The position numbers were made by a program, and so were the translations under genes. The notes beneath the pieces were generated by a model. The model was not told where the DNA came from, searched no databases, and was given only the letters and a program-made list of their open reading frames with translations. A stretch of DNA of 64,000 nt, from the NCBI GenBank assembly GCA_017983435.1, contig JAGOBM010000003.1:4786-68785 (forward strand). Reading direction: 5' to 3'. The stretch comes from Candidatus Moraniibacteriota bacterium (lineage in GTDB: Bacteria; Patescibacteriota; Minisyncoccia; Moranbacterales; UBA1568). Shown here in pieces: positions 1 to 64,000 of this stretch (positions are counted from its first letter, which is position 1; every line of letters starts with the position of its first letter).

Positions 1-951
1 GGTAAGGCAGCGGAAACCTTCGAAGATCCCTTAATCGCTCTCGAAAAGTCCTATACCAAGGGCATCACCGATGAATTCGTCGAGCCGACCATTATCGCCT
101 CGGACAAGCAGCCGTTTACCCCTATCAAGGACGATGACGCCATCATTTTTTTCAACTTCCGAGAAGACCGGGCCCGTGAGCTGACCAAGGCCTTCGTCAC
201 ACGGGAATTTGACGGCTTTGATCGTGAGTATCTCGAGACTTTCTTCGTCACTATGACCGAATACGAACGAAACTTACCAGTGCATGTCGCCTTTGCCCCC
301 GAAGAAGTTGAGAACAGCCTCGGCGAGACGCTCTCGCTCGCCAGCAAGACGCAGCTCCGCATCGCCGAGACCGAGAAATACGCTCACGTCACGTACTTCT
401 TCAATGGCGGCAAGGAAAAACCGTTCCCAGGAGAAGACCGCATGCTCATCCCCTCCCCGACCGTCTCCCATTTCGACGAGGTCCCCGAAATGAGCGCGCC
501 CGAGGTCACTGAGAAGCTCGTCGAGACGCTCGAGCAAGACGCGTACGATTTCATCCTCGTCAACTACGCCAATGCGGATATGGTCGGTCATACCGGCAAT
601 GAAGAAGCGACTATCATCGCCTGCCAGGCCGCTGACAAAAGCCTCTCTCTCCTGATTCCTGCAGTACTTCGGCGCGGAGGCGCGCTTTTCATCACGGCCG
701 ATCACGGCAACGCCGAAGAGCTCAAGAATCTCGAGACTGGAGAAATCGATACCGAACATTCGACCAACCCGATCCCTCTCTGGTTCATCGCTCCCGACAA
801 CCATCGCGAGAAATCCGCCGACGAAATGGTCCGAGAGCAAAACGAGATCCGAGGCCTCCTCTCCGACGTCGCCCCGACTATTCTCGACCTCATGGGTGTC
901 AAGAAACCGGATGAAATGAACGGTGCTAGCCTCCTGAAAATCCTCCAGTGA
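1..951 (+). CDS. gpmI: 2,3-bisphosphoglycerate-independent phosphoglycerate mutase, C-terminal part (5' end lies outside the window)
   Basis: Frame 1 is open from base 1 to the stop at 951. Motifs NYANADMVGHTG and ITADHGNAE are typical of iPGM. Confidence 0.85.
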   Translation, partial: GKAAETFEDPLIALEKSYTKGITDEFVEPTIIASDKQPFTPIKDDDAIIFFNFREDRARELTKAFVTREFDGFDREYLETFFVTMTEYERNLPVHVAFAPEEVENSLGETLSLASKTQLRIAETEKYAHVTYFFNGGKEKPFPGEDRMLIPSPTVSHFDEVPEMSAPEVTEKLVETLEQDAYDFILVNYANADMVGHTGNEEATIIACQAADKSLSLLIPAVLRRGGALFITADHGNAEELKNLETGEIDTEHSTNPIPLWFIAPDNHREKSADEMVREQNEIRGLLSDVAPTILDLMGVKKPDEMNGASLLKILQ

Positions 952-1017
952 TCGATACTGGCCCAGCCGAAATCATGGTATAATAAGAAAGCTGGAGATA
1001 ATCAAGATAAAAAACGT

Positions 1018-1599
1018 ATGCAAAAATTCATGCATCAAGGACTCTACTGGAGCAAAGTGGTGGTGCTCGGCGTCATCCTCGGCATCGGAATACAATTCGC
1101 GGAAGCCTGGACCAACCCAACTGTTTCCCCTCCAGGCGGCAACATCGCTGGACCACTCAATACGGGAATTATAGATCAAATCAAAAACGCCTCTCTCGGT
1201 CTCACCGGAAATTTAGTGATTGGTGCCGGAGGAGGAGGTAATTCCCTTTGCCTCAACGGAGACTGTCGTACCACTTGGCCGAGTGGAGGTGCGACTATTT
1301 CAAATGGCAATTGTGCTGCTGGACAGGTAGTCCAATCTATCAGTCCCACCGGTGTCGTCACTTGCGGTTCAGACAATACCACTATTGGGTCAATCGTTGC
1401 TGGATGCTTCGGACAATGCTCAATGATAATCAATAATCCATCCTGCTCTAACGGACGTCAGTGTTGGGGCGGTGCCACCTACGGCAGAGACGGGATAATA
1501 ACCTGCCCATCCGGCACAAGTGTCATAAGACAGCTTGTGACGATTCCGGATTCTGAAGGCGGCTCATACTCAGCAGATGGTTTTTGCATCAAGCGGTAA
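1018..1599 (+). CDS. hypothetical secreted/membrane-anchored Cys- and Gly-rich protein
   Basis: N-terminal hydrophobic segment, 12 or more Cys, Gly-rich; no recognisable family. Confidence 0.45.
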   Translation: MQKFMHQGLYWSKVVVLGVILGIGIQFAEAWTNPTVSPPGGNIAGPLNTGIIDQIKNASLGLTGNLVIGAGGGGNSLCLNGDCRTTWPSGGATISNGNCAAGQVVQSISPTGVVTCGSDNTTIGSIVAGCFGQCSMIINNPSCSNGRQCWGGATYGRDGIITCPSGTSVIRQLVTIPDSEGGSYSADGFCIKR

Positions 1600-1621
1600 C
1601 CTTAAAGATATCCAGCAGAAA

Positions 1622-1654
1622 TCAAAAACACCCTTACGACGGGTGTTTTTGATT
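1622..1654 (+). terminator. rho-independent terminator-like hairpin (ACACCC...GGGTGT followed by a T-run)
   Basis: GC stem plus T-tract immediately after the 1018-1599 ORF. Confidence 0.5.
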
Positions 1655-1673
1655 TCCATTCTTGCATGCATTC

Positions 1674-2264
1674 TTACCCGATCATCCGATCGACGATGCC
1701 GTATTTCACCGCCTCTTCAGCTGACATGAAATAATCCCGGTCCGTGTCTTTCTCGATCTTGGCGATCTTCTGGCCGGTATGCTTGGCTAGGATCTTGTTG
1801 AGCCGATCCCGAGTCCGGAGTATATGCCGGGCATGAATATCGATTTCCGTCGCCTGCCCCTGTGTCCCACCAAGCACCTGATGGATCATCACCTCACTAT
1901 TCGGCAATACCATCCGTTTCCCTTTCTGGCCGGATGCCAGGAGGAGCGCCGCGGCCGAAGCGGCCATGCCGACGCAGATGGTCTGCACGTCCGCTTTCAC
2001 ATACTGCATCGTATCGTAGATAGCGAGCGCTGATGTCACCGAACCGCCCGGACTGTTGATATACATCTTGATATCCTCTTTCGGATTCTGGGAATCCAGG
2101 AAGAGGAGCTCAGCAATCACCGTATTGGCGACCGCGTCATCGATCGGCGATCCGATGAAGACGATACGATCGAGCAGGAGACGCGAATAGATATCGTACG
2201 CCCGCTCGCCGAAGCTCGTCTTCTCGACCACCATGGGAACCAAATAGTTGTTGTGCATAGACAT
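1674..2264 (-). CDS. clpP: ATP-dependent Clp protease proteolytic subunit
   Basis: INSPGGSV and [14 protein letters not shown] motifs, 196 aa. Confidence 0.9.
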
Positions 2265-2485
2265 ATCCTACTATTCAGGGATTAGGAAAGACATTGGAGA
2301 TGCGAGATATTTCTCTGTCGTCGTTTCCTTTCGGGAGCCGCTTTTCACCGAAGCGGGCCGGTTTTCTGTTCGAAGAACAGAAAGAGCGCAGGTGAAAAAA
2401 GAATGAGCGGAGCCGCTGGGCGGAGCGAGTGCGCTCCCGAAGGGAAATGCGACGGGGAAATATCCTTTCCCCCTGCTCAATAGAA

Positions 2486-3790
2486 CTACAGCTTCTCGAG
2501 CATCTCGAAGACCTTTTCGTTGCGGAGACGTCCGCGTGTCGAAGCATAGAGCCGTTCAAGATCGATATTCTTCTCGGCATCCTTGACCCGCTTGTAGTAC
2601 TGAAGCGTGTTATTCATCTCTTCCTCGACTTCCTTCGAATCGATCTCGACCTCATCCTCATCTGCGAGCTTCTCCAGAATGATACCGGCCGAGAGCCGCT
2701 TCTTCGCCTGTTCATTCCAATCCTTCCGAAGATCATCCAAAGACTTCTTGGAATGCTCCAGATACTGCTCAAACGGAATGCCCATCATCTCGACCTGAGA
2801 CTGGAATTCCTGTGTCATACGATTAAGCTCTTCGGCGACCAGGATTTCGGGAAACTCGATAGTCGCCTTGCCGACCAGCGCATCCAAAATCGCAGTCCGT
2901 CCTTCTTCCTTTCCTTTGTGCTTCTTCTCTTCCAGGATGCCTTCCGAAAGCGTCTTCTTGAAATCCTCGAGTGTCTCGAAGGAGCCGAGGCTCTTGGCAA
3001 ATTCGTCATCGATAGCCGGGATCTGGCGCTCCTGCACCAGCCGCAGCTTCACGGCAAACTCAGCCGGCTTACCTGCCAGATGCGTCGCGTGATAATCCTC
3101 CGGAAATGAGAGCGTCATCGTTTTTTCTTCCCCTTCCTGCATACCGACGATCCCTTCCTCAAAGCCCGGGATAAAGACACCCTTACCGAGCACGAGCGGG
3201 TGCTTCTCGCTTTTCCCGCCTTCGATCACGACACCATCCTGCTTGACTTCAAAATCAACTTCTACGCTGTCCTCAAGCTGCGCCGGACGCGCGACAGTCA
3301 CGAACTTCGCCCGCATCGTCGCCAGCCGGTTCAATTCATCCTCGATCTCTTTCGGTTCGACTGCGAGCGCAGTCATCTTCTTGGCGTGAGCCGCGTTGGC
3401 TTCTTTGACAGCTTTCTTCCATTCGGCGAGCTTCACTTCCGGCATCACCGCTGTCGTGATCACATAAGCCAGAGATTCACCCTCCTTGACGGCTTCAAGC
3501 TTCACTTCCGGCTGTCCGATCGCATCGACTTTCTCCTGTTCGAGCGCCCGCGCATACGAATGAGACACCGCGTGCTCAGCAGCCTCCATCAAGAGAGCCT
3601 CTTTTCCATAGCGCTTCTCCAGCACATCGCGAGGCACCTTGCCTGGACGAAACCCGGGGATCTTCACATCTTTGGCCATATGTTCCGCAGCGTGATCCAT
3701 CTCCTTCTTCCATTCATCCCACGCGAGCGTGATAGAGAGCTCCGCCTTCGACTGCGGCAATTTCTTTACGACGATATCCATACTCAGCAA
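2486..3790 (-). CDS. tig: trigger factor
   Basis: 434 aa with a PPIase-type middle domain (GFRPGKVP). Sits directly upstream of clpP, as in many bacteria. Confidence 0.85.
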   Translation of the reverse strand: MLSMDIVVKKLPQSKAELSITLAWDEWKKEMDHAAEHMAKDVKIPGFRPGKVPRDVLEKRYGKEALLMEAAEHAVSHSYARALEQEKVDAIGQPEVKLEAVKEGESLAYVITTAVMPEVKLAEWKKAVKEANAAHAKKMTALAVEPKEIEDELNRLATMRAKFVTVARPAQLEDSVEVDFEVKQDGVVIEGGKSEKHPLVLGKGVFIPGFEEGIVGMQEGEEKTMTLSFPEDYHATHLAGKPAEFAVKLRLVQERQIPAIDDEFAKSLGSFETLEDFKKTLSEGILEEKKHKGKEEGRTAILDALVGKATIEFPEILVAEELNRMTQEFQSQVEMMGIPFEQYLEHSKKSLDDLRKDWNEQAKKRLSAGIILEKLADEDEVEIDSKEVEEEMNNTLQYYKRVKDAEKNIDLERLYASTRGRLRNEKVFEMLEKL

Positions 3791-3804
3791 TCAGCAATGA
3801 CGAA

Positions 3805-4338
3805 TTATTTGGAAAACTTCTCCTTATACATCTTGAGTCCTTTCTTCACGGTAGCGATAGCCGCTGCCTTGTTCTCGACGCCCTTCACGACTACCTTCTT
3901 GCCATCCTCGATCGTCTTGTAGGTCTCGAAGAAATGCTGGATTTCTTTGATCGTATGCTTGTTGATATCGCCGAGATTGATGACATCATCGAAGCGGGGA
4001 TCACTCTTCGGCACCGCGATAATCTTGTCATCGCCTTCACCGCAATCGATGACCCGCATCACCGCGACCGGCCGGGCCTCGACGAGGATACCTGGGACGA
4101 GCGGCGAGGTCGTCAACAGTACGACATCGAGCGGATCATTGTCTTCCCAGAGGCTCTGCGGAACGAATCCGTAATCGAACGGGTAATCCTGGCTTGTCTT
4201 CATGGCGCGATCGAGCTTGATCAGACCGGTTTCCTTGTCGATCTCGTACTTATTCTTCGAGCCTTTCGGTATCTCGACGATCACATTGATGATATTCGGA
4301 ACATTCTTCCCGCAGGAGATTTCATGCCACAAATTCAT
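3805..4338 (-). CDS. ppa: inorganic pyrophosphatase (family I)
   Basis: 177 aa with a DPLDVVLL-type signature. Confidence 0.85.
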   Translation of the reverse strand: MNLWHEISCGKNVPNIINVIVEIPKGSKNKYEIDKETGLIKLDRAMKTSQDYPFDYGFVPQSLWEDNDPLDVVLLTTSPLVPGILVEARPVAVMRVIDCGEGDDKIIAVPKSDPRFDDVINLGDINKHTIKEIQHFFETYKTIEDGKKVVVKGVENKAAAIATVKKGLKMYKEKFSK

Positions 4339-4396
4339 AAGCTTGCAGATTGAAAAAAATTATTCGGATACGGAGATGATACAGGTAGCTGCTTCG

Positions 4397-5716
4397 TTAC
4401 TCCGCTTTCGCTTCGGATGCGACTTCCGCGGCCGATTCAACGCCCTCCGCTACCGTCTCTTCCGAGATCTCGATCGGAGCCACTGGCTCAGTATCGCTCA
4501 TCACCGGTTCGGCATCTGCCAAAAGCGTCGCCTCATCTCCAGCTACATCGATCTTCCAGCCCGAAAGCTTGGCGGCCAGACGCACGTTCTGCCCACGCTT
4601 GCCGATAGCGAGCGAAAGCTGATCCTGAGGCACTTTTACGAGCGCGCGCTTCTCTTCTTCGAACAGCTCGACGGAGAGCGCCTTAGCTGGTGACAAAGCT
4701 GCAGTAATGAATTTCTTCGCGTCATCGCTCCATTCGATGATATCGATCTTCTCGCCTCCCAGCTCATCAATGACCGCCTGGACGCGCGTACCCTTCTGAC
4801 CGACACATGAACCGATCGGATCGACTCCTTCTTCGGAAGTCGAGACAGCCAGCTTGGTGCGAGACCCGGCTTCCCGGGCGATCGCCTTGATTTCCACCGT
4901 TCCGGTGAAGATCTCCGGCACTTCGAGCGAGAACAGGTGGCGGACCATCTCCGGATGCGTGCGGGACAAGAGCAGTCCCGGACCGCGGGTATCAGCTTCG
5001 ACACGGACGAGATACACTTTCAGATGCTGACCGATACGATAATTCTCGCCTTCGACCTGTTCGGAAGGAAACAGGACACCGATCGACTTACCCAAATCAA
5101 TGAAGACATTGCGGCCTTCGATGCGCTGGATGATGCCGTTCACGACCTGACCCTCCTTCTCCTTGTATTCTTCATACATCGTCTCGCGCTCCGCCTCACG
5201 GATGCGCTGGATGACGACCTGCTTCGCGGTCTGCGCTGCGACACGGCCGAACTCCTCATGCGCCTCAAGCGGCAGCTCCAGGACATCTCCGACCTGGGCA
5301 TCTTTCTTAATCAGGCGAGCCTCTTCGAGCGTCAGATCGCGCTCGGCGTTGTACCGCGGCAGACGATCTTCATCACCCTCGACATGCTCAGGCTCTTCAT
5401 GCTGCGAAGCCGGCGCGCCCTCTTCGAGGATTTCCTCCTCCACAAATTCGCGAGTCGTCTCATCGACCACTTCCTTCACGAGAAAATACGAAGCTGCCTT
5501 CGAAACCTCATCGAATTTCGATTTGATCACCTGGCCCTTCTTGCCATAATCCTTCTTGTAAGCAGCTGCCAGCGCCGCTTCGACGACTTCCAGGACGCGA
5601 TCCTTCGAAAGCCCCTTCTCATCGGCGATCTGCATGACCGCGCTGCCAAATTCCCCGAGACGTCCCGAAAGACTCTCTCCGGCATCTACCGGTTCTGCGA
5701 CTTTTTTGGTCGGCAT
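4397..5716 (-). CDS. nusA: transcription termination/antitermination factor NusA
   Basis: S1 domain (VNGIIQRIEGRNVFIDLG), KH domains, acidic C-terminal tail; 439 aa. Confidence 0.85.
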   Translation of the reverse strand: MPTKKVAEPVDAGESLSGRLGEFGSAVMQIADEKGLSKDRVLEVVEAALAAAYKKDYGKKGQVIKSKFDEVSKAASYFLVKEVVDETTREFVEEEILEEGAPASQHEEPEHVEGDEDRLPRYNAERDLTLEEARLIKKDAQVGDVLELPLEAHEEFGRVAAQTAKQVVIQRIREAERETMYEEYKEKEGQVVNGIIQRIEGRNVFIDLGKSIGVLFPSEQVEGENYRIGQHLKVYLVRVEADTRGPGLLLSRTHPEMVRHLFSLEVPEIFTGTVEIKAIAREAGSRTKLAVSTSEEGVDPIGSCVGQKGTRVQAVIDELGGEKIDIIEWSDDAKKFITAALSPAKALSVELFEEEKRALVKVPQDQLSLAIGKRGQNVRLAAKLSGWKIDVAGDEATLLADAEPVMSDTEPVAPIEISEETVAEGVESAAEVASEAKAE

Positions 5717-5871
5717 ACATTTCTTCTTAATAATGACTTATATAATGAGTGAAACTATGGTTTTGTGCCATATTTCAAGAAAAAAAGCCCGCTTACGCGA
5801 ACTTCATCCCTCCTTCACTGTACGCTCCCAGTATAGCAAAAACCGGACCGGCCGTCAATACAAGATAAACG

Positions 5872-6867
5872 CTAATACCCATTGTCCTCAAGCCGGCTGA
5901 AATACATGTCGACATCGCTGATCCACTTCTTGACGCTCTCCCGACTATGACCCTCACAGGAAAACCCGCATTTCCAGAGAATCATCTTTTCTGGCGTATT
6001 GAGCTGCTCGGAATAGACGAGCTTCTCGATTCTTCGCGCGACCGTATCGACCGCATCCTTGCGACTATTGAAACAGGTATGGCCTCCAGTCCCCATCAGA
6101 CGCCGCACTCCGCGATAGCCCCAATAATTGAAGCAGTCCTGACCCTCAAGCACCGGGACCCGCTTCCCCCAATTGCTCTCCTTTTTCGCGATGCTCACCA
6201 AGAATGCCGCAACGGTCCGGTCTTTCTCGAAGATATACGGAAGCATCGGTTCGATTGGATATCCCTTCACCATCTCGGTGATCTTGGTTCGGTATTCCTC
6301 TTCCGCCACTTCGCTGAAATATTCCAAAAAGACGTCTTCCTGCGAAGCGGAGATAGTAGCGGATTCATCTTCGAGAAAAGTCTCGGCCATAGTCTCGGCG
6401 GCATCCGGCTTCTCCTCGGCCAGCGGAGCGGTCTCCTCCTCGATCGCAGCCATATCAGCATCCGACTGAGCCAGCACTCCATGATCAAGCAGCATAAAAG
6501 TCATCGCCGTCATGAATACGCCGAATGCGACTCCACCAAAAACAGAGACATAGAAAGTTTGACGGGAAGAGAGCGCCAGAGCCGGCGTATGCGAGAACAC
6601 TCCACTATCAAAAGCTCGGGTCCGACGCCAGAGCCCGAGAATGTACGCTCTGAGCCCGCTCCACCGATCCCTGAGACTCCGACGTGGTAGCGGATCAAGA
6701 GTCAATTTTTGTGCCACAACCACACCATCCAGCATACGTTGCTGGACCCGTGTTCGATCGATAGATGTCTGCGGCTGCGTCGGAGCCGGATGATGCCGAT
6801 AGGCGATAGCCGGTCTTTCTGACCGTATACCATCCATACCCCCCTGACGCCGTGCTTTGATGTCCAT
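5872..6867 (-). CDS. membrane-anchored protein with a glucosaminidase-like (FlgJ-type) C-terminal domain; putative peptidoglycan hydrolase
   Basis: Internal TM helix and a KKESNWG motif resembling the ESGWG motif of mannosyl-glycoprotein endo-beta-N-acetylglucosaminidases. The assignment is tentative. Confidence 0.4.
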   Translation of the reverse strand: MDIKARRQGGMDGIRSERPAIAYRHHPAPTQPQTSIDRTRVQQRMLDGVVVAQKLTLDPLPRRSLRDRWSGLRAYILGLWRRTRAFDSGVFSHTPALALSSRQTFYVSVFGGVAFGVFMTAMTFMLLDHGVLAQSDADMAAIEEETAPLAEEKPDAAETMAETFLEDESATISASQEDVFLEYFSEVAEEEYRTKITEMVKGYPIEPMLPYIFEKDRTVAAFLVSIAKKESNWGKRVPVLEGQDCFNYWGYRGVRRLMGTGGHTCFNSRKDAVDTVARRIEKLVYSEQLNTPEKMILWKCGFSCEGHSRESVKKWISDVDMYFSRLEDNGY

Positions 6868-6875
6868 TTTCTGTC

Positions 6876-7292
6876 TTATTTTGTATTCTCAGCTCCGGAA
6901 GATACCACTGACATATCCAATCCGGCTTTTTCTGCCAGAACCTTCTCGACACCAGGCTCGCCAATGTAGCACTGTCCATCCGCATAGAGGAAGGGCACCC
7001 CGATCTCTTTCGAATCAAGATTACATGCCTTGGCACGGCGTTCCATTTCCCTGGCATTCGTCCGATCTTTCCAGGTCTCTTTCTTCACGAATTGCACCTT
7101 CTCTGCGATCTTATTCGTCTCGATGAATTCATCGACTTTCTTGCAGTGTGGGCAGCCATCCCCCCAGTACAGCGTCATCTGCTCATCGAGCGGCCCATCC
7201 TGATTCGCTCCAGGATCCGACGACACCCCCCAGTAGATAATACCCGCCAAAACGCACGCGAGTAGGACAAAAAAAAGAGTCAGTTGTTTCAT
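6876..7292 (-). CDS. thioredoxin-fold protein (CPHC active site), membrane-anchored
   Basis: N-terminal TM/signal and WGDGCPHCKK CxxC motif. Confidence 0.6.
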   Translation of the reverse strand: MKQLTLFFVLLACVLAGIIYWGVSSDPGANQDGPLDEQMTLYWGDGCPHCKKVDEFIETNKIAEKVQFVKKETWKDRTNAREMERRAKACNLDSKEIGVPFLYADGQCYIGEPGVEKVLAEKAGLDMSVVSSGAENTK

Positions 7293-7319
7293 GTCGGTAC
7301 AGTTATAATAGTCTTTCTA

Positions 7320-8153
7320 TTATACCATATCCCGATACTTCCCCCGGAGGAGCCACAGAATCACCCCGCCCAGACCGATCAACCCGAGAGAGAGCCATTG
7401 TCCGAGTGAAAATTCGAAGGCCAGGAGCCCTACCTGGATATCCGGCTCGCGGAAATATTCCAACAGAAAACGTACCCATCCATAGAGGAAAAGAAACCAT
7501 GCCCCCATCTGTCCAGACCGAGATACGACATAACGACGGAGCAGGCTCAGGACAACGAAGAGTAACACACCCTCGCCGAGCGCCTCATAGAGAGGTGACG
7601 GATGCCGCAGCACGCTATCCGCCAGAGGGAAATAGACTCCCCACACCATTTCCGTTGGACGCCCCCAAAGCTCGCCATTCATGAAGTTTCCGATACGCCC
7701 GAAGAATATCCCCAACGGAACCGCGAGAACGATACGGTCTATCCAGATCAGGAAATCCTGCTGCTGTCGCGCCGTCCAGATGAAACAAGCGAGCGCGAGA
7801 CCGACAAGCGCTCCATGGAAACTCAGTCCGGAAAATCCGACGTACCCTCCGGAGAGAGGATCGAACGGCGAGATGAGGGCCAGCGGATACTCCAGGAAAT
7901 ATGCCGGGGCATACCAGAGAGCGTAGCCGAGACGTGCCCCTATCAGAGCACCGATCAGCATGACGAACAAGAACTCATCTACAAGCGCACTGCGAGCGCC
8001 CCCGAGATGATGTTTCTGATCTCTTTTGAGCCAGAGCCACACGGCGGCGATACCCAGTAGAAAACAGATACCATACCAATGCACCGACAAAAAACCGATC
8101 GAGAACGCGACCGGATCGAGCCATTCGAGAAGATGCTGCCACATGCCGATCAT
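7320..8153 (-). CDS. lgt: prolipoprotein diacylglyceryl transferase
   Basis: GRIGNFMNGELWG signature, multi-TM, 277 aa. Confidence 0.85.
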   Translation of the reverse strand: MIGMWQHLLEWLDPVAFSIGFLSVHWYGICFLLGIAAVWLWLKRDQKHHLGGARSALVDEFLFVMLIGALIGARLGYALWYAPAYFLEYPLALISPFDPLSGGYVGFSGLSFHGALVGLALACFIWTARQQQDFLIWIDRIVLAVPLGIFFGRIGNFMNGELWGRPTEMVWGVYFPLADSVLRHPSPLYEALGEGVLLFVVLSLLRRYVVSRSGQMGAWFLFLYGWVRFLLEYFREPDIQVGLLAFEFSLGQWLSLGLIGLGGVILWLLRGKYRDMV

Positions 8154-9223
8154 GCTCCGGTTTTCGCTTCGTTATAAGCCTTCAGCTGACGATGGAATTC
8201 GACCATGTAGATTTCTGACAACGCCATGAACAGTGCCACGATGATCGGTCCGATGATGAACCCGGAAAGACCGAACAATGAAAGTCCTCCAAGCGTCGCG
8301 AAGAAGACCAGGAGCGGATGCATATCTGTGTCCTTGCCGACCAGTTTCGGACGGAGCACATTGTCAATCGTCGATATGACGCCGGCTCCGACACCGAGGA
8401 TGAATATTCCCTCCCAGACATGTCCCAGAAGCAGCATACTCACGCCCGCCGGGACCCAGACAATGCCCGCTCCGACCATCGGAATAACCGAGAACAGCAC
8501 CATGATCATGCCCCAGATAAGCGGCGACGGCACTCCGGCCACCCAGAACATCAGTCCTCCGAGCACACCCTGTACAATACCCACCAAGAGCGTCCCCTTG
8601 AGGGTCGCGCGGCTGATGGAGACGAATTTGCGCATGAGCAGCTTGTCATGCTCATCACGGAGCGGACTGATACGCATGAGATAGTCGAGCGCGCGGTGAC
8701 CATCGATGAGAAAATAATAAAGCGCGAAGAACATAACGAAGACCCAGAGCAGGAAGCTCGCGATACCCTGATAGGCTGCCTGGAGCAATCCCAGAGCATT
8801 CTTGCCTATCTCGCGGAGATCCGCGGAGAAGGTATCGATATTGACGATATCCGGTCCAAAAGCCGGGCCGATGACCGGTATCTGATTCACCTGCGCTATG
8901 AAAGAGCGGATCGATGATTCGAGAGACTGTCCTGATCCGGCCGCGTGATAGAGGTCATTCGCCTCATTGACCGCAAAACTGAGGGCCGTAAAGATAGGTG
9001 CGATGATGACGACCGCCACGATCAGACAGGTGATGAGAGCGCTCGTCACCTCGCTACCTCGCAGCCACCGGAGCAATCGCTGATAGGTTTTCTGGAAAAG
9101 CACCGCGAGTATAGCCGCCACGACCATCGCCGTAAAAAACGGCAGGAAAAGGAAGATGACTCCGACTCCGACAATCAGGAGCAGCAGGAAAAAGAAAGAG
9201 ATGTTGAAATGACGTAGTTCCAT
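8150..9223 (-). CDS. AI-2E family transporter (PerM/YhhT-like)
   Basis: Eight predicted TM helices; the GIVQGVLGGLMFWVAGVPSPLIWGMIMVLFSVIPMVG region is typical of AI-2E. Confidence 0.8.
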   Translation of the reverse strand: MELRHFNISFFFLLLLIVGVGVIFLFLPFFTAMVVAAILAVLFQKTYQRLLRWLRGSEVTSALITCLIVAVVIIAPIFTALSFAVNEANDLYHAAGSGQSLESSIRSFIAQVNQIPVIGPAFGPDIVNIDTFSADLREIGKNALGLLQAAYQGIASFLLWVFVMFFALYYFLIDGHRALDYLMRISPLRDEHDKLLMRKFVSISRATLKGTLLVGIVQGVLGGLMFWVAGVPSPLIWGMIMVLFSVIPMVGAGIVWVPAGVSMLLLGHVWEGIFILGVGAGVISTIDNVLRPKLVGKDTDMHPLLVFFATLGGLSLFGLSGFIIGPIIVALFMALSEIYMVEFHRQLKAYNEAKTGA

Positions 9224-9309
9224 AGTGATTCCATTATCGCATGAGATACGGAGAGAAACAACTCACTTCTGGGTAACTATCTCAAACCTCACCATGAGGT
9301 TTGAGATAG

Positions 9310-10275
9310 TTACTGATCCAAAAACTCCACGAATGCCTTTTTCTCATGTCGAGGAAAAGAGGCCTTGCCGGAAAGGATCTGTACATTGACGAGTATGACT
9401 CCCCGTCGCATATCTTTCTTAGGCGGTCTTACCGAGACACTGAGACCGAAGCGGCGGAGAAACCAGTCTTTGATACCGCTCCGCGACGATGCATAGCCTT
9501 TCGGCAGGATAAACGGCTGATAGCGGTCGTTCCGTGAAGAGAGATACTCGCGATGCCCCTCATGCAGCACGATATATGTCTTGGCACGCGACCAATCGAC
9601 GGATGAGCTCGCTATTTCTTTCTCGACGCTCTCGCCTACACCCTTCTCCCGTCGATACCGGCAGCGCGCTGCGAGCGGGCAGGCGCCACATTTCGGACGG
9701 CCGGTGCAGAGACTACTTCCGAGATCCATGAGCGCTGCGTTGAGCTCCGGCGCGGCGAGCGTCAGTCGATCTTCCACATCATAGACGTCCGCCACTCTCT
9801 TGCTCCCGAAAAAGAACCGACCGATCACCCGCCGAAGATTTGTATCCCAAGCGATGATCTGCTGTCCATAGGCGAAACTGAGAATAGCAGCGGCCGTATA
9901 GGGACCAATACCCGGAATATTTTCAAGCGCCTTTCTGTCCTGAGGAAATATTCCCTGATACTTCTCCATGATCAAAACCGCCGCCTTGAGCATGTTTCGG
10001 CCGCGCGCGTAATAACCCAAACCCTCGTAGTAAGGCAAGAACTCCTCCCACGTCGCTTGCGCCAATGTCTCCAGAGTCGGGAAGCGCTCAAGAAATCTCG
10101 TATAATAAGCGATGACCCGCGAGACCTGGGTCTGCTGCAGCATGATCTCGGACACCCAGACCTCATACGCCGTAATGTTTTTCTTCCGCCACGGCAGATG
10201 TTCACGACCGGCTTTATGGAAAAAGTCAGCCACGGTCTGTTCAAAAAAATCTACCTTGTCTTTCCGAATCAACAT
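9310..10275 (-). CDS. mutY: A/G-specific adenine DNA glycosylase (HhH-GPD plus 4Fe-4S)
   Basis: LQQTQV and GIGPYTAAAIL HhH-GPD motifs; CxxxxxxCxxCxxxxxC cluster loop. Confidence 0.75.
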   Translation of the reverse strand: MLIRKDKVDFFEQTVADFFHKAGREHLPWRKKNITAYEVWVSEIMLQQTQVSRVIAYYTRFLERFPTLETLAQATWEEFLPYYEGLGYYARGRNMLKAAVLIMEKYQGIFPQDRKALENIPGIGPYTAAAILSFAYGQQIIAWDTNLRRVIGRFFFGSKRVADVYDVEDRLTLAAPELNAALMDLGSSLCTGRPKCGACPLAARCRYRREKGVGESVEKEIASSSVDWSRAKTYIVLHEGHREYLSSRNDRYQPFILPKGYASSRSGIKDWFLRRFGLSVSVRPPKKDMRRGVILVNVQILSGKASFPRHEKKAFVEFLDQ

Positions 10276-10287
10276 AAGGGTTCATCA

Positions 10288-11343
10288 TCACTGCTCCAGA
10301 ATCACGCCGCCTCCGAGACAGTATCCGCGATCATAGAAGACGGCATACTGTCCGGCCGCGATACCTTTGTCCGGCTCAGCGAGCCTGACGGTCGCCGCAC
10401 CATCCCGGTGCAGCACGATTCGCGATCGATATACCTTCTCTCCGTGCCGGATCTTCACGCCGAGATTCCGCGTCTCCGGCAGACCGGCGATCCAATTGAT
10501 CGCGACCACACGGAAAGTATCCCGCACCATATCCTCGCTCCGATAGAGATTGGAAACGAGTATCTCATTGGTCTCTGGCCGCTTCCTGGCCACGTACCAT
10601 GGACCACCCGAAAGACCGATACTGCGCCGCTGCCCGATCGTGTAGTACCAGAACCCGTTGTGCTCTCCAAGCTTTTTCCCCGTCTTCGCGTCGATGATAT
10701 CCCCTGTCTGATTGCCCAGATGGTACTCGAGGAACTTATCAAAGGCGATCTCGCCGAGAAAGCAGATTCCCTGACTATCCTTCCGTGAAGCATTCGGCAA
10801 TGCATACCGCTCAGCCAGCTTCCGTACCTCTGGTTTCTCGAGATGTCCGATCGGAAAACAGGCACGCGCTATCTGCTCCTGTGACAGCTGAGACAGGAAA
10901 TATGTCTGATCCTTGATCGGATCGGGAGACATCTTGAGATAGGTCCGCCCGTCCCGCTCTTCGGTCTGTGCGTAGTGCCCCGTCGCTATCGTGTCGAAGT
11001 CTTTCCCAAACGCATCGGCGAAGGCTCCGAATTTGATCCGGGCATTGCAGAGCATATCCGGATTCGGCGTCCGACCCGCACGCACCTCGGCGATCGTATG
11101 CGCGACGACTCGCTCCCAGTATTCTTTCTGAAACGGCACGACCGAGAGTGGGACTCCCGCCTGCTCGCACACCGCCCGGACATAGGAGAGGTCTTCTTCC
11201 CACGGACACTCACCCAGAAAAGCCAGCTCATCCTCAAGCCAGATTTTCATGTAGAAAGCCTCGATCTCATGCCCGGCATCCTGAAGCAGCCGCAACGCGA
11301 CCGAACTATCCACACCACCAGAGATAAGCATCGCGATTTTCAT
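10288..11343 (-). CDS. mnmA: tRNA-specific 2-thiouridylase
   Basis: N-terminal SGGVDSSVA PP-loop, 351 aa. Confidence 0.9.
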   Translation of the reverse strand: MKIAMLISGGVDSSVALRLLQDAGHEIEAFYMKIWLEDELAFLGECPWEEDLSYVRAVCEQAGVPLSVVPFQKEYWERVVAHTIAEVRAGRTPNPDMLCNARIKFGAFADAFGKDFDTIATGHYAQTEERDGRTYLKMSPDPIKDQTYFLSQLSQEQIARACFPIGHLEKPEVRKLAERYALPNASRKDSQGICFLGEIAFDKFLEYHLGNQTGDIIDAKTGKKLGEHNGFWYYTIGQRRSIGLSGGPWYVARKRPETNEILVSNLYRSEDMVRDTFRVVAINWIAGLPETRNLGVKIRHGEKVYRSRIVLHRDGAATVRLAEPDKGIAAGQYAVFYDRGYCLGGGVILEQ

Positions 11344-11397
11344 GAAGCAAACGTGTTTAAAAAAAATATCCTACTGCTTGTGTATTATTTCAGGCAA

Positions 11398-11584
11398 GAC
11401 AGTCTTTTGTAGGATTTTTCCGCCGCCATCTTTCTTCTCGCCGGGCACCGCTCCTCGCATAAGCGCCGGTACAAAAGATCCGTGACGCGAGTCTTCCGTA
11501 GCGGACAGGAGATTTTGTCGGCGTGATGCTCGAGAGCGGTCGGAAGAAGAAACTGGCGGAGAAAAATCCTACAAAATGGCTGTC
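11398..11584. repeat. 187-bp element with 27-30-bp terminal inverted repeats (MITE-like or large regulatory hairpin)
   Basis: Arm GACAGTCTTTTGTAGGATTTTTCCGCC at about 11398-11424 pairs with GGCGGAGAAAAATCCTACAAAATGGCTGTC at about 11555-11584. Confidence 0.5.
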
Positions 11585-11643
11585 TGATTCCAGAAATCAT
11601 TTGAAACGTCAGTCATCCACTCTCTCGCATTTCGAGGGAAAAA

Positions 11644-13416
11644 TCAATAGGTGGAGCGCAACGCATTGACGATGACGACCACATCGATCACCTCCTGAAG
11701 AATAGCTCCATAGACCGGTGGAATGAAGCCGAAAAAGGCGAATATCATGCCGATGAGAGAGAGTCCGATGCCGATGATAATGCTCTGCCTGGCCACCTGA
11801 TACGAACGGCGGCCAATATGCACCGCATCGCGGATTTTCCAGGCATCGCGGCCGAGAATCGCGACATCCGCCGCTTCGATCGAAGCACTGTTCTCAGTAC
11901 CGGAAAACACGATGCCCACATCGGCGAGCGCCAAGGCTGGCGCGTCATTCATACCATCACCGACCATGCCGACCAGACTCCCTCCCTGCTGCTGTCGCAA
12001 GACCAGGGCTGATTTCTTGGCTGGCGAACACTCCGCATAGACCGGGATACGGAAACGGCCGAAAAGCCGATGGGCATTGGCCCGTTTATCCCCGGTCAGG
12101 ATGCCAATCGAATAATCTCGTGTCCGGAAATATTCGAACAACTTCTCGACATCTTCCTTGATCGTATCGTCAAACGAGAACCGCGCGATGACTGTTCCTT
12201 CACAGGAAAGCTCCGAGATGATGCCGCTACCGGCATGTGACGCATCCGATTTGCCGATGCGATAGCGCTTCCCATCAATGACACCGTAGATACCGTCGCC
12301 GATCTTCTCTTCGACATGCTTGGCCGAAAGCAGTGCTCCTCCCCGGTCCTCATTGGCATGCACGAGACTCTTGGCTACCGGATGAAGAGAGCTCCATTCG
12401 AGCGCCGCAGCGATCTCGAGCACCTGCCGCTCAGTATAGAAAGCCTGCAGCACCTCGATTCCCTTGAGCTCCGGCTCGCCGAGCGTCAATGTCCCGGTCT
12501 TGTCGAAGAAAAGTGTCTTCGTCTTGGCGAGCGCCTCGAGGACAGACGGACTCTTGATGACGATGCTATTGCGGGCTGCCCGACTCAATCCCCCCAAGAA
12601 GCTCACGGGGGCTGCAATCAGGAGCGGACAGGGCGTCGCAATGACGAGTACCGCCAAGAAACGTTCCCAATCCTGGAAGACTATCAGCGCACCAAAAGCG
12701 AAAATGAGCGTCACAAGCGTAAACATCCAATTCGATCGTTCAGCCAGCCGCACCAGGGGCGACTGCTGCTGCTTGCCGCGCTCGACCAGCGTCAGGATTT
12801 TCCGATAACTCGAGTGCTCAAAATTCCCGCGAGCCTCAAGTAAGATCACCGGCCCGAGATTGACGCAGCCGCTTTTGACGAATTTCCCCTTCCGATATTC
12901 GACCGGTTCCATCTCTCCGGTCAGATTTGCCTCATTCAAAAGCGCATCATCCGCCAAGAGCGTCGCATCAAGCGGCACCATCTCATTGGTCCGAACCAGA
13001 AACGCTTCTCCTTCATTCACCTCCTGGATAGGTTTCGAAAGCACGCCGCTCTCGGTCTGCATCAACACTTCTTTGGGAAACTTATCAAACAGCCCTCGCA
13101 GCGTTTTCTCGGCACGGCGTGTCCCAAAGGATTCGAGTGCCGCGCTCACAGAAACCATCAGCGCGAGAACAGCTCCGGAAAGCCATTCCCCGAAAAATGC
13201 AGCCGTGAAGAGCGCCAGGAAAGCGATATAATCCAGATTCCATTTATGTTCCCGTATCCGCTCCCATGATTCGATACAGAGAATGCCGAGACCGACTGAG
13301 ACCGCCAAGGCGCGCAACATATCCGGAGCGACGAAAAACGAAACGCTCCCAAGCAGCACGATGATGATCGGAGCAAGAAACTCACGGCTGGAGAGCGCGG
13401 TACGCAGAGTATCCAT
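11644..13416 (-). CDS. P-type ATPase, P1B-5-like (TPCP motif), no N-terminal metal-binding domain
   Basis: DKTGTLT, MVGDGMNDAPAL and a TPCP motif in TM6. Start is set at MDTLRT to avoid overlap with the upstream protease. Confidence 0.8.
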   Translation of the reverse strand: MDTLRTALSSREFLAPIIIVLLGSVSFFVAPDMLRALAVSVGLGILCIESWERIREHKWNLDYIAFLALFTAAFFGEWLSGAVLALMVSVSAALESFGTRRAEKTLRGLFDKFPKEVLMQTESGVLSKPIQEVNEGEAFLVRTNEMVPLDATLLADDALLNEANLTGEMEPVEYRKGKFVKSGCVNLGPVILLEARGNFEHSSYRKILTLVERGKQQQSPLVRLAERSNWMFTLVTLIFAFGALIVFQDWERFLAVLVIATPCPLLIAAPVSFLGGLSRAARNSIVIKSPSVLEALAKTKTLFFDKTGTLTLGEPELKGIEVLQAFYTERQVLEIAAALEWSSLHPVAKSLVHANEDRGGALLSAKHVEEKIGDGIYGVIDGKRYRIGKSDASHAGSGIISELSCEGTVIARFSFDDTIKEDVEKLFEYFRTRDYSIGILTGDKRANAHRLFGRFRIPVYAECSPAKKSALVLRQQQGGSLVGMVGDGMNDAPALALADVGIVFSGTENSASIEAADVAILGRDAWKIRDAVHIGRRSYQVARQSIIIGIGLSLIGMIFAFFGFIPPVYGAILQEVIDVVVIVNALRSTY

Positions 13417-13441
13417 ACTTTTTTTTGGGCCATGACAGCTA

Positions 13442-14863
13442 TTATCGCTTCGTATCACGCACACGGACAGTGATACGCTCTTCGCCGTATTTCTTCTCAT
13501 GCCGCTTCCGTTCATCATCATGGAGACGCTGCCGCAGACTGGCTATCTCCCCCTCTTCGCGACGTATCTGCCGGACCAGCCAAAAGAGCGCTGCTCCAAA
13601 AATAGAGGAGAGGAACAGTATCGCCCCGAGCAAGGTCGCCATCGGAAGATCGATGCTTTCTGCACGATCCTTCACCATGTCCCACCGGGTATCGAGAGCC
13701 TGTCCGTTCGCCTGTATCGAGCGACAGCGCTCACGATACGGTTCCATCGATTTTTCCAGGGAAAAAATCTCATTCACGGACCCAGCCTGATGGAAATACT
13801 CAAAAGCCTCTCCACACCGCCGATGCTCATAGGCATCGATACCCTGAGTAAAGGCCCTAAAAATCTCATGCCGATCGAGTGCGAGTCCGATTTTCTCGGC
13901 TTCTTCCCGAATAAGCGCCGCTGGCAGGGCAAAAGCGAAATTATCGCCTGATGACCGCTCGAGCTCACTCGTCTGAAACGTGACCAACCCGACGACTTCC
14001 CCAAAATCATTGAACAGCGGCCCGCCGCTTGATCCCTGCGATACTTTGGCATCGGTCTGATAGATCGGAAAATCTTTGCTGGCAGCCGTCTTGATAGCGC
14101 TCACCACTCCGCGGGTAAACGTCGCTTCAGTCGGACTCTTGCTATTGAACTCGGCAGTCCCAGGAAAACCGAAAACATACGCCGTGCTTCCCACCGATAG
14201 CGTGCTTCCGGAGGCGATCGGCAGAGCTGGCAATCGATCCAGATCGACCCGGATGATAGCGACATCCCGATCATCTTCCATGAAGTTCTCATTCAGGCTT
14301 TCCACGCTGGCCGGAAACGCTTCGCGCACCAGATCAGCCGGCCGTTCTTTGATGGATCGGGGATCAAGCACAAAGGTCTCGGTCCGGAGATCGAATCGGC
14401 TATTCTCAATCACGGTCCGCAAGACTTGCTTACCGAATGCTTCGGCCCCGTCCGATTGCAGGAACGATTGTGCCTCCTCGTCCGAAAGATACAATACATT
14501 CTCATAGAAGGCCGCCATGGCCGATTCGGAGGCCAGCATCTGCTTGATCGTCTCCTGCGAGACGACATGGGCATTGGTCGCTATATATCCGTCCGGATGG
14601 ATGATCAGACCGCTGCCGGAAATATACTCATCCACGCTGATCTTGATTGGATCGACCGATGTATCGACCGCGATCAGTCCTTGGCGGACATCCACCTTTA
14701 TAGAAGCGATCTCAGCCTCGCCGGCCGTATGTGTCATGATGCGGGCCACGGACGGCTTGACGAGATTTGCTAGAACTTCAGGCGCATACGGACCAGCCGC
14801 GTGCACCCGGACAACCGTGCCGCAAGAGCCCAATAGAAGCAAGAGAACAAGAAGGCGTCGCAT
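13442..14863 (-). CDS. S1-family trypsin-like serine protease with C-terminal TM helix and basic tail
   Basis: HVV...DVAIIRV...GSSGGPLF catalytic triad context; N-terminal signal. Confidence 0.75.
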   Translation of the reverse strand: MRRLLVLLLLLGSCGTVVRVHAAGPYAPEVLANLVKPSVARIMTHTAGEAEIASIKVDVRQGLIAVDTSVDPIKISVDEYISGSGLIIHPDGYIATNAHVVSQETIKQMLASESAMAAFYENVLYLSDEEAQSFLQSDGAEAFGKQVLRTVIENSRFDLRTETFVLDPRSIKERPADLVREAFPASVESLNENFMEDDRDVAIIRVDLDRLPALPIASGSTLSVGSTAYVFGFPGTAEFNSKSPTEATFTRGVVSAIKTAASKDFPIYQTDAKVSQGSSGGPLFNDFGEVVGLVTFQTSELERSSGDNFAFALPAALIREEAEKIGLALDRHEIFRAFTQGIDAYEHRRCGEAFEYFHQAGSVNEIFSLEKSMEPYRERCRSIQANGQALDTRWDMVKDRAESIDLPMATLLGAILFLSSIFGAALFWLVRQIRREEGEIASLRQRLHDDERKRHEKKYGEERITVRVRDTKR

Positions 14864-15048
14864 GATTTTTTCTTTTGTTTCAAAAACCGCTCACGCCAGG
14901 ATATTCTCCAGCGGAACTTGCCTTTCATTGTATCACAAAACAGTCGTCTTCTCGTTGACCAGAGCCTCTTTCTATGGTAGCGTGAGGAGAATTTCCTCTG
15001 CCACCAGAGGCAGTAATAATTCTTTTATTCTGAGCTGAATTTTATCCT

Positions 15049-16164
15049 ATGTTTACCTCTCTCTCGACACGTTTCCCTTGGATTTCCCGCTGGCCGTTTT
15101 TTGCGATCATCACGCTATCCGCCGCTCTCGGCATCAGCGTCTATTGGTCCGCTTCCGATACATCATCCCTCGAAGACCAGACTGAAAAAAACGCGCCGAC
15201 TCCTCTCACTGTCAGTACCAGCCGCGTCTCCGAACAGCATTCGATCGTGTTCGATTTCTCTGCCGCCGGTACTGTGGAACACGAAAGCGAGGCTCATCTC
15301 TCGGCCTCTATCAATGGCACCGTCGTCTTCGTCGGAAGCGATCTCGGCCGCATGGTCGGAGTCGGTCAGACGCTCTTCCGGATCGATGCGCCCGGCAGCA
15401 GCATCCCCTCGAATCAGGGATTCCGGAGCAGCGAACTCGAGAGCGCCGCGCTCTCGCTCGCCAATGCGAAAAAATCCTATCAGCTCGCCAAACACGATGA
15501 CGATCGGGATGAGACGACTGCTTCAGAAATAGCCAAAGACCAGGCCCGCAACGATCGCGATATCGCAGCACTCGCCTATCAGGCGATACTTGATCAGCAT
15601 ATCGTCAGAAGCCCGATCGCCGGCAGCATGACCGCGCGCTTCGTAGCGCCCGGCGACACGGTCTCAGTCGGCACGCCGCTCGGCACCGTCAGCCGCGGGA
15701 AGAAACTCATCCGTTTTTCGGTCAATGATACCGAACACGCTCTGCTCTCTCTCGGACAGTCGCTATCCTTCTCCAAGACATCCGATGGGAAGAATGCGCT
15801 CTCCGGCCGCATCATCCGTATCTCGCCGATCGCCGATACGGACAGTCGACGCTTCCTCATCGAGGCCGAAAGCAGTGATATCGCTTTCAAAGATATCGCT
15901 TCCGGATCTATCGTCACGGTCTCGGTCTCAGCATCGAAACAAGCCGGGGCAGGCAATTTCTTTCTGCCGCTCTCAGCTGTGTCCCAGGATCAGGATGGCA
16001 GCGCCGTATTCATCTACGAGGACGGTCAGGCCCGAAGACAGACGGTGACTCTCATCAATATCGATGGAGAAATCGTCGAGTTGTCCGGATTGGATCCCGA
16101 CACCCGCATCATCACGACCGGAGTGAAGCGTCTCAAGGAAGGCGATGCCGTAACTCTCGAGTAA
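15049..16164 (+). CDS. efflux RND transporter periplasmic adaptor subunit
   Basis: HlyD/biotin-lipoyl-like hairpin architecture (IVRSPIAGSMTARFVAPGDTV); directly upstream of the RND pump. Confidence 0.8.
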   Translation: MFTSLSTRFPWISRWPFFAIITLSAALGISVYWSASDTSSLEDQTEKNAPTPLTVSTSRVSEQHSIVFDFSAAGTVEHESEAHLSASINGTVVFVGSDLGRMVGVGQTLFRIDAPGSSIPSNQGFRSSELESAALSLANAKKSYQLAKHDDDRDETTASEIAKDQARNDRDIAALAYQAILDQHIVRSPIAGSMTARFVAPGDTVSVGTPLGTVSRGKKLIRFSVNDTEHALLSLGQSLSFSKTSDGKNALSGRIIRISPIADTDSRRFLIEAESSDIAFKDIASGSIVTVSVSASKQAGAGNFFLPLSAVSQDQDGSAVFIYEDGQARRQTVTLINIDGEIVELSGLDPDTRIITTGVKRLKEGDAVTLE

Positions 16165-16176
16165 ACTCTCTCCCTT

Positions 16177-19100
16177 ATGACCGAACCAGCCCCCAAGGAA
16201 TCATCATCAGACTCCCGCTATCTTTCCCGGCTCTCTTTCGATCCGGCGCTTCGCAACGGGTTCCTGAATTTTTTCGTCACCCACACGCGCGTCATCGTGC
16301 TCCTGCTTATCCTGCTCTCCGGCTGGGGTACCTATGCCTACCGTACGCTGCCTCGCGAATCGAATCCCGAAGTGAAGCTCCCCTACGTCATCATCACCAC
16401 CGCCTATCCCGGAGCATCACCGAGCGATGTCGAGGAGCTCGTCACCAAAAAGATCGAAACAGAAGTCTCGTCGCTCAGAGGGGCTGACAAAGTCACTTCG
16501 ACGTCCGCGAATTCCATCTCGTCCATCAGTATCCAATTCGCATCCGGCGAAGATATCGAAGATGCCACCCGCCGGGTCCGCGATGCGGTGGACAATGTCC
16601 GGCCGGAGCTGCCGGAAGAAGTGAGTGATCCGACCATCTCAGAGATGTCCTTCGATGACCAGCCTATCCTGACGATCGCGCTCACCGGACCCTACGACGG
16701 ATTTACGCTCCGCGAACATGCCGAGACGCTCAAGGATGAACTCGAGAAGATCCCTGATGTCCGTGAAGTCAGACTCTCCGGCGGAGACGAGCGGGAATTC
16801 TCGATCGCCTATGATCCCGCCCGACTCTCCCGGTACGGTCTCTCCGCTGAAACCGCCAACCAAGCCGTGCAGGCCAGCAATATAGCTATGCCCGGAGGCA
16901 ATTTCGATGGCCGATCCTTCGTCTATCCGATACGTTCGGATGGACGGTTCTTCGACGCGTCGACGCTCGCCCGGATCTCGGTCGCTCGCACAGCCGACGG
17001 AACACTGATCAAATTGAGCGACATCGCGACAGTCGAAGAGCGGGCTATCAAGCGCACCATGATATCCCGACTCTCCATCGATGGCAGCCTGCCAGAAAAC
17101 GCTGTCACCATCGATATCATCAAGAAAACCGGTGGGTCGATCATCCATATCGTCTCTGCCGCCAAACAGACCGGCGAGTCGCTCCTCGCCGGATTCCCGA
17201 GCGGCATGCGTATGGATACGACGGTCGATTTTTCCGATGCCATGCGCAAGGATTTCGAGCAGCTCGGGCATGACTTCATGCTGACCATCGCGCTCGTGAT
17301 GATTACGCTCATCCTCGTCATCGGCATCAAGGAAGCGATCATCGCCGGATTGACCATCCCGCTCGTCTTCTTCGCGACGTTCGGCGTGATGCAAATGACC
17401 GGCACTTCACTCAATTTCCTCTCGCTCTTCTCCCTCCTGCTCGCGCTCGGGCTCCTCGTCGATGACGCTATCGTCGTCGTATCGGCGACGAAGCAGTACC
17501 TCCGGACGGGGAAATTCACGCCAGAAGAAGCGGTGCTGCTCGTACTGCGCGACTTCAAGGTCGTCCTCCTCACGACGACGCTCGCGACCACCTTCGCCTT
17601 CCTGCCGCTCCTCTTGGCCACCGGCATCATCGGCGAATTCATCAAATCCATTCCTGTCACCGTATCGGTCACGCTCATATCGTCGCTCATCATCGCGATC
17701 ATCATCAATCATCCGCTCGCGGCCGCACTCGAACGCATCCGCTTCACCCGCGGCATGTACTGGCTCGCACTCGCCGGGAGCCTCGGTACTGCTCTCTTGT
17801 CCATCGGATATCTCGGAGGCATATCGCGCTTCGCTCTGGCAGCTTTCGGCTTCGGCATCGTCTTCTGGCTCGCCCGCTTCCGCTATCTCGCCGGCGGCGA
17901 TGTCATCCTCCTGGCCAATGAGCGCCTCGTCGAACAGGAACGAGAGGATGACCAGCTCATCAAGGACAAGCTGGCGCATCAGATCAGCGATGAGGCCGGC
18001 TTTCTGGACCGGCTCATGCACGGCATCGTGCATATCGATCACATCATCCCTCACTACGAACGCCTGCTCCGCTTCGTGCTCTCGACGAAGAAACGCCGAG
18101 TCATCACGCTCGTATCGACGATCGGACTCTTCATCGGGACACTCCTCCTTCCCGCAACCGGCATCGTGAAATCAGAATTCTTCCCCGCATCGGACGAGAC
18201 GATGCTGTTCATCAATATCACCGGACCGATCGGTCTCCGGCTCGAAGAAACCGATACGATCGTCCAGGAAGCCGAATCCGCGCTCGTCAAATACCCGGAA
18301 ATCAAGAATTTCTCGACCGTCATCGGCGGACAGGTATCTTCGCAAAACAGCGCCGGCGGTTCCTCAGGCAGCGCATCGCACACCGCCGGAATCATCGTCA
18401 CCCTGGTCGATCAGAAAGAGCGATCAATCACTTCATTCGACCTCGCCACCAAGATCAGACATGAGCTCTCGGCGATACAGACTGCCGATATCACTGTCGA
18501 ATCGCAGCAAGGAGGTCCGCCGGCCGGAGCCGCTTTTGAAGCCCAGGTCCGTGGAGAGGATCTCGAAGAACTCGGGCGGATAGCGAGCGACCTCAAGGAC
18601 ATACTGGCGACGATCCCGGGGACTGCCGGCATCGATACTTCTCTCAAGGAAGCCCCAGCTGAATATACTTTCACCCTCGATCAGGACCGGCTCCGGATCT
18701 ACGGACTCTCATCCGCCTCGGTCGGATCGACGCTCCGCATGGCCGTATCAGGAACCGAGATCACCAAGGTGATCCGCGATAATGACGAGATTTCAGTCGT
18801 CGCCCGCTTCGATGAGCGCGCCCTCGCGACACTCCAGTCCCTGCAGAATATCGAGATCACGAACCAATCAGGCATCCCGGTCTATCTCAAGGACGTCGCA
18901 ACCATCGAACTCATCCCTTCTGTAAACGCGATCAAGCGCGTCGATGAACAGCGCGTCGTCTCGATCACTGCGGGTGTCGACGGCACGACGAGCGGACAGA
19001 CGGTACTCTTGGCCTTCCAGGACAAACTATCAGCTGGCGAATACCGGCTGCCTGATGGCTACGTCATCTCATACGGCGGCGAGAATGAAGAGAACGCCAA

Positions 19101-19596
19101 ATCGGTGCAATCGATACTGCAGGCGATGATCATCGCCGCGCTCCTCATCGTCTCGACACTCGTCATACAGTTCAACTCATTCCGCAAATCGCTCCTCGTG
19201 CTCGTCACGCTCCCGCTCGCGCTCATCGGAGTCTTCGTCGGCCTGGCCCTCTTCGGCGTACCACTCTCCTTCCCCGGACTGATCGGCATTCTCGCTCTCT
19301 TCGGCATCGTCGTGAAAAATGCGATCATCCTGGTCGACAAGATCAACATCAACCTCCGCATCGGTATACCGTTTGAGGAAGCCATAATCGACGCCGGAAA
19401 ATCGAGACTCGAAGCCATATGCATCACTTCGCTCTGTACCATACTCGGTATCATTCCGGTCACCCTCTCCAACGCCATGTGGCAGGCGCTCGGCTCCGCC
19501 ATCATCTTCGGACTCATGTTTTCCTCGTTCCTGACGCTCTTCATCATCCCGGTCCTCTATCGCATGCTCGCCAGCCGACAGGAGCGACACTCGTAA
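16177..19596 (+). CDS. efflux RND transporter permease (AcrB family)
   Basis: 1139 aa with 12-TM/2-loop architecture and typical AcrB motifs. Confidence 0.9.
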   Translation: MTEPAPKESSSDSRYLSRLSFDPALRNGFLNFFVTHTRVIVLLLILLSGWGTYAYRTLPRESNPEVKLPYVIITTAYPGASPSDVEELVTKKIETEVSSLRGADKVTSTSANSISSISIQFASGEDIEDATRRVRDAVDNVRPELPEEVSDPTISEMSFDDQPILTIALTGPYDGFTLREHAETLKDELEKIPDVREVRLSGGDEREFSIAYDPARLSRYGLSAETANQAVQASNIAMPGGNFDGRSFVYPIRSDGRFFDASTLARISVARTADGTLIKLSDIATVEERAIKRTMISRLSIDGSLPENAVTIDIIKKTGGSIIHIVSAAKQTGESLLAGFPSGMRMDTTVDFSDAMRKDFEQLGHDFMLTIALVMITLILVIGIKEAIIAGLTIPLVFFATFGVMQMTGTSLNFLSLFSLLLALGLLVDDAIVVVSATKQYLRTGKFTPEEAVLLVLRDFKVVLLTTTLATTFAFLPLLLATGIIGEFIKSIPVTVSVTLISSLIIAIIINHPLAAALERIRFTRGMYWLALAGSLGTALLSIGYLGGISRFALAAFGFGIVFWLARFRYLAGGDVILLANERLVEQEREDDQLIKDKLAHQISDEAGFLDRLMHGIVHIDHIIPHYERLLRFVLSTKKRRVITLVSTIGLFIGTLLLPATGIVKSEFFPASDETMLFINITGPIGLRLEETDTIVQEAESALVKYPEIKNFSTVIGGQVSSQNSAGGSSGSASHTAGIIVTLVDQKERSITSFDLATKIRHELSAIQTADITVESQQGGPPAGAAFEAQVRGEDLEELGRIASDLKDILATIPGTAGIDTSLKEAPAEYTFTLDQDRLRIYGLSSASVGSTLRMAVSGTEITKVIRDNDEISVVARFDERALATLQSLQNIEITNQSGIPVYLKDVATIELIPSVNAIKRVDEQRVVSITAGVDGTTSGQTVLLAFQDKLSAGEYRLPDGYVISYGGENEENAKSVQSILQAMIIAALLIVSTLVIQFNSFRKSLLVLVTLPLALIGVFVGLALFGVPLSFPGLIGILALFGIVVKNAIILVDKININLRIGIPFEEAIIDAGKSRLEAICITSLCTILGIIPVTLSNAMWQALGSAIIFGLMFSSFLTLFIIPVLYRMLASRQERHS

Positions 19597-19616
19597 TCAG
19601 ACCCCGTTTCTCGCAA

Positions 19617-19650
19617 CGAAAAAACACCCGGGAAACCGGGTGTTTTTTCG
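19617..19650. terminator. bidirectional rho-independent terminator (ACACCCGG-GAAA-CCGGGTGT flanked by A/T runs)
   Basis: Lies between the convergent RND permease and pilT. Confidence 0.6.
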
Positions 19651-19661
19651 TCTCTTTATGC

Positions 19662-20843
19662 TTACACGAAAAATTCCACGGCTGGCCGATGATCCAAATA
19701 CGGCGCGACAGCCGCATGATCCACCTTGCCATCAAGAATGAGTTTCCCAGCTGAGTGTTCGAATGTGAGCATCCCCTCATCGGCTGACATGGCAATAGTA
19801 TTGACAAGCTGCGCCACGTCACCGTTGCGTACCGAATTTTGCACCGCATAATTCGCCACCAGCATCTCAAATATGGCCACGCGACCACCATCGGTCGAGC
19901 GCACGAGGCGCTGATTCACAATACCAAGCAAAGCATCAGCCATTTGATTGAGCACCATGTCACGCTCTTCGGGAGGAAACATACGCGCGATACGATAGAG
20001 CGTCTGCGCCGCATTGGTCGCATGGACAGTCGTGATTACCAAGTGACCCGTCGCCACGAGATTAAACACCGCTTGGGCTGTTTCGCGATCGCGCACCTCG
20101 CCTACCACGATAATATCCGGATCCTGACGCATAGCCGCCCGGAGCGACTTCTCAAACGAGAGCGTATCGGTATTGAGCTCCCGCTGGGAGACCATGCACT
20201 GCTTACTTTCGAATACGTGTTCGATCGGATCTTCAAGCGTCAAGATATGATCATGACGTGTTGCGTTGATTTCTTCGATCATCGCTGCCATCGTCGTCGT
20301 TTTTCCGTGACCAGTCGGTCCGCAAACCAAAATCATTCCTTGGCGTTCCCGGATCAATTCGTGCAATTTCTCAGGCGCCCCCAATTGATCGAGAGTCGGA
20401 ATGAGAGTATTGATCCGACGCATCGCAATCGAAAGATTATCATTTTTGTAGTACGCGTTGCACCGATAATGCACGTGATTCGTATGCGTAAATGAGAAGT
20501 CGAGCTCACGCGTCTGGCGCAATGTCTCCCGATCGCTCGCATCCGTAATCATGCCAAAGATAAGTTCTTCAGCGATACCAGAGGCGATAGCAGCATAGGG
20601 CAGGAATTCAAGCTCACCATTCACCCGCAGCGCTATTCTTCCTTGTCCAGAAAAATGAATATCTGAAGCCCCGCATTCTGAGGCCATCCGGAGAGCGGTA
20701 TCAAAAGCAGCCCGATCAAACACTGCGAGTGCTTCAGTCGGTACCAAAACCTCCTCTTCTGCCTCCAATTGACGCAGCATGGCCTCCAGATCAGTGACCG
20801 GAGCCACATTGGCTGGAACAGTTGCAACATTTACTGGGTGCAT
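19662..20843 (-). CDS. pilT: type IV pilus retraction ATPase PilT
   Basis: Walker A CGPTGHGKTTT, Asp box, PilT-type His box; 393 aa. Confidence 0.85.
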   Translation of the reverse strand: MHPVNVATVPANVAPVTDLEAMLRQLEAEEEVLVPTEALAVFDRAAFDTALRMASECGASDIHFSGQGRIALRVNGELEFLPYAAIASGIAEELIFGMITDASDRETLRQTRELDFSFTHTNHVHYRCNAYYKNDNLSIAMRRINTLIPTLDQLGAPEKLHELIRERQGMILVCGPTGHGKTTTMAAMIEEINATRHDHILTLEDPIEHVFESKQCMVSQRELNTDTLSFEKSLRAAMRQDPDIIVVGEVRDRETAQAVFNLVATGHLVITTVHATNAAQTLYRIARMFPPEERDMVLNQMADALLGIVNQRLVRSTDGGRVAIFEMLVANYAVQNSVRNGDVAQLVNTIAMSADEGMLTFEHSAGKLILDGKVDHAAVAPYLDHRPAVEFFV

Positions 20844-21045
20844 ACGAGCATGTCTAGGAATAAAATTATGGCTACATTGACGAACGTTTTATGGTATCAT
20901 ACTTTTAGTATTATGTCAATACTCTATACAACATAAACAGCTTAAATAAGCCATTTATAAATAAATATCAGGTGCGGATTTGGCCGGTCTGCTTGACTTT
21001 CCGCCCGATCGAGCCCATACTCACAAGATTCATTTATTCAGCCCT

Positions 21046-21783
21046 ATGCCGAAACCGAAGCCCATCATACCAGCACCAGCGGACCCTTCCGCCCCGATGC
21101 GTCTCAACCGCTATCTCGCGCTGCATGGCATCGCCACCCGGCGTGAAGCAGATACTCTGATCGAACAGGGGCGCGTCTTCGTCAACGGACAGAAGGCCGA
21201 GCTCGGCATGCGCGTCACCGATGCCGACGATATCGCCGTCGAGGAGGCCAATCGCCGCAAGCTCGTCTACATCGCCTACTACAAGCCGCGCGGCATCATC
21301 ACGCATTCGCCCCAAGGCGTCAAAGAGCGCGCTATCACCGACATCGTCGAGATGCCAGGCGTCTTCCCGGTCGGCCGGCTCGACAAAGCGTCCGAGGGTC
21401 TCATCATCCTGACCAACGATGGCCGCATCACCGAGCGACTGCTCCATCCCCGTTTCGCGCATGAAAAAGAATATGAGGTCGTGGTCCAAGAATCATTCGA
21501 TCCAAAAAAGCTCGCCGCCCTCGAACAGGGCGTCATGGATCAGGGAGAGCTCCTGACCGCCAAAAAGGCTTTCATCACCGGGAAAAATACGCTTTCTATC
21601 ATTCTGACCGAGGGCAAGAAACACCAGATCCGCCGTATGCTCTCGGCCATCCACCTGACCGTCGTCTCGCTCAAGCGTGTCCGCATCATGCAGGTCCATC
21701 TCGGAGCGCTCAAGCCTGGACAATCGCGTCCGCTCGCCGGCATGGCCCGCGCATCTTTCCTCAACGATCTCGAACTCCGATAA
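21046..21783 (+). CDS. rRNA pseudouridine synthase, RsuA/RluB family
   Basis: S4 domain (MRLNRYLALHGIATRREA) and catalytic GRLDKASEGLIILTNDG. Confidence 0.8.
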   Translation: MPKPKPIIPAPADPSAPMRLNRYLALHGIATRREADTLIEQGRVFVNGQKAELGMRVTDADDIAVEEANRRKLVYIAYYKPRGIITHSPQGVKERAITDIVEMPGVFPVGRLDKASEGLIILTNDGRITERLLHPRFAHEKEYEVVVQESFDPKKLAALEQGVMDQGELLTAKKAFITGKNTLSIILTEGKKHQIRRMLSAIHLTVVSLKRVRIMQVHLGALKPGQSRPLAGMARASFLNDLELR

Positions 21784-21941
21784 AAATTTGGAGCTTCTTT
21801 TTCTTGTCTGATATGCTCAGAGAAGCAAGGAGAAGAAAGATTGCTTTCGGCATTCCCTTGTCTTCCTGTGGATTCTCAGGCATCCAACGGTCGCCAATGA
21901 AACGACCGAAAGCAATCTTTCTCACCAAAAAACAAAATCCT

Positions 21942-22319
21942 ATGCTCATACACATATTCGGCAATCCCGATCTTCCCTGCGACGCGCTCCCCGTCCTGCT
22001 TTTGCCGCGCCTGGCGGAAGCCTTGCCGCAGTACACCTTCCGTTTCACTGATCCCAACGAGCTCGACCTTCCCCGAGAAGGCGAGGACTTCATCGCCATC
22101 GATACGGTCGACGGCCTCAAATCGATACGGGAGATAGGTATCGAGGAGATCGCAGCGCTCAAAGCCAGAGCGACGACCCATGATTTCGATCTTTCATCTT
22201 TCCTCTTGCTCGCGAAGAAACTCCGCCCGGGCATCAGTATCCGTATCATCGGCGTCCCGATGCAGAGCGAAGCGGATACGGCCTTCGCGACCCTAGTCCC
22301 GATTCTCGAAACCCTCTAA
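21942..22319 (+). CDS. hydrogenase maturation endopeptidase (HycI/HybD-like)
   Basis: About 126 aa; N-terminal FGNPDL, AIDTVD and THDFDL positions parallel HycI Glu/Asp/His. Convergent with the hydrogenase genes. Alternative start at 21897. Confidence 0.55.
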   Translation: MLIHIFGNPDLPCDALPVLLLPRLAEALPQYTFRFTDPNELDLPREGEDFIAIDTVDGLKSIREIGIEEIAALKARATTHDFDLSSFLLLAKKLRPGISIRIIGVPMQSEADTAFATLVPILETL

Positions 22320-22336
22320 AAACCTGCAATAGAAAA

Positions 22337-22363
22337 GAAAACCGCCTATCCAGGCGGTTTTTC
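22337..22363. terminator. bidirectional terminator hairpin AAAACCGCC-TATCCA-GGCGGTTTT
   Basis: Lies between the convergent protease and hydrogenase large-subunit genes. Confidence 0.55.
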
Positions 22364-22387
22364 TGATACTTCATACTGCGTCTCCGA

Positions 22388-23713
22388 TCAGATCTCCCGT
22401 AGCTTCAACTTGAGGAAGTGCGAAGCGCAGCTCATACACGGATCATAAGCGCGGATAATCTTCTCGCACTCGATACCGAGCTGGTCCCGATCCATCGAAA
22501 GATTCGCCTCGATGAATTCCCCGAGGTCCTTCTCGATCGTAATCTGATTCTGCCCCGTCGGAACGATAACCTCGCCCTTGATCACGATCCCCTTCTCATC
22601 GGTCTCGTACTTATGGTAGAGCGTCCCGCGCGGTGCTTCGACGACGCCGACACAGACCGCTGCCTGAGGCTTGATCTGCTGGAGCGGCTCTTTGACGAAG
22701 GTTGCGTTCGAGAGGATATCGATCGACTCATCCACCGAATGGAGGATGGCGATCGCCTGGGCCAAGCCGTTGTCATGCACATCGTGCGATGGGAACCGCT
22801 TGAGCGCTTCGGCCGCATCGCGCTTCGTGTTCGGATGAAAAGCGTCCTTGTTGAGATTGACACGAGCCAGCGCTCCGACCCGGTAGATCTGGCCATCAAA
22901 AGTATAACCAGAAGCTTCGGAATACGGGATGACGACGTGCTCAAGATGGCTCCGGTATCCGCTCTCATCGCACACCTTGCCATTCATATCCCAAAGTTCC
23001 CCCTCGAGATAGGAGAACGGATCCGACTTGAGACCGATATAATTCGTCTCGCGGACCAGTGAGAACGGGCAGTGCGCGAACAGCTCGATGGCGCGCAGTA
23101 CGGCCGGCCGGATCGCCTTGAGCTCCTCAAGCGATTTGTCCATCTCCGCCTTCTCCGGCACCTTGGCAAATCCTCCCGGCATGAGGAACGGCGCATGCAC
23201 ACTCCGCCCACCCGCCAAGATGGAGAGATGATTGCCGACCGACTTGATATCGAAAGCATCATGCAAGACATCGTGCTGCTTCGGATCATGCTCATCGAAC
23301 TCAAGCAGAGAATCCTTGCCGAAGAAATCCGGCGCGACGAAGACGAAGAGATGGAGCGCATGATCACGGATGATGAGTCCATGATACGCCAGGGTGCGGA
23401 GCAGCTTGGTCTGCTCGGTCGGCACGAGCCCGAAGCCTTTCTCAACCGCTTCGATGCTCGCCGCCAGATGCGCGTTGGAACAGGTGCCGCAGATACGCGC
23501 GAGCATCTGCGGGATAGCGATGATCGGCTTGCCCACCATCGCCTGGGTGAAAAACCGCTTGTATTCATTGATAGCGAACTGCACCGACGTCACCTTGCCA
23601 TCCTCGATCAGGACATCAAGACCGGCCGATCCCTCGATCTTCGTGATCTCTTTGACGCTGAACGAGCTCATTTCCGATACCTGATGCATAGACGAAAAAG
23701 TTACAAGAGACAA
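22388..23713 (-). CDS. [NiFe]-hydrogenase large subunit
   Basis: N-terminal RICGTCSNAH (L1) and C-terminal DPCMSCASHF (L2), with a short cleavable extension after the His; 441 aa. Confidence 0.85.
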   Translation of the reverse strand: MSLVTFSSMHQVSEMSSFSVKEITKIEGSAGLDVLIEDGKVTSVQFAINEYKRFFTQAMVGKPIIAIPQMLARICGTCSNAHLAASIEAVEKGFGLVPTEQTKLLRTLAYHGLIIRDHALHLFVFVAPDFFGKDSLLEFDEHDPKQHDVLHDAFDIKSVGNHLSILAGGRSVHAPFLMPGGFAKVPEKAEMDKSLEELKAIRPAVLRAIELFAHCPFSLVRETNYIGLKSDPFSYLEGELWDMNGKVCDESGYRSHLEHVVIPYSEASGYTFDGQIYRVGALARVNLNKDAFHPNTKRDAAEALKRFPSHDVHDNGLAQAIAILHSVDESIDILSNATFVKEPLQQIKPQAAVCVGVVEAPRGTLYHKYETDEKGIVIKGEVIVPTGQNQITIEKDLGEFIEANLSMDRDQLGIECEKIIRAYDPCMSCASHFLKLKLREI

Positions 23714-23727
23714 ATTACAATCCTGAA

Positions 23728-24231
23728 TTAATCCTTTGTTGGAGCCTCCACGACACCGAACTCAACCAGCGCGTCATTCAGAACCTTGATAAACGCTTCC
23801 TCGGACATCGGACAGCCATTCACTGTGGCATCCACGGTCACCAGCTCATCCAGCTTCTTGGCTTTCTTCCCATAATGGAATTTTTCCAGAAGAAAATGAA
23901 TCTCTTCCTGCACTTCCGGAGGAAACTCGTTGCGCTGAGTCGAAAAATTGCCAGCGACAGCGCAAGACCCGATCGCCACGAGCTTCGTAGCGAGCCCGCG
24001 GATCTCAAGCAGCTTTTCTTCCTGCTCCGGCGAAGCGATCGCCCCCTCGACAAAGGCGACGTCCATCTGATCGATCACGTTCTTCGATTTGAAAACCTTG
24101 GCATAGCGGATATCGAGGAGCGGCAGCCATTCCTGATAATGATCATTCAGATACTCCGCAAACATGACGGTACTATCCTCGCAGCAGGAGAACGAGAACC
24201 ATCCGATACGCAGTTTTTTTCCGGTAGGCAT
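23728..24231 (-). CDS. [NiFe]-hydrogenase small subunit, NuoB-like, single proximal cluster
   Basis: 167 aa with Cys at FSCCED, GSCAVAG and NGCPM, a NuoB/group-4-like 4-Cys pattern; 14 bp upstream of the large subunit. Confidence 0.7.
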   Translation of the reverse strand: MPTGKKLRIGWFSFSCCEDSTVMFAEYLNDHYQEWLPLLDIRYAKVFKSKNVIDQMDVAFVEGAIASPEQEEKLLEIRGLATKLVAIGSCAVAGNFSTQRNEFPPEVQEEIHFLLEKFHYGKKAKKLDELVTVDATVNGCPMSEEAFIKVLNDALVEFGVVEAPTKD

Positions 24232-24314
24232 ACAGGTTCGACGATTAAGCGACTTGATTACGCTTACATTCTACCACTTCTCTTCGGAGCTCACCATAAA
24301 AATACTTAAGAAAA

Positions 24315-24402
24315 GCTCCTGGGCTACGAAAGCAGATTTTTCCCTTGCTATCGCCTCGGAAGTCTCGGGCATCAGGAAAAATCTCTTTCGCAGCCCAGGA
24401 GC
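24315..24402. repeat. long-hairpin repeat, copy 1 (about 29-bp stem; conserved core loop)
   Basis: Arms GCTCCTGGGCTACGAAAGCAGATTTTTCC and GGAAAAATCTCTTTCGCAGCCCAGGAGC enclose the core CTTGCTATCGCCTCGGAAGTCTCGGGCATCA. Confidence 0.6.
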
Positions 24403-24432
24403 ATTCGCTTCAACCGGACCAATACATCCCTA

Positions 24433-24858
24433 TCAGTCATCGCATTTCACGCAGAGACACCCTTCTTTCGTCAGTATCCCTTCAAAATAATCCTTGCCAT
24501 AGTTATAGGTCAGCTCTTCACCAGCCTTGATCTGCCGACGGGACACGATGAATATGCGCCCGCGACGATTGATCGCCTCGCAGTTCGGCCGGCAGGAATG
24601 GTTGATATAGCGGGCCGTGTTCCAGCGCGGACTCCCATCGATATCGACACGCGTGCTGACATTGAAGACATAGCGATTATTGAGCGTATCGCCATGGCTC
24701 GAATGCAGACGATGGCCCACATATTCGATGATGGTCTCCCCCTTTTTGATCGCCTCGAAGGCATAGAGCCCGAGACCGGCGCTCGACCGCTTCACTCGGA
24801 CATCGAATTTTGATTTCGTCGCTTCCATACATTTAAAAAATATCACAGATAAGCACAA
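24433..24858 (-). CDS. SET-domain protein (putative protein-lysine methyltransferase)
   Basis: NHSCRPNC and ELTYNYG motifs plus a post-SET Cys cluster CLCVKC; 141 aa. Confidence 0.8.
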   Translation of the reverse strand: MCLSVIFFKCMEATKSKFDVRVKRSSAGLGLYAFEAIKKGETIIEYVGHRLHSSHGDTLNNRYVFNVSTRVDIDGSPRWNTARYINHSCRPNCEAINRRGRIFIVSRRQIKAGEELTYNYGKDYFEGILTKEGCLCVKCDD

Positions 24859-24951
24859 TCACCGGGTGCGGAAGAGGTTTTTCCTGATGCCCGAGATTTC
24901 CGAAGCGATAGCAAGGGAAAAATCTCTTCCGCACCCGGTGATCCCCAATAG
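24859..24951. repeat. long-hairpin repeat, copy 2 (inverted relative to copy 1)
   Basis: Arms CACCGGGTGCGGAAGAGGTTTTTCC and GGAAAAATCTCTTCCGCACCCGGTG; loop is the reverse complement of the copy-1 core, about 90% identical. Confidence 0.6.
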
Positions 24952-25117
24952 ATCTTTCGTTATCTCGGAAAGCATACCTCCGCCAGGTATTCTGAAAAGA
25001 TACAAGGGCCATTCTATCAGTCATCTCCATTCTTATCAAGAAAAAACGAGACCATCGGAGGATCCCGTTTCTTGCATGACTGCGAATGAGAGTGATTAGA
25101 TCGCCATCTATTTCCTC

Positions 25118-25798
25118 TTATTGCTGTACCGGCATCCCGGCTGGCAATTCGAATGACTGCGCATCCGGGACCGATCCCTGGTTCGGTATGACTGCCTTCA
25201 TATCCTTTGGCATCTGTTTCATCAATTCCGAGAGATCGGTGAATTGCACAGCCGTCGGAGGTGTGAAGTCGGATTCGGACACGGTCGTCGCGTCGCAATC
25301 ATATGTGACCCCCGAAGCTTCGAGCGATCGGGCCCATCCCTGCCAATCTTTTGGATCAGTCTTCGACTCCCCCGCTTGCGGCGGCATCACGGATGTGGCG
25401 GGTGTCAGAGCGATCTTCATCCCCTGCGTCCCGCTCCACATATAGGCATACTGACCATCGTTGATCATCGTACCGGAAGACATCCCCGCTTTCGGATCAG
25501 CGGCTGGAACCTGGATCCCTTCGATACGCGCGCGCTTACCATCAGTCACCACGGTATACTGACCATCCTTGCTCGTGATAGCGCACTTCGCCGCTCCGCG
25601 CGTCGTCAAGAAATCCAAGAGCCCGGGTGTATCTTCGGCGGGCATCGATTCGGTCTCGAGAGTTGTCTCTCCGGGAACCGCGTCTCCAGCCGGCTGCCCT
25701 GATACCGCCGGCGCATCCGCCTGCTTGACAGCGAAAAAATAGACTCCGCCAGCCACTGCCAATGCGATAATTATACCGATCACTATTTTCCGATTCAT
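25118..25798 (-). CDS. hypothetical secreted/membrane-anchored protein adjacent to the pilin genes
   Basis: N-terminal TM/signal; no recognised domain. Confidence 0.45.
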   Translation of the reverse strand: MNRKIVIGIIIALAVAGGVYFFAVKQADAPAVSGQPAGDAVPGETTLETESMPAEDTPGLLDFLTTRGAAKCAITSKDGQYTVVTDGKRARIEGIQVPAADPKAGMSSGTMINDGQYAYMWSGTQGMKIALTPATSVMPPQAGESKTDPKDWQGWARSLEASGVTYDCDATTVSESDFTPPTAVQFTDLSELMKQMPKDMKAVIPNQGSVPDAQSFELPAGMPVQQ

Positions 25799-25851
25799 AT
25801 ATTTTGGCTATTCCTCGGAAGAGCCAGTTAAAAAATAGCTAGAAGAAAGCC

Positions 25852-26340
25852 TCAGCGAGAGACTGAGGCGATTTCTTCGTCCGCGGAATCACAAGCCTGG
25901 ACCGTCACGATATTGTTCTCATTCACCTGCACCGAATAGCGGGTGTGAGACTCGGAACCTTCTTCCGGATCATACGGCATCATCTTGAGATACTTGGCCA
26001 GCGATCCGGAAAGATCGACGCAGTCCCCGCTGCCCGATACATGACAGATATCAGTATCGATACCGCAACCGGATCCGGATGACGCGATCTCACGCTCCGT
26101 CGTATCGATACCCGCCGGCAACGCGCCGCGGTTATCCACGATGGACTGATGGATAGCAGATAGGATGCTCTGGATATCCGAGAGGCGGCGGGCATCTTTG
26201 GCATTCTGAAAACGGGTCGCCGGATCCAAAGAGACCGCAACCACGGTCGCCAAAACAGCGATAATCCCGATGACCAGCAAGATCTCGAGAAGCGTGAACC
26301 CTGATACTTTTGTATGTGGAGACGTCATAGACTTGGACAA
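25852..26340 (-). CDS. type IV pilin (prepilin-type N-terminal cleavage/methylation domain)
   Basis: G|FTLLEILLVIGIIAVLA class III signal; 4 conserved Cys in the C-terminal domain. Confidence 0.75.
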   Translation of the reverse strand: MSKSMTSPHTKVSGFTLLEILLVIGIIAVLATVVAVSLDPATRFQNAKDARRLSDIQSILSAIHQSIVDNRGALPAGIDTTEREIASSGSGCGIDTDICHVSGSGDCVDLSGSLAKYLKMMPYDPEEGSESHTRYSVQVNENNIVTVQACDSADEEIASVSR

Positions 26341-26342
26341 GA

Positions 26343-26813
26343 CTATTGTATCACGTATCGCTCGGAAGAATCACAAGCTTTGACGACAATGCGATTCCCC
26401 GCGGCTTCGCGCCGTATCGTGTACCGGGTATGCTCGGCCGTACCCGTATCCGGATCTTCCGGAATCGCCGGGAGATACGATCGGAGCGCCGGGCCGAGAT
26501 CGATGCAATCCCCATCCCCGGCCACGGAACAGAATCCATTATCGATCGAGCAGCCCGAGGTCCCGGTCCCCAGCTGGCGCTCTCTTTCGTCGATACCTTC
26601 CGGGAAATCACCCTTCTTATCCACCAAATACTGATGTGCTGCGCTGCTGAGCGCGCGGATATCCGAAAGACGGCGCGCTTCACGGGCATTGCGAAACCGC
26701 TCCGCCGGATCAAGCGTCACGATGATCAGCGTCGCGAGCAGCGCCAGCACGCCGATGACGATCATCACTTCGAGCAGGGTGAACCCGGATCGATGCCGAT
26801 AGATGGAATACAT
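26343..26813 (-). CDS. type IV pilin paralogue
   Basis: GFTLLEVMIVIGVLALLA; paralogous to 25852-26340 with the same 4-Cys pattern. Start trimmed to MYSIYRHRSGF. Confidence 0.7.
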   Translation of the reverse strand: MYSIYRHRSGFTLLEVMIVIGVLALLATLIIVTLDPAERFRNAREARRLSDIRALSSAAHQYLVDKKGDFPEGIDERERQLGTGTSGCSIDNGFCSVAGDGDCIDLGPALRSYLPAIPEDPDTGTAEHTRYTIRREAAGNRIVVKACDSSERYVIQ

Positions 26814-26823
26814 AGATTCGTTA

Positions 26824-27684
26824 TCAAAAAAAATTTCTATACCATGGCCGCGGCACCGCATCAGAAAAATCAAGTGTCGTATCGTCACGATGCCACCGAG
26901 AAGCCAAAGAAGCTCCCAATAGAGGATCCAGCGTCATATCCGCTACCTCCCACTCCGCTGGCAACTGGCCCAACGATACACTCTCAAATCCCGAGCAATA
27001 TATCTTCGTCACCAGCTTCTGCTTTTTCTGCTGGCAGAATTCGAGAAATCCGGTGATATCCGCTCCCGAGAAATCCGCTTTCTTCATCAGGACCGAGGCC
27101 GATACTTTTCCGGATTCGCAGCAGACCAAGAGCGTCGATACGGCATCCTTCCGATGAATGATCAGTACCGGTTGCTCCTCATGCACCAGGGCGGCCAATG
27201 CCGAAGATTCCGGGATGATGCTCTCAAAAACCAAGCCCTGTGTAGCCGACAAATCCGAAAGTGTGTCACGCCACGATGCCTTCATCTCAGTCACCTCAAG
27301 CAGACTCTCGTGTTCGCCCCGCGAGATGACCCGATAATCCCACAGTGTCATCTGGCTCGACTCTGGAAAACAACTTTGCAAAGCCTCCTCCACTTGCGGC
27401 CGAGCGAATATGCCCGACAAAGGCAACGACACCGCAAACGTATACACACCCTCTTCCGCCACTACCAGCCGAATACGTCCGTCGCAATCATGGCAGGCCT
27501 CCACGACCGTTGATTTCCCTTCAGGACTGAACGCGCATTTTTGCTCGTCCATCAATGTCCGCTTGACGCCACGCGCCACCAGACGCGCCACTCGAAGAGT
27601 CTGCCCGTCAATGAATCCGACCCGCTGTTGTATCTGAAACCATTGCATATCCGTATTGTACCCTATCGAGATATTTCCTTCCAT
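26824..27684 (-). CDS. hypothetical cytoplasmic protein in the pilus locus (possible assembly component)
   Basis: 286 aa, no TM; the only support is its position between the pilins and pseudopilins. Confidence 0.35.
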   Translation of the reverse strand: MEGNISIGYNTDMQWFQIQQRVGFIDGQTLRVARLVARGVKRTLMDEQKCAFSPEGKSTVVEACHDCDGRIRLVVAEEGVYTFAVSLPLSGIFARPQVEEALQSCFPESSQMTLWDYRVISRGEHESLLEVTEMKASWRDTLSDLSATQGLVFESIIPESSALAALVHEEQPVLIIHRKDAVSTLLVCCESGKVSASVLMKKADFSGADITGFLEFCQQKKQKLVTKIYCSGFESVSLGQLPAEWEVADMTLDPLLGASLASRWHRDDTTLDFSDAVPRPWYRNFF

Positions 27685-28046
27685 GACTGCACTGCGATCC
27701 CTTCCGGGAGGCTTTCGAAACGCACTTCTAGAGTCCGCTCATATCCTTCCCGGATACCGGTCACCGTCATGATCCGCTCCGTATCCTGCCGTTCGATACT
27801 GATCTGACATTCACCCCCCGGCAAGCCCGATACGGTCTCCTCGGATTCCGGGTGATCGCGCAGCCACAGCAATTGCTCCTCAGCACAGCTCTGGGCCAAC
27901 AACCGGCTCTGCAGCCCTCGATACGCAGCCACATCCATCTGCGCGGCATTGAGCGATGCATCCAGCACGGAGAAGGAAAGCACTGTCCCCATAACCAAAA
28001 ACGTGAGGACCATAAACATTGCCGCAAATCCCTTCTGTGTACGCAT
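27663..28046 (-). CDS. PilX-like/minor-pilin-like membrane protein
   Basis: N-terminus MRTQKGFAAMFMVLTFLVMGTVLS resembles PilX N-terminal domains. Confidence 0.45.
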   Translation of the reverse strand: MRTQKGFAAMFMVLTFLVMGTVLSFSVLDASLNAAQMDVAAYRGLQSRLLAQSCAEEQLLWLRDHPESEETVSGLPGGECQISIERQDTERIMTVTGIREGYERTLEVRFESLPEGIAVQSWKEISR

Positions 28047-28052
28047 ATGACT

Positions 28053-28553
28053 CTATTCCCATGTATTACGGAGTGTAGCTCCGCTTCGGATATTCAGATT
28101 CTCTCCTTCCCCCGCGGTTTCCCAATCGGGCCGCAGCGTCAGCAGAAACACTATCTGCTGCGACCGGCCATCCGAAGTATGTGTTTCTTCGAAGCGCATA
28201 TCCGCTCCCCGAACATCCGAGCCGAGCAGTGCCGATACGCTCGATCCATCATCGACCAGGATATTTCCCTCGCTGAAATATATGGCCGTCGTATCGCTCG
28301 AATCAGGATCGCCCAGCTCTATCCGGTCAGCCGAAAAATATTCCAGACTATCAGCATGACGGATGATCGACCCCAGCCGCTGCGTGGCAACCCGTGCCTC
28401 AGTGGCGACCGACTGCATATGTCCATTGCGTTCGCTCACGCTCGTGGTATTCCAGAAAAACACCGACAACGCCAGACCGAGCAGCGTCATCAGACCGAGA
28501 TATATCAGTATCTCGATCAAAGTGAATCCCCTCTCTCGGCGTAGACTCTTCAT
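28053..28553 (-). CDS. pseudopilin/minor pilin (prepilin N-terminal domain)
   Basis: RGFTLIEILIYLGLMTLLGLA. Confidence 0.65.
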   Translation of the reverse strand: MKSLRRERGFTLIEILIYLGLMTLLGLALSVFFWNTTSVSERNGHMQSVATEARVATQRLGSIIRHADSLEYFSADRIELGDPDSSDTTAIYFSEGNILVDDGSSVSALLGSDVRGADMRFEETHTSDGRSQQIVFLLTLRPDWETAGEGENLNIRSGATLRNTWE

Positions 28554-29023
28554 AGGACTGGTTCCTCCCAAAATGTGATATATTCGGAAAATTCGACCGT
28601 CTCCGGCTGACCAGGACTCGGCTCCCAATACACTCTCGACGTGACCTTCAATGTTCGCGTATCTTCTGTACCGTCATCAGCGATCATACTACCACTGTCA
28701 CGGTGAGCGTATTCGATCGTCAGACGACGCTCATACTGTTCAAACCGATCCCCGCTCTCGCTGGTGAAATCCCAACCGTCCGATCCGTTCCATGCGATAG
28801 TCCCCTCATGCACCGTCTGCAACGAGGCAAACCCATGCTGATGGATCGCTCGCACGAGTTCCAAACCCTCTTCCGCATAGGCGATCGCTCCCATCAGGTC
28901 AGCATTCCGTCTCCCGCTCTCAAGCGACTGCAGCAGGATGCCCGCTAGTGACGCTGAAAAAACGATGAAAATCGCCCCGGCCAGCACCACTTCCACTATT
29001 GAAAAACCTGATTGTTTCCGCAT
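28550..29023 (-). CDS. pseudopilin/minor pilin (prepilin N-terminal domain)
   Basis: SGFSIVEVVLAGAIFIVF. Confidence 0.65.
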   Translation of the reverse strand: MRKQSGFSIVEVVLAGAIFIVFSASLAGILLQSLESGRRNADLMGAIAYAEEGLELVRAIHQHGFASLQTVHEGTIAWNGSDGWDFTSESGDRFEQYERRLTIEYAHRDSGSMIADDGTEDTRTLKVTSRVYWEPSPGQPETVEFSEYITFWEEPVL

Positions 29024-29037
29024 AACGGCCAGAGTAT

Positions 29038-29481
29038 TTATTCCGATCTTTCCACAGCTCCCTCACGATTCACAGAGAAGACGACCGGCGTGCCGGCACT
29101 CTGAATACTGATTCCAGAGAGTATCTCCGGGAGTCGCCCGCTCTCCCGTTCAAACACCACTTCATCGAACCCGGAAAGCGTCGCCCCTCGCGGAAGTGTC
29201 ACTCGCTCATCAAACGCAGGGTCCCGATGGGCATATTCCGTACCAAGGAATACAATCAGTTCATCGTTCCGGAGGGCTACCCCCCACATCGTAGCGTTCT
29301 TTCCATTCATCGAATAGAGTTGGGCTTTCCTCAGATTGGAACGCAGCATATAGAGCACCGCTTCGGAAGAGGCTGACCCCAAAGTCAGGTTCGGGATAGT
29401 CATAGAAATCGCCCCCACCACCATGATGATAGCCAGGACCAGGATGATCTCGATAAATGTGAAGCCAGAGCGCTGTACCAT
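29038..29481 (-). CDS. pseudopilin (GspH/FimT-like)
   Basis: SGFTFIEIILVLAIIMVVGA. Confidence 0.65.
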   Translation of the reverse strand: MVQRSGFTFIEIILVLAIIMVVGAISMTIPNLTLGSASSEAVLYMLRSNLRKAQLYSMNGKNATMWGVALRNDELIVFLGTEYAHRDPAFDERVTLPRGATLSGFDEVVFERESGRLPEILSGISIQSAGTPVVFSVNREGAVERSE

Positions 29482-29490
29482 AGGGATCTC

Positions 29491-30534
29491 TTAGCGGTGG
29501 ACCGAACCGGTGAGCTGATAGATCGGGGACAGGATAGCCAGCGCCAAAAAGATAACGACTGACGCGATGATAATCAGGAGCGCCGGCTCAAGCACGACGG
29601 TAAAATTTTTCGCATTCCTATCCACTTCTTCATCCAGGAAATCCCCAAGGTAGAGGAATGTCTCGCTCAATCGCCCGGACTGCTCGCCGGCAAAAATCAT
29701 CTTCGTCACCACGGAGGGAGCAAGCGAGGCATAGCGGCCCGACAGTTCCGCTGACAGTGTCCTCCCCTCGAGAGAGGACGTATGGAGTCCTCGGGCCATA
29801 TCGGCAAATACCCAGTTCTGTGCGGCTCGCTCTTCTACCAGCAGCGCCTGGGATATCGACAGCCCGCTCCCAAGCATCACACCCATATCCCGGAAAAATT
29901 GCGCCAGATAGAGACTCCGAAGAAAGGCTCCCACCACCGGCAGACGGAGCAGGACCCGATGCCAGTACGGACGGATTATCGGAAGCAGCGTCACTCCGCG
30001 AAAAACAACTGCTAGAATACCTATCATCAAGAGCGCTATGACACCGTATTCCTTCATCAAAAGCGAGAACGCGAGCAATATCCGTGTCGAGAGCGGAAGC
30101 AGCATATCGAAAGACGCGAAGAGCTTCATCAGTTTCGGCAATACAAAAACACTGATCAGCCCGGTCAGCGTCACCGAAGTCGCCAGTACGATCGCCGGAT
30201 AGAGGAGTACGCTCTGTATCTTCTTTTTCAGCTGATAGGTTTTTTCCAATTGCAACGCAAGGAATTCCAGATTCTTCGACAGCGCCCCTGAACGTTCGCC
30301 TATTCCGACCAGACTGACGAAGAGATGACTGAAGACCTTCGGATGCCGTTCCAAGGCATACGCAAGCGGCTGCCCATTCTCGATATCCTCGATGACCGTC
30401 TCGATCACGCGCCGCATCGAAGAGAATTGCGACTGCTCAGCAATCGAGACCAGCGCCTCGCGCAAAGGCACACCGCTTTTCAGCAGCACCGAAAGCTCCC
30501 GGGTAAACAGCAGTTTTTCCACGTTCTGTATCAT
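29491..30534 (-). CDS. pilC: type IV pilus platform protein PilC (T2SS F family)
   Basis: Two T2SSF-type repeats, 347 aa, 3 or more TM helices; immediately downstream of pilB. Confidence 0.8.
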   Translation of the reverse strand: MIQNVEKLLFTRELSVLLKSGVPLREALVSIAEQSQFSSMRRVIETVIEDIENGQPLAYALERHPKVFSHLFVSLVGIGERSGALSKNLEFLALQLEKTYQLKKKIQSVLLYPAIVLATSVTLTGLISVFVLPKLMKLFASFDMLLPLSTRILLAFSLLMKEYGVIALLMIGILAVVFRGVTLLPIIRPYWHRVLLRLPVVGAFLRSLYLAQFFRDMGVMLGSGLSISQALLVEERAAQNWVFADMARGLHTSSLEGRTLSAELSGRYASLAPSVVTKMIFAGEQSGRLSETFLYLGDFLDEEVDRNAKNFTVVLEPALLIIIASVVIFLALAILSPIYQLTGSVHR

Positions 30535-30572
30535 ACAAAAGTATCACCGACAAACCATCTCTCGCCCGCTGC

Positions 30573-32273
30573 CTATTCCCGGGACACACGGAAGATCTCT
30601 TCTATCGTCGTCATGCCATTCTTGACCTTGAGCAAACCATCATCGAGGAGCGTCGTCATACCCGCTCGGCGCGCGATCGTCTCTATGTCTCCGGCATCCT
30701 TCCGTTCCAGAATAGCGTGGCGCAACGCGTCATCAAGCACCAGCACCTCAAACACGCCGGTCCGCCCCTGCAGTCCGGTGCCGTGGCATGCCGGACAGCC
30801 CTTGCCATGATACATACGCACTTTCGCATCAGGAGCCAGCTCGCCGAATACCCGCTTCACGCTCTCCGCACCGACCCGATCGATCAGCTCTTGGACCGGG
30901 ACTTCCTGACTGACACGACAGGCCTCATGGATTTTCCTGACCAAGCGTTCCGCGATGATCGCATTGACCGTCGAAGCGATCAGAAACGGTTCGGCGCCCA
31001 TATCGACCAGCCGAGGAATCGCCGTCGCGGCGTTGTTGGTATGCAGGGTCGACAGGACGAGGTGCCCCGTCATCGCGAGATTGATGGCGATACCAGCCGT
31101 CTCGGTATCCCGGATTTCTCCGACCAGGATGATATTCGGATCCTGCCGGAGTATACTCCTCAATCCCGTCGCAAATGTCAGATTGGCGTGCGGATTCACC
31201 TGGATCTGATTGACTCCTTCGACATCGTACTCGACCGGATCCTCGATCGTCATGATATTCACATTCCGACGATTGAGCAGCTTGAGGAAAGAGTAGAGCG
31301 TCGTCGTCTTGCCGCAGCCGGTCGGCCCGGTCACAAGCACCATGCCATATGGCTTCTGATACGCTTCCTGTATCTTCATCAGATCCGCCGTTCCGATACC
31401 GAGATTGCTGAGCGAAAATTGCCTCGAACGATCCGAGAGGAGACGCAGCACGAGTTTCTCGCCGTTCGTAATCGGGATGATCGAGACGCGGATGTCGATC
31501 TGCTCACCATCGATATCCGTCTGCAGCTTGCCGTCCTGGGGCGCCTGATGTTCATCCGTCCGCAGCTGTGCCAGGACCTTGATACGGGAGACGATCTGGG
31601 GATGCAACGCTGCCGGCAGCTTCGCGATATCATGCAGGATGCCATCGATACGGAAACGGATAAGCGCATCATGATCACGCGGCTCCAAATGGATATCCGA
31701 GGCTTTGTTCCGATAAGCATACCCGAACAAAGCGTCTACCACCCGTATGATCGGCGGATCGATAGGCGTACCGAGGCCCTGCTGAGCGGTCTCAAGATTT
31801 TCCTTGAGAATATCTCCGAACGCTTCGGTCGCATTCTTCCGATAGCGATTGAGCGCTTCGCTGATATCGCGTTCCGTCGCATAGTGCCTCCGTACCACTA
31901 TGCCGGTCTTCCGCTCGAGGAAATTGAAAAATTCGATATCTGTCGGATCAGCCGTCGCCAACGCGATACCCTCCGTGTCCACAGAAAACACGATCGCCTG
32001 ATGCCGCTGCGCGACCAGCTCAGAGATCTGCTGCAAGACATCTTCGGGAATCGCCTTCTCTCGCAGGTTGACGAACGGGATACTGAAATACTCCGCCAAC
32101 AATTTGCCTATCTCCTCATCGGACAGGAAATTGTGCCACAAAATCGCGCTCCGGAGCGTCGTCTCCTCAAGGTTGGCTCGCTCCTCGGCCAGCTTGAGCT
32201 GATCTTCGGACAACAACCCATAGTCGAGCAACATTTTCCGTAATGCCTCTGACGCGATGATATCTGATTGCAT
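30573..32273 (-). CDS. pilB: type IV pilus assembly ATPase PilB (GspE family)
   Basis: Walker A VTGPTGCGKTTT, GEIRD, tetracysteine CPACHGTG; 566 aa. Confidence 0.9.
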   Translation of the reverse strand: MQSDIIASEALRKMLLDYGLLSEDQLKLAEERANLEETTLRSAILWHNFLSDEEIGKLLAEYFSIPFVNLREKAIPEDVLQQISELVAQRHQAIVFSVDTEGIALATADPTDIEFFNFLERKTGIVVRRHYATERDISEALNRYRKNATEAFGDILKENLETAQQGLGTPIDPPIIRVVDALFGYAYRNKASDIHLEPRDHDALIRFRIDGILHDIAKLPAALHPQIVSRIKVLAQLRTDEHQAPQDGKLQTDIDGEQIDIRVSIIPITNGEKLVLRLLSDRSRQFSLSNLGIGTADLMKIQEAYQKPYGMVLVTGPTGCGKTTTLYSFLKLLNRRNVNIMTIEDPVEYDVEGVNQIQVNPHANLTFATGLRSILRQDPNIILVGEIRDTETAGIAINLAMTGHLVLSTLHTNNAATAIPRLVDMGAEPFLIASTVNAIIAERLVRKIHEACRVSQEVPVQELIDRVGAESVKRVFGELAPDAKVRMYHGKGCPACHGTGLQGRTGVFEVLVLDDALRHAILERKDAGDIETIARRAGMTTLLDDGLLKVKNGMTTIEEIFRVSRE

Positions 32274-32420
32274 AGGAGTGATACGACTGATAACTTCAAA
32301 TACGATCGAGCTTTTCTTACTTAGAATTTACCATAGAACGACTGCTCCGACCATGCTCAAAAAGATGGAAAATCACGCCCTGAAAAAAGCGTGATCGGAA
32401 AACTCATATTTCTCTCCCTG

Positions 32421-33647
32421 TTATTCGTACCGCAGCGCCTCGATCGGATTGAGCTTCGCCGCGCGATGCGCCGGATAATAGCCGAATACGATGCCGATAG
32501 CGGCCGAGACCGCAAAGGCCAGTATCACGGAACCCGATGAGACACTCGCGGCCAACCCATACGCATTCGCCCCGACGGATACCAGCCAGCCGAGCAGGAT
32601 GCCGATGGCTCCGCCGGTAAACGTCAGCACGATAGCTTCGAAAAGGAATTGCTTGCGGATATCGCCACCCTGGGCCCCGATAGCCTTGCGCAGACCGATC
32701 TCCCGGGTACGCTCCGTCACGGTGGTCAGCATCATATTCATGATGCCGATGCCGCCGACGATGAGCGAGATGCCTGCCACCGCGCCGAGCAGCATGGTAA
32801 ACGTACTCGTGACCGATGAGGCAGTCGAGACGATATCTGCCTGGTTCATGATGGAAAAATCAGCCTTTGCCGCATCGGTGATGCCGTGCGCCGCAAGCAG
32901 CGCTGTCTTCACCTCAGATGAAGCGGTATTCATATCAGCATCGCTCTTTACCTGGATATTGATAGATGAGAGATACTCATTGCCGGTAAAGAACTGCTGT
33001 GCGGTCGAAAGAGGAACGTAGATCACATCATCCGAACTGCCGAAACCGGTGCCTCCGCGAGCCACCGTCACGCCGATGACCGTGAAGTCAGTGCTGCCGA
33101 TACGGATTTTCTTGCCGACCGGACTGGCGGCATTCTCGCCAAACAACGCCGTCACGACATCCGGACCGAGTACCGCGACTTTCGACATCTGCTTCGACTG
33201 CATGGCGCTGATAAAAACGCCATCCGCTATATTCACGTTGCGCACCGCCGCATAGGTCTCGGTCACGCCCGTCACGCTCGTATTCGTATTGTTTCCCTCC
33301 GCCGTCACCTGCCTGCTGCGGGCTGAGACTTCCGGAGCGATTGATCCGATAGCCGAGACGTCCGCGGCCAGCGTTTCCAAGTCACCGAGCACGAGCGATT
33401 GTGCCGATCCCTGCGCTCCCACGACCGGCGATCCCGGCCCCCGGTCAGCCCCCGGGCGCACCATGAGTAGATTCGATCCGATAGCCTGGATGCTCGACTG
33501 GATGGAGCTCTGCGCTCCGCGGCCGATCGACACCATAATGATGACCGAAGCGATACCGATGACGATGCCGAGCACGGTCAATCCGGACCGCGATTTGTTC
33601 ACGGTCACGGCGGTATATATTTCCTGTGCGAGATCGGAAGCAAGCAT
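32421..33647 (-). CDS. ABC transporter permease, FtsX/MacB family
   Basis: N-terminal TM, large periplasmic domain, C-terminal FtsX-like 3-TM bundle. Confidence 0.8.
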   Translation of the reverse strand: MLASDLAQEIYTAVTVNKSRSGLTVLGIVIGIASVIIMVSIGRGAQSSIQSSIQAIGSNLLMVRPGADRGPGSPVVGAQGSAQSLVLGDLETLAADVSAIGSIAPEVSARSRQVTAEGNNTNTSVTGVTETYAAVRNVNIADGVFISAMQSKQMSKVAVLGPDVVTALFGENAASPVGKKIRIGSTDFTVIGVTVARGGTGFGSSDDVIYVPLSTAQQFFTGNEYLSSINIQVKSDADMNTASSEVKTALLAAHGITDAAKADFSIMNQADIVSTASSVTSTFTMLLGAVAGISLIVGGIGIMNMMLTTVTERTREIGLRKAIGAQGGDIRKQFLFEAIVLTFTGGAIGILLGWLVSVGANAYGLAASVSSGSVILAFAVSAAIGIVFGYYPAHRAAKLNPIEALRYE

Positions 33648-33663
33648 AGCAGTATGCGAAAAA

Positions 33664-34359
33664 TTAGACGGCCTGGCGGTTATTCCGGGTATCGTTCACC
33701 AAGAGACCGTCACGGATCAGAAGGGTACGGTCAGCATGGGCGGCCACTTCCGCTTCATGGGTGATGAGGATGATCGTATGGCCGTGTTCCCGGTTGAGCT
33801 TCTCAAAAGTCTCAAGCACATGCTCGCCCGTCTTGGTATCGAGATTGCCGGTCGGCTCGTCGGCGAGAATCAGCGACGGATTATTGACGAGAGCCCGCGC
33901 GATAGCGACCCGCTGCATCTGACCGCCCGACAGCTGATTCGACTGATGCGTCCAGCGTTCTTCGTCGAGTCCGACCGCCCGCAAAGCCGCTTCTACCCGC
34001 TTCTTTCGTTCCTCAAGAGGGGTTTCCTGATAGATGAGCGGCAGCGTGACATTGCGGATGACGCTCGTACGCGGCAGGAGGTTGAATGACTGAAAGACGA
34101 AGCCGATCTTATCGCGGCGGATCCGAGCCAGCTCATCATCGGCCAATGCCGACATATCCTGGCCATCGAGCAGATATTGCCCGCCGGTCGGACTGTCGAG
34201 CGCCCCGAGTATATGCATGAGCGTCGATTTTCCCGATCCGCTCGGCCCCATGATCGAGACGAACTCTCCGTCGGCGATATCGAAAGAGACGCCTTTGAGC
34301 ACTTCCGTGTCGCCGCCTTCGTTATGATAGGTTTTTCTGATATTCCGACAGCTGATCAT
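33664..34359 (-). CDS. ABC transporter ATP-binding protein (MacB/LolD-like)
   Basis: Walker [25 protein letters not shown], Walker [12 protein letters not shown]. Confidence 0.9.
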
Positions 34360-34376
34360 AGAGGTATATCCGATAT

Positions 34377-35498
34377 CTATCGGCGATTGCTTCCGGTGCC
34401 TCGAAAGAGCGAGCTCAGGATTCCAGTGCTTTGTGTCGCCGTCGTTTTCGTCGCGGACACGGACGGCAGGATTACACTCTCACCTTCTGAGAGCCCGCTG
34501 GTGATTTCCGTCATAGCATCATCCGTCAGTCCCGTCTTCACTCCCTCCACCGTCGAGACGCTCGTATCTTTTCCGGTCTTCTTCACCGTTGTCCTCCCTT
34601 CTTTGACCGTCAAAGCGGCATTCGGTACCAACACCACATCCTCGCGTTCCGCTACGACGATCTCCGCACTGACACTCATACCTGGCTTAAGCGAGGCATG
34701 CTGCTGATCCAACTCGATTTCCGCCTCATACGAGACGACATTTGAGCTGATCGTGCCGATAGTGGCGATTTTCGAGATCTTTCCAGATACTTCCATCTCC
34801 GGCAGCGCATCCAGTGTCAGCACCGTACGCGCTCCCTCGGTCACTTTGGCCGCATCCACCTCATTGAGCGTGATGACGACTTTCATATCGCTCGTGATCA
34901 CCGAAGCGATCACCGTCTCACGAGACACCGAGTCGCCCGCTTCGACATCGAGGCCGGTCACGATACCGTCGAATGGCGCCCGGATAGAATAATCCGCCAA
35001 TTTTTCCCGAGCCTCAGCCAACGCGATACGACGCTGCTTCACCGATATCTCCTGTGTCTGACGATTCCAGCGATCTTCTTTGGTCTCCCGATCGTACTGA
35101 TCATCCGTCTGCTTCTGCTTGAGCAAGGCACTCTCAAGATCGAGCTCCGCGCTCGCGATATCGCGCACCGCATCGCCGGTATCGAGCGTCGCGATGACCT
35201 GATTCTTCTTGACCGCTTGATTGTTCTTGACCCAGACCGATACGACGTCGATACCATCACCGGCAATGACCGGCTGAAGATCGACCTGCGAGACCGCTTC
35301 GATCTGGCCGCTGCCCGACACGGCAATCCGGAGATCTCCCCGTTCAACCCGAACCGTCTTCACGATCGCCGTCGCATCCGTATCGCCCGAACTGCCACCG
35401 AAATACCAGACAACGGCGCCACCGATCACCAGGGCGACGACGAGTACCTTCTTGTGCCGATCTGCCCACATCATGAGATCTTTCATACAACTCTGCAT
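34377..35498 (-). CDS. HlyD/MacA-family periplasmic adaptor
   Basis: N-terminal TM, coiled-coil hairpin and barrel domains. Confidence 0.75.
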   Translation of the reverse strand: MQSCMKDLMMWADRHKKVLVVALVIGGAVVWYFGGSSGDTDATAIVKTVRVERGDLRIAVSGSGQIEAVSQVDLQPVIAGDGIDVVSVWVKNNQAVKKNQVIATLDTGDAVRDIASAELDLESALLKQKQTDDQYDRETKEDRWNRQTQEISVKQRRIALAEAREKLADYSIRAPFDGIVTGLDVEAGDSVSRETVIASVITSDMKVVITLNEVDAAKVTEGARTVLTLDALPEMEVSGKISKIATIGTISSNVVSYEAEIELDQQHASLKPGMSVSAEIVVAEREDVVLVPNAALTVKEGRTTVKKTGKDTSVSTVEGVKTGLTDDAMTEITSGLSEGESVILPSVSATKTTATQSTGILSSLFRGTGSNRR

Positions 35499-35522
35499 CT
35501 CTGCTTATAAATATACGGCGCT

Positions 35523-36020
35523 CTACCGATCCGGTCCGAAAGGAAAACGCCTATCATCGCCATCCATGCGCGGCTCCAGCACGCGGACGAAATCCGCTAC
35601 GACGGCGCCATCATCACCCGGCTTACCGACCACGGCAATCTTTTCGCCCGCAACCAGCTGACTGACCTCGATCCGCTCACGCTGCTTCATGATGACCGTC
35701 TCTCCGCTGATCCGCACTGTCGATTCCTGGTTTTCCCAGTCTTTCATCAGCAGCGTATCTCCCGATACGGACACGACTTCACCGAGAGCGCCATGCGGAT
35801 TACGAAAGCCTTGTCCGTCCGGGATACCCATGCCCCGCATCGGGCCCTGCCCACCCATGAAACGCTGCTCATATTTCTCTCCCCAGGCATAGGAGAAGCG
35901 CGCCTTATGCAGGCCGACCGCCACCCCGGAAGCGAAGCTGACCAGAGCGACGAGGAGCACTCCCACCACGATGACTCCGGTCCGAAACGTCTTCGACTGC
36001 GTGTATTCTTGAATATTCAT
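35523..36020 (-). CDS. hypothetical membrane-anchored protein
   Basis: N-terminal TM; no family recognised. Confidence 0.4.
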   Translation of the reverse strand: MNIQEYTQSKTFRTGVIVVGVLLVALVSFASGVAVGLHKARFSYAWGEKYEQRFMGGQGPMRGMGIPDGQGFRNPHGALGEVVSVSGDTLLMKDWENQESTVRISGETVIMKQRERIEVSQLVAGEKIAVVGKPGDDGAVVADFVRVLEPRMDGDDRRFPFGPDR

Positions 36021-36034
36021 AATAATATGTGCGA

Positions 36035-36454
36035 TTAGGCGATTACGAGAGATGACTGCTGAAAATGGTAACGCTTCTCAACTGAAGCGTGCATACCGAT
36101 CGATACCAGGAGGAGAAAAATCGGCGCCAGGAAGAGAGCAAGCGGCCATGCCGGAAACGTCTCCAAGAAAAACCAGAGGAGATTGCTGCCAGAAGCGGAG
36201 AGCCATGCTACGTCCGACAGGAAGACCGAGAGCAGCTGCACGAATTCCGACCCAAGCAGAGCGGATCCCGCGAAGAAGATTCCCGAAAGGGCCAGTACGA
36301 ACGAAAGGGCCAGCCTGGCATATGACCAGACGAGCGCCCGGCGCGCCTCCTGCTGTCGCAGCTCTGCGAGACGAGCCAACACCTTCCCCTCAAGTCCTGA
36401 TGGCATATCAGGCTCTGGAAGCTGCTTATAGAGTGATGTGAGTGGCTGTGGCAT
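36035..36454 (-). CDS. putative anti-sigma factor (membrane protein downstream of the ECF sigma)
   Basis: Multi-TM protein directly downstream of and overlapping the ECF sigma ORF. Start placed at MPQPLTSL; assignment is by position only. Confidence 0.4.
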   Translation of the reverse strand: MPQPLTSLYKQLPEPDMPSGLEGKVLARLAELRQQEARRALVWSYARLALSFVLALSGIFFAGSALLGSEFVQLLSVFLSDVAWLSASGSNLLWFFLETFPAWPLALFLAPIFLLLVSIGMHASVEKRYHFQQSSLVIA

Positions 36455-36494
36455 AGAGATATTGTGAGTACGATAGTATCGACGATTCCGACGC

Positions 36495-37073
36495 TCATTC
36501 GGAAGAAAATGCTTTCTTAAGCGATAGTATTGCTCGTCCATGCCGGCTCTTGATCGTATTGTACGGCTCATCGAGTATCTCCGCGATCTCACTCAGTGAA
36601 AAATCCTCCCGATAGCGCAGCTCGAGTATCCGGCGAAAATCCTCCGGCAGACCGGCGAGCTTCTCCCCGAGGAGATGGGCCGTATCCTCCCGGATCAGGA
36701 GCTCATCCGCGAGCGGCTCTTCATCCGCGATCCGATCCGCCCATGACTCCCGACTGTCGTCCTCATCGGCTTCCGCAAAGGCAGAAAATAGCAATGCCTT
36801 CTTTTTCTTCAGCGCGTCGTAGGCGGTATTTTTGGCAATGGCGAATATCCATGTCTTGAAACTTCTCGAGGTATCGAAGCCATCCAGATGCTTCCAGGCC
36901 TTGATACAAGTCTCCTGGGTCACGTCTTCCGCCATCGGCACATCATGCGTGATCGAGAGCGCAAAAGCATACACGGGTCGGATATACCGTAAAATCAGGC
37001 CCTCAAAAGCCTGGTCATCGCCCGATCGACTGGCCCGTATCAGTGCCGATTCGCTCTGTATCATAGTATTCAT
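36495..37073 (-). CDS. RNA polymerase ECF-type sigma factor (sigma-70 family)
   Basis: Region 2 (DVTQETCIKAWK) and region 4 (LSEIAEILDEPYNTIKSRHGRA). Confidence 0.85.
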   Translation of the reverse strand: MNTMIQSESALIRASRSGDDQAFEGLILRYIRPVYAFALSITHDVPMAEDVTQETCIKAWKHLDGFDTSRSFKTWIFAIAKNTAYDALKKKKALLFSAFAEADEDDSRESWADRIADEEPLADELLIREDTAHLLGEKLAGLPEDFRRILELRYREDFSLSEIAEILDEPYNTIKSRHGRAILSLKKAFSSE

Positions 37074-37167
37074 GCCGCACGGATACTCTTCTGGAAATCA
37101 CACTACAAAACCGGATCCGATAAGATCTTCCCTCTTGTATACGAACTCACCCCAGAACGCGACTCAC

Positions 37168-37968
37168 TCATACGCGAATTTTTTGCGAAAAATCAGGATC
37201 ATCCCCGTACTCACGCGCCCGATCGTTGATCAAATGCTTTTTCCGTAACTGCCTGAAAGGGAGCGACTGGTCGAGCAAACCGATCGAATAGGCCAATTCA
37301 TCCGCCAAAGTGGCTATGAGCAGCTTATAGCTCCACGGAATCCGTTTGGGAGCAATCGCATTCGCATGCGCGACAATATTTGTCAGACAGGTATTCGTAA
37401 ACGGATTGTAGAATTCCGGCTCTTGCTGTAGGCGCTGCGCCCGCTTCAGCATATCCACCAACAAAGCCTGCGCCTGGGAAGGTGTCGCCTGGACCGGATA
37501 GAGATAGACCGTATCCTGGCGATAATTCGTCCGGAGCCGAATCAAGTCCCGCTCATCACCGATGACATAGACCAGCTCATGCCGGCGCAAAAAAAACAGC
37601 ACCGCCAGCTGAGAAAAAACCTGCCCGACCGTCTTGCGTATCTCAACAGAAATCGCGATATAGGTGCCATCAGAAAGCCCAAAACTGACGAGCGTATGAG
37701 CTGCCACGACCGAGAATGGCTCGACCATGAACCAGACCGTCTGGATATCCGACACCGCAAACGTCCGGTCATAGTAGCCCGGCGTATAATCAGTCACACT
37801 CCGGTACGTGAAATTCCGGATAGAACGTATAGTCACGGTACCATCACTCCCAAACGTAATCTCGGGTAACCGAACCAAATCTGGCGACCAGTTCCGATCA
37901 TTGGTTGGCCGGCGAAAAACCAACACTCGCAAAAGGGCGCGACCGAACCAGCGTGCATGATCCAACAT
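37168..37968 (-). CDS. hypothetical protein (DUF4105-like?)
   Basis: 266 aa; weak recollection-based resemblance only. Confidence 0.3.
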   Translation of the reverse strand: MLDHARWFGRALLRVLVFRRPTNDRNWSPDLVRLPEITFGSDGTVTIRSIRNFTYRSVTDYTPGYYDRTFAVSDIQTVWFMVEPFSVVAAHTLVSFGLSDGTYIAISVEIRKTVGQVFSQLAVLFFLRRHELVYVIGDERDLIRLRTNYRQDTVYLYPVQATPSQAQALLVDMLKRAQRLQQEPEFYNPFTNTCLTNIVAHANAIAPKRIPWSYKLLIATLADELAYSIGLLDQSLPFRQLRKKHLINDRAREYGDDPDFSQKIRV

Positions 37969-38032
37969 ATTTGAGACGTTTCAACGATACACTCCTCTTC
38001 GTACCTATCATACCATCCCACACGACACACAA

Positions 38033-38060
38033 ATAAAGAGGCTTATCTTAGCCTCTTTAT
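38033..38060. terminator. terminator hairpin AAAGAGGCT-TATCT-TAGCCTCTTT
   Basis: Perfect 9-bp stem flanked by A/T runs. Confidence 0.55.
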
Positions 38061-38175
38061 ACTGCCATAGGGAAGGCAAGCCGCGTACCAGCAGAAGACT
38101 ATCAACTGTCCGAGAAGACCCAAGAAAAAACGGCCGCTCTCATTGAGAGACGGCCGTCTGCTTTGCGGTCAGGCT

Positions 38176-38526
38176 TCACGCGGAAGCCGGACACACCCTA
38201 CTCGCTTGATTCCGGTATTCAGCGTAGGCTTTCGGAATATCCGAGAAGTGCTGCCGCTGAGCGAACAAGGATTCCCAAAACGGCATATCCGTATACTGGG
38301 CGAGATCGAGAAATATGACTCCTGATTTCGCCGGATGGAAGAACCAATGGCGGAAACGGCCTGAGACTGACAGGTCTCCGCCCTCCCATTCGCAGAGATA
38401 CCGATTGGAGGACTCACCACGACTAACATGGACGTCTTCCGCTTTTGGATCAGCATTCGGAAAGGCTTTCTGGATCGCTACAGCAAAGGCTTGCCGTGCG
38501 AGCTCTTCGAGCTTTGCGCTTTTCAT
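38176..38526 (-). CDS. hypothetical protein
   Basis: 116-aa ORF in a coding-dense context; no family recognised. Confidence 0.4.
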   Translation of the reverse strand: MKSAKLEELARQAFAVAIQKAFPNADPKAEDVHVSRGESSNRYLCEWEGGDLSVSGRFRHWFFHPAKSGVIFLDLAQYTDMPFWESLFAQRQHFSDIPKAYAEYRNQASRVCPASA

Positions 38527-38641
38527 GCTTGAAACTCCTCTATTTGTACTAAAGAACGGTTACGGTACTACAAATATATATGGTAGCACAAAAATAGAAT
38601 ATAGTCAATACTCCACTCCTGAGCACCTGTGCTATGATAGC

Positions 38642-39442
38642 CTTATTCAAGCCTTGAATCAAGAATCTATGCCCACCACCAAACCCATGCCTGTCCTCTT
38701 CATCGGTCACGGATCACCGGACAACGCTTTTGAAGACAATGATTTCACCCGGGAATGGCGCCGCCTCGCGATAACCCTTCCCAAACCCAAGGCCATCCTC
38801 GCGATTTCAGCTCATTGGGTGACCGAAGGAGCGACGCTCGTGACCGGCATGGCGCAACCGGAGACTATCCATGATTTCTACGGCTTCCCTGAGTCTTATT
38901 CCGCGTTCCGCTATCCGGCTCCAGGCGCTCCGGAGTTCGCCGCACGGATCAGAGAGCGCATCACGACCGTTCCGGTACGGCTCGATGATTCTTGGGGACT
39001 CGACCATGGCACCTGGTCGATCCTGACGCATCTCTATCCGCAGGCCGACGTCCCCGTCATCCAAATGAGTATCGACTCTCGCCTCTCCGCACAAGAGCAC
39101 TGGCTGCTCGGCCAGGAAATCAGTGTGCTCCGCGATGAAGGCGTCCTCATACTCGGCAGCGGCAATATCGTCCATCACCTCGGTATGATCCGCTGGGGCG
39201 GCGAGCCATACGAGTGGGCTACGGAGTTCGATGCGACCGTCAGACAGACACTCCGCCATCAAGACGCTCCGGCATTGATACGCTATCCGGAACTCAAGCA
39301 TGCTAGCCTAGCCATACCGACGAGCGAGCACTATCTGCCGCTGCTCTACATCATCGGCGCCTCACGCGGCGAGACTCCTCAGTTCTTCAACGAATCCATC
39401 TTCGCCTCGTCTATCTCCATGACCGGAGTTGTCTTCGGTTAA
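38642..39442 (+). CDS. class III extradiol ring-cleavage dioxygenase (YgiD/4,5-DOPA dioxygenase-like, LigB family)
   Basis: PVLFIGHGSP N-terminus, ISAHW, HDFYGFP, GSGNIVHHL. Start set at MPTTKP within the longer ORF. Confidence 0.75.
   Translation, partial: LIQALNQESMPTTKPMPVLFIGHGSPDNAFEDNDFTREWRRLAITLPKPKAILAISAHWVTEGATLVTGMAQPETIHDFYGFPESYSAFRYPAPGAPEFAARIRERITTVPVRLDDSWGLDHGTWSILTHLYPQADVPVIQMSIDSRLSAQEHWLLGQEISVLRDEGVLILGSGNIVHHLGMIRWGGEPYEWATEFDATVRQTLRHQDAPALIRYPELKHASLAIPTSEHYLPLLYIIGASRGETPQFFNESIFASSISMTGVVFG
39361..39442. repeat. about 80-bp direct repeat, copy 1 (3' end of the dioxygenase gene)
   Basis: About 85% identical to 40665-40746. Confidence 0.7.
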
Positions 39443-39503
39443 TCAATCAAGGCGACCAATAAAAAGAGGTCCGCAAGGACCTCTTTTTATAATACTCTTC
39501 TGA

Positions 39504-40541
39504 CTACTCACCGATCTTCATCACGATACGTCCATCGATACTGCCCTGTTTCATGCGATCAAAAATATCGTTGATAGCATCCATGGTCTCAACTGTGATA
39601 TTTGCCTTCACGAGCCCTCTTCCGGCGAAATCAAGACATTCCTCCAGATCGAGCCGCGTTCCGACGATTGACCCGCGAATCGTCTTCCGATTGAGCACGA
39701 GGTCGAATATCGAAACTGGAAAATCTCCAGGCGGCAAACCGACAAGTGACAGGGTGCCACGGCGGCGCAACATTCCAATCGCCTGTTGAAATGCGGAGGT
39801 TGAAACCGCGGTGACCAGCACTCCATGAGCACCGCCGATTGTCCGAGTGATTTCCGCTACCGGGTCCTGTTCAGTTGCATTGATAACGATTTCCGCTCCC
39901 AAGCGTGTAGCCAGATCCAGCTTGCTCGCTACCGTATCCACCGCCACCACCCGCAGACCCATGGCCTTGGCATACTGCACCGCCATATGCCCCAGACCAC
40001 CGATACCAGAAATAACCACCCACTGCCCCGGCTTCGTATCAGTCTCTTTCAGTCCCTTATACACCGTCACACCCGCACACAGAAGAGGGGCCGCTTCCTC
40101 GAAGGAAAGGCTGTCCGGCAAACGCCCAACGTATTTTGGATCAGCAAGAGCGTATTCCGCATATCCTCCGTTCACGGTATAGCCAGTCATCTGCTGCTTA
40201 AGACAAAGAGTTTCCCAGCCTGACAGACAATACTCACAACTCCCGCAAGAAGTATGCAGCCAGGGAATACCCACCCGATCTCCTATCTTCACTTCCGTAA
40301 CTCCTTCACCGAGAGCGACCACAGTGCCTACTCCCTCGTGCCCTGGAACAAAAGGCAACGCCGGCTTGACTGGCCAATCCCCGCACGCCGCATGCAAGTC
40401 GGTATGACAGACGCCGGTGGCGGCGATTTTCACCAGCACTGTCCCCGGTTTGACCTCAGGAACATCAATCTCCTGAATGCGGAGAGGCGCGCCAAACTCC
40501 TCAACAACCGCCGCCTTCATCTTCTTGGGAATCTCCTCCAT
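39504..40541 (-). CDS. zinc-dependent alcohol dehydrogenase (MDR family)
   Basis: GVCHTDLHA, GHEGVGTVV, and a GxGxxG NAD-binding site (ISGIGGLGHMA). Confidence 0.85.
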   Translation of the reverse strand: MEEIPKKMKAAVVEEFGAPLRIQEIDVPEVKPGTVLVKIAATGVCHTDLHAACGDWPVKPALPFVPGHEGVGTVVALGEGVTEVKIGDRVGIPWLHTSCGSCEYCLSGWETLCLKQQMTGYTVNGGYAEYALADPKYVGRLPDSLSFEEAAPLLCAGVTVYKGLKETDTKPGQWVVISGIGGLGHMAVQYAKAMGLRVVAVDTVASKLDLATRLGAEIVINATEQDPVAEITRTIGGAHGVLVTAVSTSAFQQAIGMLRRRGTLSLVGLPPGDFPVSIFDLVLNRKTIRGSIVGTRLDLEECLDFAGRGLVKANITVETMDAINDIFDRMKQGSIDGRIVMKIGE

Positions 40542-40664
40542 AAGAAAGAATAATATAGATTACTTTTCTATCTTACTCCTCAAAAGAATGGAAAGAAAGA
40601 TTCTTCTCTCTGCGTCTTCATTATCTTTAAATCAGACACCCTCAACGACTCCGTCCTCGGTGTC

Positions 40665-40746
40665 TCACGCGGTGAGATTCCTCAGCTTTTCAACGAATCT
40701 ATCTTCGCCTCTTCCATCTCCATGACCGGGGTACTCTCCGACTGAT
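40665..40746. repeat. about 80-bp direct repeat, copy 2 (overlaps the 3' end of the PDGLE gene on the minus strand)
   Basis: Plus strand encodes a relic dioxygenase C-terminus (NESIFASSISMTG); minus strand encodes the PDGLE C-terminus (PVMEMEEAKIDSLKS). Confidence 0.7.
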
Positions 40747-41035
40747 CCGGAATCGAAAAAATCCGGCTACCAAAAAGAAACAACATACCGAAAACACCGA
40801 GTGTGCCGATGATACCGGAGAGCGCTGTCGCTAGCCGCTCATTCTCTATACCCGGCATCTGGTGGTCCGGCATCAGCCCGGGCAGATATTGCGCCGATCG
40901 ATCGATGAAGCCCTGCTCCTGTGCGACTTTTTCCAATCCGTCCGGCGATGACGAAGCCAGAAGCGACAGGCCCCCACCAATCACCACGGCTAGAGCCAAT
41001 ACCTGCCACCACTTATTGTTCGTCTGATGATTCAT
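40682..41035 (-). CDS. PDGLE-domain protein (CbiN/NikN-like accessory component)
   Basis: SSPDGLEKVAQE motif, TM helices at both ends, overlaps the cbiM-like gene. Confidence 0.6.
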   Translation of the reverse strand: MNHQTNNKWWQVLALAVVIGGGLSLLASSSPDGLEKVAQEQGFIDRSAQYLPGLMPDHQMPGIENERLATALSGIIGTLGVFGMLFLFGSRIFSIPDQSESTPVMEMEEAKIDSLKS

Positions 41036-41762
41036 CTGGAAATGCCGCTACTTTGAAATGCCGCTGTATCAGAATCGCGAGGACAGCGACCGTAATCGCG
41101 CCTTCGGCCGCACCGATCACGATATGCAAGAGCGTCATCGCCGGCAGCACCGTCGAGAGCGGCTCTGTCCCGGAGATCGCCATTTCGAGTGCAGCCGCGA
41201 TCGCGGCACCGATGACCGATACCCAGGCCGCTACAAAAGCGCTGCGCAAGAATATCTTCTTCTTATCTTTGGCCCCACGCAGGAGAAACTGGAAAAAAGC
41301 GTAGCCGCCGAGAGCGCCGACCACTCCCATATTGAAAATATTGGCACCGAGTGCCACGATACCACCGTCGCCAAACATCAGGGCTTGCATCGAAAGAATG
41401 AGCGCCATGACAATGAGCGCCGCAAACGGGCCGACGGCCAGCGCAGCGAGCACGCCGCCGAGCAAGTGTCCGGATGTCCCATCCGCCACCGGAAAATTCA
41501 CCATCTGGGCCGCGAAGATGAGCGCTCCCGCGACCGCCATCCGCCAGACCTGCTCGCGTCCATATCTCGACAGCCGACTCTCCAGGCTCATCCCCGACTC
41601 TCCGCCGAAATCAGGAAACGATGCCAAACGCATCTTGAGCACCGGTATCTTTTCCATGAATGCCTGTCGGACCTTGTGCACGGCAAATCCGACCATGGCC
41701 GCGGCCGCACCGGCCAGACTGGCTGCTGCACCGCTATTGATAAACTCATCCGGAAGATGCAT
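41013..41762 (-). CDS. CbiM/NikM-family ECF transporter substrate-capture component (Co/Ni)
   Basis: N-terminal MHLPDEF (CbiM MHIxDG-type), about 7 TM, 249 aa. Confidence 0.75.
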   Translation of the reverse strand: MHLPDEFINSGAAASLAGAAAAMVGFAVHKVRQAFMEKIPVLKMRLASFPDFGGESGMSLESRLSRYGREQVWRMAVAGALIFAAQMVNFPVADGTSGHLLGGVLAALAVGPFAALIVMALILSMQALMFGDGGIVALGANIFNMGVVGALGGYAFFQFLLRGAKDKKKIFLRSAFVAAWVSVIGAAIAAALEMAISGTEPLSTVLPAMTLLHIVIGAAEGAITVAVLAILIQRHFKVAAFPDESSDEQ

Positions 41763-41794
41763 ACAGTGTTCTTACAAAAAGTTATCGTTCCATC

Positions 41795-42316
41795 CTAGGC
41801 ATTCTGCAGCTGTTCGATATCCAGCTTTTTCATACTGAGCATGGCAGCCATGACCCGTCCGGCCTTCGCTTTGTCAGTATCAGCCAAGAGCGTAGCGAGT
41901 ATCGTCGGCACGATCTGCCACGAAACACCGTACTTGTCCTTGAGCCAACCACACTGCTGCGCCCGCTCATCACCACCCTCCGAGAGCTTCTCCCAATAAT
42001 GATCTACTTCTACCTGCGTCTCGCAATTCACGACGAAGGATACCGCCTCAGTGAACTTGAAAAGCGGCCCACCATTGAGCGCCGTAAACGGCTGCCCCTC
42101 GATTTCGAACTCTACCGTCAGGACGGATCCTTCCGGCCGACCAGAGACCTCGGCAGATGCCTGATCATACCGAGTTACCTGCATGATTTTCGATTGTTTG
42201 AAAATCGAGACGTAGAACGCAGTGGCTTCCTCCGCCTTCGTATCAAACCAGAGACAGGGAGTGATTTTCTGCATAGGTTTCGCTGATGAAGATATTACCT
42301 CTGCAGTATACAACAA
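41795..42316 (-). CDS. VOC-family protein (PhnB-like glyoxalase/bleomycin-resistance fold)
   Basis: ITPCLWFD...ATAFYVSIF...VSWQIVP pattern. Confidence 0.6.
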   Translation of the reverse strand: MLYTAEVISSSAKPMQKITPCLWFDTKAEEATAFYVSIFKQSKIMQVTRYDQASAEVSGRPEGSVLTVEFEIEGQPFTALNGGPLFKFTEAVSFVVNCETQVEVDHYWEKLSEGGDERAQQCGWLKDKYGVSWQIVPTILATLLADTDKAKAGRVMAAMLSMKKLDIEQLQNA

Positions 42317-42376
42317 AAAAAGACACCTCCATCAGATGTCTCTCCCCTGTTGATTGCAAAATTTCCTCTGCCTCCC

Positions 42377-42796
42377 CTACACTGCCAATACGTGCTTCTT
42401 GAAATTATCCAGGATAGCCTGCCAGCCTGCCCGCTGGAGCTCGATCGGATTGGTCTCTTCCGTCTCAAAGGTCTCGACGACCCGGCAGCCGTCCGGATGC
42501 GCTGCAAACTCGACGCTTACTTTCCTCGCATCCTCCCCGTCCATGACGTATTCGATCCGCTGCCGCTCCTCGACGACAGCATATGTCCCGCTGAAATCAA
42601 ATCCGGCGCTCCCATCCCGCGCTTCCATACGATAACTGAAACGGCCCCCGACCCGGAGATCATTCGTGGCGCTCGGAGCATGCCAGTCATCCGAGGCGAA
42701 GTTCCAATGCGTGATATGCTCCGGCTCGGCCCAGCACATCCAGACCTTCTCGATCGGCGCAGCGATGACGGTTTCTACAGTAACGGCGGTTTTCAT
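42377..42796 (-). CDS. SRPBCC-family protein (AHSA1/activator-of-Hsp90-ATPase-like)
   Basis: APIEKVWMCWAEPEHITHWN pattern, 139 aa. Confidence 0.7.
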   Translation of the reverse strand: MKTAVTVETVIAAPIEKVWMCWAEPEHITHWNFASDDWHAPSATNDLRVGGRFSYRMEARDGSAGFDFSGTYAVVEERQRIEYVMDGEDARKVSVEFAAHPDGCRVVETFETEETNPIELQRAGWQAILDNFKKHVLAV

Positions 42797-42814
42797 ATGA
42801 CAGCTTTAAACGAT

Positions 42815-43489
42815 TTAGCTTTCGGACAATACTACGGTCTCTACGGCAGAGCACCAGGCATCCACTGTCTCTCTGGACTGATCGGAAGCCCGGATGCCCC
42901 GGATACCGCACTGCGCGGCAGCCTCAAGATTTTCCATCCGGTCATCGATGAAGAGCAGACTATCGAATCCGCAGCCCAGGTTCCGCTTTACGGCATAGAA
43001 CATCTCGTGCCCCGGACTTCGCTTCGTCGCGCCGATCGCCTGCGAAAGGATGATACGCTGCTCGGGAAAATAGCGATCGAGCTCGAGCCGCCGCCACTGC
43101 TTCGCGAACCAGAAATCGACATTGTTGCTGCAGATACCGAGCGACATCCCCTTTTCCAGAAGCCTCTCCAGGGTCATCCGTATCCGCTCCGGCTCGATCG
43201 GCTGGATATACCTATCGGTCTCGCGGATAAGATACTCAACTGTCAGCTCTTCGGGATGCTCCGGCAGAGCTGCCAGAAAATCCATCCACCAAGCTTCTTC
43301 CTGTTCGATCAGCGGATGCATCCATCTCGAACATTCGTATTTCCCGCACAGCTCGACGCCGATCCGAGCCACGTCTTTTCGAGACAGATGGAATCGGTCA
43401 GCGATGTTGTCCTCCGCACGCAAAAGCATCCATTCCCACGGGTCACGGATCAGCACGCCTCCAAGATCAAATACGACCGCCTGTATCAT
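42815..43489 (-). CDS. HAD-superfamily hydrolase
   Basis: VVFDLGGVL motif I, 224 aa. Confidence 0.75.
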   Translation of the reverse strand: MIQAVVFDLGGVLIRDPWEWMLLRAEDNIADRFHLSRKDVARIGVELCGKYECSRWMHPLIEQEEAWWMDFLAALPEHPEELTVEYLIRETDRYIQPIEPERIRMTLERLLEKGMSLGICSNNVDFWFAKQWRRLELDRYFPEQRIILSQAIGATKRSPGHEMFYAVKRNLGCGFDSLLFIDDRMENLEAAAQCGIRGIRASDQSRETVDAWCSAVETVVLSES

Positions 43490-43515
43490 GTTTTTGATGA
43501 TATCATGATCTCGCC

Positions 43516-44634
43516 CTACTCCGCATAATCCTTGTGATCATGCTTTCTCAGATCCTTTTTTGCTTTTTGGATGAATTTCCCGAAACGGCGGCTTTTCTGC
43601 TTTTTTTCCAGGGCGGTCAGCGCATAGTGACCAGATTCTTTTTTTAGACTGAGCGAATGCATGTATCTCTCCTTATTCAGAGCTCCTGACGCGAGCGCCG
43701 AGAGGACCGCGCACCCCGGCTCTTGCGTATGTCCGCAATCCGTAAACCGGCACTGTGAAGACAAAGCAGCTATCTCATCGAACAAGCTCTCGATACCGGC
43801 TTCCACATCCGTCACCCCGACCTCTCGTACTCCGGGATTGTCGATGACGATAGCACCGCTCTGCAACCAGTACATCTCCCTCGCGGTTGTCGTGTGTTTC
43901 CCTCTGCCGGAAGACGATCCGATTTCTCCGGTCCGGAGCTCATTCCCGCCGAGCAGAGCATTGATCAAGGAAGACTTGCCGACACCGGACGAACCGAGGA
44001 AACAATACGTCTTCCCAGACTCCATGAAGCTCCGCAGCCGGTCCAGTCCCGCTTCGGTCACCGTGCTCGTCGGAATGATCTCGATATCCTTGAATCGCTC
44101 CCTCATCTGGGCCAGCTTCTCATCGAGCTCTTCCGGAGCGATCAGATCCGTCTTGTTGAAGATAACCGCCGGCACCACTCCGCCGTCGCGCGCTATGGCG
44201 AAATACCTTTCGAAGCGATTCAGACTATAGTCCCGGTCGGCCGATTCGATGACCAGGGCGACATCGACATTCACTGCTATGATCTGGACATCATCGTGCT
44301 CGCCGTATTTCCTCCGTACGACGGTCTTCCTCGGCAGCATACCCTGAATCGTCGCCTGCTCCGCATCCAGTACCGTGATCAGCACCCAATCGCCGACTGC
44401 CGGATAGGCCTCTCTGGACGAGGCGAGAAATGTCTGCTTACCGGTTATTTTGGCCAGATATTCTCCATCGACCGCCCTGACCCGATACGCGCCCCGATGC
44501 TCGGAAACCACTCGTGCAACCGCAACACCCTCCGCTCCGGCCTTCACCCGAGCAGCTTCAAAAAAATCATTATACCCTAGATCCTCGATAGTCATAGGTT
44601 CTCTGCCCATATCTGCTACCTTACCATACTTCAT
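43516..44634 (-). CDS. rsgA: ribosome small-subunit-dependent GTPase A
   Basis: GSSGVGKSSLINAL, DIEII, C-terminal CxxxCxHxxxxxC zinc finger (CRFTDCGHTQEPGC). Confidence 0.85.
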   Translation of the reverse strand: MKYGKVADMGREPMTIEDLGYNDFFEAARVKAGAEGVAVARVVSEHRGAYRVRAVDGEYLAKITGKQTFLASSREAYPAVGDWVLITVLDAEQATIQGMLPRKTVVRRKYGEHDDVQIIAVNVDVALVIESADRDYSLNRFERYFAIARDGGVVPAVIFNKTDLIAPEELDEKLAQMRERFKDIEIIPTSTVTEAGLDRLRSFMESGKTYCFLGSSGVGKSSLINALLGGNELRTGEIGSSSGRGKHTTTAREMYWLQSGAIVIDNPGVREVGVTDVEAGIESLFDEIAALSSQCRFTDCGHTQEPGCAVLSALASGALNKERYMHSLSLKKESGHYALTALEKKQKSRRFGKFIQKAKKDLRKHDHKDYAE

Positions 44635-44637
44635 CCT

Positions 44638-45015
44638 TTAAGCACGCTTCGATGCACCGAGCAGAGAATGGATGGCCGTCGCCAGGATCGACCAATAGAA
44701 AACAAAATAGATACCGACAAACGGAGGAGGTGGATCTTCCTTCAAGAAATTCACCTGAGGCAGAGCCAATGGTCCTATCAAAACAATTTTGAGAGGCAAT
44801 ATGATCACAGATGCCGTCCTCTTCCAGGCGATCAGTGAGTCACTGCCGGTATTCAGGATAGAATCGGGCGAATGAGGGAAACCCCGAGGGCCCGTTGATC
44901 CCAGAAGCGTCGTGGTGATAAACATGAAAACAAACCCGGAAACAACAAAGAGGATGACAAATTTTTTTCTTGAGATATTCATAAGCATCCAATACTCACT
45001 CTGTACGCATATCAA
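44638..45015 (-). CDS. small 2-TM membrane protein (paralogue of 53655-53999)
   Basis: 125 aa; about 75% identical to the 53655-53999 product (GPRGFP...IVLIGPLALPQ...FLKEDPPPPF); 4-bp overlap with the upstream CcdA-thioredoxin gene. Confidence 0.5.
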   Translation of the reverse strand: MICVQSEYWMLMNISRKKFVILFVVSGFVFMFITTTLLGSTGPRGFPHSPDSILNTGSDSLIAWKRTASVIILPLKIVLIGPLALPQVNFLKEDPPPPFVGIYFVFYWSILATAIHSLLGASKRA

Positions 45016-46772
45016 GAGAAGGTAAATGCGTATACCGCTGTCCCGGGTGTTTCAAATTCCAGACGCAGCGTGTGTTCACCAGCCACCCCGTTCCCATCAA
45101 AGAGCTCATAAAGCTTCTCAGCATCTACCGACACCCTTCCGTCAATGACATCCCCGCCAGACAGATCCCGCTCAATCACGTTCTGATCCAGAAATACCTT
45201 TACACTCCCCGATGAAGTATCATCCGACGGAGCCATGACCAGAAATACTTTCTTTCCATAAAAATGAATGCTCAGAGTGGCGTTACTTCCGGCGATGGCT
45301 CTTTCAGATTCCACCTTCCAGGCCCCGCTATAAGCAAAATAATGTTTCTTCAAACCAGTCGGCAGAGTAAATGCCTGCATCTCTCCGGTCACTCGCTCCG
45401 GCGATTGGAACCGCTCCATACGGTCGCTCCCCAGATACGTTTCCGGGGTCTGGCTTCTCCCGGGCGTATCGGCCACTATCCCGGTCAAAGTATCAGAACC
45501 CACCGTCCTCCCTGCCTCCTCCAAGAGACTCTGGATCGCTTGCTCTGTTTCTTGATAATTTCCCTCACCGAAATGATATTCGCGTATCCTTCCTTCGCTA
45601 TCTATCAAATAATGCGCCGGCCAATACCGATTATTATAAGCTTGCCAGGTGCCATACCGGTTGTCCTGAGCCACGGGATAATTGATTTTGTATTGCTCCA
45701 GGGCATCAGTGACATTGGCCGTCTTTTTCTCAAACTCAAACTCCGGCGTGTGCACTCCGATCACCACGAATCCCTGGTCTTTGTACTTCTCATACCAGCC
45801 CGTCACATAGGGGAGGGTCCGGATACAATTGATGCAGCTATATGTCCAGAAGTCGACCAATACCACTTTGCCACGCAATTTATCCATAGTCAGTGCCGAG
45901 TCAGTATTGAGCCATTGCTCTATACCCACAAACTCCGGGGCTTGCCCGTACTGAGGAAGATTTTTTTTCATATTTAATTTCGGCTCTTCTTTTTTAAGAA
46001 GCGGATTTTCTCCATCAACGCCCTTGAGTTCATCGAGTTTCTGTTTTACCGTATCGTTTTTTTCCAATCCATTCAGAAAGCTCTCATAATTCGGAAAGGT
46101 ATCCAAGAGCTTCGTCTGGAGCGCCTTATCATACCCAGTATAGATCGCTCCTGCCGCCAGAATCATAATCAGACCGAATACCTGCTGAATATACTTCGTA
46201 TATGGTGCCAGCACTCTGGTCTTCGTCAGTATCTTTTTCCCCAACACAGCCAGGATAAAGAGTGGCGATGCCACGCCGATCACGAACGCCACTGTGATCA
46301 GCACCACCTGAAAGTTGACAGCCTGGGTCGCAGCCAGAGCAGCGATCGTCGCCAGGATAGGACCAGCACAAGGCGACCATACCAGGCCTAAGGCAAACCC
46401 CGTCAGGAAACCGCCCCAGAAACCAGTCCCAGAACTTTGCGTCCACCGTCCGCCGAAAGAAGCGAAGCGGCTGACCATCCCTTCCAGTCGTGCCCCGAGA
46501 GCCGGGATAACAAGGGTCAACCCGAGCAAAGCTATCACGAAAACCGCGAACAGACGCAGAACATCAGGATCAAAAGGAATGATTTGAACCACCCAAGCGA
46601 GCGCGAGCGTCGCCAAGAGAAAACTCGTAGCCAGACCCGTGACGATACCGAGCGGCTTCCGCTCCCCGCCGGTCGCCCCGGATGATAACACGATAGGCAG
46701 TATCGGCCAGATACACGGCGCAAAAATCGTCACGACCCCTGATAGGAAGGCAAAAAGAACGAGAATGGTCAT
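45012..46772 (-). CDS. CcdA/DsbD-type membrane domain fused to a TlpA/ResA-like thioredoxin domain
   Basis: N-terminal CcdA (FAPCIWP), redoxin domain WTYSCINCIRTLP; 586 aa. Confidence 0.75.
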   Translation of the reverse strand: MTILVLFAFLSGVVTIFAPCIWPILPIVLSSGATGGERKPLGIVTGLATSFLLATLALAWVVQIIPFDPDVLRLFAVFVIALLGLTLVIPALGARLEGMVSRFASFGGRWTQSSGTGFWGGFLTGFALGLVWSPCAGPILATIAALAATQAVNFQVVLITVAFVIGVASPLFILAVLGKKILTKTRVLAPYTKYIQQVFGLIMILAAGAIYTGYDKALQTKLLDTFPNYESFLNGLEKNDTVKQKLDELKGVDGENPLLKKEEPKLNMKKNLPQYGQAPEFVGIEQWLNTDSALTMDKLRGKVVLVDFWTYSCINCIRTLPYVTGWYEKYKDQGFVVIGVHTPEFEFEKKTANVTDALEQYKINYPVAQDNRYGTWQAYNNRYWPAHYLIDSEGRIREYHFGEGNYQETEQAIQSLLEEAGRTVGSDTLTGIVADTPGRSQTPETYLGSDRMERFQSPERVTGEMQAFTLPTGLKKHYFAYSGAWKVESERAIAGSNATLSIHFYGKKVFLVMAPSDDTSSGSVKVFLDQNVIERDLSGGDVIDGRVSVDAEKLYELFDGNGVAGEHTLRLEFETPGTAVYAFTFS

Positions 46773-46858
46773 ATAGTGTTTTAAAAAAATATTACCAAGA
46801 GGAACAGCTCTGCAGAAACTGTCCCGGCTTCGTACTACTTTCTACGCCAATAGCCTCA

Positions 46859-47413
46859 TTATTTCACTTTGGTAAGCAACTCGCTCAATCCCTCGCTCCC
46901 AGACCATTTCGCGATCATATTTCCAGACGCGTCAACCTGCACCAGTGTGTGCTGATAGGTGACACCATACTGTTTCTTAAGATCCGCATTCTTGTCGTAA
47001 TCCACATCAAGAATCAGCACGTTCTGCGGAATCCGACTGAGATTCGCTTTGATATCGGCATCCAAAGCACGACAGGTCGGACACCACGAGGCACGGAAGA
47101 AGAGCACTACTTTGCCATCTTTCGCAAAAGCAATCTTTGATGCGTCATATGAGGCATATTGCCCACCCTTGATCATCACATCGCTTTGCTTCATCATGGC
47201 ATCTTCTTTGACCATCGTCTCCGGCTTTTTCTCCATCATGGCCTCAGGTTGCTGCATAGCCTCTTCTTTTTTCTCCATCGCTCCTTTTTCAGCCGTGACC
47301 TTTTCTTCCATCATGGCCTTGTCTTGCATAGCCTGTTGATTGGACGTATACCACCAGCCGCCAAGGGCAACAGCTATTCCCAACACAATCACTCCCATTA
47401 TCATTTTATTCAT
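46859..47413 (-). CDS. thioredoxin-family protein, membrane-anchored
   Basis: FFRASWCPTCRALD. Confidence 0.75.
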   Translation of the reverse strand: MNKMIMGVIVLGIAVALGGWWYTSNQQAMQDKAMMEEKVTAEKGAMEKKEEAMQQPEAMMEKKPETMVKEDAMMKQSDVMIKGGQYASYDASKIAFAKDGKVVLFFRASWCPTCRALDADIKANLSRIPQNVLILDVDYDKNADLKKQYGVTYQHTLVQVDASGNMIAKWSGSEGLSELLTKVK

Positions 47414-47464
47414 ATCGTTTCACCTCCTTTCATATGTTGATTTATACTCGAGTCATTTTTATAT

Positions 47465-47830
47465 CTAATAGTGCTTCTCGGCATAGTAGCGTCCCAGTAT
47501 TTTCGCCAATACCATCCCGGTCAGAACCAGCGGCAACCATGGATCGATCTTATGTGAAAGCGCCTGCACAATAATTCCCGTAAGCAGGAGTGTCCCGCCA
47601 GCGGTGTAGGCGAATCGAGTACCGATAAAGCGATGGAGCTGCTCACGCTCATCCATCACACTCTCCTTCCATAAAAACATAGCAAAGATCGAAAACAGAG
47701 TGACGATCAACCCGAGCAGCGTCATATGGACAGCGTCCGTCATCCAAAAACCGAACGGGTTGACAAACCACACGAGAAAAATAACCAGGAGCACTGACAC
47801 GATTTTTTCTGAAAAGATCTTCGACAACAT
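47465..47830 (-). CDS. small multi-TM membrane protein (DUF2178-like partner of the XRE regulator)
   Basis: 121 aa, 4 TM; 2-bp gap to the upstream HTH gene. Confidence 0.45.
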   Translation of the reverse strand: MLSKIFSEKIVSVLLVIFLVWFVNPFGFWMTDAVHMTLLGLIVTLFSIFAMFLWKESVMDEREQLHRFIGTRFAYTAGGTLLLTGIIVQALSHKIDPWLPLVLTGMVLAKILGRYYAEKHY

Positions 47831-47832
47831 AC

Positions 47833-48039
47833 TTATGCTTTAATGGTAAATATCTTCTCCATGGGAACACAAAAATATTTTGCTATCTTGAGCGCCAAGA
47901 GCACCGAGGGAGTATAATTCCCTTTCTCGAGAGCGATAATCGTCTGGCGCGTAACACCCACGGCCTGTGCAAGCTGTTCCTGGGTGAGCCCTCGCATCTT
48001 CCTCAAATCTTCTATTCTATTTTCGACCATTTCCTGCAT
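47833..48039 (-). CDS. XRE-family helix-turn-helix transcriptional regulator
   Basis: [29 protein letters not shown]. Confidence 0.8.
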
Positions 48040-48042
48040 ACA

Positions 48043-48066
48043 ATATGTAAAACTGACTTTACATAT
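48043..48066. promoter_or_regulatory. perfect palindrome ATATGTAAA-N6-TTTACATAT upstream of the XRE gene (candidate operator); a further half-site CTTTACATAT at about 48112
   Basis: 9-bp inverted repeat about 5 bp upstream of the XRE start codon. Confidence 0.45.
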
Positions 48067-48198
48067 TCATTCTAGACTATTCACACACAATGTCAAGCTT
48101 ACTTTACATATTTTTTCTCTCAAAATTCACGTATATCTTAGATAACAAAAAAACCGCCCTCATTACTGAGAGCGGCTACGTGATTTTAAGCCAGTTCT

Positions 48199-48585
48199 TT
48201 ATCCTTCTACTTCAACCTTGAATCCACCATAAGCCATGCGCTTCATATCGACAGGCATCACCATATCTTTATATTCTTCCGCCTTCTCGCCCATCTCTTC
48301 CATCACCTTGGCATTGACTTCGTCTCGATGCTCTTTGGAGTTGAAGACGATAAATGAGAACCAAACCGTCTCATCACTGGTTGCTCCAGTCATTTCAGGA
48401 AATGCGCGTGTCTTTTCGTCACCCATTTCCTGAGGAGCAAGATCATCTCCGCGGCACTCATAGTATTCAAGTGCACCATATTTCATCCAGGCATCGCGAC
48501 CACCTTCTGCCATTTTCTTGTATTCTTCAGCTTTGTCTTTTGGAACCACCAGCACGAATCCATCCACATATTTTCCTTCGTTCAT
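48199..48585 (-). CDS. DUF1428-family protein
   Basis: VDGFVLVVPKDKAEEYKKMAE...YGALEYYEC. Confidence 0.6.
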   Translation of the reverse strand: MNEGKYVDGFVLVVPKDKAEEYKKMAEGGRDAWMKYGALEYYECRGDDLAPQEMGDEKTRAFPEMTGATSDETVWFSFIVFNSKEHRDEVNAKVMEEMGEKAEEYKDMVMPVDMKRMAYGGFKVEVEG

Positions 48586-48640
48586 ACGCTTAACGCTAAA
48601 AATTACCTTTCTAGTATATCAGGCCTCCTCTATGGTGTAC

Positions 48641-48674
48641 AAAAAATAGGCTTAAATAAGCCTATTTTTATTTG
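48641..48674. terminator. bidirectional terminator hairpin AGGCTTA-AA-TAAGCCT with A/T flanks
   Basis: Downstream of the DUF1428 gene and directly followed by the att-like repeat. Confidence 0.55.
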
Positions 48675-48716
48675 CTTCGACGGCTGGAACACTCACTGCT
48701 CTCCGCCAGCTGGCGG
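48675..48716. repeat. degenerate copy of the tRNA-Asn 3' end (CTTCGACGGCTGGAA) plus the 14-bp palindrome CCGCCAGCTGGCGG
   Basis: 16 of 18 nt match TTGGCTCCGACGGCTGGA, the tRNA-Asn 3' end at 57931. The palindrome is also present at about 52677 and 53218. Confidence 0.45.
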
Positions 48717-48968
48717 ATGCGCTCTATAGGGCTTTCCACCTCGGCTTCGCCTTAGCGAGACGGGCCGCCCTTCTAGTCCTCGGAAGACCTCGGTCACCCC
48801 AAACGGGAAACTCCTGTTTCCCGACCCCTGCCTACCGGCAGGCAGGCCTTCCCGTTCGAATCCAACCGCTTTGAATAAATACAAAAAAGGCGCCCCAATG
48901 GACGCTCTTTTTGCATATGCTCCGAGCGATGAAAGAAGTTCGAACCGCCATCAAAAGCTCTACATTCA

Positions 48969-50051
48969 CTACTTTCTAAGCAGATCAAAAAATGCCCTAT
49001 GGAAATAAAGTCTTTCTCTGCCGATTTTTTCACTTTTGAGCAGGCCTATCCTTTCAAGCTCTACCAGATATTTTCCTGCAGTTTTTTCTTTCACGATTCC
49101 AGCATCGACAAGAAACTTTCTCTTGGAATACGGCAACTGAAAGAGAGTGTTTACCAGTTCTTTCGAATAGATATTCGGCGCCTTTTCTTTGATCATCTGC
49201 TCAGTCGATTCCATTAGAGAGCAGATATCATGGATCTTTTGCTCTGTATACTTTGCGGTCTGCTCCACAGCGTCCAGCATATATAAAATCCACGATTCCC
49301 ATTCCTCTCTTTCCGTCACTCCGCGCAACTTCACATAATAATCACTCTTATTCTCCAATATATATTTACTAAGATACAGGATAGGATGTTCCAAGAGACC
49401 CGTAAGAACGAGGAAGAGGATATTCAAAATACGTCCCGTCCTTCCGTTTCCATCATGAAAAGGATGAATAGACTCAAATTGATAGTGCAGAACCGCCATC
49501 TTCACCAAAGGATCTATTCCGTCCTTCTGATCATTTATGTACTGTTCCAAATTCTTCAGTTTCTCAAGAATAACAGCCTCTCCTTCCGGTGGCGTGTACA
49601 CAATCTCTCCCGTGGCAGGATTGGCAATTTTTGTCCCAGGAATCTTTCGAATACCTCCGTCCGTCTGTTTGATAGCCTGCATCATCTCTATGAGAACTCT
49701 AGCACTGATAAATCCGTTCTCGCGTATAAAGCCATAGCCGTACCACAATGCTTTCGGGTAAGAAATAACTTCTTTTAAATTTGGATCTGTGACGCTTTCC
49801 AATGCTAACGACTGGTAGAGCTCATCATTCGTGGTGACAATATTTTCAATTTCCGAACTCAACTTCGCTTCCTGAAGAATAACCGCATTCGCAAGCAGAG
49901 ATTCATTTGGCAATCTTTTGTTCGATGCATCAAGAGCAGCGAGAGCGGCTCTAGCCCCTATCGCTTTTTTCAAAATAGCTGCGGTTTCTAATTCCTTCAG
50001 GGGCGGAAGGAGTGGTAAATCGTTATATGGTTTCTGACGATCAAAAGACAT
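48969..50051 (-). CDS. Fic-family protein (putative AMPylator)
   Basis: HPFHDGNGRTGR Fic motif; 360 aa; lower-GC gene. Confidence 0.85.
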   Translation of the reverse strand: MSFDRQKPYNDLPLLPPLKELETAAILKKAIGARAALAALDASNKRLPNESLLANAVILQEAKLSSEIENIVTTNDELYQSLALESVTDPNLKEVISYPKALWYGYGFIRENGFISARVLIEMMQAIKQTDGGIRKIPGTKIANPATGEIVYTPPEGEAVILEKLKNLEQYINDQKDGIDPLVKMAVLHYQFESIHPFHDGNGRTGRILNILFLVLTGLLEHPILYLSKYILENKSDYYVKLRGVTEREEWESWILYMLDAVEQTAKYTEQKIHDICSLMESTEQMIKEKAPNIYSKELVNTLFQLPYSKRKFLVDAGIVKEKTAGKYLVELERIGLLKSEKIGRERLYFHRAFFDLLRK

Positions 50052-50422
50052 ATATTTCTTTTAATACTTATAGGGTTCTTTGCTATTTTGATAATAGTAC
50101 ATACGGGCAATAAAGTAAAGTAAATGCCCGTATTCGTTTAATACGGGCATTCAATGCCCCTACCATAAAAATGCAGGCATTTATACAAAAATCATGCCTC
50201 AATCAATAAAAATCCAATGACGTTCGAACTGATTTTATAGCATAAAAGAGCCAAAATATGGCTCTTTTATGAACTAGCTCCCCTTAGTGGATGAACTTAG
50301 AACTTTAGATTGGAGAAGGATTGGGAAGATGGTAACAGAAATGGAGCGGGTTTTAGTGTAAAAATTTTTGAAGCCGCTGGGTGATACCATGCGGCCTCTG
50401 TATTCGCGCCCCGTTCGGACGC

Positions 50423-50692
50423 CTAGTTGGTCTTCATCTTGGCCATGTAGATCATGGTGCTGTGGCCGTTGATGCCGAACTCGGTCTGGATGCGGAAAGT
50501 AACGAATCCTTCACCGAGCTTCTGCTTGATCGTCTCTTCCCAGCTGGGGCCAAAGTAGCCAGCCCAGAACTCTGCCACCTGCGTCAGGTCCAGGTTCTGG
50601 TTTGCGATGATCGTGAGCAGCTGCTCGGGATTTTCGACACCACCGCGCAGAGCTTGTTCGATGACTTCGCGAGAAACGCCTTGCATGTTCAT
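50423..50692 (-). CDS. hypothetical small protein with atypical GC-rich codon usage
   Basis: 89-aa ORF; GC3-rich, unlike the AT-rich flanks. Confidence 0.35.
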   Translation of the reverse strand: MNMQGVSREVIEQALRGGVENPEQLLTIIANQNLDLTQVAEFWAGYFGPSWEETIKQKLGEGFVTFRIQTEFGINGHSTMIYMAKMKTN

Positions 50693-50794
50693 CTCCTTGT
50701 GAGAACTTTCCCTTTCAGCCGGGAACGTGGCCGTTGCTCAGTCAGAACTTGCAACTATGAAGTATAGCACCTTTCACGTCCGGTGTCAATATAA

Positions 50795-50830
50795 AAACAT
50801 AAATAGAGGCTCATATAAGCCTCTATTTGG
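50795..50830. terminator. bidirectional terminator hairpin AGAGGCT-CATATA-AGCCTCT
   Basis: Perfect 7-bp stem with A/T flanks. Confidence 0.55.
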
Positions 50831-51040
50831 AACTTGCTCCGCCTACTGAACACTATTAGAACCTCTATCCAGGAAGACAAGGCGTCAAAGCTCTACTACT
50901 TTGGCTTGAAAAGGTTTATGAAATGAATTACCTCGCAGCAAACTCCGAGGAATTCTCTTGAATTAAGGGCGGCTCTTATCCGTATTTTGTACCCCCCTTC
51001 AGAGTACCGTATTTTCATATCGCCTATTTTGTATCTTTCA

Positions 51041-51478
51041 CTAGAGTTGATCTATAGCGCTCTTCATCTCTGCGACAAGCGCCCGGACATCACCCTCGGA
51101 CAGTACCGTACGGACCGTGTTGGCATGATTCAAATCGCCCAGCCGCGTATTGGGAATGAGGTGATAGTGCAAATGTTCCACACTCTTGGCTCCACTTTTC
51201 CCCTCCCGAACCATGAGAGAAAAGTCCTCATATCCGAGATAGCGGAGGATGCGGGAACTTTTCTGAACCAAATCCCAAATATCACCCCACTCCTCCACTC
51301 CGATATCGAAAAAGGATTTCCGATGCTCTTTGGGAATGATAAGAAGATGGTGTTTGTGATATGGAGCGATCGCATAGGTGACATAGGCTGTCTCATTCTC
51401 AATCAACCGACGATCATCGGAAGCACAGAACGGACACGTCCCCACAGGAAGTGCTTGTACGTATTCGGCGTACTTCAT
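51041..51478 (-). CDS. HIT-family (histidine triad) protein
   Basis: HLHYHLIP histidine triad, 145 aa. Confidence 0.8.
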   Translation of the reverse strand: MKYAEYVQALPVGTCPFCASDDRRLIENETAYVTYAIAPYHKHHLLIIPKEHRKSFFDIGVEEWGDIWDLVQKSSRILRYLGYEDFSLMVREGKSGAKSVEHLHYHLIPNTRLGDLNHANTVRTVLSEGDVRALVAEMKSAIDQL

Positions 51479-51541
51479 ACTGGAACAGTCATACTAAGAG
51501 TGTAGGGTATCCTTCGATACATTTCTAGTATACCACTAGTT

Positions 51542-52543
51542 TCAACCATTGTTTCCATGAGCAGAGAACCATTGACCTTCGCTGCTCTTTTTGAGAACTT
51601 TGCCCGTCGGAATAGAGGCGGAGTGGTAGAAATAATCAAAAACTTTGCCAAGGGTAATGACAGGAACATCGGGAATAACATGCGCACGGACCAGAGGAAG
51701 ATTCCCAAACGGCACTGATGGCAACAGGTGATGTTCAAAATGATACCAGGTATGATGGGGCAGAAATAAGGCCCGCTGCCATACAGTGGCATAAAAACGG
51801 TGCGTACCCGGAGTGCCGACATGTTCAGTCCAAACCCTCAGTCGGAAAACTGCAAAACAGGACGTGAGGAGAGAGAATATCCAAATTCCAAATACCCAAA
51901 GCATACCAGCGTACCAGAAAACACCCAGAATAAGCCCCCAGTACAGAAACATCTGGCTCTCTATGGGAACGTCTTTGCCCCCTTGTCCAGAAAGCGTGTC
52001 TTCTGTCTTGGTATCGAGAGCGCCATGAACATACCTCTTACCGAAAAACTGCAAAATGGTTCTTCTCTTATACCATACGATTCCGATACCCGTTAAGTCG
52101 CTCAGGATGATGCCTAGGAGTCGGACAGGCGAAATGGGTATATCCCAGGCTGGCGCCTCCAGAAACTTGCTCTCCAGCTCTGGATCTCTTTCCGTACCAA
52201 GGAATCGATGGTGACGGAAGTGATACTCCCGATATTCCCCAAGGGGGAGAAAAATCGGCCAGCTCGCCAACGCTCGTGTCAAAAAATCGTTCAGCTTCAG
52301 ATTATTCGTTATGAGCCAGTGGGCACCATCATGGGAAAGAATGCCCAGCGCGTGTTGGCGTGTACCGATGACAGCAATCGCAAAGAAAGCCGCCCACCAG
52401 GTCTGAAATGAAAACACAAAAACATAGGCCATGAGAATGACAGACCAATCGAAAAATACATTTCCGAGCCAGCGCCAGATATTCTTGTGGCCTAGCTGAG
52501 GCTGAGCAAGAATGGAGTCGCCCGATAATGACCGCTCTTTCAT
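51542..52543 (-). CDS. membrane fatty-acid desaturase family protein
   Basis: Three His boxes (HDGAHW, HRFHH-like YHFRHHRF, FEHHLLP); multi-TM. Confidence 0.8.
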   Translation of the reverse strand: MKERSLSGDSILAQPQLGHKNIWRWLGNVFFDWSVILMAYVFVFSFQTWWAAFFAIAVIGTRQHALGILSHDGAHWLITNNLKLNDFLTRALASWPIFLPLGEYREYHFRHHRFLGTERDPELESKFLEAPAWDIPISPVRLLGIILSDLTGIGIVWYKRRTILQFFGKRYVHGALDTKTEDTLSGQGGKDVPIESQMFLYWGLILGVFWYAGMLWVFGIWIFSLLTSCFAVFRLRVWTEHVGTPGTHRFYATVWQRALFLPHHTWYHFEHHLLPSVPFGNLPLVRAHVIPDVPVITLGKVFDYFYHSASIPTGKVLKKSSEGQWFSAHGNNG

Positions 52544-52657
52544 ACGTTATCCGCTATTCACTCTGACACACTGATTTTAGCTGCTATCACAAAATGACGC
52601 AAAGGATTTCAGAGGAGTAAACCAGCTTATCGTAGGTTTTCACTTTCATGCAGCGTA

Positions 52658-52708
52658 GCAACAAAAAACAAGGCTTCCGCCAGCTGGCGGATATGGCCTT
52701 GTTTTTAA
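52658..52708. repeat. copy B of the GCAACAAAAAACAAGGCTT terminator-type repeat, with the CCGCCAGCTGGCGGATATG insert in its loop
   Basis: 19-nt identity with the tRNA-Asn-proximal terminator at 57894. Confidence 0.5.
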
Positions 52709-52779
52709 CTGCCCGCCTAGATTACCCCCTTCAGTATGCCGGGTCTCGCCTTCGCTTTTTTATATGCTAAAATACGCAT

Positions 52780-53187
52780 ATGAATACTATTCAGAATATA
52801 AAAAATGGTAGTACTCTCCCCGAAGAAAAACCGGGAGCGCCTATCTACCCTGAAGACGTTGGCCTCGGCAGTATTGGGGAAGAGGCGGCCAGCAACCTTC
52901 CCGATCATCTTCAAAAAATAGAGGGGAGAATGAAGAAAGATAATGTCTGGTCGCCTGTTCAGACAGAAAGCGACACCCGATTTATGCCACTTCCTGAGTG
53001 GATAACGCTTGTGATGGTTCCAAGGGATACAATGAACTTAGAAAAACTTCTTCTACCGGGAAATTATTGTGTCGGCGGCATGGCAGCATATGAACAAAAA
53101 GCCGGGGCTTTCCCTAACCTATCACCAGAACTTATGAAACTTTTTGAAGAATATGAGGAAATGCTGGCAAACCTGAGAAAAATATGA
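52780..53187 (+). CDS. hypothetical protein
   Basis: 135-aa ORF bracketed by repeat copies B and C. Confidence 0.4.
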   Translation: MNTIQNIKNGSTLPEEKPGAPIYPEDVGLGSIGEEAASNLPDHLQKIEGRMKKDNVWSPVQTESDTRFMPLPEWITLVMVPRDTMNLEKLLLPGNYCVGGMAAYEQKAGAFPNLSPELMKLFEEYEEMLANLRKI

Positions 53188-53198
53188 GTATTTTTTGA

Positions 53199-53250
53199 GC
53201 AACAAAAAACAAGGCTTCCGCCAGCTGGCGGATATAGCCTCGTTTTCTCA
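53199..53250. repeat. copy C of the same terminator-type repeat, with the palindrome insert
   Basis: GCAACAAAAAACAAGGCTT-CCGCCAGCTGGCGGATATA-GCCTCGTTTT. Confidence 0.5.
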
Positions 53251-53334
53251 GCTCAACTTGTTGGATGCTGTTGAGAGTCCACTGAATCCATTTCCAGTTG
53301 GAGAATCCCCCAGATGTATTCTAGCGACGATTAC

Positions 53335-53598
53335 TCATTTGGAACGATGCACGCAACCGGCCCAACAACAGGGTCTGCGCATGCCAGACTTGAGTTTTGA
53401 AAGACCCACTTCGATTCGACGCTTTCTTGTTTCCTCCTTCTTGGCATCGAGAATCCAACAAATCCACTCATTACGTGCGAGTGGCGTAATATCCTGCCAG
53501 AGAGCATGCGCCAAAGGTGTCGCCGTAAGTGCTTTCCGCCAATCTGCCGGCACACTATGCACCATGCCCTCGGGAATTTCTTTTTTGAACTGACGCAT
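53335..53598 (-). CDS. YdeI/OmpD-associated family protein
   Basis: ARNEWICWILDAKKEETRKRRI pattern, 87 aa. Confidence 0.5.
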   Translation of the reverse strand: MRQFKKEIPEGMVHSVPADWRKALTATPLAHALWQDITPLARNEWICWILDAKKEETRKRRIEVGLSKLKSGMRRPCCWAGCVHRSK

Positions 53599-53654
53599 AG
53601 TTGAAAGTATTCTTCTTCATTGTGAGTATACCGCGCTTGCATCTTTCCCATCCT

Positions 53655-53999
53655 TTAAGGACGTTCTGTTTTTCCGAAGAAATGACGGATAGTTAAGGCA
53701 AGGATAGTCCAGTAGCAGACGAGATAGATACCGATAAACGGCGGTGGAGGGTCTTCTTTCAAGAAATGAATCTGAGGCAAAGCCAAGGGTCCTATGAGGA
53801 CGATTTTTATAGGCAAGAGAACTGTGGACACGACACGCTTCCAGACGATCGGTGAGTCGCTACCGGTCCTAAGGACAGAGTCGGGAGGCTGAGGAAAACC
53901 TCGGGGTCCTGTTGTTCCTAAAAGCGAGGTGGTGATAAAAAGAAAAGCAAATCCAGAAACGAGGAAGAGGACGACGAATTTTTTCCTTGAAGTGTTCAT
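53655..53999 (-). CDS. small 2-TM membrane protein (paralogue of 44638-45015)
   Basis: 114 aa; about 75% amino-acid and about 75-80% nucleotide identity to the 44638-45015 gene. Confidence 0.5.
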   Translation of the reverse strand: MNTSRKKFVVLFLVSGFAFLFITTSLLGTTGPRGFPQPPDSVLRTGSDSPIVWKRVVSTVLLPIKIVLIGPLALPQIHFLKEDPPPPFIGIYLVCYWTILALTIRHFFGKTERP

Positions 54000-54091
54000 A
54001 TCGATCGAACACCGAATCCCTTGCGTTAGTTACAAGTATCGGGTCTGGGCTTCCATCTCAATCTTATCACACGTTCTAACCCTCACTTTGA

Positions 54092-54157
54092 GCAACAAAA
54101 AACAAGGCTTCATTAGGCCTCGTTTTCTTAGCTCGCCTGGCGGGACAACTTCCGAAC
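54092..54157. repeat. copy D of the terminator-type repeat followed by a degenerate tRNA-Asn 3'-end-like segment
   Basis: GCAACAAAAAACAAGGCTT-CATTAG-GCCTCGTTTTCTT then AGCTCGCCTGGCGGGACAACTTCCGAAC, about 65% matched to GGCTCCGACGGCTGGATTCGAACC. Confidence 0.45.
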
Positions 54158-54227
54158 TTTTGACTGGGAGAAGGCTTTCCCTGATCCGAATGTTTCACTG
54201 AGAGAAATACAGGGATTACTAGCTCTT

Positions 54228-55286
54228 CTATAGCTGATATTTCCCCCTCACTATTTCTTTTGCAACGTCGTCTCTTACCTGCTTTTTTGGCGACTTAAAC
54301 ATCAGGCTACTTATTTCCTCCAAATGACCCGACTCACCGTTATCTAACGCTATTTTCATAGCCCGAATGACATCAACCATTATCCCAGCACTATTCGGAC
54401 TATCCTCAACACTCAACTTTAAGTCCACTTCAAACGGAATATTTCCAAATTGACGGCCTTTTATGTTGATATAACAGACTTTATTATCCTTCAAATGTGG
54501 TATAAAATCGCTTGGTCCGATACGAACATCTGCCAGACCCCCATCAAGAATAGAGGTCACCGCCTGAGTTTTAGATTTCCTCTTACTCAATAGACGATTC
54601 TGATCGAGCATATTTTCAAAATCTGAATTCCCACCGACATTCAGTTGAAATGTACTGTCAATAACTTGTCCCCGATCTTCTATGAGTCGCGATAATACCC
54701 TGTGAATGATTGTGGCTCCGACTTGAGACTTTATGTCATCACCAGCGCACGGCAATCCTTTCTCCCTAAATTTATCTATCCACTCATCGTCAGAACAAAT
54801 AAACTCCGGTATGGCATTGATAAAACCGATACCAGCATCAATAGCTGCCTGCGCATAAAACCGGGCGGCTTTCGCGCTTCCAACCGGAAGATAGCATATG
54901 AGCATGTCCGCTCCGGAACGCTCCAATTCACCGATGACATCGCATTCTTTTTGCGACTCATCGACAAGAAAAGTCTGTCGCATATGATCAGCAACACCAT
55001 CCAGAATTGGCGCCTTCTGAACAATCACTCCAGTAACCGAGACATCGCATATCTCTTTCGTGCAGTTCGATCCAGCATTGATCGCTACAGAAAGATCATT
55101 CCCAACTTTTCTCTTATCGACATCAAATGCGGCAACAAACTCTATGTCACTTACGTGATATCCACCAAATTCAGCATGAAGTAGACCAACGACTGGATTA
55201 TCCTTATTCGTATAATACACACAGCCCTGTATCAATGAACTTGCACAGTTGCCGACCCCGGCTATGGCTACCCTTATCTTTCCCAT
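54228..55286 (-). CDS. inositol-3-phosphate (myo-inositol-1-phosphate) synthase, short type
   Basis: N-terminal Rossmann fold VAIAGVGNCASSL; 352 aa like archaeal/bacterial MIPS; low GC. Confidence 0.65.
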   Translation of the reverse strand: MGKIRVAIAGVGNCASSLIQGCVYYTNKDNPVVGLLHAEFGGYHVSDIEFVAAFDVDKRKVGNDLSVAINAGSNCTKEICDVSVTGVIVQKAPILDGVADHMRQTFLVDESQKECDVIGELERSGADMLICYLPVGSAKAARFYAQAAIDAGIGFINAIPEFICSDDEWIDKFREKGLPCAGDDIKSQVGATIIHRVLSRLIEDRGQVIDSTFQLNVGGNSDFENMLDQNRLLSKRKSKTQAVTSILDGGLADVRIGPSDFIPHLKDNKVCYINIKGRQFGNIPFEVDLKLSVEDSPNSAGIMVDVIRAMKIALDNGESGHLEEISSLMFKSPKKQVRDDVAKEIVRGKYQL

Positions 55287-55291
55287 ATGTA

Positions 55292-55858
55292 TTACTCTTT
55301 ACCGAATTCATTCCGACTGAGGTACGAGGAGACACCAACATGCAATGTAGCCTCCTTCATTTCTCCACTCTTCATTTTCTCTAATAACTCTTCGAGTGAC
55401 ATCCTTATCAAACGAATATTTTCACTCTCATCCTGAGAATAAGAATTTCCCGTGTCCTCTTTTAATTCTGTCGCGAGAAAAATATGCTTCGTACATGTCG
55501 TTCTTCCCGAATCGGGATAGTACGTAAGAAGTTTCTCCATATGATTCGCCAACATCCCGGTTTCTTCCGCTAATTCTCTCCTCGCGGCATCAATCGGTTG
55601 TTCGCCCTTTTCGACACCGCCACCGGGCAAATCTATCGTAACATCCCCAACGGCATGTCTATACTGCTTTACTAGAAAGACATTGTTATCTCTATCGACA
55701 GCCAGAATCGCAATGAGCTCCCCTCCTTCCACCGTATAAAAATCATCCAATATCTTACCATTCGGTAACTCAACTGTTTCTTTCTTCACCTTGAGCCACC
55801 TCGTATCAAGAGCATGTTCCGATCCCAGAGACTTCCAAAATAGTTTTTTGTCTTCCAT
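55292..55858 (-). CDS. NUDIX hydrolase
   Basis: NUDIX box GGVEKGEQPIDAARRELAEETG. Start set at MEDKKLFW to avoid overlap. Confidence 0.75.
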   Translation of the reverse strand: MEDKKLFWKSLGSEHALDTRWLKVKKETVELPNGKILDDFYTVEGGELIAILAVDRDNNVFLVKQYRHAVGDVTIDLPGGGVEKGEQPIDAARRELAEETGMLANHMEKLLTYYPDSGRTTCTKHIFLATELKEDTGNSYSQDESENIRLIRMSLEELLEKMKSGEMKEATLHVGVSSYLSRNEFGKE

Positions 55859-55871
55859 ATAATTTTGACAA

Positions 55872-57032
55872 TTACTGATAAATAAGTTCCAAAGATTCCA
55901 ATTGTTTAGCGAGGGAAAATTCAGATCGGATAGAGCGCTTCCCACCACTTACCAGTATAGCTGACAAAACACTGTCATTCCTAATACGCAGTATTTTATC
56001 GGCCAGATCCTTCGGATCCATTGGTTTTGACAACAACCCGTTGACCTCATCCTTTATGACCTCATCTATACCGAAAGTGTTGCTCCCGATTACTGGAATA
56101 CCAGCGGCCATTCCCTCAAGCAAAACGATCCCCAGCCCTTCCACGTGTGATGGCAATACACAAACATCACAATTTGCAAGAACATGTGGCATAGTCTCCA
56201 GACTTTCTTTGTCTACAACAATTTTTACCCTATCGAGAAGTCCATTCTTTTCTATATACTCATTGATCAGCGTCAGATACTCACCAGATCCATTCTTCAC
56301 AGATGTGGGAACAAAAAGCTTTATCTTTCTATCACCAAGAATTTGTATGGCTTTTATAAGATCTAAAATACCCTTTCGACGTATCATTCTCGCTGGACAC
56401 GCAACGATAAAATCATCCTTCTCGTAACCGTATCGTGTCCTCCACGAGGGATCTTTTTCTACCGAAAAATCCTTTTCATCGATCCCGTGATAAACAAGCC
56501 TAGTTTTGCTTTCGTCAGCCCCCAACTTCAATGCCCAATCGTAGTAATAACGACTTGGGCACACAAGCGTATCATAAAACGGCAGTTTTATGATAAATGA
56601 AGCGAAAGCTTTCTCTACGCTGTAATCGGAAAAATGACCAATAATTTTCCCTTCTTCAGGAATCGGCGTGCTGTGAAACGTAAATATAGTCTTCTTGGTC
56701 CTCACTAAGGACAAGAGTGAAGCATAGGCAAGCCCTGGCATGAAGTTATGAACATGCACCACATCAAAGGTATCATCCGAGATAGCCTTCGCAAAATCAT
56801 CGAGAATGGCGCGAAAAGAAGCTTTCCCTTTCTCGAAGTCCCTAAAACCTCCGATTCTTATCACGGAAAATCTATTTTCTTCATTCTCTGACTCTGAAAG
56901 TGCGCTGTCACCTCCGGTGATAACGGTAACTTCGTGTCCCCTTTCAGAGAGTCTGGTCGCCAAAAGATACATATGTGTTTCCCCTCCACCGATTTGTGGC
57001 GGAAAACTGTGATTGATAAGACAGATCTTCAT
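55872..57032 (-). CDS. glycosyltransferase family 4 (GT-B, retaining)
   Basis: N-terminal MKICLINHSFPPQIGGGETH; C-terminal EGLGIVLLEGMAAGIPVIGS E-x7-E motif. Confidence 0.8.
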   Translation of the reverse strand: MKICLINHSFPPQIGGGETHMYLLATRLSERGHEVTVITGGDSALSESENEENRFSVIRIGGFRDFEKGKASFRAILDDFAKAISDDTFDVVHVHNFMPGLAYASLLSLVRTKKTIFTFHSTPIPEEGKIIGHFSDYSVEKAFASFIIKLPFYDTLVCPSRYYYDWALKLGADESKTRLVYHGIDEKDFSVEKDPSWRTRYGYEKDDFIVACPARMIRRKGILDLIKAIQILGDRKIKLFVPTSVKNGSGEYLTLINEYIEKNGLLDRVKIVVDKESLETMPHVLANCDVCVLPSHVEGLGIVLLEGMAAGIPVIGSNTFGIDEVIKDEVNGLLSKPMDPKDLADKILRIRNDSVLSAILVSGGKRSIRSEFSLAKQLESLELIYQ

Positions 57033-57078
57033 ACTGTTATGAATCTAAAAAAGACTCGGGTCCATATCTGGGCCCGAG

Positions 57079-57810
57079 CTAACCACTCATCCAAAACTCT
57101 TGGAAAAGAAACCCCAGATATCTTTTCCAAGTACCAAGGTCATCCCATTCGTTTCTCAAGATGTAGCATTCCCCACCGTGCTTCGCATACACCCATTCGA
57201 CAATGTCTTTCGTCATATTATATGCGCCACCAATAGACAATTGGTCTATGCACTCTCTCAGCGCGTCAAACCGAAATATGGGAATCCCGGTATATGCCAC
57301 TCTTGATTTCCGATGAAAAAACTTATGAAGCACTTTCTCGGAATTGAGTTGCACATCTATATAGTCATGGTGTGCCTCATCGCTATAGATGCCAACCATC
57401 AACAACGCGGGGGCGTTTCTTTCCACATAATATCGGAGTAAGTCCTGAACCGGCAGACGGACAAGATGGTCCCCATTCAGAACGATTACGACATCCGGCG
57501 CATAGTCACAAACTGTCTGCCAATGTTGTAGTACTGCCCCGCCGGTATCAAGTGCCGCCAGCTCAACAAGGACAGAGACATTCGGGTACTTCTCCCGGAC
57601 ATAATGCGCCACCTGTCGAGACTTGTACCGGGCAAGCACAACCGTCTTCCCTTCAACACCAGAGATGCCTCGGACATCACTGCTTTCGATGGCATAGTCG
57701 AGGATTTTCCTGTTGTTCATTGCTGGCAGAAGCGTCTTTTGGCTAAAAAACGTGGCTGGCCTAAGCCGAGTTCCTTTGCCACCAGACAAAACCAAAAACA
57801 TGACTTTCAT
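57079..57810 (-). CDS. sugar-/alcohol-phosphate nucleotidyltransferase (NTP-transferase fold)
   Basis: LSGGKGTRLRP motif. The N-terminal extension of the longer ORF merely translates the terminator repeat and is rejected. Confidence 0.65.
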   Translation of the reverse strand: MKVMFLVLSGGKGTRLRPATFFSQKTLLPAMNNRKILDYAIESSDVRGISGVEGKTVVLARYKSRQVAHYVREKYPNVSVLVELAALDTGGAVLQHWQTVCDYAPDVVIVLNGDHLVRLPVQDLLRYYVERNAPALLMVGIYSDEAHHDYIDVQLNSEKVLHKFFHRKSRVAYTGIPIFRFDALRECIDQLSIGGAYNMTKDIVEWVYAKHGGECYILRNEWDDLGTWKRYLGFLFQEFWMSG

Positions 57811-57893
57811 GGCAATCTCCCAAATATTTGAATGTGCTACCCCGACCGTATCATGCATAACCGAAATGGTCAACGGTTCGAATCCCGTTTTAG

Positions 57894-57930
57894 GTAACAA
57901 AAAACAAGGCTTTTGCAAGCCTCGTTTTGT
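57894..57930. terminator. bidirectional terminator AACAAAAAACAAGGCTT-TTGCA-AGCCTCGTTTTGTT, immediately 3' of tRNA-Asn
   Basis: Stem CAAGGCTT/AAGCCTCG with A-run and T-run flanks; master copy of repeats B, C and D. Confidence 0.6.
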
Positions 57931-58005
57931 TGGCTCCGACGGCTGGATTCGAACCAGCGACCAAGTGGTTAACAGCCACCTGCTCTACCACTGAGCTACG
58001 TCGGA
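57931..58005 (-). tRNA. tRNA-Asn (anticodon GUU), CCA encoded
   Basis: Hand-folded cloverleaf: acceptor UCCGACG/CGUCGGA, D-arm GCUC-AGUGGUA-GAGC, anticodon arm GGUGG-CUGUUAA-CCACU, T-arm GCUGG-UUCGAAU-CCAGC, discriminator G, CCA. Confidence 0.85.
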
Positions 58006-58129
58006 AGGTAAATTATTGCCCTTTACGGCAACGGTCCTATGGTATCGAAAAGGGAAGAAAAAGGCAAGCCTCAGCCAGAACAAAAGAAATCCCCGACTCT
58101 CGATGAGAGCGGGGATGGTACGGCTATGA

Positions 58130-58390
58130 TCAGCCGAAAGCAGCTGCGAAGCCGCTCGGTGATGCTGGGAGAAACCCCATATCGGCCATGAGCGCGAGGG
58201 TCTTCTCGGCTTCTCCGATATTGAGCTTCTGGAGCGCGTAGCCGACATGGACGATGACATAATCGCCGACCGCGATATCTTCGACGAGCGCGAGCGAGAT
58301 CTGTTTCTTGACCCCGCTGATATCGACCGTCGCCATATCGGATCCGTCGTTGGCCAGCGCGACAACTTCCGCTGGGATACTGAGACACAT
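58130..58390 (-). CDS. hypC: hydrogenase maturation factor HypC/HupF
   Basis: N-terminal MCLSIP signature, 86 aa. Confidence 0.8.
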   Translation of the reverse strand: MCLSIPAEVVALANDGSDMATVDISGVKKQISLALVEDIAVGDYVIVHVGYALQKLNIGEAEKTLALMADMGFLPASPSGFAAAFG

Positions 58391-58435
58391 AATGGACTCC
58401 TTTCGTAAAAAGAACTTGGGTGTTGAGCCCTGGCA

Positions 58436-59062
58436 TTATACCAGGCCGGAGGCGATTTGGAGAGACGGCATCGGCTTCTCGAAATGCTGATAATCTTTGA
58501 AGTCTGACCAATGCCCTCCCCAGACGAAGCCACGATCGAGAAAGAGCCGGACGATAGGGGCGCCGTCGATGACCGTCCCGTACACGGTGGGATCGTAGCG
58601 CGACCCGAGCGGGGCGACATAGTTGCCGCTCCGGATGCACGGGTTGTGCCACGGATTGATATCGATAGCCAGCCCGTAGCCATGCCAGGAAATACGGTCG
58701 GTCCCGTCTATCAGACGATAGTTGAAACCGGTCGTATTGTTGTCATGCATCGACCGGTCATCGTCCCAGCCATACCGCGGGTCAGCCAGAGGGATCATCT
58801 TCGCGATGGGAAAATCGATAGCTAGGAGCGCGAGAAATATCTCCTCGACCTCCCGGGCAATCATCTCATGCACGACGATCTGACCGATGTGGCACCGCCC
58901 ATCGAATGAGTGATACGGAACCTCTATCAGTCGCTGCGCTGCCAGGATGATTTTTGGACACGGCGGTATGGCTGGTTTGTGGCTTGTAGAAGAACTATGG
59001 CGAGTCATGACACTTTCCTCCTCATAGGTGATTCGCGCATACAAAGTAGCATATGGCGCCAT
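58436..59062 (-). CDS. M15-family metallopeptidase (VanY-like D-Ala-D-Ala carboxypeptidase)
   Basis: SWHGYGLAIDIN (SxHxxGxAxD) motif. The true start may be the internal MTRHSSS. Confidence 0.7.
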   Translation of the reverse strand: MAPYATLYARITYEEESVMTRHSSSTSHKPAIPPCPKIILAAQRLIEVPYHSFDGRCHIGQIVVHEMIAREVEEIFLALLAIDFPIAKMIPLADPRYGWDDDRSMHDNNTTGFNYRLIDGTDRISWHGYGLAIDINPWHNPCIRSGNYVAPLGSRYDPTVYGTVIDGAPIVRLFLDRGFVWGGHWSDFKDYQHFEKPMPSLQIASGLV

Positions 59063-59121
59063 AAAAGCAAAATCGGCGCCGGAATAGCGCCGATAATGCG
59101 AGAGAAAACCAGGTAAATTCC

Positions 59122-60546
59122 TTAGTAGTCCTTGAGCTTCTTCAGGTGATCGTGTTCACGGATCTTCTCGAGGGCCTTGGCCTCGATCTGGCGGATACGC
59201 TCACGGGTCACGCCGAATTCCTGGCCGACTTCCTCGAGCGTATGGGTCACGCCGTCCTCGAGTCCGAAGCGGATGCGGAGTATCTTCTGCTCACGCGGTG
59301 TCAGCTCATTCAGGATATCCGTGATGTGCTGCTTCAAGAGCTTGCGGGAAGCCGACTGGTTCGGCATCACCGTCTCGGTATCCTCGATGAAATCTCCGAG
59401 TACCGAGTCATCCTCGCTATCACCGACGCTGGTCTCGAGCGAGACGGTCTCCTGTGAGATCTTCTGGATATGGCGGATCTTGTCGACTTCGATATTCATT
59501 TCCGCGGCGATCTCCTCAGCGAGCGGCTCACGGCCGAGCTCCTGCACCAGCCGGCGGGTCACCTGGGCATACTTGTTGATCGTCTCCACCATGTGCACCG
59601 GGATACGGATAGTCCGCGACTGGTCAGCCAGCGCACGGGTAATCGCCTGACGAATCCACCAGGTAGCATAGGTCGAGAACTTGAAGCCTTTCTGATAATC
59701 GAATTTCTCCACGGCGCGGAACAGACCGATATTCCCCTCCTGGATGAGATCGAGGAGTGACAGATTGTGCGAGCGGCCGACATACTTCTTGGCGATCGAC
59801 ACCACGAGCCGAAGATTGGCCTCTGTGAGGCGCTGTTTGGCATTGAGATCGCCCTTCTCAATCGCCTTGGCGAGCTTGACCTCCTCTTCACCGTTCAGGA
59901 GCGGCACCCGGCCGATTTCCTTGAGATACATCTGGACCAAGTCGGCGGACACTTCATCCTCGCCCATGTCGATCAGACGCTCCTTGGCTTTGGCAGCTTC
60001 CTTGGCGCTCTTGTCATGACCATACTTCTCGCCTTCTTTGACAGTCTCGATCTTGAGCATCTCCTCCGATCCGACGATACGGATACCGCCGGTCTCGAGC
60101 TTCTCATAGAGCGCTTCGAGACCTTCGAGATCCTGCTCGACATCCGGCAGGATATGAATGATCTCATCTTCCGTCACGAAGCCGCGCTGCTTGCCGCGAG
60201 CCAGGAGCTCATCGACCGCGTTCTTCTGAGCGGCTGCTCGATTTTCCTGCTTGGCGATCGCTTTCTTCGAAATCGGCTTGACGACCTTCTTCGGTGCTGG
60301 CTTGGCAGCCTTTTTCGGAGCGACTTTCTTCGGCTTGGCAGCTGGCTTCACCACTTTCTTGACCGGCTTCTTCGCTACTTTCTTCGGTGCTGGCTTGGCA
60401 GCTTTCTTGTGAGCGACCGGCTTCTTCGCCGGCTTGTGCTTCACGGCCGGCTTGACCGCTTTCTTGGCGGCTTTTTTGACAGCCTTGTGCACGACCTTTT
60501 TGACCGGCTTGTTTACTTTCTTCGCCGCGACTTTCTTCTGTGCCAT
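59122..60546 (-). CDS. rpoD: primary sigma factor RpoD with an approximately 105-aa Lys/Ala/Pro-rich basic N-terminal extension
   Basis: Regions 2-4 conserved ([53 protein letters not shown]). The N-terminus consists of [10 protein letters not shown]-type repeats. Confidence 0.9.
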
Positions 60547-60700
60547 ACCGTTGTTTGCTTACGACATTATTTTACAAAAAAATACGGACCGACTGCCGGC
60601 CGCCTCAATACTCATGAGTGGGGAGCATACCAAAGATTGATAAAAATTGAAAGTCTGTCCCCTCAGAGACCAATGAGGTTTTTCCTGCTGCCTGACTTTT

Positions 60701-60781
60701 CCAGAAAGATACAATAGACTTTTCCCTCGCTATCGCCTCGGAAGTCTCGGGCAGCGGAAAAAATCCATTGTATCTTTCTGG
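60701..60781. repeat. long-hairpin repeat, copy 3 (same conserved core, different covarying stem), plus a partial inverted copy at about 60675-60700
   Basis: Arms CCAGAAAGATACAATAGACTTTTCCC and GGAAAAAATCCATTGTATCTTTCTGG enclose the core TCGCTATCGCCTCGGAAGTCTCGGGCAGC. Confidence 0.6.
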
Positions 60782-60792
60782 AATCTAATCCG

Positions 60793-62610
60793 TTACCGAT
60801 TCTCCCGCGAGAGGAGCATGAACCGCGAGAGGAGCTCCTTCTCCTGGTCTTTCTCCCCTGACTTCCGGGCAGCCTCGATGGCATGCTCGAGCGCGATGAG
60901 CTCTTCGCTCCGGATGACTTCTTTCTTGATATCCCGGGTCAGCTGATCAAAAATCGCGATCGCTGCGGCTGCGCGCTCCTCCTCGGGAACCGCGGAAAAA
61001 TCCGGACCGTCGAGGATACGGAACAGGAGCTTCCCCGCGAGCGACTTAAGCTCTTTGTCCTCGACCAAATCGATCGGATCGCTGTCATCGCCCGCCTGGA
61101 CGATGAAGAAATACAGCGGATGCTTCTCGAGATAGCGGAGAACCGTCTCGTCATCGAGCTCGATACCGCGCGTACGCACCGCACCAAACGCGAGCATGAG
61201 ACTGATCATCTCTTCCCGCAGGCGCTCGCTCCGCTTGGTATAGAGCGTCGTCGTTTCTTTGAAAGGATCTTTCCCGTCGGATGGGAGATTCTGCGTCCGC
61301 TTCTCCCGCTCGACACGGGCACTATGTACTACACCGTGGAGATGCTTTTCTTCCACCCGGATCGCCTGGGCGAGCTCCTTGATCCAGTACGACCGGTCGA
61401 TCTCATTTTTCGCCGCCCCGATAAACGGTACGAATTGCGCGAGCACTTCTTTCTTCCCGGCCGGTGTCTCGATATCGTGCCGACTCACGAGCTGCGCGAG
61501 GAAATATTGGAGCGCCGGCTCCGGATGAGCGATCGCATCACGGAGCGCATCCGGATGTTCACGGGCCAGATCGGCCGCATCCTTGCCCTCCGGAATCGAG
61601 ATGATGAGCGCTTCGATATCCTGTCCGAGCGCGAGCTCCGTGCTCCGGCGGGCCGCTTTCTGCCCCGCCTCATCCATATCAAAGAAGAACCGGATTTCCT
61701 TGCCATAGCGCCGCAGGAGCGCGAGCTGCTCTTCGCCGAGCGCCGTCCCCGAGGCCGCGACCGCGTTCTCGATACCCGCCTGATGACACGCGATGACATC
61801 CATATTCCCCTCGACCAGCACCGTGTAGCCCTCCTGTTTGATCGCCTGCCGGGCATACGAAAGTCCGTAGAGCACCTGGCTCTTTTTGTAGATCGGTGTC
61901 TCCGATGTATTGATATATTTCGCCTGGGTCTCATCCGCTCCCGGCCGGACACGGGCCGAATACCCGATCACTCGCCCGATCGTATCGGTGATCGGAAACA
62001 TGATCCGATCCCGGAACCGGTCATAGTATCCGTCGCCATTCTCCTTCTTGAGCGCGATACCCGCCTGGGCGAGCTCGCGGGCATCGAATCCCGACTTCAC
62101 GAGGAAATCATACAGATGGCGCCACCCCTCCGGAGCGAATCCGAGACGGAATTTCCGGATACTCTCATCCGACAAACCCCGATCACGCAGATAGCTGAGC
62201 GCGAGCTCCTTGCCCGGCCCCTCCCAGAGCTGCTTCTCATAGAACTTCGTCGCAAGCTCGTGGATCTCATAGAGCCGAGACTTCTCGTCGCGGGCTTCCT
62301 GATAGCGCTCTTTGGATTCCTGACTGTACTGCGGCAGCTCGACATTGGCCCGCTCAGCCAGCATGATGAGTGCCTCGCGGAAGCCGATACCCTCCATTTC
62401 CATGACGAAGGCAAAGGCATCGCCACCCTTGTTGCAGCCGAAACAGTGCCACATCTGGCGCTCTTCATTCACCATAAAAGACGGCGAGCGCTCGCGATGA
62501 AACGGACAGCACGCCTTCCAGTGGCTGCCTGATTTGTCGAGCTTCACATAGCCGGCGACTACGTCGACGATATTGAGCCGAGCCTTGATTTCTTCGGTAG
62601 GAGAAAGCAT
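60793..62610 (-). CDS. dnaG: DNA primase
   Basis: Zinc ribbon CCPFHRERSPSF...HCFGC and TOPRIM EGNMDVI. Start set at MLSPTEEIKARL. Confidence 0.85.
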   Translation of the reverse strand: MLSPTEEIKARLNIVDVVAGYVKLDKSGSHWKACCPFHRERSPSFMVNEERQMWHCFGCNKGGDAFAFVMEMEGIGFREALIMLAERANVELPQYSQESKERYQEARDEKSRLYEIHELATKFYEKQLWEGPGKELALSYLRDRGLSDESIRKFRLGFAPEGWRHLYDFLVKSGFDARELAQAGIALKKENGDGYYDRFRDRIMFPITDTIGRVIGYSARVRPGADETQAKYINTSETPIYKKSQVLYGLSYARQAIKQEGYTVLVEGNMDVIACHQAGIENAVAASGTALGEEQLALLRRYGKEIRFFFDMDEAGQKAARRSTELALGQDIEALIISIPEGKDAADLAREHPDALRDAIAHPEPALQYFLAQLVSRHDIETPAGKKEVLAQFVPFIGAAKNEIDRSYWIKELAQAIRVEEKHLHGVVHSARVEREKRTQNLPSDGKDPFKETTTLYTKRSERLREEMISLMLAFGAVRTRGIELDDETVLRYLEKHPLYFFIVQAGDDSDPIDLVEDKELKSLAGKLLFRILDGPDFSAVPEEERAAAAIAIFDQLTRDIKKEVIRSEELIALEHAIEAARKSGEKDQEKELLSRFMLLSRENR

Positions 62611-62805
62611 ATATTTCGTCTTTCGACGGTAGCACACAATCGCGTATCCGTCATTACTCAAAACCGAGAGGGGAAACCGCGTCATCGCTTAGCTTCAAAG
62701 GAGTTTTTCCGATGCCGTGTTCCGACGCCAAGCAAGGAAAAAATTCTTTGAAGCTAAACGATTCCTGGACAAAACAAAAACCGCCTCGCGGCGGCTCTGA
62801 TCAGT

Positions 62806-63627
62806 CTATTGTTTGGCGGCTGCCGGTGCCGCGCTATTACCGATGACTACCAGGATATCTGTGCCTTCCGGCACCGTCTCTCCGGCCGGCAATGAGCCGA
62901 CCGTCCCGCCGATCGCCATGGCGACTTCGCTTGCCTTGATCGCTGCCCGACCGGTCACATCGGCGATGATAGTGCCGACATAGTCGCTCTTCGAGGCTTT
63001 TTCCTTGGCCGTCACCGTTACGCCATCAGGATAGGCAGCCACGAGCCTATCTTCCGCAGCCTGCGTCACCCCTATCTTGGTCGACCCGTTGAGAAAGACC
63101 ACTTTGGCCGGCTCAGCCACGGCGGCTGTCTCTACCGGTGTCTCCGCTGGAGTCTCTTCGGTCACCGGCACTGCTTCCGGAGCGACCGGCGTCTCCGAAG
63201 GAGCAGCACTCTCCGGCGTTTCCGATGGTGTCGTTTCGTTTTGGATATTGATTGTCGTTACATCGACGATCTTGCCGCTCGATGGACGATAGAGTACCGC
63301 TCGGCCGGATTCGGTATAGATGAGGATCTTGTCCCCATTCTCCGCGTTCTTGAAAAACGCCTGCTCAGAGAGCTTCTCCTTGTCAGCCACCGTGGCCAAA
63401 GTCGGCGTCTCACCCGCTGGGAGCTCCATCAGCCGCTCGACTTGCCCAAGCACCTCCGCGAGCTCATTCTGCTGCGACCCCTTCTCGGAGAGCGCCGTCC
63501 GATACTGCGTATAGAAGAACACCGCCGCGCCAAGAGACAAGAGAGAAATAACCCCCGCCACCCCCATGAATACTGTATGGGTGCGACCAAAAGATCCGCC
63601 TGCTACTGTTTCTTCAGAAGACGCCAT
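62806..63627 (-). CDS. membrane-anchored protein with a C-terminal LytR_C-like domain
   Basis: N-terminal TM, Pro/Thr/Glu-rich linker, and C-terminal VVFLNGSTKIGVTQAAEDRL, typical of LytR_C. Confidence 0.5.
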   Translation of the reverse strand: MASSEETVAGGSFGRTHTVFMGVAGVISLLSLGAAVFFYTQYRTALSEKGSQQNELAEVLGQVERLMELPAGETPTLATVADKEKLSEQAFFKNAENGDKILIYTESGRAVLYRPSSGKIVDVTTINIQNETTPSETPESAAPSETPVAPEAVPVTEETPAETPVETAAVAEPAKVVFLNGSTKIGVTQAAEDRLVAAYPDGVTVTAKEKASKSDYVGTIIADVTGRAAIKASEVAMAIGGTVGSLPAGETVPEGTDILVVIGNSAAPAAAKQ

Positions 63628-63683
63628 AGGATAACAACATTAGAGATATACCAGCAGTATACCAGATTCTTTGGGACCGAGGC

Positions 63684-64000
63684 TTATGACCCGTCACGCT
63701 CGATATCGATATCGCTCGTCATCTCGATGATTTTGCCCGTCGATGGCCGATAGAGATAGGCTCTTGATGCATGCGGGTAGATAAGGATCTTGTCGCCCTG
63801 CTCCGCTTTTTGGAAAAACGCCTGTCCATCGAGCTTCTCGCGATTCGTCACCGTCGCGAGCGTCGGTCGCTCACCGCGAGGCAGCATCACTCGCTCTCCG
63901 ATGACGGTCACCCAGCGGGTCACCTCTCGCCGCTGCTGCGCTTCAGGAGAGAAGAATGACTGGTACGCGAAATACGCCGCGAGACCGAGCGCGACGACGA
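63684..64000 (-). CDS. truncated paralogue of the N-terminal region of 62806-63627 (partial; 5' end beyond the window)
   Basis: Frame stays open past 63923 to the window edge and encodes a TM helix (VVALGLAAYFAY). The LPRGERPTLATV...GDKILIY...LYRPSTGKI segment parallels the downstream gene. Confidence 0.4.
   Translation of the reverse strand, partial: VVALGLAAYFAYQSFFSPEAQQRREVTRWVTVIGERVMLPRGERPTLATVTNREKLDGQAFFQKAEQGDKILIYPHASRAYLYRPSTGKIIEMTSDIDIERDGS

What the first reader, a model, noticed from the sequence alone, without database searches (positions are those of the whole stretch)
54228..57810. Low-GC four-gene module: inositol-3-phosphate synthase, NUDIX, GT4 glycosyltransferase and NTP-transferase; putative inositol-phosphate-derived glycoconjugate or solute pathway
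All four genes are co-directional, tightly spaced and markedly more AT-rich than the backbone. They are bounded by tRNA-Asn plus its terminator on one side and repeat copy D on the other. MIPS combined with a GT4 enzyme is the logic of MshA-type GlcNAc-inositol-phosphate synthesis or PimA-type inositol mannosylation. MIPS combined with an NTP-transferase is the logic of CDP-inositol or di-myo-inositol-phosphate synthesis. A NUDIX enzyme could hydrolyse the nucleotide-activated intermediate. Such a pathway would be unusual cargo for a small reduced genome.
Basis: partly seen in the sequence, partly recalled or inferred. Interest (0 to 1): 0.55.

Follow-up and report, generated by a model that had tools for sequence, protein, structure and literature searches.

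The report
Mobile sugar–inositol operon in a CPR bacterium
A horizontally acquired four-gene operon in a tiny-genome Moranbacteria-type bacterium makes inositol phosphate and an activated sugar (probably ADP-glucose-like) and most likely joins them into a glycosyl-inositol-phosphate of unknown role; it is a real, uncharacterised but chemically unsurprising variant of known pathways.

Summary
Four intact, co-directional genes lie on the minus strand at 54228-57810. They are an NTP-transferase, a GT4 glycosyltransferase, a NUDIX hydrolase and an inositol-3-phosphate synthase (MIPS). Their GC is 0.439 against a backbone of 0.548±0.012. tRNA-Asn and a 59-nt degenerate copy of its 3' end plus terminator bound them.

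- MIPS is genuine (382 bits to M. tuberculosis Ino1).
- The NTP-transferase is closest to ADP-glucose pyrophosphorylase, not to an inositol-phosphate cytidylyltransferase.
- The NUDIX belongs to the ADP-ribose/ADP-sugar pyrophosphatase family.
- The GT4 is not MshA, PimA or BshA. It defines a tiny family of about 30 proteins, nearly all from CPR bacteria.

The conserved unit is the NTP-transferase–GT4–NUDIX triad. MIPS is attached in the same order in about 8 diverged lineages and absent from the locus in at least 4.

The cassette sits in different places in different hosts: next to tRNAs, next to a serine recombinase, or in a defence island. It is usually lower in GC than its flanks, so it is mobile cargo.

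Best guess (about 0.4): ADP-hexose plus inositol-3-phosphate gives a glycosyl-inositol-phosphate, with the NUDIX trimming the donor pool. CDP-inositol/DIP and mycothiol readings are not supported. This is a new variant of a known kind, of moderate interest.

The parts
57079..57810 (-). Short sugar-1-phosphate nucleotidylyltransferase (243 aa). It has a GlgC-like catalytic domain and no C-terminal beta-helix domain. It is the first gene of the operon.
   Evidence: PF00483, 7e-21. No NCBIfam equivalog is passed (Arch_glmU 60.6, glgC 58.8 bits). The AF2 model has pLDDT 91. Foldseek top hits are ADP-glucose pyrophosphorylases, then GDP-mannose PPase. Only 7 representatives of 1.84 billion reach E<=1e-30. 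The nearest named outgroups are mostly GlgC. The G10-G11-x-G13-x-R15-L16 loop is invariant.
55872..57032 (-). Retaining GT4 (GT-B) glycosyltransferase (386 aa) of a small CPR-restricted family. It is the presumed coupling enzyme.
   Evidence: PF00534 and PF13439 match. The best equivalogs all fall far below cutoff: BshA 99/273.7, GlgM-type 89.8/302, MshA 63.5/462.5. The AF2 model has pLDDT 92. Foldseek ranks HepE, MshA, SPS, BshA and GlgM about equally, TM 0.74-0.83. The search found 38 hits at E<=1e-20; about 30 of them are >=37% identical, and every one of those that carries a source name is CPR. Invariant residues are G15/G16, R215/K220, E298...E306 and the family motif FT[FY]HSTP[IV]P.
55292..55858 (-). 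NUDIX hydrolase (188 aa) of the ADP-ribose / ADP-sugar (NDP-sugar) pyrophosphatase family.
   Evidence: PF00293, 9e-18. The precomputed annotation also gives PF28549 NDPSase_N. PDB matches are ADP-ribose pyrophosphatases 8WV3 and 1V8I at E~1e-21, and human ADP-sugar pyrophosphatase NUDT5 at 3e-11. The Nudix box GX5EX7REUXEEXGU is intact in the window and in 7 of 8 orthologues.
54228..55286 (-). myo-Inositol-3-phosphate synthase (352 aa), the short bacterial type. It is the last gene of the operon.
   Evidence: PF01658, 102.5 bits. TIGR03450 scores 442.9 bits, below the actinobacterial equivalog cutoff of 638. M. tuberculosis Ino1 (1GR0) matches at E 1.9e-113 over residues 3-343. The five-membered-cyclitol-phosphate synthase 6K96 matches only at 2.5e-52.
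57931..58005 (-). tRNA-Asn(GTT), the upstream boundary and probable integration target.
   Evidence: ARAGORN. Rfam tRNA, 74 bits.
57889..57947 (-). 3' end of tRNA-Asn plus its intrinsic terminator. It is the reference copy of the island-bounding repeat.
   Evidence: Repeat families D3 and D5. Hairpin at 57907-57922 followed by a T-run. Alignment.
54087..54145 (-). 'Repeat copy D', a degenerate (75%) copy of the tRNA-Asn 3' end plus terminator hairpin. It is the downstream boundary and the likely operon terminator.
   Evidence: (hairpin at 54105-54120).
57857..57885 (+). Inverted remnant of the 3' half of a tRNA-Asn (anticodon loop to T-arm), between the terminator and the NTP-transferase start.
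   Evidence: Local alignment to the window's tRNA-Asn and to the L012 tRNA-Asn: TAACCGAAATGGTCAACGGTTCGAATCC. The same sequence is present upstream of the module in L088.

Best explanation
The region is a horizontally acquired, co-transcribed four-gene operon of a Moranbacteria-type CPR bacterium. It supplies both substrates of a retaining GT4 glycosyltransferase and couples them.

Proposed steps:
1. MIPS cyclises glucose-6-phosphate to myo-inositol-3-phosphate. The family assignment is shown.
2. The short GlgC-like nucleotidylyltransferase activates a hexose-1-phosphate to an NDP-hexose. ADP-glucose is most likely and GDP-mannose is second. The fold and family are shown; the donor identity is inferred.
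3. The GT4 transfers the sugar to inositol-3-phosphate, giving an alpha-glycosyl-inositol-phosphate. This is the logic of MshA, GgpS and SPS, which glycosylate a phosphorylated small acceptor. This step is inferred from gene linkage and fold only.
4. The ADP-sugar-pyrophosphatase-type NUDIX hydrolyses surplus NDP-sugar. It acts as a valve on the donor pool, as E. coli AspP does for ADP-glucose. This step is inferred.

No phosphatase is encoded. The end product may therefore stay phosphorylated, or a host phosphatase may remove the phosphate.

The NTPT-GT4-NUDIX triad is the ancestral, self-sufficient unit. MIPS is an add-on that has been kept in many lineages and lost from the locus in others.
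For: Operon and origin:
- Operon architecture is tight, with gaps of 46, 13 and 5 nt and terminator hairpins at both ends.
- The module is foreign. GC is 0.439 against 0.548±0.012, with tRNA-Asn and a tRNA-3'-end repeat at the borders.
- The module is lower in GC than at least one flank in all nine host loci measured (L041 only on its left, by 0.001).
- It sits at different sites in different hosts: tRNA-Asp in L010, a serine recombinase with type I RM and KAP NTPase genes in L041, and sigma-70/tRNA-Asn in L088.

Linkage to MIPS:
- The same order NTPT-GT4-NUDIX-MIPS is seen in the window, L088, L010, L041, L043 and L042.
- The proteins are 55-79% identical across these loci and all are intact.
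- Cassette MIPS proteins are 76-79% identical to the window's; the next-best hits are <=73%.

Enzyme assignments:
- MIPS scores 382 bits to Ino1.
- For the NTPT, Foldseek top hits are ADP-glucose PPases. The nearest named relatives in an exhaustive profile search are mostly GlgC, and two of them pass the GlgC equivalog cutoff.
- The NUDIX matches ADP-ribose/ADP-sugar pyrophosphatases at E 1e-21 and has an intact Nudix box.
- A bacterial ASPP Nudix cleaves ADP-glucose, ADP-ribose and ADP-mannose (PMC9773146).
- The GT4's closest structures are small-acceptor retaining enzymes: MshA, BshA, SPS and GlgM. Its catalytic and donor-binding residues are invariant.
- MshA glycosylates inositol-phosphate (PMC6178380). 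GgpS couples ADP-glucose to glycerol-3-phosphate (PMC6004087 abstract).
- The module contains no polyprenyl-phosphate transferase, flippase or polymerase.
Against: - No biochemical evidence exists, and the acceptor cannot be read from the sequence.
- The GT4 N-terminal (acceptor) domain matches known structures only weakly, E>=1e-4.
- The MshA equivalog aligns only the C-terminal domain.
- Foldseek also ranks a polysaccharide enzyme (HepE) first.
- The triad persists intact without an adjacent MIPS in L004/L011, L009, L094 and L006.
- MIPS-plus and MIPS-minus loci are interspersed in the GT4 tree.
- The acceptor-side motif is invariant in both groups. Either those genomes have MIPS elsewhere, which I could not test, or inositol phosphate is not the acceptor.
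- The donor nucleotide is not resolved. GlgC, archaeal GlmU, RmlA and GDP-mannose models all score 43-61 bits.
- No phosphatase is present in the module, and no IMPase motif occurs in the window.
Confidence: 0.4

Rival explanations
1. The triad is a generic glycosylation unit. NTPT, GT4 and NUDIX make and spend an NDP-sugar on an acceptor unrelated to inositol. The acceptor could be glucose-1-phosphate (GlgM-like), another sugar phosphate, or a cell-surface or protein target. MIPS is then a co-transferred neighbour that supplies inositol for some other purpose.
For: - The triad occurs alone in at least four lineages, including a stable chromosomal site between a prepilin peptidase and a histidine kinase.
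- In L004 a methyltransferase takes the position of MIPS.
- The distant triad clade (GT4 43% identical) has no MIPS.
- The GT4 hits the GlgM-type model full length at 89.8 bits, and polysaccharide GT4s such as EpsE and HepE also rank highly.
Against: - MIPS is translationally tight to the NUDIX gene, with 4-46 nt gaps, in about 8 diverged lineages.
- Its identity to the window's MIPS across those loci (77-79%) parallels the conservation of the other three genes.
- The module has no membrane-anchoring, flippase or polymerase genes.
- All equivalog cutoffs for GlgM and EPS enzymes are missed by a wide margin.
Confidence: 0.3
2. The module is the start of an MshA-type pathway. UDP-GlcNAc plus inositol phosphate gives GlcNAc-inositol-phosphate, the first step towards a mycothiol-like thiol or a GlcN-inositol compound.
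For: - MIPS best matches the mycothiol_INO1 model and Mtb Ino1.
- The GT4's best sequence hits are BshA and BaBshA, and MshA is the second-ranked structure.
- The NTPT's top NCBIfam hit is the nucleotidyltransferase half of archaeal GlmU.
- The nearest non-cassette MIPS examined (70% identical) sits with IMPase, a GT and a PIG-L (MshB-like) deacetylase.
Against: - The MshA equivalog scores 63.5 against 462.5 and aligns only residues 170-385. BshA scores 99 against 273.7.
- No PIG-L deacetylase, ligase or acetyltransferase lies in or near the module.
- NTPT structure and profile neighbours are GlgC-like, not GlmU-like.
- The NUDIX is of the ADP-sugar type.
- The L089 GT is unrelated to this GT4.
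Confidence: 0.1
3. The pathway is CDP-inositol / di-myo-inositol-phosphate or phosphatidylinositol-mannoside synthesis. The NTP-transferase activates inositol phosphate (IPCT-like), or the GT4 mannosylates phosphatidylinositol (PimA-like).
For:
- Some orthologues show faint PF12804 hits.
- PimA and PimB' appear among the GT4 hits.
Against: - IPCT is not among the PDB sequence hits nor among the top 50 Foldseek hits.
- The nearest named relatives are GlgC and GDP-mannose PPase.
- No CDP-alcohol phosphatidyltransferase motif occurs anywhere in the 64-kb window.
- PimA aligns over only about 90 residues at E 4e-7.
- The triad exists without MIPS, which argues for a sugar-1-phosphate substrate.
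- From general enzymology, NDP-inositol is not a plausible GT-B donor (my own knowledge).
Confidence: 0.04
4. The cassette has a conflict or defence role. It could alter a surface or metabolite to block phage or host attack, or manipulate NDP-sugar pools. This would explain its position in variable islands.
For: - Neighbours are often TA modules, Fic, HIT, type I RM, KAP NTPase, recombinases and an IS element.
- The GT4 cross-hits PF20706 GT4-conflict at 1e-9.
- The NUDIX weakly hits PADLOC candidate PDC-S07 at 2e-8.
Against: - PADLOC finds nothing for MIPS, the GT4 or the NTPT.
- The PF20706 hit (38 bits) is much weaker than the generic GT4 models (107 bits).
- The vWA-type systems where that family was described are absent.
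- The cassette is not found on any IMG/VR viral contig.
- In L094 the triad sits among housekeeping genes.
- This reading concerns the biological role and does not exclude the biochemical scheme above.
Confidence: 0.12

Closest known systems
MshA step of mycothiol biosynthesis (Ino1 + GT4 MshA: UDP-GlcNAc + inositol-phosphate -> GlcNAc-Ins-P; PMC6178380)
   Same: A bacterial short-type MIPS is paired with a retaining GT4 that has a small-acceptor architecture. MshA is among the top structural neighbours, TM about 0.8. MIPS scores 382 bits to Mtb Ino1.
   Different: - The GT4 fails the MshA equivalog (63.5/462.5), and its N-terminal acceptor domain is not MshA-like.
- There are no MshB, MshC or MshD genes.
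- A dedicated GlgC-like nucleotidyltransferase and an ADP-sugar-type NUDIX are present, which the mycothiol pathway lacks.
- The host is CPR, not Actinobacteria.
Two-step glycoside-phosphate solute pathways that use ADP-glucose (for example GgpS: ADP-glucose + glycerol-3-phosphate -> glucosylglycerol-phosphate; PMC6004087), and GlgC/GlgM (ADP-glucose + Glc-1-P -> maltose-1-phosphate)
   Same: An NDP-glucose donor made by a GlgC-type enzyme is transferred to a phosphorylated small acceptor. GlgM and SPS are GT4 enzymes among the structural neighbours. The GlgM-type model aligns full length.
   Different: - No cognate phosphatase gene is present.
- The acceptor-supplying enzyme here is MIPS.
- The NTPT lacks the regulatory C-terminal domain of GlgC (243 aa against about 420 aa).
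- All equivalog cutoffs are missed.
- GgpS belongs to a different GT family (my own knowledge).
AspP/NudF-type ADP-sugar pyrophosphatases, which control ADP-glucose pools (PMC9773146, citing Moreno-Bruna 2001)
   Same: It is the same NUDIX subfamily (E 1e-21 to ADPRases; NUDT5 at 3e-11), with an intact Nudix box and an NDPSase_N domain.
   Different: Here the hydrolase is encoded inside the operon, between the transferase and MIPS, and is conserved with them. Its substrate is untested. The Pro that aligns in ADPRases is shifted by two positions (alignment), and the meaning of this is unknown.
IPCT/DIPPS (CDP-inositol and di-myo-inositol-phosphate synthesis in hyperthermophiles)
   Same: MIPS and a nucleotidyltransferase are encoded together.
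   Different: The NTPT is not IPCT-like. No CDP-alcohol phosphatidyltransferase is present. A GT4 and a NUDIX are present instead.

Membership tests
myo-Inositol-3-phosphate synthase (MIPS/Ino1) | Inos-1-P_synth catalytic domain above Pfam gathering score | tested here: met
   PF01658 scores 102.5 bits against a cutoff of 27 and covers the full profile, positions 1-107.
myo-Inositol-3-phosphate synthase (MIPS/Ino1) | Full-length similarity to a structurally and biochemically defined MIPS, stronger than to MIPS-fold enzymes of other function | tested here: met
   1GR0 (Mtb Ino1) matches at E 1.9e-113 over residues 3-343. Five-membered-cyclitol-phosphate synthase 6K96 matches at 2.5e-52.
myo-Inositol-3-phosphate synthase (MIPS/Ino1) | NCBIfam equivalog TIGR03450 (actinobacterial mycothiol-type INO1) trusted cutoff | tested here: not met
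   The score is 442.9 bits against a cutoff of 638. The protein is in the same family but is not the actinobacterial orthologue group.
myo-Inositol-3-phosphate synthase (MIPS/Ino1) | Conversion of glucose-6-phosphate to inositol-3-phosphate | not testable with these tools
   This needs an enzyme assay.
MshA (D-inositol-3-phosphate glycosyltransferase) | Full-length match to TIGR03449 above cutoff, including the inositol-phosphate-binding N-terminal domain | tested here: not met
   The score is 63.5 bits against 462.5, and only residues 170-385 align. The N-domain alone finds no MshA at E<=1.
MshA (D-inositol-3-phosphate glycosyltransferase) | Retaining GT4 GT-B fold with EX7E and the donor-binding R/K pair | tested here: met
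   The AF2 model has pLDDT 92. MshA 3C4Q matches at TM 0.80. E298/E306 and R215/K220 are invariant. This feature is shared by all GT4 enzymes, so it does not discriminate.
PimA/PimB (phosphatidylinositol mannosyltransferases) | Full-length homology and presence of a phosphatidylinositol supply (CDP-alcohol phosphatidyltransferase) | tested here: not met
   PimA 2GEJ aligns only over residues 284-373 at E 4.6e-7. No CDP-alcohol transferase motif occurs in the window. The rest of the genome was not examined.
IPCT (inositol-1-phosphate cytidylyltransferase) / DIP pathway | The nucleotidyltransferase is closest to IPCT and linked to a DIPP synthase | tested here: not met
   The closest structures are ADP-glucose PPase and GDP-mannose PPase. 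IPCT is absent from the PDB sequence hits. No DIPPS motif was found.
GlgC (glucose-1-phosphate adenylyltransferase) | Equivalog score and a two-domain architecture (catalytic domain plus C-terminal left-handed beta-helix) | tested here: not met
   TIGR02091 scores 58.8 against 424.9. The protein is 243 aa and has the catalytic domain only. It is GlgC-like in fold and nearest named relatives but is not a member.
ADP-ribose / ADP-sugar pyrophosphatase NUDIX subfamily | Intact Nudix box plus N-terminal NDP-sugar-hydrolase domain and homology to characterised ADPRases | tested here: met
   The Nudix box is GGVEKGEQPIDAARRELAEETGM. PF28549 NDPSase_N is present. 8WV3 and 1V8I match at E~1e-21. All NCBIfam equivalog cutoffs are missed (NudE 62.9/169), so the exact substrate is open.
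Known anti-phage defence systems (PADLOC) | Match of the component proteins to a defence-system model | tested here: not met
   Only a weak NUDIX hit to candidate PDC-S07 at 1.8e-8 was found. The other three proteins have no hits.

The most novel reading that the evidence does not exclude
The cassette is a CPR-specific mobile pathway for a previously undescribed metabolite. The candidate is an alpha-hexosyl-myo-inositol-phosphate made from ADP-glucose and inositol-3-phosphate. A new GT4 family does the coupling, and a built-in ADP-sugar pyrophosphatase acts as regulator. Ultra-small episymbiotic bacteria might trade this pathway horizontally as a stress solute, an envelope precursor, or a factor in host or phage interaction.
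Probability: 0.3. Interest if true: 0.6.

Novelty: new variant of a known kind. Interest (0 to 1): 0.4.

Why it matters
CPR/Patescibacteria have very reduced biosynthetic repertoires, so any self-contained, horizontally traded biosynthetic operon hints at what these cells need from, or display to, their surroundings.

This cassette would add inositol chemistry to CPR biology. I found nothing on that topic in two full-text searches.

The cassette also defines two very small, divergent enzyme families:
- The GT4 family has about 30 sequences.
- The NTP-transferase family has 7 cluster representatives among 1.84 billion proteins.

Their substrates can be tested directly by expressing four small genes. 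If the product is a new glycosyl-inositol phosphate, that would extend the MshA/GgpS-type scheme of glycosylating a phosphorylated acceptor to a new donor/acceptor pair. It would also give a clear example of a NUDIX hydrolase built into a glycoside pathway. If the product is ordinary, the locus remains a tidy example of tRNA-targeted island accretion in a CPR genome.

Tried and rejected
1. NUDIX-MIPS fusion as a Rosetta stone. Two long MIPS hits (P0046, 541 aa; P0048, 563 aa) turned out to be internally duplicated actinobacterial-type MIPS in an unrelated context. Rejected.
2. Phage carriage. A scan of IMG/VR with the GT4 profile found no relative.
3. Defence-system membership. PADLOC gave only a weak NUDIX hit. 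The PF20706 'GT4-conflict' hit is a weak cross-match, and the eLife paper describes those glycosyltransferases as effectors of vWA-type systems that are absent here.
4. IPCT/CDP-inositol. Rejected.
5. Reading the acceptor from the GT4 N-domain. A PDB search with residues 1-193 gave only weak hits (E>=1e-4) that align FTFHSTPIP with the BshA HGTD region. This was not informative. I could not superpose the model on MshA with bound inositol phosphate.
6. Riboswitch or other RNA in the leader or flanks. Rfam finds only the tRNA.
7. Other inositol genes in the window. Regex searches for CDP-alcohol transferase and IMPase motifs found none. One 'WMIDP' hit is a shadow ORF inside an RND transporter gene.
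8. The GT next to the closest outgroup MIPS (L089) is unrelated to this GT4, so that MshA/MshB-like cluster is an analogy only.
9. The archaeal GT4 relative (P0032) sits with methyltransferases and TA genes, which was uninformative.

Full report
**Observation**

Four ORFs lie head-to-tail on the minus strand:

| Gene | Coordinates | Length | Pfam |
|---|---|---|---|
| NTP-transferase (NTPT) | 57810..57079 | 243 aa | PF00483 |
| GT4 glycosyltransferase | 57032..55872 | 386 aa | PF00534/PF13439 |
| NUDIX hydrolase | 55858..55292 | 188 aa | PF00293 |
| Inositol-3-phosphate synthase (MIPS) | 55286..54228 | 352 aa | PF01658 |

- The start codons of the first and third genes were fixed by orthologue alignments.
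- The gaps between genes are 46, 13 and 5 nt.
- Module GC is 0.439. Backbone 3.6-kb windows give 0.548±0.012, minimum 0.522.
- The low-GC tract is wider than the finding, about 45-58 kb.
- tRNA-Asn(GTT) is at 57931-58005 on the minus strand. A terminator hairpin follows it.
- 'Repeat copy D' (54087-54145) is a 75% copy of the tRNA 3' end plus that terminator. Further copies lie at 53198, 52657 and 48641.
The repeat pattern reads as successive islets accreted at tRNA-Asn.
- An inverted remnant of a tRNA-Asn 3' half sits just upstream of the first gene.

**Host**

- The identical module is in MAG GCA_020051655.1.
- The identical MIPS is deposited as Candidatus Moranbacteria.
- Named GT4 relatives come from Moranbacteria, Falkowbacteria, other Patescibacteria, and one MAG labelled Saccharibacteria.

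**MIPS**

- It is a bona fide short bacterial MIPS. It matches M. tuberculosis Ino1 (1GR0) at E 1.9e-113 over nearly its full length.
- That is far better than its match to the MIPS-fold five-membered-cyclitol-phosphate synthase, 2.5e-52.
- It scores 443 bits on TIGR03450, below that actinobacterial equivalog's cutoff of 638.

**NUDIX**

- It belongs to the ADP-ribose/ADP-sugar pyrophosphatase subfamily. It matches 8WV3 and 1V8I at E~1e-21 and NUDT5 at 3e-11.
- It carries the NDPSase_N domain and an intact Nudix box.

**GT4**

- It models confidently (pLDDT 92) as a retaining GT-B enzyme.
- Foldseek ranks HepE, MshA, sucrose-phosphate synthase, BshA and GlgM about equally, TM 0.74-0.83.
- No equivalog model is approached: BshA 99/273.7, GlgM-type 89.8/302, MshA 63.5/462.5 with the C-terminal domain only.
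- Its N-terminal acceptor domain has only weak matches to known structures.
- It is therefore neither MshA nor PimA.
- It has invariant donor-site residues and a private motif, FT[FY]HSTP[IV]P.

**NTP-transferase**

- It models at pLDDT 91.
- Its closest structures are ADP-glucose pyrophosphorylase catalytic domains, then GDP-mannose pyrophosphorylase.
- IPCT does not appear in the PDB sequence hits or the top 50 structural hits.
- An exhaustive profile search of 1.84 billion representatives found only 7 at E<=1e-30.
- The nearest named outgroups are mostly GlgC, and two of them pass the GlgC equivalog cutoff.
- The protein has the catalytic domain only.

**Comparative context**

- The GT4 family is tiny. 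The search found 38 hits at E<=1e-20, of which about 30 are >=37% identical and, where a source names them, CPR. The next hit is a 31%-identical Streptomyces protein in an unrelated NRPS/aminosugar cluster.
- The order NTPT-GT4-NUDIX is conserved in every intact locus.
- MIPS follows directly in the window, L088, L010, L041, L043 and L042.
- MIPS is absent from the locus in L004/L011, where a methyltransferase takes its place. It is also absent in L009, in L094 (a 902-kb scaffold) and in the distant L006 clade.
- L012 (Falkowbacteria) has a decayed copy with an NTPT remnant and no NUDIX.
- In a neighbour-joining GT4 tree, MIPS-plus and MIPS-minus loci are interspersed.
- The cassette MIPS proteins are 76-79% identical to the window's; the next-best hits are <=73%.
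- The simplest history is one capture of MIPS followed by repeated loss from the locus.

**Mobility**

- The cassette sits downstream of tRNA-Asn in the window and in L012, and downstream of tRNA-Asp in L010.
- In L041 it lies beside a large serine recombinase, amid type I RM, KAP NTPase and phage-like genes.
- In L004 and L006 it lies among toxin-antitoxin genes.
- In L094 it lies between a prepilin peptidase and a histidine kinase.
- It is lower in GC than at least one flank in all nine measured host loci.
- It is not found on IMG/VR viral contigs.
- No integrase remains in the window's island.

**Mechanism**

Three independent weak signals point to ADP-sugars:
- The NTPT is GlgC-like.
- The NUDIX is of the ADP-sugar pyrophosphatase type.
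- The GT4 has full-length similarity to ADP-glucose-using GT4s (GlgM-type, archaeal GlgA) as well as to BshA and MshA.

Together with the tight MIPS linkage, the best-supported scheme has four steps:
1. Glucose-6-P is converted to inositol-3-P by MIPS.
2. A hexose-1-P plus NTP gives an NDP-hexose through the NTPT. ADP-glucose is favoured.
3. The GT4 makes an alpha-hexosyl-inositol-phosphate. This is MshA-like chemistry (PMC6178380) and parallels GgpS logic (PMC6004087).
4. The NUDIX limits the donor pool, as ASPP does for ADP-glucose (PMC9773146).

The family assignments are shown. The donor, the acceptor and the NUDIX role are inferred. I give this about 0.4.

**Rivals**

- The main rival (about 0.3) is that the triad uses an acceptor other than inositol and MIPS is a fellow traveller. 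Triad-only loci support this reading.
- A true MshA/mycothiol-like start gets about 0.1.
- CDP-inositol/DIP or PimA logic gets about 0.04. Both fail tested defining features.
- A conflict or defence role gets about 0.12. It concerns biological purpose rather than chemistry and has only contextual support.

**Other inositol genes**

No CDP-alcohol phosphatidyltransferase or IMPase motif occurs in the 64-kb window. The rest of the genome was not available.

**Novelty and score**

- Two full-text searches found no paper on MIPS in CPR/Patescibacteria.
- The pieces are known enzyme kinds in a new, phylogenetically narrow and mobile combination, so I rate this a new variant of a known kind.
- A specialist would find it a worthwhile lead that is easy to test, but not startling. 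Interest is 0.4.

Noticed in passing
window 48641-48688, 52657-52705, 53198-53265, 54087-54145, 57889-57947: There are five copies of a unit made of about 17 nt resembling the tRNA-Asn 3' end plus a terminator hairpin. The copy at 48641 keeps 15 of 16 nt of the tRNA end. The pattern looks like serial accretion of small islets at tRNA-Asn with no integrase left. Two copies (52657, 53198) carry an extra palindrome, TCCGCCAGCTGGCGGA.
   Followed up: partly
window 57857-57885 (+): An inverted remnant of the 3' half of a tRNA-Asn (anticodon loop to T-arm) lies between the tRNA-Asn terminator and the NTP-transferase start. It is also present upstream of the 93%-identical module in L088. It explains the 'GFEPLTISV' N-terminal extension in some gene calls.
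   Followed up: partly
window 44632-45015 and 53649-54012: Two paralogous small membrane-protein genes (125 and 114 aa, about 75% nt identity) bracket the roughly 9-kb low-GC tract that lies next to the module. This suggests a duplication, or an insertion between two copies.
   Followed up: no
window 45012-53600 (low-GC tract next to the module): The tract holds miscellaneous accessory cargo: a DsbD-thioredoxin fusion (586 aa), a thioredoxin, an HTH regulator, DUF1428, a Fic/DOC protein (360 aa), a HIT hydrolase, a fatty-acid desaturase-family protein (333 aa) and OmdA. A fatty-acid desaturase is unusual for a CPR genome.
   Followed up: no
L089 6081-12987: The closest non-cassette MIPS examined (70% identical, unnamed metagenome lineage) sits in a different cluster. 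That cluster holds IMPase, MIPS, an archaeal-type AdoMet synthase, an unknown protein, an S51/GATase protein, a Glycos_transf_1 GT and a PIG-L deacetylase with weak MshB/Mca similarity. It may be a GlcN-inositol (mycothiol-like) pathway outside Actinobacteria.
   Followed up: partly
L041 1-21065: One host carries the four-gene cassette inside a dense mobile/defence region. That region has two HsdM genes, HsdS and HsdR, two large serine recombinases, a tyrosine integrase, a ParB-methylase, a KAP NTPase, a Hypoth_Ymh protein and an S24 peptidase.
   Followed up: no
L012 1619-1891: The Falkowbacteria copy of the cassette is decaying. Only the last 48-90 codons of the NTP-transferase remain, the GT4 is intact (78% identical), and NUDIX and MIPS are gone.
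   Followed up: partly
window 59122-60546 (-): The sigma-70 homologue has a long lysine/alanine/proline-rich, histone-H1-like N-terminal extension of about 110 aa before region 1.1.
   Followed up: no

Follow-up and report, generated by a model that had tools for sequence, protein, structure and literature searches.

The hairpin found in the spacer between dnaG and rpoD of this genome, which DnaG homologues place in Candidatus Moranbacteria (CPR/Patescibacteria), belongs to a lineage-restricted family of interspersed hairpin repeats, in which a nearly constant tip is carried on a basal stem that differs in each copy and yet is always paired. We consider it probable that these elements propagate, or are converted, via a folded single strand, and that the copy at dnaG-rpoD is a passenger at this locus. 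Genomes of the CPR/Patescibacteria comprise about 1 Mb and are usually called streamlined and repeat-poor. In the stretch analyzed here (64 kb of one such genome, hereafter the window), we found five copies and a fragment of a repeat that is turning over between strains with 98% DnaG identity.

The spacer hairpin c3 and the predicted rpoD promoter

The spacer hairpin, c3, is 85 nt long (60699-60783, minus strand; 60695-60785 in the list of four strong copies) and lies 9 nt past the stop codon of dnaG. Its inverted arms of 28 nt each (60699-60726 and 60756-60783) are 89% complementary and enclose 29 nt, and two of the three non-Watson-Crick positions in the stem are G.U on the minus strand. RNA folds of the two strands gave -37.9 and -47.9 kcal/mol (z = -7.2 and -9.3 versus shuffled sequences). 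The conserved apical module, composed of a T-run/CC, the core and a GG/A-run, occupies 60720-60762 on the minus strand and carries an apical tetraloop (60739-60742) that reads CGGA on the plus and UCCG on the minus strand. Exact matches of the 25-nt core GCTATCGCCTCGGAAGTCTCGGGCA are present at 60729-60753 and 24347-24371, where chance predicts 0, and one with two mismatches is present at 24888-24912 (minus strand); the frame TTTTYCC-N15-45-GGRAAAA matched four loci versus 0.02 expected. The strand of an element that reads GAUGCC first is referred to here as the AS strand. For c3, in which it reads GCTGCC...TCCG...GCGAGG, this is the minus strand, i.e. the gene-sense strand, and the covariance-model score was 86.7 bits on this strand versus 33 bits on the plus strand.

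A truncated copy, GAGGTTTTTCCTGCTGCCTGA, made up of the inner stem, T5CC and 9 nt from the start of the core, is located at 60675-60695 on the plus strand. It is oriented opposite to c3 at a distance of 3 nt and forms a convergent doublet with it. The segment 60675-60711 is 78% identical to 24874-24910, and exact matches of TTTTTCCTGNTGCC were found only at elements (c1, c2 and 60679-60692); when one mismatch was allowed, a fourth match appeared at 9180-9193, giving a total of 4 versus 0.13 expected. The original prediction of a conserved-core hairpin at this position, with a different but paired stem, a partial inverted copy next to it, and dnaG and rpoD as flanking genes, is confirmed as an observation, and the covariation of the stem is strong over 21 copies. 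The interpretation attached to it was partly supported. It had counted c3 as the third copy, but the window holds four strong copies and one diverged copy, and c3 is not the third of three because the copies at 62684-62762 and 21834-21922 had been omitted.

Two of the other strong copies, c1 and c2, are of core type A and flank a SET gene. Copy c1 (24312-24403, minus strand, 87.3 bits) is located 30 nt past the SET stop codon and forms the tip of an intrinsic-terminator hairpin, of which the outer stem GCTCCTG/CAGGAGC is followed by TTTTCTT. Copy c2 (24856-24946, plus strand, 93.7 bits) lies about 30 nt before the SET start codon, and its AS strand is antisense to the genes. The fourth strong copy, c4, has a type B core (62684-62762, extending to 62681-62767; plus strand, 79.4 bits), was found via the TTTTYCC-N-GGRAAAA frame, and has orthologues in L007, L001 and L012. 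Its AS strand is the plus strand, antisense to dnaG, and it is located between dnaG and the intrinsic terminator of the upstream gene (62777-62798), so that in contrast to c1 it stands directly after a terminator and not within one. The diverged copy, c5 (21834-21922, minus strand), was found by the hairpin scan between an RluB-like gene and a hydrogenase maturation protease gene. With its 17-bp stem, its core GGATGCC...CAAGGG and a weak covariance-model score (16.7 bits, E = 0.06), it is probably a diverged or decaying member of the family.

All genes near c3 are on the minus strand. The dnaG gene (60793-62610, with an open reading frame to 62685) encodes the primase zinc ribbon, catalytic core, Toprim and DnaB-binding domains, and its start is likely the ATG at 62610 because homologues have about 605 amino acids; the c4 hairpin overlaps the probably over-extended 5' end of this reading frame. 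The rpoD gene (59122-60546, ATG at 60546) encodes a primary sigma-70 factor with regions 1.1 to 4 and a repeated, Lys/Ala/Pro-rich N-terminus. Read in the gene sense, the 246-nt spacer between the two genes consists of the dnaG stop codon (60795-60793), 9 nt, c3, 3 nt, the truncated copy, ATTGGTCTCTGAGGGGACAG, the block ACTTTCAATTTTTATCAATCTTTGGTATGCT (60654-60624), a leader hairpin with a T7 run, and the rpoD ATG. The comparison of six orthologous loci marked the block at 60624-60654 (minus strand) as the rpoD promoter, which is predicted from conservation and consensus. It contains a TG at 60632-60631 and the -10 hexamer TATGCT at 60629-60624, and the resulting extended -10, TGGTATGCT (60632-60624; TGnTATGCT), is kept in 6/6 loci. 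In L002, L004 and L006, which have no element here, only 10-17 nt separate the dnaG stop codon from the promoter block. A promoter that is common to these relatives must sit downstream of c3. The terminator-like leader hairpin with its T7 run (60575-60601, minus strand) is conserved in L001 and L007 and stands outside the repeat family; right after it follows a second candidate -10, likewise downstream of c3.

As far as the sequence allows a judgment, c3 is located upstream of the predicted conserved rpoD promoter and not in the rpoD leader, where it had been placed by the original prediction. The suggestion that it serves as the dnaG terminator did not hold either, since the sequence 3' of c3 in the gene sense, AAAGUCAGG, has no U tract, which argues against a canonical terminator, and c3 is not listed by the terminator scan. 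A structured leader element or dnaG terminator that modulates how strongly the primary sigma factor is expressed would fit the location in the dnaG-rpoD spacer, and in a read-through transcript a structure of -48 kcal/mol could hinder RNA polymerase or RNases. However, the predicted extended -10 and the leader hairpin are both downstream of the element, no U tract follows it, relatives that do without the element keep the -10, and the same family occurs beside SET, hydrogenase, mreB, dnaB, alaS and murA-like genes, all of which makes a dedicated role in sigma factor expression very improbable. An indirect effect of c3 on read-through from dnaG to rpoD is possible, as is its transcription as a 3' extension of dnaG. 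At most, c3 would act as a very stable 3' hairpin on dnaG transcripts or as an obstacle to read-through. Because relatives with 79-84% DnaG identity lack the element and a 98% identical strain has a replaced copy, c3 is both dispensable and unstable at this locus, and it is probably a recent passenger that settled between the dnaG stop codon and the rpoD promoter.

Family anatomy and strand preference

A hairpin scan combined with a covariance model yielded 21 good copies from about five sources, i.e. this genome and a few close relatives. These scored 49-94 bits on the AS strand versus 18-39 bits on the other strand. In AS order, an element of 75-95 nt (about 90 bases) consists of a basal stem of 15-22 bp, U5CC, (U)GA-UGC-C, an apical stem of 4-6 bp, the UCCG loop (UCUG in one core type), 1-3 nt, GCA-AG-G(G), A5 and the second arm of the basal stem. 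The apical module hardly varies, and its four core types differ mainly by compensatory changes in the apical stem (GUGU/ACAC, UAUGUU/AACAUA, UACGUU/AACGUA). Within type A the compensatory change is ACU/AGG versus AUU/AAG, and many copies of this type have a single bulged G in the 3' arm together with a G.U beside the U5/A5 tract. Pairwise identity was 0.95 in the core versus 0.44 in the basal stem for type B, and 0.87 versus 0.47 for type A.

Pairing of the divergent stems was evident in two alignments. In a plain MAFFT alignment 84% of the cells formed standard pairs, compared to 66% after shuffling and 44-62% with slid partners. In the model-fitted alignment, which leans to its own fitted structure, the respective values were 92.6%, 68% and 42-53%, and both sides changed in 28/35 pairs (192 cells, counted as cells and not as independent events). 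The remaining mismatches in the stems were distributed unequally between the strands, with a ratio of 39:11 for G.U on the AS versus the other strand over all copies, and of 34:11 (p = 8e-4) when orthologous duplicates were left out. Counted by copy, 13 leaned toward the AS strand and 3 in the opposite direction (p = 0.02). For the outer stem alone the ratio was 17:7 (p = 0.06), so part of the signal comes from core-adjacent positions, where the asymmetry is strongest and which are semi-conserved and not independent. The direction of the bias was equal in copies co-oriented (20:3) and anti-oriented (10:3) to their flanking genes. A mutational bias is an unlikely source, as the asymmetry tracks the element and not transcription or the gene strand, which is uniform. 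Likewise, the AS strand was the more stable one in 17/21 copies with RNA parameters, and in 10/10 tested copies with DNA parameters.

In the apical stem the pairing is kept but the sequence is not, which argues against recognition as duplex DNA. Combined with the asymmetry of the wobbles, this apical covariation indicates the importance of a folded single strand with a defined polarity, and both RNA and single-stranded DNA fit the data. Near-identical cores on unrelated stems are not expected from a simple copy-and-decay transposon. Constant tips on unrelated stems rather imply fast birth and death with selection at the level of the element, gene conversion among the tips, or host-level selection.

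Distribution and turnover between strains

The family is narrow and restricted to a clade within Candidatus Moranbacteria. Among 185,579 species genomes, true matches of the exact core pattern were found in one MAG only (CAZOKB01, 8 loci), and in the JGI metagenome collection on two contigs; all other matches lacked a hairpin and were as numerous as chance predicts. The contigs orthologous to the window covered a range of DnaG identities (L007, 98%; L001, 87%; L002 and L003, 84%; L004 and L005, 82%; L006, 79%). The covariance model detected no copy in the compared sequence of L002 (about 7 kb), L004 (about 16 kb) and L006 (about 16 kb), nor in that of L050-L054. All copies are intergenic, and for most of them the distance to the preceding stop codon is 5-75 nt. 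Both orientations relative to the flanking genes occur, with about 9 copies co-oriented and about 7 anti-oriented. In the window, L009 and L028, hairpins also lie inside long, probably spurious reading frames. L032 contains two convergent doublets (1224-1314/1364-1454 and 7435-7525/7539-7627), to which c3 and the truncated copy add a third. The adjacent genes are unrelated to each other and include SET, hydrogenase subunit genes, dnaG, rpoD, mreB, a murA-like gene, dnaB, recR, alaS, rplU and gdh.

Both sites flanking dnaG are empty in L002, L004 and L006, whereas the c4 site is occupied in the window, L007, L001 and L012 (87-98% DnaG identity). At the c3 site the window and L007 are 98-100% identical in the dnaG end and the promoter region, but both arms of the hairpin differ (about 35% overall), as do about 7/34 core positions, and the window has 34 extra nt, carrying the truncated copy, that are absent from L007. 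Such a difference resembles the outcome of replacement or conversion more than that of ordinary divergence. The idea that the outer arm in L007 is an inverted duplicate of the native flank was dropped, and the history of the locus is ambiguous because MAFFT aligns c3 directly with the L007 copy.

In L050 (93% identity in the neighboring hydrogenase subunit) and L052-L054 (82%) SET is found at the same place with neither c1 nor c2, and a composite element bounded by the two hairpins with SET as cargo was thus rejected. The empty c1 site of L050 holds a plain intrinsic terminator, GCTTCTGAA-AAG-TTCAGGAGC followed by T8, which has the same outer stem as c1. In the window this stem (GCTCCTG...CAGGAGC, then TTTTCTT) surrounds about 75 nt of element. 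Because more distant relatives lack the family, we infer insertion at this site and not deletion. We also considered that stems are made anew from the target at each insertion. The outermost 7 bp of the c1 stem are indeed those of the host terminator, but as a general rule this was rejected, since the outer stems of different loci are weakly homologous; those of c1, L044, L028 and L009 share GCGAAAGAGATTTT.

The main rival explanation is a cis-acting RNA element of the host, namely a protein-binding or exonuclease-blocking 3'-UTR hairpin at selected gene ends, here at the 3' end of dnaG. It would agree with the position of most copies behind stop codons, with the very high stability of the hairpins, with an apical stem that covaries under a UNCG-type UCCG loop, and with the U tract of the terminator that c1 retains. 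Furthermore, the cores of the c4 orthologues differ at 1/25 positions and their stems at about 8/28, and the persistence of c4 at one site in four sources with a conserved core and diverged stems could equally indicate a host function. On the other hand, orientation to the genes is random and flips at an orthologous site, and the asymmetry of the wobbles goes with the element and not with the gene. The element is also missing in the relatives with 79-84% DnaG identity and at the SET loci of closer ones, it has been replaced in a 98% identical strain, and c3 is not followed by a U tract. On balance we regard a host RNA function as unlikely.

The flip concerns L001 and L012, where c4 has an inverted core and inner stem but the same outermost stem and flanks as in the window. 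In alignments of c4 with L001, a flip of the inner segment scored 47, a flip of the whole hairpin 26 and the direct orientation 5. The difference is best explained by an inversion of inner stem and core with breakpoints within the arms, which is a signature of crossover between the arms. Such in-place inversion, the inverted pairs of copies that flank SET and dnaG, and the convergent doublets in L032 and at c3 would be compatible with a DNA recombination site or invertible switch, in which a recombinase binds the tip and a flip between the arms toggles the neighboring genes. However, the apical stem varies and still pairs, as expected of a folded single strand but not of a sequence-specific site in duplex DNA; the invertible segment measures only about 30-60 bp; the core contains no consensus promoter; the window encodes no invertase or recombinase; and the flanking pairs are not the ends of a cassette, given that SET is native in relatives without elements. 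We therefore consider a switch quite improbable. Passive flipping is a known behavior of the loops of long hairpins, as in the small inversions of plastid genomes. A promoter inside the core was rejected as well, since the spacing of TTGCT-GGCATC is 17 nt in one core type versus 13 nt in another and the consensus scan found none.

Relation to known elements and proposed mode of spread

The elements match no Rfam family, the single hit in the whole window at the gathering threshold being a tRNA, and a permissive search of the c1/c2 and c3 regions returned generic long-hairpin matches only (MIR7504, 34.7 bits with 83 needed; STnc400, 22 with 80 needed). A hammerhead was ruled out on inspection, and a K-turn by a misfit of the internal loop and a wrong GA/AG register. 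A CsrA-type GGA loop on the other strand was likewise rejected, because core type C lacks the GGA, the wobbles favor the opposite strand, and the placement relative to start codons is inconsistent outside the window. A single match to a viral contig has no hairpin and is due to chance, and a phage origin was rejected.

REP elements and MITEs are closest in behavior, but their defining features were not found in this family. Like REPs and REPINs, the elements are short extragenic palindromes at the 3' ends of genes, occur in both orientations and often as inverted doublets, show no target-site duplications and vary from strain to strain, and REPs are recognized as a folded single strand. REPs measure 20-40 nt, their stem is conserved, and one of their ends carries a GTAG or CGTC tag (PMC3733652). 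In contrast, the present elements have 75-95 nt, the sequence of the stem is unconserved, the tip is the constant part, and the ends differ from copy to copy (GCTCCTG, ATCACCG, TTCCAGA, AATCGTT and others) with no terminal GTAG or CGTC. A RAYT/Y1 HUH protein was searched for in about 65 ORFs of the window and 10 ORFs of L032 and L014, with no match of the PF01797 type. Stem-loop repeats are widespread among bacteria, 92 families having been surveyed in PMC2267715, and inversion between strains has been described for QMITE2 (PMC5896051). With MITEs and similar repeats (Correia, ERIC/IRU, RUP, QMITE2) our family has in common that it is non-coding, intergenic or in 3' UTRs, hairpin-forming, multi-copy and lineage-restricted, with presence or absence varying by strain. 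MITEs differ by conserved terminal inverted repeats, direct repeats at the insertion site and full-length similarity between copies. In our family the outer stems of different copies are on average 0.39-0.47 identical, compared to 0.81-0.95 for the core, i.e. there are no conserved terminal inverted repeats. The longest direct repeat at the boundaries averaged 2.8 nt versus 2.5 nt at random, by a script that is imperfect for copies whose fold reached the ends of the extract, and inspection by eye agreed that target-site duplications are absent.

The attC sites of integrons are similar in that structure prevails over sequence and one folded strand, marked by extrahelical bases or bulges, is active. 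However, attC sites have conserved boxes (R''/R', GTTRRRY) at the base, a variable tip, one orientation and an integrase nearby, whereas in our family the layout is reversed, with a constant tip, a variable base and either orientation, and the window encodes no integrase. Intrinsic terminators resemble the elements in their position after stop codons, and c1, alone among the copies, still has the U tract of the terminator on whose stem it is built. Unlike terminators, c3 and most of the others have no U tract; the stems are AT-rich and 25-30 bp long with a structured tip of 30 nt, and ordinary terminators stand separately in the same spacers, such as that at 62777-62798.

Stem-loop TIGR-Tas arrays of CPR bacteria offer a further parallel. 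In stem-loop tigRNAs the stems diverge within one array while a few motif-adjacent stem nucleotides are conserved, and a CPR clade of TasR is associated with an extended hairpin in the loop (PMC12045711; bioRxiv 10.64898/2026.09.09.750476). Variable palindromic stems, conservation next to the loop, a secondary hairpin in the loop, a favored strand and the occurrence in Patescibacteria would thus agree with RNA-guided units akin to these arrays. TIGR units, however, are arranged in tandem beside a tas (Nop-domain) gene and contain two variable spacers, whereas the copies described here are dispersed (at 21.8, 24.3, 24.9, 60.7 and 62.7 kb) beside unrelated genes, and the would-be spacers next to the apical hairpin are constant within a core type and nearly so between types. 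Moreover, Pfam scans of the approximately 65 ORFs of the 64-kb window detected housekeeping genes and genes for type IV pili, as well as a Fic protein, an ECF sigma factor and the SET protein, with no transposase, integrase, reverse transcriptase or Nop-domain/Tas gene among them, and no Nop-domain protein was found among the scanned ORFs of L032 and L014. An RNA-guided function of this kind is extremely improbable. The only transposase seen is of the IS110 family (L032, 3294-4598), and a connection with it was rejected, as it shares 3 8-mers with the cores versus 9.9 expected from shuffles and its insertion site is not a hairpin.

Returning to an interspersed repeat that spreads through a folded single strand, which we prefer, one defined strand, either single-stranded DNA or RNA, would fold, and the folded form would spread, or be replaced, among intergenic sites. 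A putative trans-acting factor might read the constant tip, the recurrent G.U beside the U5/A5 tract and the recurrent 1-nt bulge; alternatively, spread could occur by template switching between hairpins. Target sites would mostly lie right after stop codons, and in the one resolved case the target appears to have been the tip of an intrinsic-terminator hairpin. Once in place, recombination between the long arms would flip the core. Since the window contains no transposase-type gene and neither target-site duplications nor conserved terminal inverted repeats are seen, it is the turnover alone that points to mobility, and a host function would be lacking in this scheme. The same features might also reflect a so far undescribed system of the CPR that reads hairpins on one strand, either a recombinase/transposase or an RNA-binding effector, or else a transposase-free spread of tips by template switching and fold-back synthesis; such novelty seems distinctly unlikely. 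A tip-reading system would see GAUGCC, the UCCG loop, GCAAGG, the G.U and the bulged G and would ignore the sequence of the stem, while transposase-free spread would colonize the tips of terminators and flip in place.

A constant tip, a stem that is free but paired, and one preferred strand amount to the reverse of the REP and MITE design, which suggests that a putative new factor recognizes the folded single strand. If such copy numbers and turnover hold genome-wide, the elements would be usable as strain markers; they are also a likely cause of assembly breaks and false ORF calls. With respect to rpoD, the result for the proposed leader element is negative but useful, as the dnaG-rpoD spacer was found to contain a conserved predicted extended -10 and a leader hairpin that are independent of the repeat.

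Hairpin copies and gene starts

Copies of the intergenic hairpin repeat create or lengthen open reading frames at 21804-22319, 24164-24490 and 62611-62685 of the window, as well as at 2-247 of L009 and 1258-1512 of L028, two sequences from relatives. The apparent N-terminal extension of 46 codons in the hydrogenase protease stems from such a copy, and dnaG was called as a protein of 630 aa by way of a hairpin-lengthened ORF, its homologues being about 605 aa long. Reading frames made or lengthened by hairpin copies represent a source of annotation error. On the minus strand, TTGTG-N17-TAAATG/AAATAT precedes both SET (boxes within 24826-24857) and dnaG (within 62608-62648), and since an ATG lies one nucleotide past this box pair at both genes, leaderless SET and dnaG transcripts are suggested. 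The dnaG version is kept in the orthologous contigs L001, L002 and L007. Upstream of dnaG lie two adjoining paralogous genes (62806-63627 and 63684-63923) that contain the repeat 63317-63414/63778-63875 and neither of which has a match in Pfam; at their position L002, L004 and L006 carry a gene of 266-304 aa, likewise without a Pfam match.

The rpoD leader and RpoD N-terminus

On the minus strand, the region upstream of rpoD (60575-60654) contains a conserved extended -10 element, TGGTATGCT, at 60632-60624. Downstream of it the leader carries a terminator-like hairpin with a T7 run (60601-60575) and, further on, a TAAAAT/TATAAT-like box. This arrangement may represent an attenuator in the leader of rpoD, the gene for the primary sigma factor, or else a pair of alternative promoters. 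The N-terminus of RpoD (60277-60538) is made up of Lys/Ala/Pro-rich, AKKPVKK-like repeats, which at the DNA level correspond to four direct repeats of 55 nt, and RpoD of the relatives, 472-501 aa long, carries this histone-H1-like N-terminal extension too.

Other repeats and hairpins in the window

A second repeat family, AGCAACAAAAAACAAGGCTTC...GCCTYGTTTT, occurs at 52657-52705, 53198-53246, 54087-54145 and 57889-57947, and its members look like bidirectional terminators. The last copy adjoins the 3' end of a tRNA gene (57934-58005(-)), and tails of a similar kind are found again at 53237 and 54117, where they could be att-like remnants. Three terminator-type hairpins without the repeat core, one with a 22-bp stem and a 3-nt loop (9270-9316) and two with 16-19-bp stems including A and T tracts (1618-1656 and 19613-19654), are nearly perfect and unusually long for this type; they are of the same kind as the hairpin 3' of SET whose tip is occupied by a repeat copy. 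A direct repeat of 99 nt with 81% identity (39346-39444 and 40649-40747) connects two places, the 3' end of a LigB-like gene and the area where the PDGLE/CbiM cluster has its 3' end.

Observations in related MAGs

In L032, from a related MAG, an IS110-family transposase gene (PF02371; 3294-4598(-)) lies between two structured non-coding stretches that resemble each other and are each about 300 nt long (2890-3200 and 4790-5080). They may represent bridge-RNA regions, or else a partial copy in tandem; a sequence link to the hairpin cores is absent. The MAG CAZOKB01, to which L012 and other loci belong, is labeled 'uncultured Bdellovibrionales'. L012, however, shares its gene order with 57933-63839 of the window, at 73-75% DNA identity, and has copies of the same hairpin repeat family. 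Probably the MAG is mislabeled, or its bin is a mixture.
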